64,000 nucleotides of DNA, taken from Geosiphon pyriformis uo1 (lineage: Eukaryota; Fungi; Glomeromycota). Every line of letters starts with the position of its first letter. The stretch's first letter is position 1. Shown here piece by piece: positions 1 to 64,000 of this stretch. A program made the translations under genes and the position numbers. The notes under the pieces are model-generated. The model saw nothing but the letters and a program-made list of their open reading frames with translations. It was not told where the DNA came from and searched no databases. Location of the stretch: positions 3,422 to 67,421 of the forward strand of contig JAAOMT010000233.1 of the NCBI GenBank assembly GCA_016748015.1, written 5' to 3'.

Positions 1-286
1 TCTTGAAATTCCACCAGGAGCAATGGTTCAAATTGCCTCCAGATCATCATTGGCAAGCAAAGAAATCAATATTAGAGGAGGAGTTATAGATGCAAGATAC
101 ACTGGAGACATTACCATTATGTTACAGAATGAGACAGACAAACCATTCAAAATTGAACATGCTGAAAAAATTGCTCAAGCAATTTACTTACCCTTAATCA
201 ACATTTCGGGTTTACAATCAGTAAACAACAGAGAACAATTGGGAAAAAGTGAAAGAGGAACTCAAGGTTTTGGTTCAACTGGATGA
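1..286 (+). pseudogene. dUTPase domain of Gypsy-1 polyprotein
   Basis: Trimeric dUTPase motifs ASRSSL (II), GVIDARYTGDI (III), IAQ (IV), RGTQGFGSTG (V). Confidence 0.93.
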
Positions 287-719
287 TTTACAGTTCCAGT
301 AAACATAGTTCTTAATACACAAAATGAATCTTACCAGATTTTTCAACTTCCTTAGCCAATTACCATTTCACTTTTTGGAGAACATCACGAAATTTACACT
401 TGCTCAAAACCCACCACTACACAACAAATCTTTGAATCCAATGAACAAATCTGTTTGAAGCATAAAATATCAATTTCAAACGTTTATATTCCCAAAGGAA
501 TGAAAAAATTTTGAGTTACATTCTACAACCCCAATAATTACCCTATTGTTTTATTAAACAAATTAGAAATTGGAATCATACACAGCAATATCTTTCAAGA
601 TGAAAACCCTCAAATTGTCTCTAATTTCATCGAAATTATAAAGCACACTCTACTCCCAAATCCAAATATTATTCTCACTACTGAAAACTACCATTTGTTG
701 GAAGAAAAACTCTTTTGAA

Positions 720-2131
720 TCAATATGGGTCCCTTAGAATCTCAACAACAAAGACAATTGAAACAATTGATAGCTGAATTTGCAGATATATTTGCAAAAG
801 ACAACAATGACTTGGGAAAAACAGACATTGTTCAACATCAGATCCATACAGGAGATGCTCTACCAAAACGTCAACAAGCTTATTGAATGCCACCTGCCAG
901 CCACCAATTTATCAGAGAAGAGGTCCAAAAAATGCTCAATAACGGATTGATTCAACCATCAAGAAGTTCTTGGGCCTCACCAGTAGTTTTGGTTAAAAAG
1001 AAAAACGGAAAAATTAGATTCTGTGTTGATTATAGACAACTGAATAGTATTACAATTGGAGATGCCTACCCTCTTCCAAAAATTGATGACATACTAGATG
1101 CTCTGGGAAAAGCCAAGTTTTTTTCAACTTTAGACCTGGAAAGTGGATACTGGCAAGTCGAAATGGACCCAAAAGATAGACCCAAAACAGCATTCACCAC
1201 TCAAGAAGGAAATTATGAGTTTAATGTTATGTCTTTTGGACTCTGCAATGCACCAGCAACATTTCAGCGACTCATGGATGTTGTCTATAAAGGGCTCTTG
1301 TGGCAATCAATAGTTGTTTATCTTGATGATACTGATGTATACTCACCAAGCTTTGAAGCCCATATTATTCACTTGTGAAAAGTTTTTCAACAATTACGGA
1401 AAGCAGGATTAAAGTTAAATATTGAGAAATGTCACTTTGGAAAAACAAGTTTGATCTTTCTTGGACACATAGTTAGTAAAGATGGAATCAAACCAAATCC
1501 AGGAACAATCAATGCTGTCAAAAACTTTCAAACCCCCAGAAATACTACAGAACTAAGAGGATTTGTGGGATTAGTCTCTTACTATCGAAAATTCATAAAA
1601 GGATTCTCAGAAATTGCCAAACCACTCAATTATCTTACCAACAAAAACGTACCATACAAATAGACTGAAGAACAACAAAAAGCTTTTGAAATTCTCAAAA
1701 CAAAATTGACAACAGCCCCAGTTCTTGCTTACTCAGACTTCAACAAACGATTCCAATTAGCCACTGATGCCTCACATATAGCATTTGGTGCCATCTTATC
1801 ACAATTAGATGAAAATGGCCAAGAACAAGTTATTGCCTATGCCAGCAAAACACTCAAGCCAACAGAACTCAAATATGGCTCAACTGAATTAGAAGCTGCT
1901 GCAGTTATTTGGGCTCTTAAACATTTTCAACAATATCTGAAAAATGGAAAGGAATTTGACATAATAACAAACAACATTGGCCTCAAATGGCTCAATAAAA
2001 AGAAAACTGAACAAAGTGCCAAACAGTCTTAATGGAATGATTTTCTAGCAGACTACAGATATATTGTACACCACAAACCAGGAAAACTACATACCAATGT
2101 TAATAGCCTCTCAAGAATGAGACAAGATTAA
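720..2131 (+). pseudogene. Reverse transcriptase + RNase H of Gypsy-1 (premature stops)
   Basis: SPVVLVKKK, RFCVDYR.LN, LDLESGYWQ, FGLCNAPATFQ, YLDD; RNase H TDAS...ELEAAAV; ends NSLSRMRQD* at 2131. Confidence 0.95.
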
Positions 2132-2188
2132 TACCAACAACAATTCCACTACAACTTACCAACTTACCAACAAAATAACCAAACAAAA

Positions 2189-3556
2189 ATGGATCCCAGA
2201 AACTACAGCAATCTTAAAAATTATTTGGAGACTCTTACCATGCCAGAAAACTGGTTTCCAAGTGAAAAACACCACTTACAACACCAATCAAAACAATATT
2301 TCATACACCAGAACAAAATTTATTATAAAAATCACAGAAAACCAAACCAGCCACTCAGATTAATACAAGAGAATGAAAAAGAAACAATTTTATACAACAT
2401 GCACACAGATCCGTCTTCAGCATACTTGGGAAAAAAGAGAACAATTCAAAGAACCCTTGAACATTATTTTTGGCCTCACATGTAAAAAGACATTTGACAA
2501 TATATAGAATCTTGTGATAATTGCCAAAGAAGAGGAGGAACTCGCTCCACAGAACCTTTAAATCCAATCAAAGTTGGACAACTGTTTGACAGAGTTGGAA
2601 TTGATTTAGTCAGACCATTACCTATCACAACCCAAGGAAATCATTATATTGCAGTTGCAGTAGATTATCTTACCAAATGGCCTGAAGCTAAAGCCATCCA
2701 AAGAACAGATGCAAAATCAGTAGCAAAATTTATCTATGAAGACATTATCTGTAGACATGAATGTCCGATTGAACTCTTATCTGATCAAGGAACACATTTT
2801 GTGAACAACTTGATACAAGAAATTTGTGAACGGTTTAATGTCAAAAGACCTCTATCATTACCTTATCACCTTCAAACAAATGGACTTGTAGAACATTTCA
2901 ACAGAACATTGTGTGAATCTTTAGCCAAAGTCTCAACAGACTTTGAACAGGAATGGGATATCTTTATTCCATCAGTGTTACTAGCATACAGAACACTAAA
3001 ACAAAATACTATGAAACACACACCATTTGATCTTACCTATGGAAGGACAGCAACATTACCAATTAATTTCACAGTGGAAACATACCCAGTGCAACCAATC
3101 AATGAAGAAAACTTTCAAGAGACACTCCAAAGAAGAGCCTACACTCTTTTTAGTACACTGAAAGAAAAAAGAAGAATAGCAGCAGCTCATATTGAACATT
3201 CCCAAGCTCAACAAAAAGAAAGACATGACAACAAATTACCATCTATTACCAACGAATTTAAAGTTAGAAATAAAGTTTTTTTACACAGAACTAAGGCTGA
3301 AAAACAATAGAGTGGGAAATTTGAAAACAAATGAGATGGACCATTTTATATTCACGAAATCCTAGGCAATGGATCATATAAGTTAAGACTTGATGACAAA
3401 ATATTAGCAAAAGTTGCACATGGAGACAGACTGAAACACTATCATTCCAGAAACAATCCTGAACCATTAATTCCACAAATTGGTACACATTCCCCTTTAA
3501 TTAATCCTGAAGATATTCCCCGAAATTTAGAACCAATAATTATAATAGAACAATAA
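2189..3556 (+). pseudogene. Integrase of Gypsy-1 (zinc finger, DDE core, GPF/Y; no chromodomain)
   Basis: YFWP...CDNCQ, GIDLV, LSDQGTHF, TNGLVEHFNRTL, GPFYIHEILGNGSYKL; stop at 3554-3556. Confidence 0.92.
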
Positions 3557-3588
3557 CCAAACTTGAACACTTAAATTTTACAATAATT

Positions 3589-3849
3589 NNNNNNNNNNNN
3601 NNNNNNNNNNNNNNNNNNNNNNNNNNNNNNNNNNNNNNNNNNNNNNNNNNNNNNNNNNNNNNNNNNNNNNNNNNNNNNNNNNNNNNNNNNNNNNNNNNNN
3701 NNNNNNNNNNNNNNNNNNNNNNNNNNNNNNNNNNNNNNNNNNNNNNNNNNNNNNNNNNNNNNNNNNNNNNNNNNNNNNNNNNNNNNNNNNNNNNNNNNNN
3801 NNNNNNNNNNNNNNNNNNNNNNNNNNNNNNNNNNNNNNNNNNNNNNNNN
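3589..3849. other. Assembly gap (N run)
   Basis: 261 N characters. Confidence 0.99.
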
Positions 3850-4387
3850 ATTTACAGAACTATCACCCCTATAGAAGAGAAACAAGAAGTCACTCTGAGA
3901 ATAGATTACCAAGACTTTTGAAGCAGGCACTAGAAGAAAATCTGCTAATTGCCCCTATTGACATTCCACCAAATGCTACAATGCAACAAAAACTACTACT
4001 ACTTCTTAATAAACAGAACAATGAATACACCCCTATCTATAGATACTTTCAAATTGGAAAAACACTTTATGAACGAAAACTGGAACTTGAAACAACAAAT
4101 CTCACTCTTGAAGTTATACAAAAACAAATCTACAATGAATTCAAAACAGCAGCTGGACCAACAAACACTTGCTACAAACTTAGAGCAGCTTTTAGACTCT
4201 ATGATTTGTTTAATACTTGTGAAAATGTTCTACAAAATCCAATACTGCAATCAATGAAAGTCTAATACATTGGCAAACTCACAGAACTGAAATTTCAACA
4301 ATTTTCAGACCAGATTACTTCAATCATTTTAGATTACTATCTCAATATTACAGATAGTGCTTGGACTTTGACAGAGCTCAGTCTTAA
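3850..4387 (+). pseudogene. ORF3 of Gypsy-1, unknown conserved accessory protein (N-terminus lost in gap)
   Basis: YRYFQIGKTL...AFRLYDLF...IGKLT..KF...LDFDRAQS*, homologous to ORF3 of Gypsy-2 and Gypsy-3. Confidence 0.75.
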
Positions 4388-4398
4388 GAAGAAGATTA
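4385..4398 (+). promoter_or_regulatory. Polypurine tract of Gypsy-1
   Basis: taagaagaagatta immediately before the LTR. Confidence 0.7.
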
Positions 4399-5415
4399 TA
4401 TTACCAGCAGAATTTTAGCTATTAATTAGCATGAAATTACTCTTATAATTCCTATAATTAATTAGTATATTAATATCATTTCAAATTATCATTTATTATT
4501 TAATCAATTATCACATATCACGATTCAATTAAAATAATCTAATTAGTATAACAGAAAGTAAGATGATCAAATTACACAATACCCTGAACTTTGTAACATT
4601 CAAAAATTCGCCGAAATTTACAGAAATTCGCCGAAATTTATAAGAAATTCGCCAAAATTTACAGAAATTCGCCGAAATTATGAATAGTTCACCCAAATTA
4701 ATCAATAGTTCAGCAAAATAACTTGTAGTTCATCAAAATGTATCTTTAGTTTGCCGGAATTTGGGCAAAGAGAAAAAGTGCAAGTTTATAAACTAGTACT
4801 ACAACAAGTTGTATAAAAGAAGAGCTTTTCTCTTCTGAAAAATGTATCTTACTTTAGATTTATCTCTTAAAGACTGTTCTTATACACAGAAAAAGAAATA
4901 AAATATCAAATAATTTGAAAAACCAAATTCTTTAATTATTGTACTTGGAAAAACCCCCAAAAACCCAACTAACATTTCGAAATTGATTAGCTACCAATTT
5001 CAGTAAACTGTTAGTGACTCCAGGCCTGGATGGAAAACGTTTCTCTTGACAGAATTCTATTTTTTTTACATTTTTTTTATTTTTTTCTTTTCTCTTCTTT
5101 TTATAATCATTAAGGTAGTCTACAGACAAGATTTCTGTAGAAGAGTTGACTTTCACAGCAAAGTAACTATACATTTTAGTGAGCTTCCAGACGAGCAATT
5201 CCTGGGAAAGAGTTGACGTTTACTACAACGTAACTACATAAAGTAACTGGCAAGGAATTGGCCATTCCACTTATAAGCCCAGCAGTTCAAATTATAGAAG
5301 ATAATTTGAAGATAAATTCAGTTATTGGAGGTTCAACTACTTCCTAAAAACGTGAATTCACAGCAAATCAACATTACCAACATTTAAGAAAAAAGACCAA
5401 AAACCTCCGGTAACA
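4399..5415 (+). repeat. 3' LTR of Gypsy-1 (~1017 bp)
   Basis: T(A)TTACCAG...CCGGTAACA termini; reverse-complement homologue at 25373-26358; TATA (gtataaaag) near 4811. Confidence 0.92.
4601..4680 (+). repeat. U3 tandem repeat, about 4 x 20-21 bp (GAAATTCGCCGAAATTTACA)
   Basis: Direct reading; more degenerate units continue to ~4760. Confidence 0.85.
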
Positions 5416-8400
5416 CCACCTAAACCAGAGAAAAAATGACACAATTTGCACCTACCAAATCTAACAGTAAAAAATTTTATAACCTCAAGCATACAAACAA
5501 CTCCAACCAACAACATAAAAACTAAACAGTGAAACAAGCCTAAAACCACACTATTATCTTTAATCAAGCCAGTCTTTTCTATATTTATTCTATGTTTGGC
5601 TCTAACAGTTTATATCTTGACACAGTACAACTCCACCACAAATCTATTGAACTTCACAAAAGTAAGAACAGCTTTTCTCTTCTCTTCAAAAACCAAAACA
5701 GCTTTAGCATACCAATCTCTCAACACAAAGTTCTTACAAATAGCTGTGTACAGACCCACATCTGAAAAATACATAGAAAGTGACTGCAAAATGGCAGAAG
5801 CAGATAAGCACAAAATACTAAATAACAATGTCCATTTACTAGCAGCTTTAACCAAAATGTTTTCATGAAATCCAAAGTCACCAAAACAAGTAAAAACATG
5901 GTCAGACAACTCTATCTCATCACACAACAAGCACAACATTCTAGGATAACTTCTGTTATACAATCTCTTCTTAACTGCTACTAGTAGTCATCTATAAATA
6001 GTTTTTATTAAATATGTGCACAAATTGGCTGACTTTCTACCAGTAAATCCAAAAAACATGTGTGAATCAGAATGTCAAATCTCTGTGGTAGTTTTCTACT
6101 TAATTTTATTAACTATAGTACCAAGAATTATATCAAAACCAGGACTAGCTTTTCAATAGGCATGGCAAATTAATTGGTACAAATCACAAACAAAGTAACA
6201 AACATTGCCAGACATAGCAGTTTTCTCAGCAACCAAATACCTCTTCTAAATTCTAGCCAGCAGAGAAAAGGGCAAGAACATGATTTCAATAGCCAATGTA
6301 TTAGCCCTAATATTGCCAGGTATACCAAAATGTCTTTTAACCTTTACTCACTTAATAAAAATGTTTTTATCTCTAAGAAGATTGATTATCTGCAATCTTT
6401 CAATCCAACATTGGTTGTGAAAATTGGGCATAATAAAAGAAGTCTTAGACATACAGACATTGATTGCAGATTGGCTATCCAAGTACAGAACTACAGAGCA
6501 TGAAGATGAAATGCACTTCAAAGCCAAAGCAACAGTCTGCAATTCAGTCAAAGTAGAAGACATAAGTCCAGCTACTCTAATTCTAATACCTGCATTCACA
6601 GCTGGAAAGTAAGCAGCTGTTCTACCTGTCACTTCATTGAACCCAGCATCTTTTAAGAACCTATTTGTATAAATCTCAATGTAATCAGATCATAATTCTA
6701 GTAAACTATTATGAACATCAGAAAACTTTCCAGAATTCAAAACATTAAGCACATCTTTTCCAAAAACAGCAGCAGTTCCAACTTCCAATGAAACAGAATT
6801 ATGTATAAACTTAGATACCAACATGAACCAGTGAAGCACAGAACCTCTTAAATCCAACTGCTTCCAATGTTAAAACATTTTCCAATCTATCACATTCTCT
6901 TTTTTGTCTATAAGCCTGTTACTAAATGTGATATTAAACTGCTTCAATGATAGAACAGATTTATAATACAAGAACTAATCCAAAATAACAAATATCAGAA
7001 AATTGCCAAATGCATAAAAGGCATTAGGCAGATTGTTTACCAAAGACAATTCATTATTCATTAAAATTTTCACCACCTCAGCCAAGAAATTGTTTACAGG
7101 ACTAACACACAACCTGACAGAAAATTGTAAAGAATTTAGAAAGACCATCTCAGAACTTGCAAATTCAAAAATTTATGATCAAATAAATATTCAAGAATAT
7201 TATGGCTATTAAAGAATAAAATCAGTGAAGCCAGCTTTCTCTCAGACTGCACTTGTTCAAAGAGTTTCAAATCATATAAAGATGAATGATGTAAAACCTT
7301 CTTGGGAAAATCACATGGTAAATCAGTCTTGGCTTTAAGACCTTTCCTAATCATTGTATTTCACTTATAATACATATCTGAAGAACCAAATTAAACTGTA
7401 TGCAAAAGCTAACAATAGACTACAAGACAGCCAAAACCAAGTAACAAAATTGTTTATTTGTAATAGTCTTCCTCAACACTACATTAGTAAAAAATCTGAC
7501 ATTTTTATGAGCTTAAGCCAAACTGGATTTAAAGAGACCCTTAGTTGATAAGAAGATACCCAGATATTGGTGTAACTCATTTTTTTTAGCAATCAAAATT
7601 GGTAAACCATTGATCAATAGCAAAGCATTCTTAATACCTTGATTGATAAGAATAGCTACCATCTTATTATTATTAATTGAAATGTCATTGACCTCAAAAA
7701 ACTTACTAGCAATATTTAAAATATACTGTGTAGAAGCCTAACAGCTCTCGACCCAAATCATATCATCTACAAAGGCACCAGCAGCCAAAAAAGAAGTTTT
7801 TCCTTCAACTGTCTCAATCTTGCCAAACTTTGCCACAAACCTAGTATCTATTCTATATCCACACAAGTGCTCATGTCTCTTTATCTCACACAAAAGCAGA
7901 TCATAAAAAATCTTCCAAAGAAATAGAAAAAAGATTTTCTTTTAATCCAACTTATTATGTATTCTATAACTTTCTAAGAGCCCAAAGTCAGTTATCACTC
8001 TGTTAACTCTATTCTCATAAATGTTGCCAAAAAACTGGATGAACTGCTTACATATTTTGATGCAATGCAAGCTTGCTCTTAAGTGATATCAGCCTACCAA
8101 ATTATAAGCTTTACATATGTTTTGCAGTACCAACCAAAGTTCTTTATTTTTTTTTAGAGCATTCTCAACAATAGATTTAATTGCAAAAATAGAAGACTGA
8201 ATAGAAGTACTCTTCAACACCAAAAAATTATTACCACAAAGAACATTAAATTTACTACAAGCCAAAAATATCTGATTGAAAAAAATCTTAAATAAAATTT
8301 TACATGCAGTATTGACTAAAGCAATAAGCTTAATATTTGTTAAAACACTATTCTATTTATAAGGTTTTGGGATTATTGAAATCCATGCTTTCTTCTAGAC

Positions 8401-8918
8401 AGCTGAAACTGTGCCCAAACTTAAACACAAATTTAGCAGCTTCAAAAAACAGACCAATATTTTCTTACCACAATGTTTTCAAAGTTTATTAGATATCTCA
8501 GACAACCTAACTGCTTTATTATTTGGCAAGCCATTAATAACCAAAAACAATTTCACTATACCAATTTCCTTTATTACACCAGAGAAAACAATATCATCTA
8601 TATAATCCAGAGGCATATATTGTTAAGACCAAAGATCAGGCATTTTTGGAAGTACTGAATGCTTTTTTGTCCACCTTTCCATAATTTTATCAATCTTAAG
8701 CTTAATCTCATTAGGTTCAACTACCAATTTATAATTTATTACCAAGTGATCTAGAACCACTTTGCAAAACAGATGTTTCAGAATGCTTTTTATCATCTGC
8801 TCTTTGTCAAAACAGAAATTTTCTATATAATAGTCAACTGCCTTTTTAATGGCTGTATCTTCAACAATCTTAGACTTATAATACTTAGATTTCCTGTATC
8901 TTTTCTTTACTACCGACA
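5416..8918 (-). mobile_element. LINE L1, 5'-truncated ORF2 remnant (RT-RNase H-C-terminal CCHC-type finger)
   Basis: AAGAFVDDMIWV near 7760; RNase H SSTLTELQTV...YLDSQSA; CLLCDEIELSDHVFTC; sharp boundary at ~8918. Confidence 0.9.
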
Positions 8919-10103
8919 TTTTTTTTCTTTTTAATTAAAAAAAATTATTACTTTAAAAAATACTTTAAAGTCAAATTAATTAATTTTTTTTTTGGCTGTA
9001 TAGTTTTTGAAATTAATAATTTGATTTTTTAAGTTAATAATTAAACATGTTTTATTTTTTGTTTTTCTAATTTTTATTATTATTAATAATTTGTTATAAT
9101 TTTTAAATCTTTGAAAATTTTAAATTATGTTGTTTTAAAAATTGGTATTTTGCATAAAAATAGTATTTAATAAAAAACTTTTAAATGTTATTACTGTTAT
9201 AAATATTAAAATTTAGATTATTTGACCATAAATTATAAAATATTTTTTTTTAAGTTTTTGTTTATATAAATAATACCAAATTATATATTAAAGTTTTTAT
9301 ATAATTAATTTTATTATTATTATATTTTTGGCTACTTTTATTGTTGTTTTTATTAATTCTATAATTGGTTTTAAATTAGATTTTTTGGAATCTTAAATTT
9401 TTAATTTAATTATATTGATTAAGTTTATTATTAAACTAATTGGTTTTTTAATTATTTTAATTATTTTTTTTTGGTTTTAGATGATTAAAAACATTTTAAA
9501 TTAAAAACTAATATAATTATAATAGTTAGTTTTACTTTTAGTTTTGTTAAATTTTTGTTTAATCTGTATAATAACTTTGTTTTTATTAAAACTAAATTGA
9601 ATTTTGGTTAATTTAATAATATTATAATAGATATTAGTAATATATTTTTTAAGTAAATCAATTTTTAAATATATAATATTTATAACAAATAAGTTTGAAG
9701 TTTTTTCTTAAGCATGAATTTATTATTTTTTGGTGTTTTATAATTGCTCTCTTTATGTATATTTAATGATATTATTTATATTGTTTTATACAAAAATATT
9801 ATATTTAAAAAATAGTATTTAGAAACTTGGTTCATTTTTGGCTGTTCTTAAATTATTAATAAAAAAATTGTTGATTTTATATATGACTTGAGCATAATTT
9901 ATTATAAGAAAATATGGTTAGTGTAATCTAAATATAAGGCAGTTTTAAAGAAAAATTGTTTGGTTTTTTATAATAGTTTTGTATTTTTAGTAATATATAG
10001 TTTAATGTTTTTGTTTTTTGATAATATTGTTAAGTTGCTTGAAATTGTAAAAACACATGATATTAGTTTTGGCATGTACAAGTTTTGTGCTTTTTTTTAA
10101 TAT

Positions 10104-10780
10104 TATTATGGATTGGAGTAACAAGCTAACAGATAGCAAAGAAAAACAAAATTGTAAGATGATAGAAATAATCAAAAAAAAATTACAATAAGGAAGTAAA
10201 TTAAATAAGTAAAAATTCAATATATATGATCAGTTTTATAAAAATCACAGTCACAAATCTTTTCTGGAAATCTGAAGGTAGAAGAATAGTCTATAATTGT
10301 TAATAAAATAACACTACTGCTATTATTCTATGCCTCAATTCAACAATTTTTAAAATCAATAACAGGTATTATTTGTGCTTTTTAATTATTTTTTTATTCA
10401 ATGAATGACAAGAACAAATAATTGCTTCTTAGACTAATTTTAACAATACAAATCAAGAAGAGAAAAAGATAATATATGTGAATGCCAACAAGTAATCTTT
10501 TATTTCAAGATGTTCAGATACTTGAAGATAGGAAAAAAAAAATAAGCAATATAAAAGAAAATAATTGATAATGGGTTTTATTTCATTATTTTGATTATGT
10601 CTTTCTATAGCTAAGAGACTTATCATTTATATAGCTATTGAAAGTGATCAATGACTAAGTCAATAGTCAGATTAATAATTAAGTTAATAATTACTATTTA
10701 AAAATAGAGTGGCTAATTATATAACATTAGTGATTAATACATGTGATAACTAATAAAAAGTATGGATTTCAACTATAACA
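10104..10780. mobile_element. Solo LTR (TGTTATGG...CCATAACA type termini), TSD ATAT
   Basis: tattatgg...ctataaca flanked by ATAT (10100-10103, 10781-10784); LINE sequence is continuous across it. Confidence 0.65.
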
Positions 10781-10873
10781 ATATTAGTTGTAATTTTTTA
10801 TTAAAATAAATCTGTAGTATTGCTTTAATTAACTTAAGTGGCTGGTTACATATAAAAAGTACATGATTTATGT

Positions 10874-11728
10874 TGTTACAAGTGTTTATTTAAAGTATTT
10901 AAATAATTAACAAACCCTGTAATTTGGTGCTTAATAGCTAAATAAGATAGTAATTTCTAAAGATTTTAAAGTTTAAAGAATTTGGTTAAGTTTTTTGTAT
11001 AATAAACAGAAATTCAATTAATGTTTTTTTTCAATTTTTGTCTTTAGTGTAATGACCAGTTTATTTTGGCAGTTGTGCTCTTCTGGTAAGCTATTTTTAA
11101 GTTTTTTTATCTTTGTTTTATGAGTCTTTTACCAAGGTATTCTTAACATTAATTACTTGGTGCTTAATTTTTTAATTAATTAATAAACAAAAAATAAAAC
11201 AAAATAAAATAAAATAAAATAAAAAAAGAAATTAAAAATTAGTATTCTGTCAATAGCCATAATTAAAAGCTATTGGTTTAATGTGATTAAATATTAAATT
11301 CTATTAACATAAATTTTTGATAATACATAAGTGATTAATATTTTTTAATTAAATAATGACAATATAAATTGAATGATAATAAATATTTTTATTAATATGA
11401 ATATAATTTTACTTTAAGTTATAAAAAACTATTTTTTGAAGAAAAAAATATTTGCTAACTATTAATTAGTTATTACTGTTCTGTTTTTTCTGTTTCTAAT
11501 ACTTTTACTATATATATATAATTTATGTTATATGAAATCCTTTACATTTTTACTTTTTTTTATACTACTTTTTGAAAATGTACTTATTTTTTGAAAATAT
11601 ACACATTCCTGAAAATATGTTATGATTTTTTGAAAATATGCTCACTTATTAAATACTATTCTCTTATTAATCTATTTTATAATTTGTTTTTCCTATTTTT
11701 TTCTGGTATTTTTTTTCTATGAGTAATA
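10874..11728 (-). mobile_element. Solo LTR related to Gypsy-2 LTR, TSD ATGT
   Basis: tgttacaag...gagtaata; shares the caatagc..gctattg block with Gypsy-2 LTR; ATGT on both sides. Confidence 0.85.
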
Positions 11729-12456
11729 ATGTTTAGTTTAGATTACTTAATTACATGTATTATGCTATTAAATATAATAATAATAAAATAAGTTTTTTGA
11801 TATTAAAAGTAGTTTTAAAAAACTTAAATTGTTTTTAAGTAATTTTATTTTTAATAGTTATAATTCAAATAGTTTTATTAATAAATTAGATAAATTGAAT
11901 TTATTTTTGATTTATTTTTGATTTAATTTAATTTAGTTTAGTTTTAACTGACTTGAATAATTAGTTATATATATAAAATATATAAACTGTAATTATTTTA
12001 AAAATTTTGTATTTTATGTTATATTTAATAATTAAATTATATTTTATTATAAAAAAAACATAAAAAAACAAATATTTAAATTTAAACCTAAAACATATAA
12101 CATAATTTTTAAAAATACCAAATATATATATTAATAATAATTATCAAATTTTTAATCTTAATAAATAACAAATTATTAATTTTAATTAATTTGTTTTTTT
12201 TTGTATTTTGCTTTTAATTTGATATTTAATAAATAATTTTTTTTTGTATTAAATAATTATACTTTAACAAAATTTAATTAGTAATTTTAAAGTTATTAAA
12301 AACTTATTAAACTAGTTTTTAAATACAAATTTTTAATATTTATACAAATAAATTATTATTTTTTATAATATATAAAACTTAAAATATCAACAATAAATTA
12401 ATTACAATATTAATAAATAATTTTTATTAATTTTAATACTTATACAATAATTTATG

Positions 12457-15400
12457 TTTTTTTTTTAACATTTAATAAATGAGATTCAAATGCCACTTAG
12501 CACAATATATCAAACTAAGTAATTTAAACTAAGTGCAAATCATATACTTTTTACATGTGACCAGTTATTCGGACTGGTTAGAGCAATATTATGAATTTAT
12601 TACAACTGATACTATACTATCAATGCCAAAAAAAAAACAGCAAGGCTTACAAAAACCAAAGCCAATACCTAGAGTTTCTGCAACACCAAGCAACTTAATA
12701 ACACTAATAAAGAACAATAATAACAGACTATGGACCTCAAATAACAATGAACCATCACAAACAATTAATTTTTTTTTCTCCATAAATGCCTTGTATTTGG
12801 CCCAAACCAACCATATCTCAATATGATAAGTTGCTTTCAAGCCCTGGACAAAATTAATAATATTTTTACTGACAACTTTAATACTATTAAAAATGAACAA
12901 AGCCTCTGAAAACCAATCTTTGAACATAAAACTCTTACACAAAATGGTGTAAATAATATTATCAGAAACACACAAAGAAAGCATCTGTAAAACATGAAAT
13001 AAAACCAGATTCAAATCCAACAAAACACTCCATTGAGTCAAATAAGACTTGAACAAATACATGCAAATCTTAACATCAAACATGCACATAAACAAATAAT
13101 TGGAACCCTCCATGTTTCCATAATAAAAACACAACACACTGGAATATCTTTTATTGTAAAAATGTTTTTGAACAGTAACTGGCAGATGACAGTACAAAGC
13201 CTTCATAAAATACAAACACAGACCAGTCATAAATTTACTTGTAAAGCCAGTAGTCATATGTGAATTAGGATGTCAAACCAAAGTAATATGTATTCAATCC
13301 ACATCAACAATCATGCTTTTGTTAATAATGCTAAAACCAGGTTTAACCTCCCAATAGGCATGATGAACAGCCCTAAAAACTCTTTAAGCAAAATAACAAA
13401 TGTTCTCAGCCATTACTATCCTGTCAGTCTTAATAAATTTATCCTCAACTAGAACAGAAAACACAAAATCTGAATCAGCAGCCAAACTAGCCAGCACATT
13501 AGCACACTTATTATCCAAAACATCCAAATAATCTTTAATCTTGCTTCAAAAAACATTGAGCTTTTTATTTTTAACAAAAGCCACCACATCTTACCACTCT
13601 ATTCAACAACAATTCCAAAAGTCTAGCAAAGCCAAAATTGACTCAGCAGCACAAGCATCTAAGACAGCTTGACTGTCAAAGTACACTACAACTGAACTGC
13701 CAAAAGAAATATACTCTAAAACCAAAGCAATTGCCTGCAATTTTGTCATAGTAGAAGATACCAATCCACCAATTTTAACACCAATGCCCAAATTCAAATC
13801 AGAAAAATATGCAGCCACACCATATTTTATCTTGCATGTATCCAGATTCTTTAAAGATTTATTCATGTAAATACTAATGATTTCCAGATCAGTAGTAAAA
13901 AGACAATGTCTCAAACCCAAAACACCATCAAAACCACAGATATTCAGAGACCAAAACTCAATGACAGGTAAACCAGCCAAAAAAAAAGACTTGACCAAGA
14001 AACTGCATATTAAACTGAACTAATAGAGAACTGGACCTCTTGAATTAAGTCTTTTTCAATGACAGAAACACTTTCAATCAAAAACCAAGCTCTTTTTATT
14101 ATATAACTGTTTGATAAAAGTGAACTCAAACCTCTTGAGTAAATGTGAAACATTATAAAACATCAAATTACTTAGAACAAAAAACATTGAAGTACCACCA
14201 AAAAAGTGGAATGCAGATATAAAAAAATTTCCAAGAAACATATTACAGTCCAAAAATAATCTAATTACACCAGCCAAAAAATTATTAGCTGAACTGATAT
14301 ACAGCTTCACAGGACAACACAAAAAGTAAACAGATAGCCAATTTAGCACCTGCAGGTTCAAAGATTTCTAATCAAACAGGTAACCAATAAGCCCACTAAT
14401 ATTTAAGAAACTCAACACAGAAGTCATTTTATACTCAGCCTACAATTATTCAAAAAATTTCAAGCCATACAACAAAAGATAATGAAAAGTCTCATTAAGA
14501 AAATCTCTTAGCAGACCAGTTTTTAACTTTAAACTTTTTCTAATAAGCATATCTTACTTAGTGTACACACTTCTAAAAACAAAACTAAATTGAGTTTTAT
14601 AATTGATTATAAATTATAGCACTGCTAAAACCAGATAAAAAAACTGTTTGTCTGAAATGGCTTTCCTTAAAACCAAATTGACAAAAAACCTGACATTTGA
14701 GTAAGTCTTTGCCAAACTAGGCCTGAACAAGTTCTTAAAAGACAAAAAAATCTCAAGATATCTATAATACACTTCTTTATGAGTAACAGAAATTGGCAAG
14801 CCACTTATTGTTAATGAAGTATTTTTAATCCTCTGGTTGATAGAAATAACAACTGTTTTCTTATTATTGATTAAAATATCATTAATCTTAAAAAAACTAC
14901 TTGCAATATTCAAAATATATTAAGTAACTGCTTAACTGCTTTCCATCCAAATTGTATTATCAACAAAAGCACCAGCAGTAAAAAATAATGTCATCTTATC
15001 TTGATCTTCTAGCCTGTCAGTTTTGACAACAAATTTAATGTTAATACAATAGTCACATATGCTTTTTTAACATTTGATTTTGCATAGCAAAAAGTTATAA
15101 AAGATCTTTCAAAGCAGAGAAAAGAAAACTTTGCCCTAGCCCAGACCATTATACATTCAGTAACCTTGTTAAGCCATAATCAGTCATAATTTGGTTAATT
15201 CTATTATTATAAATGCTCCTAAAGAAGCAAATAAACCACTCACATATTTTAATTCAAATTAAACTATTTCTTAAATACCACCATCCAACAGAGTCATAAG
15301 TCTTTCACATATTCTATAAGACCAACCAAAGTTTACAGCTCTTTTTCAAAGCATTTTTAACCATTAAGCCAACAGCAAAGATAGAAAACTGAGTTATAAT

Positions 15401-17345
15401 TTCTTTCAGCACAGAAAAATTATTATTACAGAGAACATCAAATTTGCTACAGGCTAGTGAAATTTTATTAGAAAGTAATTTGGAAAAAATTTTACATACA
15501 GTCTCAATTAAAGCTATTGGTTTTGTATTAGTTAGAACACCCTCTCACTTATAAGGTTTAGAAATTATTAACACCCAAGCTTCTTTTTATGACTATAGAA
15601 CAGATTCATACATCAAACAAAGATTCAAAAGATCCTAAAACATGACAAAAACAAAATCATTACAATGCTTCTAAAGCTCATTTGTAATACCAAACAAACC
15701 AGCAGTTTTTCTATCAGATAAATTCTTAACCACTTGCACTATATCATTATAACTAATAGGGATCATAATCCTGAAAAATGCATTATTATCAACATGAACC
15801 AGTAGCAAATATTAGTACTGTCATAAATCAAAAACATTATTCAGCACAACTTTCTTCCTCATTCAATCCTCTATGATAAAATCAACTTTATCTTTAACAT
15901 TAACTATATTTAAAATCAAGTTACTATCAGCAACTAAATAGTTCAATACTACTTTATAGAAGAAATACTCCAATACACTTCTGATTATGTGGCCTTTATT
16001 AACCACAAAATTTTTCATTCTTTTATCAAAAGCAGATTTAATACCTAATTCTTTAGCTTTTAAAGACTCAGCAAGTTTAGATACACAATATGATTTCCTT
16101 ATATCACAAAAAACAGATCTCACATAATTAAAATTAGCACCAGAATTCACAAAATTTTAAACCAACAAAGCACTATCACAGTCCAAAAAAATCTAACAGC
16201 TTATTAGAGAAACAAACCTGCCAGCATTCTTTTTATGAGAAGTTTTGACAATTTTTGAAACCAAAACTTCCATTTTATGAAACCTGGAAGATCTTTTGTT
16301 AAATATCTTATTATAGTCTTTAACCCACTTTTTTTTGAATGTTTTAGCAGCTAAAAAAGACATCACTTTGCAAATATTATCTCATATTGCATCCAGATCT
16401 GAGAATCTTTTAGACTTAACAAACCTTTTAGTAAACATAGCAGCATTAACTGCTGTAATATCTTTAAAACCATACTATTTCACCTTGTCAGCATTCTTAA
16501 TATCAAACTTTCAACAATCCTTGTTTGTTAATTTATGCATAGAAATTAACTACATGTTCAATAAACCTCCCAATCCTACAAAAACAGAAACAGCCTGGTG
16601 ATTGGTGTCAAAATAATTCTCAACATCCACTACAACATGATCTATTATTGCATTAGCCAAATTTGAAGAAACAAACACATAATCAATTGTTTTAACAACA
16701 CTCCTTGAATTACTCCAAGTTAATATATCTGCAACTAAACTTCCAACCAACGAATTAACCAATTCCAAACTGAGATATTTTCTAAAACTAGCACATCTGC
16801 ATAACTTGTCTTTATTGAAATCTTTATTCAAGACAATAAAAAAAGATTTATTTATGGCTTTAGTAATCACAGAGTTGATTTTATTAGCTTGAAACAAATA
16901 CACAACTAATATGGCACCAACATAAAGTCCTAAAATTAAGACAGACAACTTATTCTTAAAAAACAGCTTAATAGACAAAAGCCTACCAGTGACTTTCAAA
17001 ATTTTGCACATGTGTTTTGCCAAACCAATATCTATTATAACTGTTATACTAAAGCCCAGATAACCAGACTTCAAACCAAAAGTAAATATCTGAACATTAT
17101 TAAATTTGTTCACAATTTATAGACAAATCCTATCTCTTAATTTTGTTTCAGTAATAATAAAAACCAAATTTTTTATATTTCTATGCCAGTGGACAATATT
17201 CTCTTGCTTAACAAGATTGTTCTTGCTTCTAATATTACAAGTAGCCACTTTTTAGATAAGATTGGTTATTGAAAAGATAAAAGAAGTAAAAAACTTAAAC
17301 CAGCACACAAATAATCAAGTTTTATTAAAACTAAATAAACAGAAG
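12457..17345 (-). mobile_element. LINE L3 (ORF2 APE-RT-RNase H-Zn finger, 3'UTR, poly(A)); ORF1 mostly lost
   Basis: poly(T) 12457-12466; APE DFN...TWSN...IDYVF...TNH; RT AGAFVDNTIW; RNase H YFDSQA. Confidence 0.92.
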
Positions 17346-19070
17346 CATTAAACACCATTAATTTTAATTCCTTTATGTTTTATAATACTTTATTTAAATA
17401 TACAAAAATATTTAATTTTATTATATTAAATATATAATAAATTAAAATAAAACAAACTATACAGTTTTTTTAACTACAATAAAATTTTATATATATATAA
17501 ACTTTATAATATAAAAATATAAATTAATTATAATTTTATTAATAAAATTAAAACTAAAATAAAAGTTTAAAATAATATTCTATATAATATTACTTATAAA
17601 ATAATTTAAAAAAATAAATAATAATTAAATATAGTATAAATTAGCCAATAATAAAACAAAAAATTATTAAACTATATAATATTAAAAATTTCAAAAATTT
17701 TATTAATAATTAAAAAAAAGTAAAAATTTTGTATAAAGATATATATATATAATAATAATATTAAAAACAAAAAAAACAAATAAATTTAGTTTAATTTTAC
17801 TAAATAATTTTAACTCTTAGAAATTTAATATTTAGAACAAACTTTTTTTAATAAAATTATTAATTCAATTATTTATTATTAAACTTTTATAAATTTATTT
17901 ATTTTAAATTAATATTATTTATATTATATTACTAATAATAAAACAATAGTTTTTGATAATAATTATTAATAGAATATTGATTTTTATTTTATATTTTTTT
18001 GGTTGTGTTTAATTATTATTAATTAATTAAAAAAATTGCTAAAATTATAATATTAAAAATTGTTTAATAAAAAAACAAAAAATAGCATAGAAAAAATAAT
18101 CAAAAAACTTAAATTGCTTATTAAAAAAATAATAAACATTAAAATAAACCAGTTATTATGCCAAAAAATTAAAAATTATTTATTATTTATTATACAAAAA
18201 ATTTAATTTATTAAAACTTTCAAATTATTAATATTATTATAATACCAAAAAAACTTCTTTTTCTCTTTCATCTCAATTTTCAAAAAAAAGTTTTTGTTTT
18301 CTTGTTATTTATTTTATTATTTCTCAAATATTAAATCCTTTTGTTATTGAATTAGCTACCACTATGAATGGTTCTGATGTTAGAAAAAAGTCAGCCAGAG
18401 TTGCAACTTCAGGTTCTGTTAATAAAAGCTTGTCTTAAAAGCAAAAGTTGTTCCTTGGTACTGTAGTTAATTTTTTAATCAACTTTTTAGTTTATAATAT
18501 AGATAATAAAAATAAAATTTTTCTTTCTCTCCTTTCTCTCTACTTACTTATATCTTTAAACAAGAAGTGAATTAATCCAAAAATAGTTAAAACTCAAGTA
18601 AAAGTAGCTGTTAAAAAATTGTTTGCTTTGAATATTAATCTCTTTACAGTGAAAAACAAATTGGTAACAGCAAAAACTCAGTTTATTAGGAAAAATTTTT
18701 TATTAATCAATGGTTTTGAAAAGACTACTGATCTCTCAAAATTTGAAAAGATCATCAAATTTATATTTACATTTGAGAAAAACATAAAGAAGACCATATT
18801 ATTAATTAAGAAAAAAGAAATTAAAATAAACAGTAATCTCAAAAGACAAGAAATGAGATCAAATTAAACTGTAATAATTAAGAAAATTTTTATAAACATA
18901 TCAAAAAAAATAATTATTACTATAGTTGCTAAATATGATTAGATTGTATTAATCAAATTACAACTTATTAGACTGTGGCAGAAAACTATGATGAAGTTTG
19001 CCAAATTAAGTTAAATAGATTAGTTAGTAATAAAGTAGTTATTTCTAATTAGAAAAAATTCAGTATGCAT

Positions 19071-20003
19071 TGTTACAGGTGATTTTTTGGGGTGTTGAGT
19101 GAATAACAAATCTGTAACTTGGTGCGCAAAGCAATTGGTGATGATGATAATCTGAAGGTATTTTATCTGAAAGTTTTCCAATCAAGTTCTTTGTATAATG
19201 GACAGAGATTCAATAGTAACAGTTTATTAGTAGTTTCCTGAAACCGTAGTTTTGTTGATTGCTTGCTCAGCTTGATGGTTAATGATTCTCTTGGTATGAT
19301 ATCCTTCATAAGTGTATATTAGTGTTGTTTTCTGACGTCAGTTTCTCCATAAGTCCTCTAAAAGTAAGTATTGTTTAAGCAAGTTTATTCTTTTATAAGT
19401 TCTCTAAGAGTAAGTATTATTTAAGTAAGTTTTATTCCTCCATAAGTCCTCCAAGAGTAAGTTCTTTAATCAAGTTAGTAGACAACAAAGAAATAAAAAA
19501 AAGATAAAGAGAAAATAAGAAATAGCCAAGATGGTTTGCAAGTTAGTATCCCATTAATAGCCATGATCAAGAGCTATTGTTTCAGTATAGTTAAGTATTA
19601 GTTACTATCAACATGAAATGTTGATAGTGAAAAATAGATTTGAGATAGTGAATAATTATTTATTTAAGAATTGTGGTAACTAAGCTAAGGATTCTTGGTG
19701 TCGATTCTGTTTTTTCTGCTTCTAATGCTACTACTATATATACATATTTGAGATTTCTCAATTTTTCAATTCCTTGCAACAGAAATCCTGGAATTCCTGG
19801 AATCCTGTGATTCCTGATAAGAAGAATTCTGAAATTCTGGAATTCTGGAATCCTGCGATTCCTCACTGGAGAATCCTGAAATTCCTAGAATCTTGCAATT
19901 CTTTTGAGAGGAATCCTGGAATTTCACATTTACTATGTCTACTTCTGATTGGCTAATCTTTACTTGCTAATAATAATATACTTCCTTTAATCTATGAGTA
20001 ACA
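19071..20003 (-). repeat. 3' LTR of Gypsy-2 (933 bp)
   Basis: Direct repeat of 29446-30283; U3 GGAATTCC-like repeats 19780-19925; TATA near 19735-19747. Confidence 0.95.
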
Positions 20004-20019
20004 TTATTCTCTTCTTTTA
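20004..20019 (-). promoter_or_regulatory. Polypurine tract of Gypsy-2
   Basis: minus strand TAAAAGAAGAGAATAA abutting the LTR. Confidence 0.85.
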
Positions 20020-20676
20020 ATATTGAGCTCTATCGAAATCTAACTCTTTTAATTCTCCCTCTTGAATTATTTTTTGAACTTCTTTTTTGAGTATTACTTG
20101 TGTTATTTGAGTTTGTAGTTCTTCAAATTGGGTGTTGGTTATTTTCCCTAATTGATTACTTGTAACTGTATCTATTGCTGTGTTGAGTAAGATTTCTGGT
20201 TGGTCTTGAAATCTCATATATAGCCAGTAAATGGCTCAAGCTTGTGTGATTAGATTGTTCTTTCCCACAAATTGTTCCAGTTGTCTCAGTATTGTTGTGT
20301 CAAATAATTATTTTGTTTTGTCAGTGTACAAATTCTGGATATTTACATGTTGTTCCAAGTGAAAATGACAATAGTTTTTCGGAAATTGTTGCATCTACCA
20401 AGTCCAAGTTTCTTTGGTAAGTTCTTGGTGTAATCTAACTATTTGTTCTTCTTTCATGGCCAATTTTACTTTGGTCATAATCTTGTCAACAATATTTTTG
20501 AGTTTTCTCTGTATTTTGTGTTGTGGTATCCTTGCAGTACTTTTGTATCAAATGGTTTGTTAATTAATTGTAATTTCCATCTCCTGGTGTTGGATTAATT
20601 GAAAGATTTGTTGTGCTAATGAATGGATGTTGTCGGTAATTTCTATTTTTCTGCGTTTTTCCGTCATGTTGACCAT
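20017..20676 (-). pseudogene. ORF3 of Gypsy-2 (unknown accessory protein, ~220 aa)
   Basis: ATG 4 nt after the integrase stop; ITDNIHSLAQQI...EITIN...NYCHFHLEQHVNIQNLY...LGKITNTQFEELQTQI...LDFDRAQY*; contains stops and a frameshift. Confidence 0.78.
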
Positions 20677-20680
20677 GCTT

Positions 20681-22083
20681 TTATATATTTTTTCTGTCAA
20701 TTAATTGGATGTTTTGTTATCAATGATAATGATTGGTTTCAGATCTCATAGAATCTCATCTGGTTGGACTAGTATTCTCTGTACTCCTAGTTGTGGAATA
20801 TTACTAATAGATAATGATACTATATGGTGGTATGGTTTCAGTCAATTTCTATGTGTTGCTTTGGTCAAGATTTTGTTATTTAATCTTAATTTGTAAGCTC
20901 TATTTCCTAGAATTTTTTCTATGTAAAATGGTCCATCCCATTTGGGGTCGAATTTTCCACTCCATTGTTTTTCTACTTTGATACAATGTAGTAGTACTTT
21001 GTCTCCAATCTTGAATTCAACTGGTTTATCTGATAGTTAGTTATCATGTCTTTTTTTTTGTTTCTCTTGTGACTTTTGTATGTTATCAGCTGCTCTTCTT
21101 TGTTTATTTTCTAATGTTTCTATTAAGCCATATGTTCTTCTCAACAATGTGTTTTTGAAATTCTCTTCTGTTATTGGTATGGTTGAGTATGTGCTGACTT
21201 CTATTTCCACTGGTAGTGTTGCTGTTCTACCATATATTAATTTAAATGGTATTGCTTGTGTAGTATCTTGTTTCATTGTCTGATAAGCAAATAGTACTGA
21301 TGGTATTAATAAATCTCAATTGTTCTGGTTTTTTTGGCTGAGCTTAGCTATTGCTTTACACAATGTTCTGTTGAATCTTTCGACTAATCTGTTGGTTTGT
21401 GGATGATATAGTAATGATAATGGTCTCTTAATTCCGAATCTTTGGCTCAATTCTGTTAATGTTCTGTTCACAAAATGAGTTCTTTGGTCTGATAATAATT
21501 TTTTTGGACATCCATGTCGACAAATCAAATCCTGATGAATGAATTCGGCAACAGATTTTGCATCCGCTTTTTGAATTGCTTTCATCTCTGGCCATTTAGT
21601 GAGATAGTCTATGGCTACTGCTATGTATCTGTTTCCTCTGCTGGTGATTGTTAATGGTCTGACTAAATCAATTCTAATACAGTCAAATGGTTGTCTCACT
21701 TTGATTGATCTTAATGGTTCACTGGGTCTTGTTTCTCCTCTTTGTTAACAAACATCACAATTTTGAACATATTGGATGATGTCTGAATACATTGATGGCC
21801 AATAGTATTTTTTTCTGGTTCTTTCCATGGTTGCTTCTTTGTAAAAATGTCCTGCTGTTGGATTTGAGTGCATGTTAAATAATATTGTCTCTTTTTCTGG
21901 CTCTGTAATTACTTTGGTTGGTTGATCTAGATCTCTTCTATTTTTTCGATAAAGTATATTTTGGTAAGTGATAAAATATTTTGATTGTTGTTTAATACTC
22001 TTTTGTTCCATTTGAGATAAATTCTCCTTGAACTGTTGAGTGTTTATATAATGTTGTAGTTGTTAATATTTTTGTATGTTCAT
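20681..22083 (-). pseudogene. Integrase of Gypsy-2
   Basis: HSNPTAGH...YYWP...CDVC; IDLVRPL; LSDQRTHF; PQTNRLVERFNRTL; WDGPFY. Confidence 0.92.
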
Positions 22084-22146
22084 CTTTTGTTATATTTTTC
22101 ATTAGTATTGTTCTGGTTTTGTTATATTTTTGGGTTTGAGATGTTC

Positions 22147-23575
22147 TTAAATTTGTTTTATTCGCGACAAACTGTTGGCATTTCCGTTGTCTTTTCCTTT
22201 TTTATAGTGTATAATATAAGTATATCATGAGAGTGCCATTTTCCATCTGAATTGGTGGCTGTTTCCAAATTCTTGTTTCTGAAGTGACATTAATCCTTTG
22301 TGATCTGTGTACACATCAAACTTCTGGCTCAAATATTTGCTCCATTTCATGACTGCCTAGTAAATTGCCAAGTGTTCCAGTTCTGGTGTTCTATAGTTTT
22401 TTTTGGCTGGAGTTAACCCTTGGCTTGCATAAGCCACTAGATGTTCTCTTCCATCTGGTCCTTTCTGCAATAGTACTGCTCCCAATGCTTGGCCTGATGC
22501 ATCAGTGGTAATAATGAATGGTTTGTTGTGATTTGAATAGATCAGTACTAGAGCTTGAATGAGTTTTCTTTTCAGAATATCAAAAGCTTCTTGTTGATTT
22601 TCTGTCTATTCATATTTTGTATTCTTGGTTTGCAGATTATTGAGTAGTTGAGCTATCTTTGAAAAGTTCTTTATAAAGCATCAATAATAGCTTGCAAATC
22701 CCAAGAATAATTTTAATTCAGTTATATTGGTTGGTACTAGAAAGTTTTTTACTATCTCTATTTTCTCTGGATTTGTTTTGATGCCATCTTTGCTGACTAT
22801 GTGTCTCAAGAATTTTAGTTTTGTCTTGCTAAAGAAGCACTTTGTTGCATTTAACTTTAGTTCTGCTCTTTTTAGTCTTTTGAACACTTATTGAAGATGA
22901 TAAAGATGATCATCAAATGTTTTTGAGAATACATTGGTGTTGTCCAAGTATACAACTACTGATTTCCACAATAAGCCAGTATAAACAATTTCTATTAGCT
23001 GTTGGAAAGTGGCTGAGGCATTGGTTAAGCTGAAAAGCATCACTTCAAATTTGAAATTCTCTTCTCTAGTGATGAACACCATCTTCTCTTTGTTGGGCTG
23101 AATTCATGGCTACTTGCCAGTAATTACTGTTCAAGTTTAATGTTGAGAACTTTTTGTTTCCACTGAAAGTGTCAAATAATTCTTATATTCTTGGGGTTGG
23201 ATAGCTGTCTCCATGAGTTACACCATTGAGTTTCCTGTAGTCCACACAAAATTGGATTTTTCCATTCTTCTTTCAGACAAGTACCACTGGTGATGACCAT
23301 GGACTCATTAATGATTGAATTAGTTTGTTGTTAAGCATTCGGTTTATCTCTTGACGAATGATCTCATGGCTAGCTGGTGGTACTCTGTATGCTTGCTGTT
23401 TGATTGGCATTGCATCTCTAGTCTTGATCTGATGCTGGATAATATCAGTTCGGCCAAACTCGTTTTCACTGACAAAGATGTCATTGAAATTGTTGAGCAA
23501 CATCTTGAGCTGCATACATTGGAGTGGATCTAAGTTTCCTATGTTCATTTGTTTTAATTGCTTTGGTTGGAGCAA
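22147..23575 (-). pseudogene. RT + RNase H of Gypsy-2
   Basis: SPWSSPVVLV, FCVDYRKLN, TNASATFQ, YLDN, TDASG, ELEHLA; ends NSLSRIKQI* at 22147-22149. Confidence 0.93.
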
Positions 23576-23984
23576 ATAACAATTACTTCATCCATATATT
23601 GTTTGTGATGTGATATCAACATATTTACAAAGCTGTAAAAAGTCCAGAATAGTGCTTGGTGGTTGATCTTCTATTTTAGTGTTTAAGTATCCAATGGTGG
23701 TTCTGGCTGGTATTACTATGACATTTTTTGTGTTGTTGTAGATGGGAATTTTGATGTGGCTGTAATCTTTGGCTAGTATATAGAGATTAATGAGTCCAAT
23801 CTCTCCTAATTTACAAAAGATTGGTTCTGCTTCAAAAATCTGATTCTGTTCTTTTACTTCCCACTTTATTTTTACCATGTACTGGCCATATGGTGGAATA
23901 GAAATTGCTTGACCCATTGAGATAATTTCTCCTTGGTCAACAATTTTTTCTTCTGCCATATTGACTGGTACATCTATTTTATCT

Positions 23985-24350
23985 GTTGATCCAAATTCCT
24001 GTATTCCTCTTGCTGTTATCCCTAATTCCTCCCTATTTTCTACTGATATTAACTAAGCTATTTTCACCAGAGGCAGGAATATTGCCTATGCTATCTTTTC
24101 ATTTGGCTCTATAATATAAGTCTTTTCAAAGTCATTTTGTAGCATAACAATAATATTTCCTACATATTCTGTGTCAATTATTCCTCCTCTTATATTAATT
24201 CTTTTTTTCACTAAACTACTCCTAAATGCTAGTTAAATCATTGTTGTTGCTGAAATTTTCAGTGCTACTTTCAGATCTATGCAGGTGTGCAAATATGGTT
24301 CCAATTTTATAACATCTTTTCCAGGATATCTCAGATCAAACCCAGCATCA
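23985..24350 (-). pseudogene. dUTPase domain of Gypsy-2, between protease and RT
   Basis: DAGFDLRY (I), RSSL (II), GGIIDTEYVGNI (III), IA*AIF (IV), RGIQEFGST (V). Confidence 0.92.
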
Positions 24351-24599
24351 GGATCATGTGCACATTCTGGCATAATATCTTTATTATTGTCACTATACCA
24401 TTTCAACTCTTGTTCTTTGGAAAAGTCTGGCAGTGCAATGTATTGTTCATATTTTGGGTCAGAGTTTGAATCTGAATTGGAATTATCATTATTTTTATCG
24501 CCAATTTGAACGGAGCTAGAACTGGTGTTTTCATTATTGTCATTGTTGAAGTTTGAATTGGGATTTAACAGTGATTCCAATTCAGATGCACAGTTGCTG

Positions 24600-25372
24600 A
24601 TTGGTTCCTCTTCTTCTAAGATCATGTAGATCATGCGTGGTAGTGGATTGTAGATGAGGTCACACTCATCACAATACTGAAAGTCACATGGAATCAAGCA
24701 ATAGTCACATAATTGGATGTTGATTTCTTCTAACCATTGCTTTTGCTCTTCTCTGGTGGGTGCTAGATTCTGATAATGTTCGTGAAACTCTTCTGGGCTG
24801 TTTTCCAAGTCTAAAAAGGCATCTGGGTTGAGAACCAAAATGATGTTTGTTGGTTCTGAAGAGTTGTTCTTGATCTCTAAAATTTCACTGGATAAAGTGC
24901 CTTCCACTTTGGCATTGGCCATTCGCCAGATCTCGTCTTTGTCATGTGGGTATCCTTCTAAGTGAGAGATTGCTTGGTGCCAGGCTGCTGTTATGGACAT
25001 GCTACAATTTATCCAGTTACTGATGAGAATCGTGTACTGACACAAAGCATTACACGTTCCTCCTTGACCAGGAATGTTATTCCACATTTCTTCATCGAGT
25101 AGTTGCTCACCGCAAGCAAGACATGATTCATTGTCTTACTTGTCTTGTCATTTTGGGTAGCCATAGCGTTTTCTATGGCAAGATTTACAATAATAGTGGG
25201 TTTGCGTCTAGTGGTCCTTGTCTGGTACAATCTAGGCTCCCATGGAAGAAAGTTTTTTCCCACAGTCTTTGCACTTGAATGGTATGTATGGCAGTTGTGG
25301 CAGTGGCTCATAAATGGAGTATAAACAAGTCCAGCCACTAGTGGTGTCTTTTGTTGATTCGGTTTTCTCCAG
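24600..25372 (-). pseudogene. Cys-rich insert in Gypsy-2 polyprotein (putative Zn-binding modules)
   Basis: CKDC...CKSC, CLAC...CNALC, CDYCLIPCDFQYCDEC read in the pol frame. Confidence 0.7.
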
Positions 25373-26358
25373 TGTTACTGGAGGTTTTTGGTCTCTTTTC
25401 TTAAATGTTGTCGATACTTGTTTGCTGTAAATTCACATTTTCTGGATGTGGTTGAACCTCCAATAACTGAATTTATTTTCAAATTATCTTCTATAATTTG
25501 AACTGCTGGGCTTATAAGTAGAATGGCCAATTCTGTGCCAGTTACTTTATGTAGTTATGTTGTAGTAAATGTCAATTTTTTCCCAGGAATTGCTTGTCTG
25601 GAAGCTCATTAAAATATATAGTTACTTTGCTGTGAAAGTCAACTTTTTTACAGAAATCTTGTCTGTAGGCTACCTTAATGATTATAAAAAGAAGAGAAAA
25701 GAAAAAAATAAAAGAAATGTAAAAGAAATAGAATTCTGTCAAGGGAAACATTTTCCATCCAGACCTGGAGTCACTAACAGTTTACTGAAATTGGTAGCTA
25801 ATCAATTTCAAAATGTTAGTTGGTTTTTTTTTGAGGATTTTCCAAGTGCAATAATTTAAAAAGTTTTGGTTTTTTGAATTATTTGATATTTATTTCTTTT
25901 TGTGTGTATAAGAATGGTTCTAAGTGATAAATCTAAAGTAAGATACATTTTTTCGAAGAGAAAAGCTCTTTTTTTATACAACTTGTCGTAACACTATTCT
26001 ATGAACTTGAACTTTGTTATTTTCTACAATTTCGCTGAACCAAAGATACATTTCGGTGAACTACAAATTATTTCTGTGAACTATTAGATATTTTGGTGAA
26101 TTATCAATTATTTCAGTGAATTTCTATAAATTTTAGTGAACTTTTGAATGTTACATAGTTTGGGGTATTACATGATTGATCATTGCAATTAGGTTACATT
26201 TGTGTTGTGTACAATTTGGGTTATTAATTAAATGATAATTTTGGACATTTTTGCTAATATAATAAGTGATAATTTGAAACGATAATATATGCTAATTAAT
26301 AATAGGAATTATAAAATAATTTTATGCTAAATAATATCTCTAATTTTGTCTGATAACA
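25373..26358 (-). mobile_element. Solo LTR of the Gypsy-1 family nested in Gypsy-2 pol, TSD CCAG
   Basis: Reverse complement of 4399-5415; CCAG at 25369-25372 and 26359-26362. Confidence 0.95.
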
Positions 26359-26619
26359 CCAGTATGTTGTTTTCTTTTTCTTTTTCTTTCCCTTTTTTTT
26401 TCCAACTTAGTGTAAGTGGCAACTCATTTTGGTTGTCGTCAATCCAAATGCCAATGGTGGTTTCCCAGGTATGTTCTTCTTTCTGCTTTCCTTTTTCATG
26501 GTTGTCTTTGTTCCAGGTGAGTATGGGTGGCAGTTCATTGTGGTCGATGTTGGCCCACAAAACCTGATATGCTTCTCATGTTGGTTTCTTTGCTTCTTCC
26601 TTAAATTCAATCAGTGGCT

Positions 26620-27030
26620 GTGAGTTGGTTGGTTTAAAGTGGCCACATACTGCTGGTGCCCGAGTATGTTGACTGTTTTGGCTCAGTTGGAGCTCTTGTA
26701 TCATCCAATTAAGTATGGTATTTGTTTTAGATAGCCAATTATTTCCAACAAGAGCTTGGTACTGAGTGGCTTCCATCACAAGGACTTTGATGGGTACCAT
26801 AATGCCGTTAATTTCGATAAGTAGGTTGTCTATTTTGCCTATTGGAGTTTTGGTTACTCTATTAGCTGTAATGATTCTTGCACTGGCAGCTCAGTCAACT
26901 TGGTGACCTAATTGATCCATAAGTTGCTTTGTTATGATACTGCCAGCTAATCCACTATCTAAGATTAGTTTGATGGCATGACCATTGATTTTGGCATCCG
27001 TATACATAATGGTAATTGGCTTCTCTTCAA
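26620..27030 (-). pseudogene. Aspartic protease of Gypsy-2
   Basis: LILDSGLAGSII catalytic motif and C-terminal ALVGNNWL. Confidence 0.88.
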
Positions 27031-27619
27031 GAGCTGCTCTACTGAACAACAGGATTTTGATTGTTTTTTCCAAGTTGAAGAGAAAGATGGCCGCAAGTGA
27101 TTTGTCATTGGTGACAGTTGCTGGTGGAATGTTGTTGGTAAGTGCTTGTTGTTGGTTGGATCCCAAATTGTTGGTGGTGGTGTCTTCTGGGGTAACCAGG
27201 AGACTTAAATAGTTCTGGAAATTCAGGTTTTGAGTGACACCAGTACCCAAATTCCAAGAATGCAATCCTAATGGTGCATTGAAAGAACTGGGAATCAGTT
27301 AATGGACAACTATTGCCGATCTCCAGTTTTGTTGTGTTATTCTCAGTCTTTGGGTTCTGTGTTAAGGTAAATTTTGGGGTGGTGTTTAAATGGTTTGAGA
27401 TTGATAGATTACTTGTGGCTGTGGTTGATATATTATGGATGGCTGCAGTTGATATATTGCTGGTGGCTACAGTTAATAAACTGGGGTCTAATATATTGGT
27501 GCTTGATAAATTGGCTGCTGCGTCATTGGTAGGTAAGTGTTTTGGTATTGATCTTGATTTTGATATTGATTCTGGGTTTGGAATCGGGAATCAGGATTTT
27601 GATATTGATTTCCTGATTG

Positions 27620-29384
27620 TCAGTTATAAGCATTGCAGTTGGCTCTTATGTGACCTTGTTTACCACAGTTGTGGCAGACACATGTTTTCTGCTGCCACAG
27701 TTGATTAATTGACAATGATAAATGTGTTTGATTTTGGAAATGATTGGCATTTCCCTGATTACTGTGTTTTTGGGGAGATTGATAAATGAACTGATGGTTG
27801 TTAGCTAAGTATTCCTCAATTTTCTGATTGATGGTATTATAGATTTGCTTCAATTTGAAATCCAAATCAGATGATCTATTTATTACTAAATTTACCACTT
27901 GAGCATAATTGGCTTTTAGCTCAGCTGATTTGAAATTTCTGGCATGTGTGACTGCAGCTTGAAGATTGGCTGGATGTAATGGGCATATGTGTTGCAAAAT
28001 GCTACTGCGCAGGCCACGAATAAACTGGTTAAAGATCTGGGGTTCTGTGAAATACACAGCATCGATGGCTTGAATTTGGCATAGAATTCTATAAAAGCGT
28101 CCTAGGTATGTTGTGACTGTTTCAGTATTATTCTGTTTGATTGTGGTGAAAGTATTGGCTAGACAATTAATACTGTTATTATTGCTAAAATATCTCAAAA
28201 AGACAGTTTTGAATTGTTGGAATGTTTGTGGTCTGGTGGCTAAACTCTAGTACCAAAAATTGGCAGTTTCTTTGAGAAAGTATGGTATCATCTGTAAGGC
28301 TCTGGTGTCATCCCAATTGTTTGCTATGATGGCCTTGAAGACATCATTGATCCATGCTTGAGTGTCATCTTCTTTGCTGGTAAAGTTTTCTAATTTTGTG
28401 ATGGGTGCATAGGCCATTTGGTTTACATTTAGTTGTTGTGGTGGCTGTTGAAGTGGTTGTTGTTGCATGGGTTGTTGGAGTGATAGTTGAAGTGACTGCT
28501 GTATGAGTTCAGCTATTGGATTAATCGGTGGTTAATTGATGACAATTACTGGAGATAAGTTTTGTTGATTTATTAAATCAGGGTTTTGATTATCCTGATT
28601 TGGTGGGGTTTGAATATTCGGAGTGTCGTTTTCCTGATTGTCCAAATTTGGCTGGGTTTGAAAGTTCAGAGTTTCAATTTCCGGGTTTTCTAGAATTGGG
28701 TTTTGGTAAGTAAATTTTTGATCTTCACTTCCTTCCTCTTTTTCCTCTGATAATTTCTATGGAGTAGCAGCTCCGAAATCTGATTGAGGTAGTGGTGATT
28801 GAATTCCTGATGACATTGGGGATTGTGATTTAAATTTTTCCATATGGTTCTAGTAAGTTTTTTTTCTGTTGTTTGCTTTGGAACTGAAATCTTCCAAATG
28901 TTAATGTCATGTTTGATGTGGATGCATCTGCTAATAAAATGTTGATGGTGCTTCCAGGTATGTAGTGATATGATAAAGTGGTTGGTGATTCTACTCTGTG
29001 TTTCTTCCAACTAGGTAACTGTATTCCTTTTGGTGTTGCTGCTGGTGTTTGTATTCTTCCTTTACTTTTGTCTGCATAGGTAATGGAAAATTGTTGTTGC
29101 ATGTATCTTTCAATGGTTTGATTGATTTTCCTGATAATTGGGGTGAAACTGTGATTTCTTGGTAAGCTGATGTGTTAAAATAATTCTGTATAGAAATTTT
29201 CTCTTGCTGACTCAATATTAATGGTTCCTCCTAAACAGTCTGTAATTTTATCATTGACATAATAATTGAAGGCTAATTCAGCTGGGTAGTAATTACTGTT
29301 TAATCTTAATTGTTGGCTGTATTGTTAAAACAAAGATTTTGCGAATCTTAAGTGGTTGGCTCCTATAATTTCTGATTCTGCCAT
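27620..29384 (-). pseudogene. Gag of Gypsy-2 (long N-terminal extension, capsid-like region, CCHC knuckle)
   Basis: ATG at 29384 (MAESEIIGANHL); ENFTSKEDD...W...FIRGL; CHNCGKQGHIRANC. Confidence 0.88.
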
Positions 29385-29426
29385 GTTTAGATGGTGTTGT
29401 TGGCACTGGTTCTCTGTAGGATTATA

Positions 29427-29443
29427 CCTTACAGGGAGCACCA
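29427..29443 (-). promoter_or_regulatory. Primer binding site of Gypsy-2 (TGGTGCTCCCTGTAAGG)
   Basis: Starts with TGG 2 nt inside the 5' LTR; complementary to a tRNA ending ...GGGAGCACCA (Ile-UAU or Thr-like, inferred). Confidence 0.8.
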
Positions 29444-29445
29444 AA

Positions 29446-30283
29446 TGTTACAGGTAATTCTTTGGGGTGTCAAGTAAATAACAAACCCTTAACTTGGTGT
29501 GCAAAGTGATTGGTGATGATGATAATCTAAAGGTATTTTATCTGAAGGTTTTCCAATCGAGTTCTTTATATAATAAACAGAAATTCAATGGTAACAGTTT
29601 ATTAGTAGTTTCTTGAAACTGTAGTTTTGTCGATTGCTTGTTCAGCTTGATGGTTGATAATTCTTCTGGTATGATATTCTTCATAAGTGTATATTAGTGC
29701 TGTTTCCTGATGTCAGTTCCTCCGTAAGTCCTCCAAGAGTAAGTATTGTTTAAGTAAGTTTTATTCCTTCATAAGTCCTTCAAGAGTAAGTCTTTTAATC
29801 AAGTTAGTAGACAACAAAAAAATAAAGAAAAGATAAAGAGAAAATAAAAAATAGCCAAGGTGGTTTGCAAGTTAGTATTCTGTCAATAGCCATGATCAAG
29901 AGCTATTGTTTCAATATGGTTAAGTATCAATTACTATCAACATGAAGTGTTGATAGTGAAGAATGGATTTAAGATAGTGAATAATTATTTATTTGAGAAT
30001 TGTGGTAACTAAGCTAAGGATTCTTGGTATTGATTCTGTCTTTTCTGCTTCTAATGCTACTGCTATATATACATATTTGAGATTCTTCAATTCTTCAATT
30101 CCTTGTGACAGAAATCCTGGAATTCTGGAATCTTGTGATTTCTTGCTGGAGAATCCTGAAATTTCTGAAATCCTGCAATTCTTCTGAGAAGAATCTTAGA
30201 ATTCCACATTTACTATGTCTACTTCTGATTGGCTAATTTCTACTTGCTAATAATAACATACTTCCTCTAATCTATAAGTAACA
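29446..30283 (-). repeat. 5' LTR of Gypsy-2 (838 bp)
   Basis: Direct repeat of 19071-20003 with fewer internal repeat units. Confidence 0.95.
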
Positions 30284-33200
30284 GCATAACTAAAATTGTG
30301 AGTAATTGCAAAACTTAGATGTTTAAAAATTGTTTTAGAGCATTTTTGTTTACTTTGTTTGTAAGAACAACTGTTTATAATTTTGGTACTTTGTTGAAAG
30401 GAGCTGGTAAAAAAATCTGCATTATCAATTAGTTATTTAAAACTAACAATAGAATTTATTGTGCTGTAATTAGTTTTGAATCAAAAAAAAATTTGGAGTC
30501 TGTTTTTTACATAAAGCTTATTTTAAGTAGTGTTGAGCTTTTTTGGGCTAAGTTGAATTTGATTTATTGTGAAAAGTGTAAGCACTTTAAACATTCATCT
30601 TTGGAATGTGATTTTTTATTGTTTTTTGTTCCAACTTAAGAAAAAATTTATAAAAAGTTTATTTCAGATTAGGATTATCTTTAGTTTACTTATTTCTATG
30701 TAAAAAAGAATGTATTAATATTCCAATCTGCTGTTTTTGATAACAAATTCTGAATACAAATAGTTTTTTTAGTGACTGTTTCTATTAATGCCTATTTTGA
30801 CTCTTCTTTTATATCTTCTCTGCCTGGTGCTTTTTACCTAGGTAATACTCTTCCTGCTTTACAAAAAATGTCTTCTGTAAATAATTGGGTGGTTTTTTTG
30901 AAATGCTTTTTAGAACTGTTAACAGACCAAGTGTTGATAATTATATGCAAGTTGAATAACTTGGATATGATGTTTTCTGTGTCTACTTTGTTTTTACTTG
31001 TTTTAACAGATTTTTTAGTCTCAAATTTGGATTTGGTTTTAAATAGGGCTTCAAGTGCTTTTTTAGTGCTTTCTGTGTTTTTAAACTCAAATATGGTTTT
31101 AGATGCTTTATAAGACTTTTTTTTTGTTTCATTAGAAATGGCAAAGCTCTTGGAATTAAGTTTAAGCAGTTTTAAAGTCTTGACCATCAAAGTTAGAAGT
31201 TTAGAATCTAAGATGATCATTCTTGACATGTTTTTTGGTTTAGTATTGGCTAAGTTAAATCAGTTGTATATTAAATTAGGCTTTCCACTTTTCTCTTCTT
31301 CTCAATAATTACTTTTATTTGGAAAATAGTCTTATATAATATTAGAGAAATGAATAATTTAACAAAACAAAAGAATATTGTTTGATGACACAGAAATAAA
31401 AATGATTTTATATTTATTGTTATGGAAACAAAGCTAAGAAGCAAAGTTTGTTCTTGAATAATAAGCAAATTTGATAAGATTAAAGTTTTTATCTCTGGTG
31501 TTAACTTTGATTATCTGAAATTTAATGTTGCTGTAATAATTAATAATAATATTACAAGACATATATACAAAATTTTAGAGATGGCTTATTGGCTTTTGTT
31601 AATACATTTGTTATTTAAAGATTGTTTTTCAGTTTTTATTTTGGATTTATATATTAGAATCACTTTGGGAAAAAGATTGACTCAATTTTGTAAAGTCAAT
31701 TTAATAGTAATTAAAACTTTAAATAATAGCACTTTTGTGGTTCTCAGAAGAAACTTCAATAAGAATAAGTTTGATTATAGTACAAGTTTTAAAAAGTTTA
31801 TAAACATAAAATTATGTGACTCTTTTGGTAAATTTTTGGCATGCAAATTGCCAATGTGGCCTAACTTTAGGAAAGTTAAGAAGTATATTAACTTTATTCT
31901 AATTAGTAATAGTATTAAAAATTCATCTTTTAATCAACAAGTTTATTGTTTAGATAGGTTTTTTAACACTAATTACATGATTGTTTTAGCAGACATTAGT
32001 TTGAAAAAACTCCTTAATTTTCAGCTTATTTTAGTGTGCAAACAGACTATTAAAGATAGATAGAAGTTTAAAGTCAATAGTATTGGTAAAAAAACCTGAA
32101 AGAAGTTTAAGAGTTTATTACTGGTTGTTGTTCTGGCTGCCATTAATAATGTAGAAAACTGTAGAAAGAGGTTCAATATTAATAAAATATAGAAGCTGTT
32201 TAGTTAAGTGGTTAGCTTTACTATTAATACCACTTTTTTAAAAACATAGTTCTAAGATAATAATATAATCAAGTGTACTATATTTTTTAAGTCTCACAAA
32301 TTGTAATTGCTGATGTTTAAAATTTTAAAGATGTAAAAAAATTTCAGATTCTGGTTGTTAAATAGATCAAATTGGATTTTGTTCAGACTATAAAGTTTAA
32401 AAAGTCTTTGATATTGGTTATAACAGAGTTTTAATTAAACAATTATTGGCTTATTTTAAGAGATTTTATAAATTTCATAAGTTGTCAAAGTCTAAAATGG
32501 CTGAAAATTTCTAAATTAGAGCTGCTATTACCAAATGCATAAAAATTTTTGTCAACAACAAAAGTCAAATAATAAGAAATGTGTTAAAAAAGTTTTTTAG
32601 AAGGATTATATTGGATTATTTGGTTAATAATAGTAAGCTGATTTTGAAGTTCAATTTAGTCAAGAGTAAAGTTAATTTAATTATGAAAAATTGAACCAGA
32701 AAATATATGGTTAAGAATATTGTTCCTGTTAGCTGGTAGTAACAGTTTGTATCTTTAGACTATATTAGAACTAGTACATTTTTTAGTGTTATAAAACCTA
32801 TTAGTCTTGGTGAGTTTATGTTGATGGTTAATAATTTTTTTGATAAAAAGGCTGCTGGACTGTTTGATATTTCCAATAAGATGTAAAAACAATATAATAA
32901 ACATATTTTGAGTCTTTTTTTATGTTTGTTTAATTTGTGCTTAATGATTAAATCTGTTCTTAATGTCTAAAAAGAGACTTAGATGTTGATAATTCTAAAG
33001 TCTTATAAATAAAAAAATATTTTGATAAATACAAAACTGATCACTTTAATTAAAACTGTGAAGAAAATTTTTTCAAAAGTTTTGTCTGATCAGATATTTG
33101 AAATCTACAGTAAGCACAATATTCTATGAAAGAATAATTTTTTGGTATTAAAGAGCATTTCAATTCAGTTTTTTATCTTTACTATTAGATTTGTAATAAA

Positions 33201-36200
33201 AAATGCCTTGGAAAAAAACAGAAAGGTGTAATTGGTTCTACAGAATATGAGAAAAACTTACAACTTAGTAAAATAATCACATTTGGAAAAAAGTCTAAAA
33301 AGAATTAAAATGTGTAATAGGTTTATTAGATTTTTTGGTTATATTTATAATAACTATAAAAATAGAATAATAACAGACTTTGGTTTGTCTAATAATTACA
33401 TAGTACATAATGAACTAAATCAGGACAAAGTTTTTTTATCTTTTCTTTGAAGAATTTTTTATAATCTTTTTTTGTGTAAAATAAAGAAACATAATTCAAT
33501 TTTTGAATACTGTGTGAATTTTAAATTTATTTTCAGAATTAACAAAGTTAAAACAAACACTGGTTTGACATCTTATTTGGCTGTTGGTGTTTTTATAAAT
33601 AATACAATTTGAATTGGCAATTGTTATATAACAACACAGAATATTTTAAACATTTCTAGTGAGTTTCTTAATGTTATAGATATTTTAATAAATATAGATA
33701 AAACAGTGACAATCTTAATAAACCTAAGATCTAGTAATGCTTTTTTAAGTATAAGTGGCTTTCTCATTTTAATTACAAAAGTCAGCAAAGTTTATTGGTA
33801 TTTGAGCATTTTCTTATTAACCAAAAATTTCTCTAGTCTAAACATAAAAAAAATAAATTCAAATGTAAAGTTTTTTTTATCAATGGTGTTATACAAAGCC
33901 ATCTCAAATAAACAATTTTTTTATTTGGTTTCTGTGGTTTTGCAGTCAATTATTGAGTATAGAACTCAGTTCAGTTTTGTTAACAAAAATACATATAACA
34001 AATGAGATTGTTTAATTAGAAAAAACTTAAAGACCAAAGCTAATTTGCTGAACAATTTTTCTAATAAAGCTATGTACCATTCATTTTTGTACAATTTAAA
34101 ATCTTTCAACTAAATTTAGACAGAGAAAAAAATTGCATTAATTATAAGTTTTGCCAATATTAGAAAAGTTTTGGGTAGTTTTTTCAACATAAATTATTAG
34201 ATTTACAGATATTAGATTGGATTTCTTATAACTCTTTTTAGTTTTTGGTCAAGTTAAAAGTCAATTTGGTGAACAATTTTCTTGTTAATATTACTCAAAT
34301 CTTTCTATATAATAGTATTTCTTTAACCAATGGTTTGCTCAACATTTTTCATCTAAAAAATAGAATTTTTATAATAAACATTTTAGGTTAAATAGAATAT
34401 TTTCAAATCTATAAGTCTTTTAAGTATTTTGGCATAGTTTTTGCAAACCAGTTTTTAAATAGTTATAGAATGTGCTTTTCTTAAAAAGATTTTTATAATT
34501 GAAGATGATTGGATTCCAGAAGTCTGATTTTTTCTTGGTTTGTACAGATTTCAGAGTTTATTAGAAATGGTGATCTTGTTTATGATCTTCAATCTGCTTT
34601 TGGCTCCAATTTTAATGTATGTATATTTAATACAAATGGCTTTTATACTGTTTAATCTCAGTTAAGAAACACTTTACTATCCAAGATTTCAATCTACATT
34701 GATAGTTTTGTTAAGAGTTTTGGTTCTTTTGGTATGGTTGGTAGTGCTACTAGTTATTTTCCTAATCTGAATTTGGGTACAAGAATGGAAGTTCATGGTT
34801 TGCTTTTGTTAATTCTGACTAAGTTGCAAGCAATGATACTGACTTTTGAGTATATACTAGTTCTATTTAATATTATAATATTTTCTGATAGTTAAGCTTT
34901 TATAGATATATGCTGGGCTGAATTGAAGTTGGTGGCACCTGATCTTTGTAGTAAGTGTTAGATTGAGCAGCATTGTATTTGTAATTTAGTTAAAAGTAAA
35001 GAAATTTCTGTAAGATAAATTAAAATAAAGAGCTATTTTGGCATATTGAACAATAAGATTACTAATAGACTGGCCAATTAGACTGTATTTTTAAGACTTG
35101 TTCTTCTAATAAACATTCAAAAAAAATTTTTGTTAACTGATAATAAGGTGCTTTCTGGCAATGCTTAGTATTTTATTAAGATTACATACAATACTATAAG
35201 ATGTTTTTAATAAAAAATTGGATCTGATCTCAATATTATAAATCTTTTACAAATTAATAACATTAATTAGAAGCTTACTATAATTGTTTGATATTTTAAT
35301 TCTCATATGGCAGCCAGTTATACATGTAAACAAATGATTGGTTTGTACACTTATTTAATAAAAGCAGTTTATAAAAGATTGCTTATAGTAATTAAGAAGT
35401 GTTTATATAATTATAATTATCTGAATGTATTGTATATATGTTGCAAAAAAGTGGAGTTTTCAGATCACAGTTTTGTTTATAGCTTAGATTTATCCATTTG
35501 TTGGATACTATTAAATAAATGCTCTTTTATTTGAAAGTCTTTAATTGAAGTGATTTTAGTATTATTTATGATTTTTTAGTTATTGGCTTTATGTATTTCT
35601 AATGTAAATTTATATACTGTTTTGTACAAAGAATTTGTGTTTAAGAGTTGGTTGGTAAAAATCACAGCTTTTTTTGAGAACACTAATTTTGTTGTAATTA
35701 AATTGGTTAAGTTTGTACATAGTCTGATTACTGGTCATAAGGAGCAAATTTAGATGCTTAATTTAAAAACTTTGGGCTAACATAGATTGCAGAGATTTGT
35801 TAAATAAGGATAATTTTTTGTTTGATGCCATTTATGGTCTTTCTGCTAAAGTTTCAAGTAAAATTGCTTGGTTGTTAGGGGTAAAAGAGAGTTATATTAT
35901 CAGTTTTGATTTAAGAATAAGTTGTTTGTTTTTTGCTAGCACAATAATAGATATTATAATTAATATAGTTGTATAATATAGTCTTGATTGGTTAGATAGT
36001 TGGTCACATATAACAAGTATATATTTCACATCTAATTTAGAACTCTAAATAGTTGTATTGTATTAGATAGTGGTTGGATCTCATTTATAAATTGCAATAG
36101 TAAAAAAATAATAATACCAAGTTATAAAATTACTATAATCAAAATTTACTTATAATATATAGTGTTTTTTATAAAATATAATTTATAAAAAACAGAAATA

Positions 36201-38187
36201 TTATTAAAAATTATTAATAAAAATAACAAAATCAAAATTTATTAAAACAATTAAAATTTGTAAAATTTTTAGTTCAATATTACTAAGAATATTTAAGCTT
36301 AATTAATAATAGTTTTTTAATTAAATTTGTTTTTAATTTTTTAAAAAAAACAAAAAACTCAAAAACAGCAAAAATAATTTTTATAGCAAATTATTACAAC
36401 ATATCAGTTTTTTATAAAATTACAATTTTGCATTAATTTTTGTAAAAATAAATCAAAATATTAAAGTTTATACACAAAAATATTGAATTAAAAAAAAAAA
36501 AAGATTAAAAAAATCTTAAAAAATTCAATCTTAAAACTATATTAAGTAAAATTCTGAAAATTTAAACTTTAGAAATTATTCAAAACCCAATAAATTTACT
36601 ATTTTTAAATTCAGTTATGTTTGTATATTTATTACTAATATTATTAATTTTTAGAGTTATAAATTTATTAAAACTATTTTTTTATATATATATTTATTTT
36701 TACTAATATTTTTTATTTTATTTTATTATTTAATGAATATTATTATCAGTGGTTTTTGTCAATATTTGGAAACATTTCTTAGCTCAACTGGTAATACATA
36801 TTACCATAATTATGCTACTGACTATAACATATTATGAATATATGGACTATTTCAGTAAATGGAAAAGCAAAAAAGAATACATGATAAAGTTATTAAAAGT
36901 AAAAAAAAGTATTGTCATTATTATTTGTTTTTGGGTAAGAACCAGTCTTAGGTATTTGAAAAGAAAAGAAAAGTCACATTTCTTTATATGTATTAGAAGT
37001 GCAATCAACAACAGAAGTGAAACCAACTATTCTAATAAATACATAACCAGAATTCTTTTAATTAGTCATCAAAAGAGTGTGGTATTCAAATGCCCACTTT
37101 GAAAACAAAGTTATAGAAATTATAAAAAAATCATAAAAGTAAAACATAACTGAAATAGATTTTGATTAAACTTTTTATTGTTGAGATCATTCTCTAACAA
37201 TATAATATTTTATTACTTATTTTTATATTTAGCAACTTGTTTAGTAAAACAAGACTTAATATAAAATAATAATAACACATGATTTTAGAAGATCAAAAGT
37301 AATAGAACAACTTAAAATAGTGATAACAAGTATTTAGAGCATAGGAAAAGAAAAGAAAAAAAGAAGATATAAAGAAAAGAACTAACTGTTCACTATAAAA
37401 CTATAGCAAAAAGTTGGCTCAATATTGAACTGATACTTTTTTGAACTGACAGAAAGGCTGTATATATAGCTAAATTACATCAAATCTACATACTATATTA
37501 GAACTATTTAAAATACATTAATTATTTATATACATTAAATTAATCAATTTATGATGAACTTACTCAGTCTGTTATTTATCCAAGAACTAGTAATTTAGAT
37601 AATCAGATTTAGATGGCTGAATTTAAATTGTAAATCAATAATACTAATTGTGATTATAATCAACATAATCAGAAGTAGTTTAATTGATTACATTTCTTGA
37701 TAACCACTTTTAATCATTGATCACAGATCTGGAATGTTAAATTGTTCTAATAAGAGTATATAAGAATTTTAGAGCATAACAAAACCTGTTGTTATCAGAT
37801 TACATGTGTCAATTATCTATTTCCATTGGTGTTACTTGGTTTGCCAAAATTTTTTTATATTCAATTTAGTTAAACTGTTGAATTGTGCTATATTTTTTTG
37901 TTATAATTAGACTAATTGCTAATCATTTATTTTCAGATTGCTGGCTGATTTTGTTGATTAAGTGTAATAATATAAGTTTTTTTTACATAATTTTGATGTT
38001 AATTTTTATTGTATGTGTTGTAATTTTTGCATTAAAAAGTGTAAAAATCTTCTGGTAATATTTTTTCCATCTTTGAAAAATGAGCTCTTGTGAATTGATA
38101 AATTTTTCATCCTTTCTAGGAAAGATCAAAGTCTTCTAAGAAATTTAAAAGTCATTAAAATATTTATAGTTGTCTCTATACTGACAA

Positions 38188-38199
38188 CAAGAGACACCA
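38188..38199 (-). promoter_or_regulatory. PBS of the mini LTR element (TGGTGTCTCTTG)
   Basis: TGG 2 nt from the LTR end CTGGTAACA; decayed second copy near 46444-46455. Confidence 0.75.
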
Positions 38200-39426
38200 T
38201 ATGTTACCAGTGGTTTTTGTTGATATTTAGAAACATTTTTTAACTCAACTAGTAATACACATTACTATGATTATGCTACTAACTATAACATATCATGGGT
38301 GTATAGACTATTTCAATAAGTGAGAAAACAAAAAAGAGTACATAATAAAGTCATTAAAAGTAAAAGAAAATATTGTTATTATTATTTGTTTTTGGGCAAA
38401 AACCAGTCTTAGGTATTTAAAAAAAAAGAAAAGTCATATCTCTTTATATGTATCAGAAATGCAACCAACAATAGAAGTGAAACCAACTACTTTAATAAAT
38501 ACATAACCAGAATTCTTTCAATTAGTTATCAAAAGAGTGTGGTATTCAAATGTCTACTTTGAAAACAAAATTATAGAAATTATAAAAAAATCATAAAAGT
38601 AAAACATAACTAAAATAGATTTTGATTAAACTTTTTATTATTGAGATTATTCTCTAATAATGTAATATTTTATTACTTATTTTTATATTTAGCAACTTGT
38701 TTGGTGAAACAAGACTTAATATGAAATAGTGATAATACATGATTTTAAAAGATCAAAAGTAATAAAACAACTTAAAATAATGATAACAAGTATTTAGAGC
38801 ATAGAAAGAAAAAAGAAAAAAAAAAGTATAAAGAAAAAAACTAACTGCTCATTATAAAACTGTAGCAAAAAGTTGGCTCAGTATTGAACTGATACTTTCC
38901 TGAACTGACAGAAAAACTGTATATATAGCTAAATTATATTAGATCTATATACTATATTAGAACTATTTAAAATACATCAATTATTTATATATATTGAATT
39001 AATTAATTCATGATGAACTTACTCAGTTTGTTATTTATCTAAGAGCTAGTAATTTAGATAATCAGATTTAGATGGCTGAATTTAGATCATAAATCAATGA
39101 TATCAATTGTAATTATGATCAACATAATCAGAAGTAATTCAATTGATTATATTTCTTGATAACTACTTTTAACTATTGATTGCAGATCTGGAATGTTAGA
39201 TTGTTTCAATAAAAGTGTATGAGAATTTTGGAACATAATAAAGCCTGTTGTTATCAAATTACATGCATCAATTATCTATTTTTATTGGTGTTTTTTTTTT
39301 ATTTCAGTTTAATAAGTGTGGCCCAATTGCTATCTAGAAAACATATGATATATATACATTACAAAGCCAAATATGATTCATGTGCTTATAACATATGACC
39401 CACCACTTGGACCAGTTCAGACTACA

Positions 39427-42400
39427 TTACAAATTAGCCATCACTGATATCATACCCTCCATATCCAAAAAAATCTGACAATTAGTACACAGACTAGAAT
39501 ACACTCCTCTGGTTTTATCTACACTAAGCAATCTGACAATTCCAACACTCAACCTATCCCTAACATTATCCATTAAATGTAATACACTGCCATCAGCAAC
39601 TATTTAACCTGTCTTTTCTATGGACAATTGGTAGTTAGATCTCCCACACTATATCACAGATCTGTGTAATGAGATCAAGTCCCTGACAAAATTAATTATT
39701 ATTACACCAGCTGCAACAGAGCAACCAAGAGTATCCAAAGCCTCACAATACCAGCCACTCGGCATGAAGCTTTTAGCCAACATGGAATAAAACCCAATAT
39801 TATTTGCACAAAAAAATAGGTCCTATATTACCATAAAAAAAGAGACAATAATATTAGGCAGTAATAACCATCTCATGCAAAACCCAAACAAGATTTTATC
39901 ATGAGCCAATGCATCAGAAGAGCACACAAAAGAATGTTCAGATGTGTCGATCATATCACAAAACAGATACTTAACACTAGGGTAAAAATTGCAATACACA
40001 CACTTGTGGACTGCTACAGACAAATGGTCATGCAATAACTTCATAAAATATGACCTCAAAGCTGCCGACTAATGGCTCATGTAGCCAAAAGCCATGTGAC
40101 TATCAGGATGCCAGACTGTGAAAGTTCTCTTTCAATCCACTGAATTGACATTACAAGTATTGCTGATTTTGAATCCAAACTCATTCTCCTAATTTGTTCG
40201 ATATAATATTCAAAAGAAGTTTTTAATGTAGTGTCAAATATTGTAAGATAGCACCAGATCACCCAATTTTAAAAAAAACTCATCAACATAAGTAAAAAAT
40301 AAGGCATTGCACCAGCAGACATTCAAGATAATCTCATTAGTATGCTCATTTTTTAGAACATCAGAGTGGTCTTTGACTTTAAGCCATGACACAGCTAATG
40401 ACTTTTTCCTAATAAAGTTGATAATCTGTTTATGTTCTATCCATAGATTCTTTCTAAAATCTGGACAAGCCAAAAGCAATTCATCTTCACAAGCAGAAAA
40501 AGCAGCCTGGCTATCAGAGTGGATAAAAACACTGCTACCCGAAGAGACATAGGCAAGTACAAGAGCAATGGCTTTGAGTTCCACTAAAGTAAATGATATG
40601 ACACCCTGAACTTTCACACTAACATTAAGGCCAAACTTTGGGAAAAATGCAGCAGCCCCAGCAACAACAGAACAAGAACCAAAATGTTTCACAGAACCAT
40701 CTGTAAACACATCAAACAAAACCAGACCAAAATCCAAAAAAATAGTTTTAGCCTTATTAATTGTGCTGGCAATAACAGGATTCACTGAACAGTCAACAGA
40801 TATACATGACTCGACATCAACAGCTAGCAAATAAGCACTCAAAAAGCAAATGGCCAAGTCAAACCAAGCCGGAACAGGACCATGCAGATCTAACCACTTC
40901 TAATGCTTAAAGCATTTCCAATTAAAGCACTCACATTTTTTGTTTATCAGTTGATCTGTGAAAACAATTCCATAATACATCAGCAAATGGACCACCCTGA
41001 AGAATACACTGTCACCAAGAACTTCAGAAATTGGCATTCCAATGGAGTAATGAAAAGCTGTTAGCAGAGTAAAAAAGGACAGTTCACAGAATAAAAAAAT
41101 TCTCACTATCCTGGCTAAAAAATTATTTCTAAGATTGACCCACAATCTAATAAGACAGCACAATGGATGAACAGGTAATCAGCTGGCAACTTACAAATCC
41201 AAACTTTAATGAATGAAAAGCCAGCTCAAAATACCTAGAACATTCACGAAATTAATGACAGAAGATGACTTACTCTCAGACTGTACCTGGACAAATGTTT
41301 TAATGCCATAAAATGAGGAATGTGACAATGTAGTTGTAGAAAAATCATGAAAAAGACGCACCTTAATTTTTAAGCCTCTTCTAATAATAGCATCCCATCT
41401 AAAGCAAATAGCATTAAGAATGAAACTAAACTGAGTCTTGTAGCTGATAATAGGTTGTAGGACTGACAACACCAGATAGCAGAATTGTTTATCAGATATA
41501 GTTTTGCACAAGACCACACTCAAGAAGAAGTACACATTTGAATGCACTTTCAGCAAACTCAGCTTTGAAAGCTCTTCCATTGATAAAAAAATGCCCAAAT
41601 ATCAATGAGATTCATCTCTTCTGGCCACAGCAATTGGTGTGCCACTAATGGTCAAAGAAACATTTTTTACTTTTTGATTGAAAGGAATGGCAACAGTTTT
41701 CTTTGTGTTTATAGAAATATTATTGAGAGCAAAAAACTCGCTTGCAATATCCAAAATACATTGGGTGGCAGCTTAACTACTGTCCACCCAGATTGTGTTA
41801 TCCACAAAAGCCCCAGCAGCAAAGAAAAATGTTATTCTAGCCTGTAATTCTACTCTGCCTGACTTAACAACAAATTTCGAGTCAACTCTGTATTTATACA
41901 AATGTTCTTGTCTTTTGATCTTGCACAAAAGAGAATCATAAAAAATTCTCCAAAGAAGTTGGGAAAACACTTCATCTTGGTCAAGTCTATCCAACACCTT
42001 ATAACTATCAGAGAAGCCAAAATCTGTTATAACTTTGTTGATTCTGTTCAAATGAATATTCTTAAAAAACTTAATAAATCTGTTACATATTTTAATGTGT
42101 CTCAAATTAAACCTCAGATAAAACCATTCCACAGAGTTATAAGTCTTCCGCATATCTTGCAATACCAGCCAAAGTTCTCTATCCTTTTCCAAGATATCTT
42201 TTATAATTGACTCAATAACAAACACAGGCAACTGAGTTAAAGTACCTCTTAAAACTGAGAAATTGTTATCTTTGAAAACATCAAATGCACTGCAAGCCAA
42301 AAATATACAGTCAAACAAAATTTTTGACAAAATTTTACGAGCAGTTTCTATTAAAGCAATTGGCTGCATATTAGTAAGGCATTCTTTTCACTCATATGAT

Positions 42401-44113
42401 TTAGAGATCATAAAGATCCAAATATATTTCCACAAAGCTAAAACATCTTTGTGCACAAGACAAAAATTCAGCAAGTTCAAAAGACAACTTAATACCAAAT
42501 TACCACTATGCTTCTAAAGTTTGTTTGAAACACTCAAGAAGCCAACAGCTTTGTCATCTGGCAAATTTTTTACAACTGTGCATAATTCACCCAACCTGAT
42601 TTCATTTATTACACCAGAAAAAGCATTGTCAATTATATAGTCTAAAAGAGTATACTAATGGGACCACAAATTAGGCACCAATTCAAGTACTTTGTGTTTT
42701 CTAGTCTAATTAACCATGATATTATCAACTTTGGCCTTTACTTCAGCCAGTTTCAAAATTAAGTCTCCATCCAAAACCAAGTGATCAAGAACAACTTTGC
42801 AAAAGAAACACTTTAGAATACTACTGATCATATTATCTTTCCCTAAAACAAAGTTATTTATGTGTTTACTAATTGTCTTGTTTAATAGAAACACTCTTAA
42901 CCAGCTCAGATTTGACATATTTAGCCTTATGATAATGTTTTCTAGGAACTGACAATTGTTTAAAAATCTCTACAGAATTGCTACATGTTTCAAGTAAACC
43001 AAGAATTTTGGAGGATTTTGCATCATCTAAAACTGACCAAATTTTAACAAGATAGACAAATCTTAGAGAATCACTTACACTCAGAGCCCTAACTATTTTG
43101 GCAATTAACAATTTAAGCCTATAGAACCTAGAAAAATGTTTGTTCCTGAAACAGTCAAAAGTATTGTACTAATGTTTAGAAAAAATGGAGTTTGCTGACT
43201 TTGTTAACACCTTTTTCAAAATATCTCACATAGAATTCAAGTTACCAAAATCCTTAGCAGCAGTGAAGTTGTCACTCAAAAACAACATCTCAACAGCAGC
43301 ATAATTATCAAAACATTTCTATTTAGCAGCATTTGAGTCCTTAAAATTAAACTTCCAACAGTCTGTGTTTGCAAGCTTGCACAATATATTTAACTGCTTG
43401 TCTAAAAAGCCACCCAGCCCCACTGAGATTAACACAGCCAAGTGATTAATATCAAAATAATCAGAAACTCTACCAACACATCCACCAAACACAGCTGACA
43501 AGAGATGATTACTCACAAAAATAAAGTCAATAGTTTTCTTTACCCCTCTGGAATTGCACCATGTAGGAAACTTGAATATGGGACTTACTAAAAGTACATT
43601 GTGCAATTCCAGATCTAAGCATTTTTTGAAATTTGCACTATGCCCAGCTCCATCTTTATTAAAATTACTACTGAGAAGAATATAAGAGCTAGAGCTAATT
43701 GCCAATGCAATAAAAGCATTGACAGTAAAAGCCTGCTTGAATTTTATACCAGCTGAAGCATCAGCATACAGACCCAAAATCATAACAGAAGCTTTGTCAG
43801 CAAAAAGAAAACAAACAGAAATAAGGCATTCAGGAACCTCTGAAATTTTACATACATAATGAGCAAGATCATCATTTAAAACAATTACAACTTCTGACCC
43901 ACAATGTCCAAAATTCATCCTAGAGCTAAAAACTTTTAAACCAAAAAACCTATTTTTAATTCATGGCCCAGCACAACTTTTGAGCTTAGTCTCATTAAAA
44001 ACAAAAACTGAATTGCAAAAATTTTTATGTTATCTAATAGTATCGTCCTATTTAGCTAAATTGTTCAAACTCCTGACATTACATATAACAAATTTCCAGA
44101 CCAAATTACTCAT
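39427..44113 (-). pseudogene. L5 ORF2: APE endonuclease-RT-RNase H-Zn finger
   Basis: TWCN...IDFIF; QPIALIE; QDMRKTYNSV; AAGAFVDNTIW; VFTDGS...ELKA...HSDSQ; multiple stops. Confidence 0.92.
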
Positions 44114-45986
44114 TGAGAGATAATAGAAGCCGACAAACCCAAACCAGAACACAATCAATTCAACTTCTCCAAAACTAACTCAAGTAAAACTTCCAAAGCC
44201 ACCAACTTAGATTCCAATCCACCCACCTTGGTGGTTAAAACCTTAGAACTACTTGAGCTAAGATTGGCAACTGTGTCTACAACAACTAAAAAAAGAAAAA
44301 TAGAAGATGCCAATGTATTATTTAGAGCCATATCTGAATCCACAACAGAGTCCAAAGGCACCAGAACAATCAGAGATAAGGTAAATGACTTGGATGCTAA
44401 AGGCACCAATTCCACAAAACTTAGCTTCTTCATAATGGCAGCCACCTGATCCACCAAAAGCTCCAAAGACCTTTTCAAGACTGCTAAACAATCACTTAAA
44501 CCAGAGAAGACTGTAGAAGCAGAAAGAAAAATACCACCCAGACCTGAGAGTTTATAAGGAGAAAAACTAAGGCCAGATCCAAAGTGAGCACTACCAGAAA
44601 AATTAGAGAAGAAGACTACTTGGGCCCAAGATTTGCCACCAAAAACAGCAAGACAAGAGATTGGAACACATTTTTTCTCATACAATTTAGCAAGCCAAAA
44701 ACAAAATTCCTCTAAAGCACTCTTTTTGTATGATCTTTTAGATAATGGCAGCACAATTGCATCTGGTGTATTACATTCAAAAGCCGAATGTCCAAAATGT
44801 CCACACTTCTCACAACAAACCAAATTCATTCTAGCCCAAGAGAGTTTCACCCCATTGAAAATAGGCTCCATGTGAAAAGTAGATTCTAAATCATCATCAA
44901 AGATGAAACTGACCACTGCACAGCAAATCTTATTACCAGTTTTCATGAATCTGTTTATAATGCATGTTTTTTCACCAGCCCTTTCCAAAAGATTGCCCAA
45001 ATCATGAGTAGTTGTTCCCACAGATAAAGTAAACAAAAGTGCTCTGAACTGATCTCTAGATACCTAAGTTTTACAATCTTCTACTGCTTTGGCTACACAC
45101 ACAGAATTTTTACCAATTAGAAATGACTACTTTGAGGCCAATGAATCAGCTTGGTCCAATTCAGTAAACTCTACTACAGCCTTTTTCCACAATCCAATTA
45201 ATTGAATTTTGATCGACTTAATTTCCCCAAATTCAGATACTGCAGCAACAATCATATTTTTAGACATATCCATGGGAATTTTCTTAATTATCACAGCCTA
45301 ATCTGACCTCATTTCTTGTTTCTTAAGATCACTGTTTATATTGATCTCTTTTTCTTTGGCCAATGACACAGCCATTTCCATGCTCTTTTTTGAAGTGAAA
45401 GTAGATCAGATGATCTCTTTAAATTTTAAGGAGATAGTGGCCCCCCCAAAACCATTGACTGATGAAAAAATTTTTCTAATTAACTGAGTTCTTGCAGTAG
45501 CTGATTTATCTTCCACAGCTGAAAGATTAATATCCAAAGCGAATAATTTTTTAATTGACATTTTTACAGGAGTCTTGATAATTTTTGGATCAATCCACTT
45601 CTTGTCAAAAGAGATAGGCAAGCAAAGAGGAAGCACAACTTTATCATCATCCATATAAAAGTTGAGACAGCCGAGTGGAGAACTAAAAACAGCACCAGTG
45701 TTGACTTGCTTTGCCTTGGGTGTGGTAGCAGCTGAGCCCAAAAGAGACCCACTATCTATATCAGACATGTTAACATTCTTATCTTCACTAGAGAGACTTT
45801 TCATATTAGAATAAACACTATCACCAGATCCAGATCTGCTTAAGAATATATCTCTTTTATTACCAAAGTGTTTGACATTGCCAAGAACAACTTTCTTCTT
45901 CTGAGAAAAGGAACCACCAGCAGGACCATGAAAAGTGCCCTTAAGAGCCTTTTTTTAGATGTGGTGCTACTAGCAGTAGCCTTCAT
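44110..45986 (-). pseudogene. L5 ORF1 (nucleic-acid-binding; CCHC knuckle; coiled-coil tail)
   Basis: CEKCGHFGHSAFEC; homologous to ORF1 of L4 and L7. Confidence 0.85.
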
Positions 45987-47777
45987 ATCCACGAAAAATG
46001 GGTTATTATTAGGTAAAGAAATATTGATATAGACTAAAAGAAACAAAAAAACTTTTTTTGGAGATGAGAGAGAAAGACATATTGGTATTTTTTGGTTTGC
46101 TAAGATTTTTTTGTATTCAACTTAGTTAAACTGTTGGATTGTGCCATATTTCTTTGTTGTAATTGGACTAATTGCTGATCATTTATTTTCAGATTGCTGG
46201 CTGATTTTTTTGATTAAGTGTAATAATATAAGTTTTTTTTACATGATTTTGATGTTAATTTTTATTGTATGTATTGTAATTTTTGCATTAAAAAGTGTGA
46301 AAATCTTCTGGTAATATTTTCTCTATCTTTAAAAAATAAGCTCCTGTGAATTGTTAAATTTTTCATCTTCTTTAAGAAAGATCAAAGTCCTTTGAGATAT
46401 TTAAAAATCATTAAAATATTTATAGTTGTCTCTATACTGACAACAAAAGGCACTATATATTACCAGTAGTTTTTATCAATATTTAAAAACATTTTTTAGC
46501 TCAACTGGTAATACACATTACTATAATTATACTACTAACTATAGCATATTATGGGTGTATAGACTATTTTAGTAAGTGGGAAAGCAAAAAAAAGTACATG
46601 ATAAAGTCATTAAAAGTAAAAGAAAATATTGTTATTATTATTTGTTTTTGGGCAAAAACCAGTCTTAGGTATTTAAAAAAAAAGAGAAGTTATATCTCTT
46701 TATATGTATTAGAAGTACAACCAACAACAGAAGTAAAAGCAATTACTCTAATAAATACATAACCAGAATTCTTTTAATTACTCATTAAAAGAGTGTGGTA
46801 TTCAAATGCTCACTTTGAAAATAAAGTTATAGGAATTATAAAAAAATTATAAAAGTAAAACATAACTGAAATAGATTTTGATTAAACTTTTTATTGTTGA
46901 GACTATTCTTTAACAATGTAATATTTTATTACTTATTTTTATATTTAGCAACTTGTTTGGTGAAACAAAACTTAATGTAAAATAGTGATAACACATGATT
47001 TTAGAAGATCAAAAGTAATAGAACAACTTAAAATAGTGATAATAAGTATTTAGAGCATAGAAAGAGAAAAGGAAAGAAGAAAATATAAAGAAAAAAACTA
47101 ACTGCTTACTATAAAACTATAACAAAAAGTTGGCTCAGTATTGAACTGATACTTTTTTGAACTAACAGAAAAACTGTATATATAGCTAAATTATATTAGA
47201 TTTACATATTATATTAGAACTATTTAAAATACATTAATTATTTATATACATTGAATTAATCAATTCATAATAAGCTTACTTAGTCTGTTATTTATCCAAA
47301 AGCTAGTAATTTAGATGATCAGATTTAGATAGCTGAATTTAGATTATAAATCAATAATACCAATTGTAATTATAATTAACATAATCAGAAGTAGATTAAT
47401 TGATTATATTTCTTGGTAATAACTTTTAACTATTGATTGCAGATCTGAAATGTTAGATTGTTCTAATAAGAGTATATAAGAATCTTGGAGCATAACAAAG
47501 TCTGTTGTTATCAGATTACATGTGTTAATTATCTATTTCCATTGGTGTTACTTGGTTTGTCAAGATTTTTTTGTATTCAACTTAGTTAAACTGTTGGATT
47601 GTGTCATATTTCTTTATTGTAATTAGACTGATTATTAATCATTTATTTTCAGATTGCTGGCTGATTTTATTGATTAAGTGTGATGATATAAGTCTTTTTT
47701 GCATGATTTTGATGTTAATTTTTATTGTATATATTGTAATTTTTTGTATTAAAAAGTGTGAAAATCTTCCAATAATA

Positions 47778-50700
47778 GTGTAATCTAACTATTATCTAGT
47801 ATACAGAAACAAATAAGTGAATCTAACTAAATGTGGCCTATGCACTTACTACATGTAACTGGTTATTTAAACCAATTAAGGCAATACTACACACATATAT
47901 AAACTTTTGTATTATTATTAATACTTAAAAAAAATTTACATGTTTTATGCAAACCAAAACTAATAGCAAAAAACTCAATAATACCAAGTAACTAAACAAC
48001 TTCTTCAGACAAAAAATCTGATGCATTACACAAAACTGCAAAAACTAATTTAATATTATTAATCAGATTACTTCTTTTTATGTTTATCTTAAACTTAGCT
48101 CTAAATAATTACAACTTACTTTAATGTCTTTTAGCCAGACTGCAAACAAAATCAACAACTATTAATACTGCTTTTTTTCTATTTTTAAAAATCAAAGCTG
48201 CTTCATTTATCCAATTTCTAAAAACAAAATTTTTGCATAAAATTGTATAGATGCTAATATTCAAAATTCTAGAAAAAAGTGTATACAATACTACAAAAAA
48301 AAATAAAAAAGATTTATTTGCCAAAAACTTCTACAAATTCACATAACTTAGTAATATTTCAGAATGTATAGTTTTTTTTGGACTAGTAAAAATATGATTT
48401 AGCAAATTAATATTACTATATAATAAACAAAATACACTTAAGTAATTCCTATTATAAAGTTTTTTTTTTACAGCTGTTGGCAGCCTACTATAGACTATCT
48501 TTATTAAATATATACAAAAAGTAGTTAAAGCTTTGGTTGTGAATTTTGACAGTATATGAAAATTTGGATGTTATATTGCAGCAGTACTATTCCAATCTAT
48601 GTTTTTAATTAATAACTCATTAATAACACCAGCACCAAAATCAGCTTTTTATTGAGCACAACAAACAGATTAAAAAATATTCTGAACAAAATAGTAAGCA
48701 TTCTCCAAAATAACTTATCTATCAATCATAATAAACCTTTTATACACTCTTTCAGAAAAAACAAAGCCAGAATGTGCTGCTTTACACATAAGAGCATTAA
48801 CTTTGTTATTGCTAACATCCTTCAAATGACTTTTAATCTTCACTTACTTGACTAAAAGATTTTTGAATCTTATTAAGTTAACTATATAATGTCTTTTGAC
48901 TTAGTATCTGTTTTAAAAATTCAGCTAACAAAACATAAGTTCTGAAACACATACATCCAAAGCTGCTTAATTGTTTATGTGTACAATTACTAAACAAAAT
49001 AAAAAAATACACTTTAAAACCAATACAACAGCCTGAAGTTTGGCCATTATAAAAGACAGCAAACCATATATCTCAATCCTCACACCCACTCCAACATCTA
49101 AAAAATAAGCCACTGTTCTATTAACAATCTCAAAAATACCCAACTGTTTTAATAAACCATTTGTATATATATTAAAATTATCTGCTCACAAACTATGTAA
49201 ACACTTTTGGATATTTAAAAAGTTATTCAAGCAGAGAAAATTTGAGCAACTAGAAGTTGAGATTATCTTATTAAAATTAACAAAATAATCACTTATGTAA
49301 CTTACAGTCTTTTTAAATCACAATGGCACTGCATTTTTAAGATCTAGTTTTTTTTAATAGCAAAAGGTTTTCTAATCCACAACTCACCCATACTTATCCA
49401 ATAACCTGTCATCAAAAACAATACTAAAGTGCTTCAAAAAATAGACCACATTAAAATAAAAAAAATCTTTTAAGATTATTGATATTAAAAAACAACCAGA
49501 ACCACAAAATACACAGATTAAGCTGTTAACCAAAAAGATTTTGTTATTTAGAAAAATTTTTATTATATTTACCAGAAAATTATTTGTAAGATTGACTTTT
49601 AATTTAACAGAATACTGCAAAAAATTCATTGAAGCTCACTCCAAAATCTGCAAATCCAAAAGATAATGTTTAAACAACTAACCAAAAATTTTGGGCATAT
49701 TAAAAAATACAATCAGTAAGGCAACCTTGCCTTTCACTTGTAATTGCTTAAACAATTCACTTTATAAAGAAAAGAGTGATGTAAAGCTTCACTAGAGAAA
49801 TTTTTAGGTAAATTGGCCTTAAAATTTAGCTTTTTCCTTATCAAAACATCTCACTTTTGGCACAAACTTTTAAAAATAAAGCAGAACTACATCTAGTAAT
49901 TAACAATAAACTGCAAAACAGCTAAAACCAAATAAAAAAACTGCTTGTTTAACAACACTTTTTTTAAGACCAAATTCAAAAAAAACCTAATATTAGACTA
50001 TGCTTTGGCCAGACTGAATTTGAATTTGCTTTCAATTAACAAATAAATTTCTAAATACTTATAATACTTACTGTATTTGGCCACAAAAATTGGTTGACCA
50101 CAAATATGTAAAGATACAATTTCAACTTTTCAATTAATAAGAATTACCATAGTCTTGTTATTGTTAATAGAAATATTATTTATCTTAAAAAATTCATTAG
50201 CAACATCTAAAATCTGTTATGTCAAAATCTAACCATTTTCTATTCAAATTGTATTATCAACAAATACACTTACAGCAAAAAATAAATATTTGTTATCACT
50301 AACTTCCAATCTGTTTGTCTGTGCTATAAAGTTTGTATTAATTCTATATTTACACAAATATTTTTGCCTTCTGACTTTGCACAACAAAAAATCATAAAAA
50401 ATTCTTTACAAAAAAGATAAGAACACTTTGCCCTAATTTAGCTTATTTAGTATTTTGTAATCACCTAAAAAACCAAAATTAGTCATTACTTTGTTGATTT
50501 TGCCCATGTAAATATTTTCAAAAATCTTATAAACTTGTTATACATTCTGATTTGCTTTAAACTAGCAGCCAAATAATACTAACTGATTGAATTATAAGTC
50601 TTATGTATTGTTACAGATAATTATTTGGAGTATAAAAACAAATAACAAACTCATAATTTGGTGTTTAATAAGTGATATAGTTGGTGATAGTATCTGAAGA

Positions 50701-51740
50701 TTTTCATGATCTGAAAATTTTGGTTTGGGTTTTTTGTATAATGAACAGAGATTTAAGTGTTGTTTTATCTATAGCTTTCCAGAATTGTAATTCCATCAAA
50801 TTTTTTTCTTAACATAATGGCCAGTAATTTTTTTGATAAGCTATCCTCAATTCTATGAGTGTTTTACTCTTGTTTCACAGATTTTTTACCAGTCTCTTTG
50901 ATGTCAGTAACTCTACACATTAATTTTTAATTAATTAATAAAATAATAAACAAAACAAAGAAAATAAAGAGATAAGCCAAGACAAAAAAGAGTTAGTATT
51001 TTATTAATAGCTATGATCAAGAGTTATTGGTCTAGTATAGTTAAGTATTGACAATTATCAACATGAGTTGTTAATAATAAAAAAATAGATTGTAATAGTA
51101 ATAAGTATTTTATTGATATTTAATGTTTCTATTTTAAGTTATAGAATATTATTGTATAAAGGAATAGATATAAAATTGGAACTGGAGGTTCTAAACTAAA
51201 AATTCTAGCTGAAAATTCTGTCTTTTCTGCTTTTAATATTCTTGCTATATATATATAATTAATATTCTATAAAATCTTACATATTTGTAAGCAATGTGCT
51301 ATAATTTCTTGAGCAATGCTTACTTTGCTAAGCAATATGCTCTAATCTACTAATATTGCTCATATTGCTGAACAATGTACCATAATTTACTGATATTGTT
51401 TATATTGCTGAGCAATGTGCTATAATTTATTAACAATGTGCTCATGTGCTTAATACTATTCTTTTATTGGTCTATTTTTCTTATCTGTTTTTCCTATTAT
51501 TTTTTTTGTGCTTTTTTTATAAGTAACAGCATATTTTAAAGAACAAGCCAAACTTTCTGGCTTTTCTTTAATGTATTCTTTACTATCAACTAACAGCAAA
51601 CATAGGGGACTAAGTCAAAGTATTTTTTAAAACAGAAAAATTGTTACCATAAAGCATATTATACCTAATATATACCAAAAAAATGTAATCTGATAAAATT
51701 TTAAACAGAACTTTTTTGGCTGTTTTAATTAAAGCAATAT
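47778..51740 (-). mobile_element. LINE L6 (RT-RNase H-Zn finger); extreme 3' end and A-tail displaced to ~36710-36740; 5' part fades into AT desert
   Basis: VSVFVDNTI near 50260; RNase H region 48800-49170; 3'UTR motif 47780-47890. Confidence 0.85.
50609..51528 (-). mobile_element. Solo LTR related to Gypsy-2, inserted in the L6 RT DMxKAY motif; TSD GTAT/GCAT
   Basis: tgttacag...aagtaaca; GAGCAATGTGCT U3 repeats 51290-51450; LINE frame rejoins across it. Confidence 0.88.
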
Positions 51741-54700
51741 ATTTTTAATAATATATGCTTTAATAATAAAAATTAAAAAATTTACTAATAAGAATAACAA
51801 TACTTAATTTTAGCTAAATAATATTAAAAAAACTATTATTATTAATAATTAAAATAATATTAAAGTATTTTGAATATTTTTATCAGAATTTACATTAAAT
51901 ACAAATTATTAATACAAATTATTTTATTACATTCTAAGTTTTAAACCAATTTATTTAAAAACTATGTAGTAATCTTTTATAAAAGTATATTTATTATATT
52001 TAACTAATTTTTAAGTAGCAGTTATATTAATAAAAATTTTTAAATTGGCTAAACTAAAAACCAATCATGTTTAAACAATAAATTTTATAATAAATAATTT
52101 ATTTGAATTAAATATTAAGTTAAAACAATTTAGTAAATTTATTAATTAGAAATTAAAAAAGTATTTAATTAATAATTAAACAATATATTAATCTTTATAA
52201 TAATTATTTAACTTTATATATATAAAAATTATTTAATATATTTTAAAAAAAAATGGTTTTTTATATTAAACTTAAACAATAATTATTAATAAGTAATTAT
52301 AAATCTAACTAATAAAAAAAAACAGTTATTATTATTAAAAAAAAGAATCTTAAATTTAATATCTTATTATTTGAATTAATTAATATATCTATTATATTTT
52401 AATAATTAATAAAAATTGTTTACTTTAAAATCTCGTAAAAATTAGTAATTGTTTATTTAAATAATACAGATATGTTTTTAAAAACATTTAATAAATATTT
52501 ATATTATTTACAACAAATATTAAAATAATTTTAATGTATTAAATTAAAACTTAATATTAATAAATGTTTTTTGAAAAAACAAAACACAAATTTTTAAGAT
52601 ATATTATTGAAAAAAATAGTATTAAAACAGATTTAAATAAAATTATTAAAGTTAAAAACTTTTTAATATTACAAAATTTAATTAAAAATTTATATAAAAT
52701 TTTATAATATAAATAAACTAAAATTTAACAAAAAACATTTGATAACTTAAAACATAAGCTAATTAAAGTTTTAATATTAATCTATTTAGATTATAATAAA
52801 TTATTTATTATTAAAATTATTGTATTAAAAATTGTATTATTATAATAAAAATTAAATTGTTAAAAATGTTTAATAATATATATTAACTAAATTTAATTCT
52901 AAAATATTTAATAATTTACTAGACTATTATAAAAAAAAAATTTTATCCAATTATTTAATATTTATATTAATCATAAAAACTTAATATTACTACAAAAAAA
53001 AAATTAATAAATAATAAACATGCTAAATAAAAAACAGTACTATTATAATTTAAATACAAAATATATTATAAAAAAAATACTAATAACTTATTACAAATAA
53101 TATAAGTATAAAAATATTAATTATGTTATTATAAAAGCTTTAAAATAAATAATCAAATTTATTATTTATTAGTATATTATTTTAATACTCAATAATTTAA
53201 AGAGAGATTATCTTAAAATAAACAAAATAAAATATATTATTAATCTAAATACTATTTTATTTACTAATATATACTATATTAAAAAAATAACAATTTATTA
53301 ACTATTTATTAAAAATAATAATAAAACAAAAAAAAGAGACAGTTTTATTTAATATATACTTAAATTCAATAACAAAATATTTTAATTATAAATTAACAAT
53401 TAAAAAACCAAAAATATAAATTATTAATCAATTATATATTTAAATATAATTTAATATATACAAGGTTATAATGTTTATCAAAAAAAATAAGACTAAGTAA
53501 ATTATTATAACCAATTATTATTTATAACATCTAAAAACAATAAATATATAATTATTATCATAAATTATCTTATCAAATAGCCAAATATTAAAACAATTCA
53601 AAGAATTAATATTAAATTTATAGCTAAATTTATTTATTAAAACTTAATATATTAACACAAATATTCAAAAAATTGCTATTTAATCAAAAAATTCTCTTTA
53701 TAAACAGAATATTAATTAAATTAAATCAAAAATTTAAAATAAAAAAATTATTATAATATTATCTATAAACAAATTATTTAATTGAAAAATTAAATAAAAT
53801 ATTATGCAAACACTAGTCAAAATTAGCCAAAAAAATCAAAAAAAAATAGAATTTGTTTATATTATTAATATTATTTGCTTATTAGATAATAAAACAAAAT
53901 ATAATTTAAATAATACTATTTGAATTAATATATAATAAAACAATAATATTAATAATTGAGATAAAAATAAAAATATACTTAACAAAATTAATAATTAAAA
54001 CCATATTTTAAAAAACACAATTAAGATAAACATATAATTTAATAAAATAACAATATTAAAGTTTTACAAAAAAAACAAAAAAATACATAATAATTAATTA
54101 TTATATTTTACTAAAATAAAAAAAACCAATAAATTAAAAAATTTAATCCAAAATAAAATAGTTTATTTTATATTAAAAAATACTTGAAAATAAAACATAT
54201 AAATTACAATTAAAACAAAGTTTTAACCAAAATAATACATAGTAATTAATTAAAATTATATTATATTAAATTACTATTATTACTTAGTATATTATAATTA
54301 AAAACACAAAAAATATTAGTTAAATCAAATAAAATTAAAACCAATTATTATTATTAAAACCATAAATTAAAAAATTAGAAAAAGTATATAAATATTATAA
54401 AAATTGCTAATAAAATAAAAATTATAAACAATATTTATTTAATTGCTTAATAATTGTTTTAAGTATTAAAATATAAGAAGTCAAATATAAAAATAATAAT
54501 TAACAGTTAGAAAATTCGCTATAAAAACATTTAAAAAAAAACTAAAGATAACTTTATATAATAAAACAAAAATACAGCCAAATAATTACATAAAAATTTT
54601 TTTTGAAAAAATAAAAAAACTTTCAAAAATTTATTAATAATAATTTAATCTAAAAATCTAATAAAAAATAATTGAAAAAATTGAAAAAAACAATTTCCAA

Positions 54701-55060
54701 TAATATATTATTATTATTATTTAAGACAACAATTAAATATTTAGATTTTGTATATTAATTAATTCAAAAAAGTATTTAAAAAAATAATAATATAATAAAT
54801 AAAAAAATTTATTAAAAAAAACAACTTAATAATCTACTTAAAAATTATATAATAATTATATTTAATGTTTTAAGATTATAATAAAATATTATTATATTTT
54901 GTTATAAAATTATTTATAATAAATTAACTTAAAAAAATAACTAATTTATAGTTTGAAAAACTAAAAATGAAAATTGTTAACACTATAATTAAAAAAAAAA
55001 CAAATTTATTAAAAATAAAAATCTAGTAAATTTTACAAAAGCTTAATATAAAAAAATATA
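51740..55060. other. Ultra-AT-rich desert (probable hypermutated retroelement)
   Basis: Very few G or C; A/C skew matches the adjacent minus-strand LINE L6. Confidence 0.5.
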
Positions 55061-55061
55061 T

Positions 55062-58000
55062 AAAAACTTTTTTTCTCTCTTTCATCTAAATTTCCCAAAG
55101 AGCAATTTTTTAGAAGAAAAAGTTTTTTTTTTTTTTTTTTTTTACTTGTTATATTATCTTCAATATTTTTTAAGCTAATAATTCTTTTGTGATAAACCTA
55201 AAGACTGTTTCAAATAATAGTATGTCTAAGAAAAAGACTCCTAAAGGTGCCCTTTATGGTCCTGTTGATAGTACTTTTTCCCAGAAAAAAAAAGTTTTAG
55301 TTGGTAATGTCAAGCATTTTGGAGATGAAAAAAATATTTTTTTGGTCAAATCTAGTCATAGTAGTAGTGTTTATTCGGATATGGACAGTGTTTTCAGTGA
55401 TAGTAGAAATAATAATGTTTCATTTAATGTTGACAATAGTTTTCTTTTTGGTTCAGCAATAAACACCTCTAAAGCTAATAGAATTAATACTGGTCTGGTC
55501 TGTGGCTCCTCTTTTGGCTTAATTAATTATAACATAGATAAAAATAGTAACCTCCTCTCTTTTCCTCTTAATATATCTCTCAACAAAAAATGGATCAACC
55601 CAAAAATTATCAAAACTCAGGTTAAGATATCTGTCAAAAAGTTTTTTGTTCTTGATATTAATCTTAGTGCTGTGGAAAAAAAATCTGTTATGGTAAAGAC
55701 TTAATCTATTAGAAAGTTTTTTTATTAGTCAATGGTTTTGGAGGGGCCACTACTTCCTCAAAATTTGAAAAGATTATCAGATCTATCTTTACTTTAGAAA
55801 AAAGCATAAAGATGGCTGTATCATTGGCCAGAAAAAAAGAGATCAACATAAACAATAATCTTAGAAGACAAAGAATAAGGTTAGATCAGACTATAATAAT
55901 CAAAAAAATTCTCATAGATACATCTAGAGATATGATTATTATTGCAGTATCCAAATTTGGAAAAATTAAGTCAATCAAGATTCAATTAATTGGAATGTGG
56001 CAGAAGGCTATAGTGAAGTTTGTTGAGTTAGATCAAGCTAATTTGTTGGCATTTAAATAGTTATTCCTGATTGGAAAAAATTTTGTACATGTAGCCAAAG
56101 CTGTGAGAGATCATGAGATTTGGGCATTTAAGAATCAGTTCAGAGCACTTTTATTTACTTTGTTAATGGATACAATAGCACATGATTTTGGAACTCTTTT
56201 AGAAGGAGCTGGTAGGAAAACTTGTGTAATCAATCACTCACTGGAGACTAACAATCAAACTCACTGTGCTGTCATTGGTTTTGAATCCGAAAATGAACTT
56301 GAATTTGCATTTTATACTAAGCCAATTTTTAGTGACATGAGATTTTCTTGGACCAGATTGGACTTGGTTTAGTGTAAAAAGTGTGGGAAGTTTAAACATT
56401 CAGTTTTAGAATGTAATGCTTCTGATGCTCTAATGTCTGCTCCTCCTAAAAAAAAAAAACTTTAAAAGGAATGCTTCTGATATAAGTTGTCTTCAGTTGG
56501 CCAGGTTATATGCCAAGAAAAATGTTCTTATCTCTCACCCTGCTGCTTTTAGTGGCAAGTTATGGGCTTAGATAGTCTCTTCTGTATCTTCTTCTGGTGG
56601 TCTTTAATTTGGTTCTGGTTCTAGTTCTTTTTCTTCTGGTGCCTCAGATTTGGGTAGTAGTTCTCCTCTTGTTCTGATCAACAATTCATCTTTGAGTGCT
56701 TATTTGGTCTTTTTAAAACATTTTTTAGAGCTCTTAAATGATAAAATTTCTGATATTGTGTGCAAAATCAGTGGCATAGAATTGGTGCCTTTGGTTCTCT
56801 TTTTTTCTTCTAGTTATTTAGTTGCCCCAATAAATATCAACTTAGATTTGAACTCAGATATGGTTTTGGATGGTTCTGTGCTAGTGTTTACATCTCCCTT
56901 TGTTGTTTTGGCTTTGGGTCTCAGTAGCTCAAAAATTTTGACAACTAAGATAGACTGTTTGAAGTCCAAGTTGGTGGCTCTTGAAGTCTTGATCAGTTCA
57001 GTTTTGGCAAAGTTAGATCAGTTGTGTGCTGGTTCAGGTTTTCAAATGTCTTTTTCTTCTCAATGAGTGGTTTGGTTAAGAAAATTGCTACTTGCAATGT
57101 TAAAGAAAAGAACAATCCTGTAAAATAAGATAATATTATTTGTTGGCATAAAGACAAGGACATTTTAGTTTCTATTTTTACAGAATCAAAGTTAAAAGAA
57201 AAGATTTGTTCCTGGATTGTCAACAAATTTGATGGTGTACAGGTGTTTATCTCTGGTTTGGAATTTGGTCATCTAAGTGCTGGTGTTGTGGTCATCATGA
57301 ACTCTTCTTTGGCAAAACATGTGTGTAAGGTTTTAGAGGTGTCTGATTGGCTCTTGTCTATCAAGTTGCTTTTTAAAAATAAACTTTTAGTGTTAATTTT
57401 GGGGCTTTATGCTAATGTCTCTTTAGCAGTTTGGTTTTCTCAGACTGGTAATGTTAACTTTCTTATTGCAAAGACTGTCAATGAATCTTTTTTTGTTATT
57501 TTTGGTGGTGATTTTAATAAAAACAGTTCTTATAAGTGTGCAAGTTTCAAAAAATGTCTTGATTTGGGGCTAGTTAATTCCTTGGTCAGCAGTCCAACTA
57601 TGAAAGAGCACACTTGGACAAATTCTAATGATGTTATAAAAATGATTGATTACATGTTTGTTTCCCTGAATTTGATCAATGCAATAATACATTATGATGT
57701 TTTGAAAGTCAGTAAGCATTTTGACATGGATTACCAATCTGTTTCTGTGTCTGTGAGTTTGGGTGGACTTTTGGACACATGTTTGAACTTTTTTCACAAG
57801 CAAGTAAATAGGAATTGATGAAAATTCAAGTTTAAGGGTGCCAATAAGACTAAATAGGATGATTTTAAGGATGCCACATCAGCCAATGTAGCAATGTTCT
57901 CAGGTGAGTTTGCCACCTCTGCAAAGTTTTCAGATTTGGATGCAATATAAGATATTATTTGCAAAATAATAGTTCTTTTGGCTAATAGGATGTTCAAAAA

Positions 58001-61000
58001 AAAATGGTTTAAGAGCTTTGATGATGTCTTCACTAAGAATTCTTCGAGATTTCACAGATTGAAGCTATTAGTTTCTAGAATTGTTAAGACCTCATGTGAA
58101 GAGAGTGTTGTGAATTTTGATTCTTTTATAAGATGCTGAATTTCTTTGGACAATATTAAGGCTTCAGCCATTCAAGATATAGTAGACTCTGGTGCTGGCT
58201 CTAATCACATCCATTCTGCTCTCTTTGGTACTAGAAAGTTTTATCACACTGCCAAGCTTGCTAAATTTCTGAGTGCTAAGAAAGTGAACATCAGATCTGC
58301 TATTGATAAGAGGATAGAAAGCTTTGAGGTTAATAAAAGTCATATGATCAGGAGTATACTGGAGCGTCCATTTCACAAAGTGGTACTTGATCATCTAATA
58401 GTTAATGATGAACTGATTCTGGAACCTGATTTGGTTAAGTCTAAGGTAGATATAATCATGGAGGGTTGGATTAAGAAGCATAGAGTAGTGGATGATATTT
58501 TTGGTAACTGGCATTGTTAATATTAATCTTTGGAGTGTGTTTTTGATAAAGTGTTTTTTGGTGTCATGTGTTCAATTAATTTTAATAAATTGTTTGAGGT
58601 GGTTTCTAATCTGCCTGATAACAAAGCTGCTAGTCTCTCGGATATATCAAATGAGCTTTGGAAGTATTGTAATAAGACAGTCTTGGTTATGTTTTTGGTG
58701 TTTTTGAATTCTTGCCTGTTTGGTGAATTAATGCTTAGCTCTTGGAAGAAGGCTTGAGTTTCAATAATTCCCAAACCATATGAGTGGAAAAGTGTTCTAA
58801 CAAATATTTGTCCTATTGCTTTAATCAAAATGGCTTGTAAGATTTTTTCCAAGATTCTTTTTGACAGGATTTCTTTGGCATGCAGCACTTTTGATGTTCT
58901 TTGTGGAGACATTTTTTCAGTTTTGAAAGATATAATGACTTAGTCTCCCATTTTCGCAATTGGTTTAGTTATTGAGGATGCTTTGAAAAAAGACTGGAAA
59001 CTTTGATTAGTTTTGTAAGACATATGAAAAGCATATAATTTAGTTGACTGGGAGCATCTTAAGAAGAGTTTGGTCTGGATTAAAATATGTAGCAAGTTCA
59101 TTCAATTTTTTAATAGTATTCATAGGGATTGCACTAACTAAGTTATAACAGATTTTGGTTTGACAGGTAGTTATTATGTGCTCAATAGTCTGAACCAAGA
59201 AGAAATATTTTCTCTTCTTCTGTGGTACATATTTTATGATCCTCTATTGTGTAAAGTCAAATGTCAGGAAAATATGTGTGAGTATAAGTTAATTTCTTAT
59301 TTTATTTTCAAAAGTAGTCGTGCTGAATCTCAAGCTAGACTTTCTTCTTTTTTTGCTGCTGGTGCTTTCATCAATGATACAATTTGGGTTGGTAACAGTC
59401 AGAGTGCTACTCAATATATTCTCAATATTGTTGGTAAATTTTTTCAGATTAATGATATTTTAATCAATAATAACAAAACAGTGGCCATTCTCATTAATAA
59501 TAAAGTTAGCAAGCTTTCTCTTTCTATTAGTGGCTTGCTGATCTCTATTGTCAAAAAGGGTGAATCTCATTGGTATTTGGGTATTTTTCTTTTAACGGAG
59601 AGTCTTTTGAAGCCTAGTTTGGCTATAACAAATTCAGATATTCATTTTTTTACCAATTTGGTCCTAAAAAAGACTATCTTGAATAAGCAGCTCTTGTATT
59701 TAGTATTAGTGGTTTTTCATTCTATAGTCAGTTATAGAATGCAGTTCAGCTTTGTTCCTGTTAATGTGTACAACAAGTAGGATGCTCTAATTTGCAAGTG
59801 CTTAAAACTTAAATCTGGTCTCCTACTCAATTTTTCTAGTGATACAATTTACTATCTTTCCTTTTATGGTTTGAAATCTTTTTTACAAGTTCAGTTTAAG
59901 AGTAAGATTGCTTCCTTTGTTAGTTTTATGAACTCTGGTAAAGTCTTGAGTTGCTTGTTTTCTTACAGGTTCTATGACTTACAAGTTCTGTGTTAGTGCT
60001 CTGTTTACTCATTGGGTTTTCCTGTCCATATTCATGTCAGTGCTTTTAATAACTTTTTGACAGGCATGATTTGTATTCTGCTTGATTGCAATTTGTCTCT
60101 TGGTGGCTTTTTGGCCAGTTCCTTTTAGTTTTGCAGTGAGACTCTCATGTCTGCTGTTCTGGATGAGTTGAGATTTTTCAAGTTTATCTCTTCTCTCTGT
60201 TGATATGACATAGCTTTTGTGAATCAACTTTGTAATAGTTATAGTGCTGTCTTTGATTAGTGTACTTTTAAGTGGTAGAAAAAACTGGATCCCTGTGGCT
60301 CTGTTCCTGCATGGTTTATAATTTCTGCAATATTTCTTAATAGTACAGTTTCTTCTCCTGTTTATTTCTTGGTTTCAAGTAGAGTTGATCCTTTGAATAT
60401 TCTTAACTTTGGTGATTTTATGTCTGTTTGTGACCATCTCTCTTAAGTTGGTTCTGGTAGTTTATCTGTATATACAAATGGGTCTCTGAAGAATTTGGGC
60501 ACAGTTGGCTGTAAAGCTAGTACTGCTGCTTTTTTTAAGGACATTAATTTGGGTTTGGAAGTTGGTGTGTTGGGTTTAATGTTGTCAACTATGGCAAAAT
60601 TACAGGCAATTGTGTTGGCTCTGGAGTGTGTTCCCTTATTTAGCTCTGTTCATTTGTTTTTGGATAGTCAATCTGCTTTGGATGCCTATAAGTCGGAATT
60701 AAATCTGGTGTATTTTGACTTTTACAATCAGTGTTGGATTAAGTGTTGGCATATTGTTAATGTTATTTGTAATAAGAATTTGAGAGTTAATTGGCACAAG
60801 GTAAAGAGTCATTCTGGCATTTCAGAGAATAAGCATACCAATGTGATTGCTGGTGTCACCTTTCTTTCTGGTTGGTGTTTTACTCTTTACTTAGATGAAT
60901 GCTTTATAGTGGCTAATGGTAGTGTTGTTTCTGGCAATTTTAAACATTTTGTACATGATGTTTATTGTTTTATTTGTTGTGCATGCTGAGAAGTTGGTTC

Positions 61001-61620
61001 TGGTTTCAAGTTTTTAACAGGTAATTTGCTTTCTGAGATTGATTGGCTCTACTTGTTGCTAATATGGCATCCTAATTTGCACATGGCTGCTAGTTTTACC
61101 AGCAGGCTCTTGGCTGGTATGCACACTTATTTTATGAAAGTCTTGTATTATTAACTGTCTGTTGCCATCTAGAAGTATCTTTATGACAAATGTTATTCTA
61201 ATGTATTGTGTTTGTATTGTGGTAATGTAGAGATGTCAGATCATGTGTTTTTTTGTGAAGTTGATGATTCTGCAAGGCATCAAATATTGGACTCCCATAT
61301 GGCTTCATGGAAGGCTCTTTCTGGTTTTTTTCACTCCTCTTCAAGTGTGCTGTAGCTGTTGTCATCTTGTGTTTCTGATCTTTTTGTGTCTATGGCTTTT
61401 TATAAGAATTTTGTTTTTGATAGTTGGTTTTGCAAGACTGTTTTTGTCTTCTGTAATTCCAAGATTGCCAGTTCAAAGGTTGTCAAATTTGTGCACTCTC
61501 TTGGTCTTGCCTTTAGGAATAATGTTTGGGTAGTTCATGCTAAACATCGTGCTTATATGGAGAAGAACAGATTGATTTCATTGAATGGTTCAGCTTTTGT
61601 GTCAATTTCTGGTTTGGCAT
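55062..61620 (+). mobile_element. LINE L7, near full length; 3' end interrupted by Gypsy-3
   Basis: 5' motif TTTCTCTCTTTCATCT; ORF1 ~55189-57066 with CKKCGKF*HSVLEC-type knuckle; ORF2 from 57063 with GGDFN, AAGAFINDTIW, FLDSQSA, CLYCGN. Confidence 0.92.
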
Positions 61621-62488
61621 TGTTATGGGATGGTTTTTTTGTTATATTTAATTGCAATCAGTCTTTCATGAGTTCTTCAATTCTATTTGTGTGATAATGT
61701 CACTGTTATACTGAAGGCTTTCTTTTTAATGTCACAATGTAAGTTATTCTTCAATTCCTGATTGTTGTGTGTGTTTATGTACTCCTTCTCAGAGGCTGAA
61801 CTGAAATCTACCTGCTGTCTGGGGTCTTCTCTGAGGCTATCCTTGCAATTGCCTAATGTGTTTCTCTAATCTAGAAACACAGAAGGTTAATGGCCTTTAG
61901 CACTTTTCCTAATTCTTACAATAAAGCTTTTATCAATTAGTAACAATGTGAATAATCTTGATCAAGAATTATTCTTCCAAGAGATTCAGTTGATGAATGA
62001 TAGTTTCATTCAATAAATAATACAAGTAAGTTTCTTAATACTTTGGGTTGTGATAATTCAGTTTTAAATATTCTTTTTTATTTCTTTTTAATTTAAAGGT
62101 TTCTTGAGATATTTAATTTAAAAGTATGATTTAAAGTGGAGTTTGTTGAATAAAATTAGATCTATTGCTTGATAAATTATGATTTTTATTACTTAATTCT
62201 CTTTTTTCAATATTAAAACTACTGTATATATACATGTTTGTAGTTCTACAAGAAAACACATTGTAATACTTTTTTTTTGATATTTCAACCTGGTGTTTGC
62301 TGCTATTACCAGTTGGTATTGGCTGCTATTGTGAACTGGTGCTTGCCACTATTGCGAGATGGTGTTTGTTACTATATTAATTATTATCTTTCTAAAATTA
62401 TTACTGTGCTATATTATGATTGAATAGTTTATATTATTTTTTATGATTCTTTTGCTAAATTTTTAAACCATAACATTATCTCCTCCTT

Positions 62489-63199
62489 TCAAGATTGAGT
62501 TCTGTTGAAATCGAAGTTAATTTCTTCATTAAATTCTAAGTTACTATAGTGGTTTAATACTGTATTATTAATTTGTTGTTGTAATTCTTGAAATTGCGAG
62601 TTGGTAAATTGTCCAATACTGTTGGTTGTTATTATGTTCATGGTTGGGTCCAACAATAGTTTGTGACAGTTTTCAAATGCTTTAAAAATTCTATAAACTG
62701 TTTTTGAATGGAATGTAGTGTTGGTTTTTTCAATGAAAGGTTTTAATAGTTGGATAGTTGTTTTGTCAAACACTTTAGTTGAGTCTTTTGAGTATAATGT
62801 TTGTATGTTCAAGTGCTTTCCTAGTTAGTAATAACAGTAGTTAATTGGAAATTTTGTTTTCAAGTTGCTAAATGTGTTTGATGTTAATTCACTTATTTCT
62901 ATTTCTTCTATTATTAATGTATTGCCCAATGCTATCTCTAATTTTTCAATAACTTTGCTGATAAATTTGTTGTTATGTTTGGTAATATTATATGGTTCAA
63001 AATTATGTTCTTTTCTTGTTTTTGAATTTTCTATTGTTCTTTTTATGTATGTTATTTTGGAGCTATTAACTGTGATTTCCAGATCGGATTTCAATTGTTA
63101 TAAGCTTTCAACTAATTGTTGAGTTATATTGTTGATGTTTTCTGGAATAAGTATCATTGTTTTAATTTTGACTACTATTTTGGAATCTTTTACATGCAT
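62489..63199 (-). pseudogene. ORF3 of Gypsy-3
   Basis: IPENINNITQQL...LEITVN...NYCYY*LGKHLNIQTLY...VYRIFKAF...IGQFTNSQFQEL...FDFNRTQS*. Confidence 0.8.
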
Positions 63200-63241
63200 T
63201 TTTATGGTTGTTAAATCATTTTTGCTGTGATCTAAGATTAA

Positions 63242-64000
63242 TTATCTTTTTGAATAATGTTCAATTAAAACTATTGGTTCTAAATCTCATGGAATTTGTT
63301 CTGGTAGAATTAAAGGTAATTGTGTTCCAATTCTGGGTGTCTTTGTTGTTATTACTGGTTTACTATAATAGAATTTCAGCCGGTTATCATGTGCTGCTTT
63401 TCTTAATATTTTATCATCTAGTCTTAGTTTGTATGCTCCATTTCCAAGTATTTCGTGAATATAAAATGGTCCATTCCACTTGTGATCAAATTTTCCACTC
63501 CATTGTTTTTCCATTTTTGTATGATACAACAATACTTTATCTCCAATTTTGTAGCTAATTATATTATCTGGTAACTGGTTATCATGTCTCACTTTTTGTT
63601 GTTCTTGTGATTGTTTAATATTTTGTGCTGCTTTTCTTCTTTTGTTTTCTAAAGTTCCTATTAATTCGTATGTTTTTCTAAGTAGTGTTTCCTGGAATGT
63701 TGCTTTTATGATAGTGTCACTTGGATAAGTTGGGATAGTAAGTTCAATTGGTAATGTGGCTTTTCTTCCATAAACTAGTTCAAATGGTGTGAATTGTGTA
63801 GTATTTTGTTTTACTGTTTTATATGCTAGTAGTACTGCTGGTATAAACAAATCCCATTCTTTTTCATGTTCGTTACTAATTTTTGCCAGTGATTTGCATA
63901 ATGTGCAATTAAATTTTTCAACTAATCCATTTGTTTGAGGGTGGTATGATGATGACAGTGGTCACTTGATTCCAAATTTTTGACTAAGTTTTTTTAAGAT
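63242..64000 (-). pseudogene. Integrase C-terminal half of Gypsy-3
   Basis: PQTNGLVEKFN, TPFELVYGR, WNGPFYIHEILGNGAYKL. Confidence 0.92.

What the first reader, a model, noticed from the sequence alone, without database searches (positions are those of the whole stretch)
20017..20676. Conserved non-env ORF3 between integrase and PPT in three diverged Gypsy families
Seen: ORF3 lies at 3850-4387(+), 20017-20676(-) and 62489-63199(-), in families whose LTRs differ. The proteins share Y-(C/R)-(Y/H)-(F/Y)-x-(L/I)-G/E-x2-(L/V), (A/V/I)-(F/Y)-x-(L/I)-(Y/F)-x2-F and (I/L)G-x2-T-x3-F-x2-(L/F)-x2-QI. Gypsy-2 and -3 also share an N-terminal NI..L.QQ...EIT.N block. The sequence looks amphipathic-helical, with no obvious signal peptide or TM anchor, so it is not an errantivirus-type env. 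Inference: a ~220-aa accessory protein kept by selection, for example an anti-silencing factor, transactivator or targeting factor.
Basis: partly seen in the sequence, partly recalled or inferred. Interest (0 to 1): 0.8.

Follow-up and report, generated by a model that had tools for sequence, protein, structure and literature searches.

The report
Third gene of fungal Gypsy retrotransposons
Several families of jumping genes in this fungal genome, and intact relatives in metagenomes, carry the same extra gene of about 230 codons behind their integrase; it encodes a predicted soluble helical protein matching no described family in the searches run, and it likely helps the element express its unusually divided genes, which is untested.

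Summary
Confirmed, with corrections. A sense-strand ORF3 of about 220-240 codons lies between integrase and PPT in all 4 Gypsy copies of the window. All four copies are dead from C>T/G>A decay. Homologues fall into about six Geosiphon pyriformis subfamilies and three metagenome groups at roughly 21-45% identity (67% within family 1). One metagenome contig (L001) holds an open ORF3 in the same position. Frame-blind alignments and dN/dS of 0.37-0.56 show selection on the protein. It has no transmembrane segment, signal peptide or catalytic pattern, so it is not Env. The AlphaFold model (pLDDT 81) found no Pfam, PDB or viral fold match. The integrase is also a separate ORF (3 of 3 checkable), making the element tricistronic; the scan noted this split before on other pieces of this genome, and other ORF3s in other genomes, but returned no sequence look-alike of this one. 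Function is not shown. My best guess (0.35) is a trans-regulator of the element's own RNA expression. It is a new protein family within a known kind.

The parts
20017..20676 (-). ORF3 of element 2 (family F2), decayed, 5 internal stops; stop codon abuts the PPT
20004..20016 (-). Polypurine tract of element 2, preceded by a 12-nt motif (starting at 20030) also found before the PPT of elements 1 and 3 and of L001
19071..20003 (-). 3' LTR of element 2 (TG...CA); 90% identical to the 5' LTR, 83 of 84 differences are transitions
20701..22083 (-). Integrase of element 2 as a separate Met-initiated ORF (decayed); 24-nt spacer to the ORF3 ATG
22147..29445 (-). Internal region of element 2 with PBS-like site and gag-protease-dUTPase-RT-RNase H; gag and dUTPase/RT parts are in one frame across a nested LTR; ends at a TAA (22149-22147)
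25373..26358 (-). Nested solo LTR related to the element-1 LTR (81% identity), with a 4-bp target duplication
29446..30283 (-). 5' LTR of element 2; the 4-bp target duplication ATGC flanks the whole element
3852..4418 (+). ORF3 of element 1 (family F1a), corrected frame; 5' part in the N gap; reads through the PPT (4386-4398) into the 3' LTR
2189..3556 (+). Integrase of element 1 as a separate Met-initiated ORF behind the RNase H stop (TAA 2129-2131)
4399..5415 (+). 3' LTR of element 1
62489..63199 (-). ORF3 of element 3 (family F3), 2 internal stops; likely start 63157; PPT 62488-62476, LTR from 62475
63242..64000 (-). 3' part of the integrase (with SH3-like domain) of element 3, cut by the window end
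54388..55020 (+). Fourth ORF3, a heavily eroded fossil behind integrase remnants (53557-53936) in a 9.8%-GC island

Best explanation
This is a third, selection-maintained protein gene of a Ty3/Gypsy retrotransposon lineage, found in Geosiphon-type fungal DNA and in metagenome contigs, encoding a predicted soluble, likely non-enzymatic helical protein that likely acts in trans on the element's own RNA or DNA to allow expression of its three separate reading frames. Shown: the gene, its place between integrase and PPT, its co-inheritance with the integrase, protein-level selection, the lack of membrane segments, and the separate integrase ORF. Predicted: an N-terminal helix + beta-hairpin module, a basic flexible linker and a helical core. 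Inferred, untested: ORF3 is made from a subgenomic RNA or by reinitiation, binds element nucleic acid through the basic linker and conserved aromatic/Arg residues, and promotes output of full-length RNA or of the downstream integrase cistron, as CERV does for Cer1 RNA export or TAV does for caulimovirus reinitiation. The gene being real and functional in active ancestors is about 0.93 likely. This mechanism is about 0.35 likely.
For: Gene and selection: 4 of 4 Gypsy integrases in the window have ORF3 behind them. The best frame-blind DNA diagonals are in frame in 10 of 10 pairs; codon position 2 is the most conserved in 9 of 10, with p<0.05 in 7 of 10. dN/dS is 0.37-0.56 in the 4 of 6 unsaturated pairs, against 0.17-0.25 for integrase. 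L001 has an open 230-codon ORF3 between integrase and PPT/LTR. ORF3 and integrase distances both pair E1 with L001 and E2 with E3. Non-enzymatic and soluble: maximum 19-residue hydropathy is at most 1.29 in 13 of 13 proteins; the conserved columns are hydrophobic plus Tyr, Gly, Asn, Arg and Thr, with no invariant Cys, His or Asp. Residues 31-60 are net +4 to +7 in 8 of the 9 tested proteins that keep the family's N-terminus (P0250 is -1), and residues 41-52 are low-confidence in the model. Need for a regulator: RNase H ends in TAA, followed 24-63 nt later by an integrase ATG, in E1, E2 and L001. The L001 spacer before ORF3 (316 nt) has a TATA-like box. Precedents: CERV (PMC10309623, abstract) and TAV (PMC5734791, search listing).
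Against: No sequence or fold link to any nucleic-acid-binding family was found (see Tried and rejected), so the binding role rests on charge alone. Intact metagenome proteins are net neutral to acidic (P0171 pI 5.4, P0166 pI 5.9), and the P0250 group lacks the basic linker. The spacers before ORF3 differ widely (24 nt in E2, 42 or 84 nt in E3, 316 nt in L001), so no single expression route is evident. The co-occurrence of ORF3 with the split integrase rests on 3 elements only. ORF3 evolves two to three times faster than integrase, which fits host conflict as well.
Confidence: 0.35

Rival explanations
1. ORF3 is an anti-silencing factor that protects the element from host DNA methylation or small-RNA silencing.
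For: The window is strongly CpG-depleted (observed/expected 0.12) and the LTR differences are almost all transitions (83 of 84), so host silencing pressure is real. ORF3 evolves faster than integrase. LTR elements expanded to 41.2% of the G. pyriformis genome (PMC11952901, passage).
Against: All 4 copies here are decayed. There is no conserved catalytic or metal-binding pattern of a demethylase. No likeness to a described suppressor was found.
Confidence: 0.2
2. ORF3 is a partner of the free-standing integrase: it brings integrase into the particle or nucleus, or steers target choice, replacing the covalent link that Gag-Pol normally provides.
For: The integrase is a separate ORF in 3 of 3 checkable elements, so it needs some route into the particle (inference). 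ORF3 directly follows it in 5 of 5 elements with both genes and has a congruent quartet. The integrase C-terminus scored weakly for an SH3-like domain and not for a chromodomain in the piece scanned.
Against: No interaction was tested. Adjacency alone is weak evidence. The integrase could bind Gag or RNA by itself.
Confidence: 0.22
3. ORF3 is a structural or movement protein (a coat-like RNA wrap, or a protein for spread between nuclei of the coenocytic hypha), possibly captured from an RNA virus.
For: The Atlas listed a closterovirus coat cluster at 0.90 and 0.93 for two queries. The protein is the size of such coats and is helical.
Against: Both queries had recognition below the Atlas's own mark, and the shared-feature counts (135, 156) were under the ~170 typical of true family members. 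The top hit for P0171 was instead an unnamed Mucoromycota cluster (0.94, 176 features).
Confidence: 0.1
4. ORF3 is a passenger: a once-captured or by-chance open frame kept by cis-acting DNA constraints next to the PPT, with no role in transposition.
For: The last codons overlap a conserved 12-nt pre-PPT motif that different families read in different frames. All window copies are broken.
Against: Conservation spans about 200 codons, is frame-specific and is centred on codon position 2. It persists among families whose LTRs no longer align, and it yields a confident fold.
Confidence: 0.04
5. ORF3 is a reduced Env-like membrane protein.
For: It holds the env position and sense orientation. Small 210-230 aa env-like ORF3s exist in rotifer Vesta6c elements (PMC5408684, passages).
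Against: There is no transmembrane-strength segment in 13 of 13 proteins, no signal-type hydrophobic N-terminus, and no conserved cysteines.
Confidence: 0.02

Closest known systems
Additional ORFs ('add. ORF') of unknown function in fungal Gypsy elements, and dUTPase-bearing PosPlaTy3-5 (Novikova et al. 2010, PMC2864245; passages seen)
   Same: A fungal Gypsy element with an extra ORF of unknown function; dUTPase between protease and RT as in PosPlaTy3-5.
   Different: No sequence link was tested, because the family table is an old .doc supplement that I did not see. The passages describe one or two main ORFs with integrase inside Pol, whereas here the integrase is a separate ORF.
[quoted passage not shown]
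   Same: Same slot, conserved across copies, function unknown; a regulatory role like that of retroviral accessory proteins is proposed there.
   Different: The sense plant aORFs often have transmembrane segments and the non-env ones are antisense. This ORF3 is sense, soluble and fungal, and in some families overlaps the PPT and LTR.
Non-env ORF3s of bdelloid rotifer LTR elements (GDSL, DEDDy, coiled-coil, TM; PMC5408684; passages)
   Same: Non-env third ORFs in dUTPase-bearing Gypsy-type lineages.
   Different: Those are mostly recognisable enzymes or membrane proteins and are family-specific captures. This one has no Pfam match and is shared across about nine diverged groups.
CERV of C. elegans Cer1 (PMC10309623; abstract and outline) and CaMV TAV (PMC5734791; search listing)
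   Same: Functional analogues for the preferred mechanism: element-encoded regulators of genomic RNA export and of polycistronic reinitiation.
   Different: No homology was tested or suggested. The resemblance is to the role only, and the role here is inferred.

Membership tests
Ty3/Gypsy (Metaviridae) LTR retrotransposon (host element) | Two direct LTRs with TG...CA ends and a target-site duplication | tested here: met
   Element 2: LTRs 30283-29446 and 20003-19071, 90% identical, 4-bp duplication
Ty3/Gypsy (Metaviridae) LTR retrotransposon (host element) | Order gag, protease, RT, RNase H, integrase | tested here: met
   Pfam and tblastn hits in that order, with an added dUTPase
Ty3/Gypsy (Metaviridae) LTR retrotransposon (host element) | PPT before the 3' LTR and PBS after the 5' LTR | tested here: inconclusive
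   PPT seen in E1, E2, E3 and L001. A TGG-starting site follows the 5' LTR, but it was not matched to a tRNA.
Ty3/Gypsy (Metaviridae) LTR retrotransposon (host element) | Integrase as part of the Pol polyprotein (the usual layout, recalled) | tested here: not met
   TAA after RNase H and a new ATG in E1, E2 and L001; three more stops in the E2 spacer. This is a variant layout, not a different superfamily.
Env / env-like ORF3 of errantiviruses and plant elements | Signal peptide and C-terminal transmembrane anchor | tested here: not met
   Maximum 19-residue Kyte-Doolittle mean at most 1.29 in 13 of 13 proteins (hydropathy only, no dedicated predictor)
Env / env-like ORF3 of errantiviruses and plant elements | Conserved cysteines of a fusion ectodomain | tested here: not met
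   0-3 Cys per protein, none conserved across families
Env / env-like ORF3 of errantiviruses and plant elements | Fold similarity to viral fusion proteins | tested here: inconclusive
   No significant row in the fold searches; absence does not exclude it
DUF1016 N-terminal (YhcG) domain (motif likeness recalled) | Profile-profile similarity over the helical core | tested here: inconclusive
   hhalign probability 1.6% over 15 columns, against 0.4% and 0.2% for controls (70 of 80 fetched loci used, shallow profiles). No support.
Closterovirus coat protein (PF01785) | Sequence or fold match to the coat domain | tested here: inconclusive
   Atlas feature hits 0.90 and 0.93; no Pfam hit and no listed fold row
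Retroelement expression regulators (CERV, Rev, TAV) | Needed for genomic RNA export or downstream-ORF translation | not testable with these tools
   Needs a reporter or knockout experiment
Fungal 'add. ORF' families of Novikova et al. 2010 | Sequence homology to those ORFs | not tested
   Sequences are in supplements that were not seen

The most novel reading that the evidence does not exclude
This is a tricistronic LTR retrotransposon lineage (Gag-Pol without integrase, then integrase, then ORF3) in which ORF3, a protein of undescribed fold, is an element-encoded translational transactivator that lets ribosomes restart on the integrase cistron. That would be a caulimovirus-TAV-like solution evolved independently in a fungal retrotransposon.
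Probability: 0.1. Interest if true: 0.82.

Novelty: new variant of a known kind. Interest (0 to 1): 0.47.

Why it matters
Extra ORFs between pol and the 3' LTR are known, but their functions are mostly open (PMC7264820). This one is old, shared across about nine diverged groups, open in at least one near-intact element, and well modelled, so it can be tested directly. It belongs to the Gypsy type of element, and LTR elements cover 41.2% of the G. pyriformis genome (PMC11952901). It accompanies a free-standing integrase gene, which raises the question of how a eukaryotic retroelement expresses and packages three separate proteins. Practically, well over a hundred 'hypothetical protein' gene models of G. 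pyriformis (129 listed) are copies or chimeras of this transposon gene, not host genes.

Tried and rejected
No whole genome was held, so no genome-wide copy census or DNA-level dN/dS within families was possible. RNA: no RNA holder was listed for 19071-23000; this is not evidence either way, and no reads were laid. Homodimer prediction gave no verdict (score 0.01, mark 0.32; the alignment was not used). Family scans: no Pfam hit for the 3 window ORF3s or for P0017/P0060. Among 39 alignment members there were only scattered weak hits, none shared by more than 2. PHROGs best E was 0.0012, on an unnamed family for one of 9 proteins. PDB sequence search with the profile: 1 hit at E 0.33. Fold searches: Foldseek found 0 hits at E<=0.001 in PDB and BFVD. 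VIA-align over 48,161 chains gave best Z 4.6 for the whole model and 4.1 for the N-terminal 70 residues (pLDDT 66 model), none at Z>=5. These blanks do not prove a new fold. Weak rows to KorB and Spo0J DNA-binding domains (Z 3.4 and 3.6, rmsd 4.5-5.0) are within background. The DUF1016-N resemblance was not supported. The viral contig collection gave no relative of P0166, the L001 integrase or P0250. Phage records gave no match. The metagenome scan (56 of 64 parts) gave 1 locus from 597 candidates. Literature: no paper held 'Glomeromycotina + retrotransposon + ORF3'. The listings showed none describing this protein by title or abstract start. The G. pyriformis genome papers (recalled) were not read. 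Readthrough as the route to integrase is disfavoured by three more stops in the E2 spacer, although decay could have made them.

Full report
Setting. The window is fungal repeat DNA. All 9 homologues found for copy 3 (of 366 candidates) and all 120 listed of 148 for copy 1 are Geosiphon pyriformis gene models, the best at 93% identity, so the window is from that species or a close relative (inference). CpG observed/expected is 0.12. No whole genome was held. The window has four Gypsy elements and several LINE-like elements with RT and RNase H (the LINE label is my reading).

Observation. Copy 1 was given in the wrong frame. The correct frame is 3852-4418, with its start lost in an N gap at 3589-3849. 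Intact relatives (235-239 aa) read on through the PPT into the LTR, and P0017 aligns to the window over 188 residues at 86%. A fourth copy at 54388-55020 scores iE 3.6e-29 against a 39-sequence profile that holds no window sequence. All 4 Gypsy integrases found by tblastn have ORF3 behind them, and no other place in the six frames scored comparably.

Anatomy. Element 2 is complete: LTRs at 30283-29446 and 20003-19071, a 4-bp duplication, then gag, protease, dUTPase, RT, RNase H, integrase, ORF3 and PPT. A solo LTR is nested at 25373-26358, and the frames on either side agree. The two LTRs are 90% identical and 83 of 84 differences are transitions, so the copy is dead by C>T/G>A decay. RNase H ends in TAA, and an ATG opens the integrase 57, 63 and 24 nt later in E1, E2 and L001 (3 of 3 checkable; E3 is cut by the window and E4 is too eroded). 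I noted this before seeing that earlier notes of the scan report it on other pieces of this genome; the reinitiation reading comes from those unchecked notes. A 12-nt motif precedes the PPT in E1, E2, E3 and L001. E2/E3-type families stop right at it, while E1/L001/P0166-type families read through it in another frame, so the very end of ORF3 is constrained at DNA level.

Spread. A profile search of 1.84 billion representatives gave 105 proteins at E<=0.001. Of 10 looked up, 7 were G. pyriformis and 3 came only from metagenome sources. A further search gave 114 proteins, 6 of them from such sources. Sorting the 260 proteins held gave six Geosiphon-type groups (F1a 90, F1b 84, F2 53, F3 10, F4 10, F5 4) and three metagenome groups (2, 1, 5); 1 was my bacterial control. 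Between groups, identity is about 21-45% over the longer alignments (67% for F1a-F1b). 56 of the 260 are near-full-length family-1 models, though gene models can hide stops behind predicted introns. One metagenome locus, L001 (Ga0335071_10060920), shows RT-RNase H, stop, integrase (one premature stop), a 316-nt spacer with a TATA-like box, an open 230-codon ORF3, PPT and LTR start. Its host is unknown. The Atlas's first hit for this protein was an unnamed 98-member Mucoromycota cluster (0.94, with recognition below the mark), a lead only. The known range is therefore narrow: one named species plus metagenome contigs, with DNA context seen for one of them.

Selection. In-frame protein scores exceed all 500 shuffles in 6 of 6 pairs (z 9.4-40.5). 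dN/dS is 0.47, 0.52, 0.56 and 0.37 in four pairs, and synonymous sites are saturated in the other two. Integrase gives 0.17-0.25. These values are rough: dS is near saturation, the alignments are protein-guided and the tips are decayed. A frame-blind test avoids that bias. The best 240-nt ungapped diagonals are in frame in 10 of 10 pairs, with position 2 highest in 9 and p<0.05 in 7 (the pairs are not independent). Both genes pair E1 with L001 and E2 with E3, a single quartet consistent with vertical co-inheritance.

Protein. The AlphaFold model of P0171 on 39 sequences has mean pLDDT 81 and pTM 0.66: helix 7-21, beta-hairpin 25-38, low-confidence linker 41-52, then nine helices at 54-220. No transmembrane-strength segment was found in 13 of 13 proteins. 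Conserved columns are hydrophobic plus Y36, Y102, Y104, G108, N145, R155, Y157, F160, G181 and F188, without a catalytic or metal-binding set. Residues 31-60 are basic in 8 of the 9 tested proteins that keep the N-terminus, but whole-protein pI ranges from 5.4 to 9.7. No family or fold match was found, and two leads (DUF1016-N, closterovirus coat) were not supported.

How it likely works. A soluble, non-catalytic protein kept across families whose LTRs no longer align must do something for the element. The element's other oddity is that three ORFs lie in series on one RNA, while eukaryotic ribosomes normally translate only the first long ORF (established knowledge). I therefore commit to a trans-acting regulator of the element's own RNA output or translation (0.35). 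The analogues are CERV, needed for Cer1 genomic RNA export (PMC10309623, abstract), and TAV, which activates reinitiation on caulimovirus polycistronic RNA (PMC5734791, listing). An integrase partner (0.22) and an anti-silencing factor (0.2) are close rivals. Coat-like (0.1), passenger (0.04) and Env (0.02) are unlikely; the remainder is unassigned. No step of the mechanism is shown.

Comparison and novelty. Extra ORFs of unknown function are recorded for fungal Gypsy elements (PMC2864245, passages), plant elements (PMC7264820, parts 1-2 of 3) and rotifer elements (PMC5408684, passages). The kind is therefore known. I found no description of this protein family in the searches, which cover only the open library. 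Unseen supplements of PMC2864245 and the G. pyriformis genome papers could bear on that. Earlier scan notes describe third genes in Gypsy elements of other fungal genomes, but sequence look-ups returned no look-alike of this one. Verdict: a real, new accessory-protein family in a tricistronic Gypsy lineage; a new variant of a known kind; interest 0.47.

Noticed in passing
window 2129-2189 (+), 22149-22083 (-); L001 772-799: Pol is split: TAA after RNase H, then an in-frame ATG opening the integrase 24-63 nt later, in 3 of 3 checkable elements. Earlier scan notes report the same on other pieces of this genome.
   Followed up: partly
window 51800-55050: A whole Gypsy interior (gag, RT, integrase, ORF3 remnants) eroded to 9.8% GC while neighbouring elements keep about 32%. 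The TpG/CpA excess of CpG decay is absent, suggesting a second, context-free or RIP-like C>T process. Other low-GC stretches lie at 9001-12000 and 17001-19000.
   Followed up: partly
window 1-280 (+) and about 24000-24300 (-): dUTPase between protease and RT in elements 1 and 2 (Pfam E 1.6e-17 and 2.5e-11). In element 2 it is preceded by a long Cys-rich and acidic region of unknown family.
   Followed up: partly
window 4374-4385 (+), 20030-20019 (-), 62502-62491 (-); L001 3092-3103: A 12-nt motif directly before the PPT is conserved in four elements that read it in different frames; it is likely a cis element for plus-strand priming.
   Followed up: no
window 61865-61686 (-), 19331-19230 and 29706-29605 (-): Several G. 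pyriformis gene models splice ORF3 to a short coding exon inside the 3' LTR (P0002, P0003, P0005, P0130, P0162). This may be a gene-prediction artefact or a real spliced form.
   Followed up: no
window 19067-19070/30284-30287 and flanks of 25373-26358: The two 4-bp target duplications (ATGC, CTGG) both have a central TG, compatible with a decayed CG as an earlier scan note proposes; 2 cases only.
   Followed up: partly
window 36741-39292 and 46081-47777: A 1.46-kb unit present in tandem and again 8.3 kb away at about 90% identity, flanking a LINE-like element; possibly LTRs of another family.
   Followed up: no
window 5562-8800, 12592-17300, 30305-35726, 39433-45959, 48061-51735, 55225-61592: Several decayed LINE-like elements (RT, RNase H, endonuclease-like region by my reading) at about 65% DNA identity to each other, none with ORF3.
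   Followed up: no
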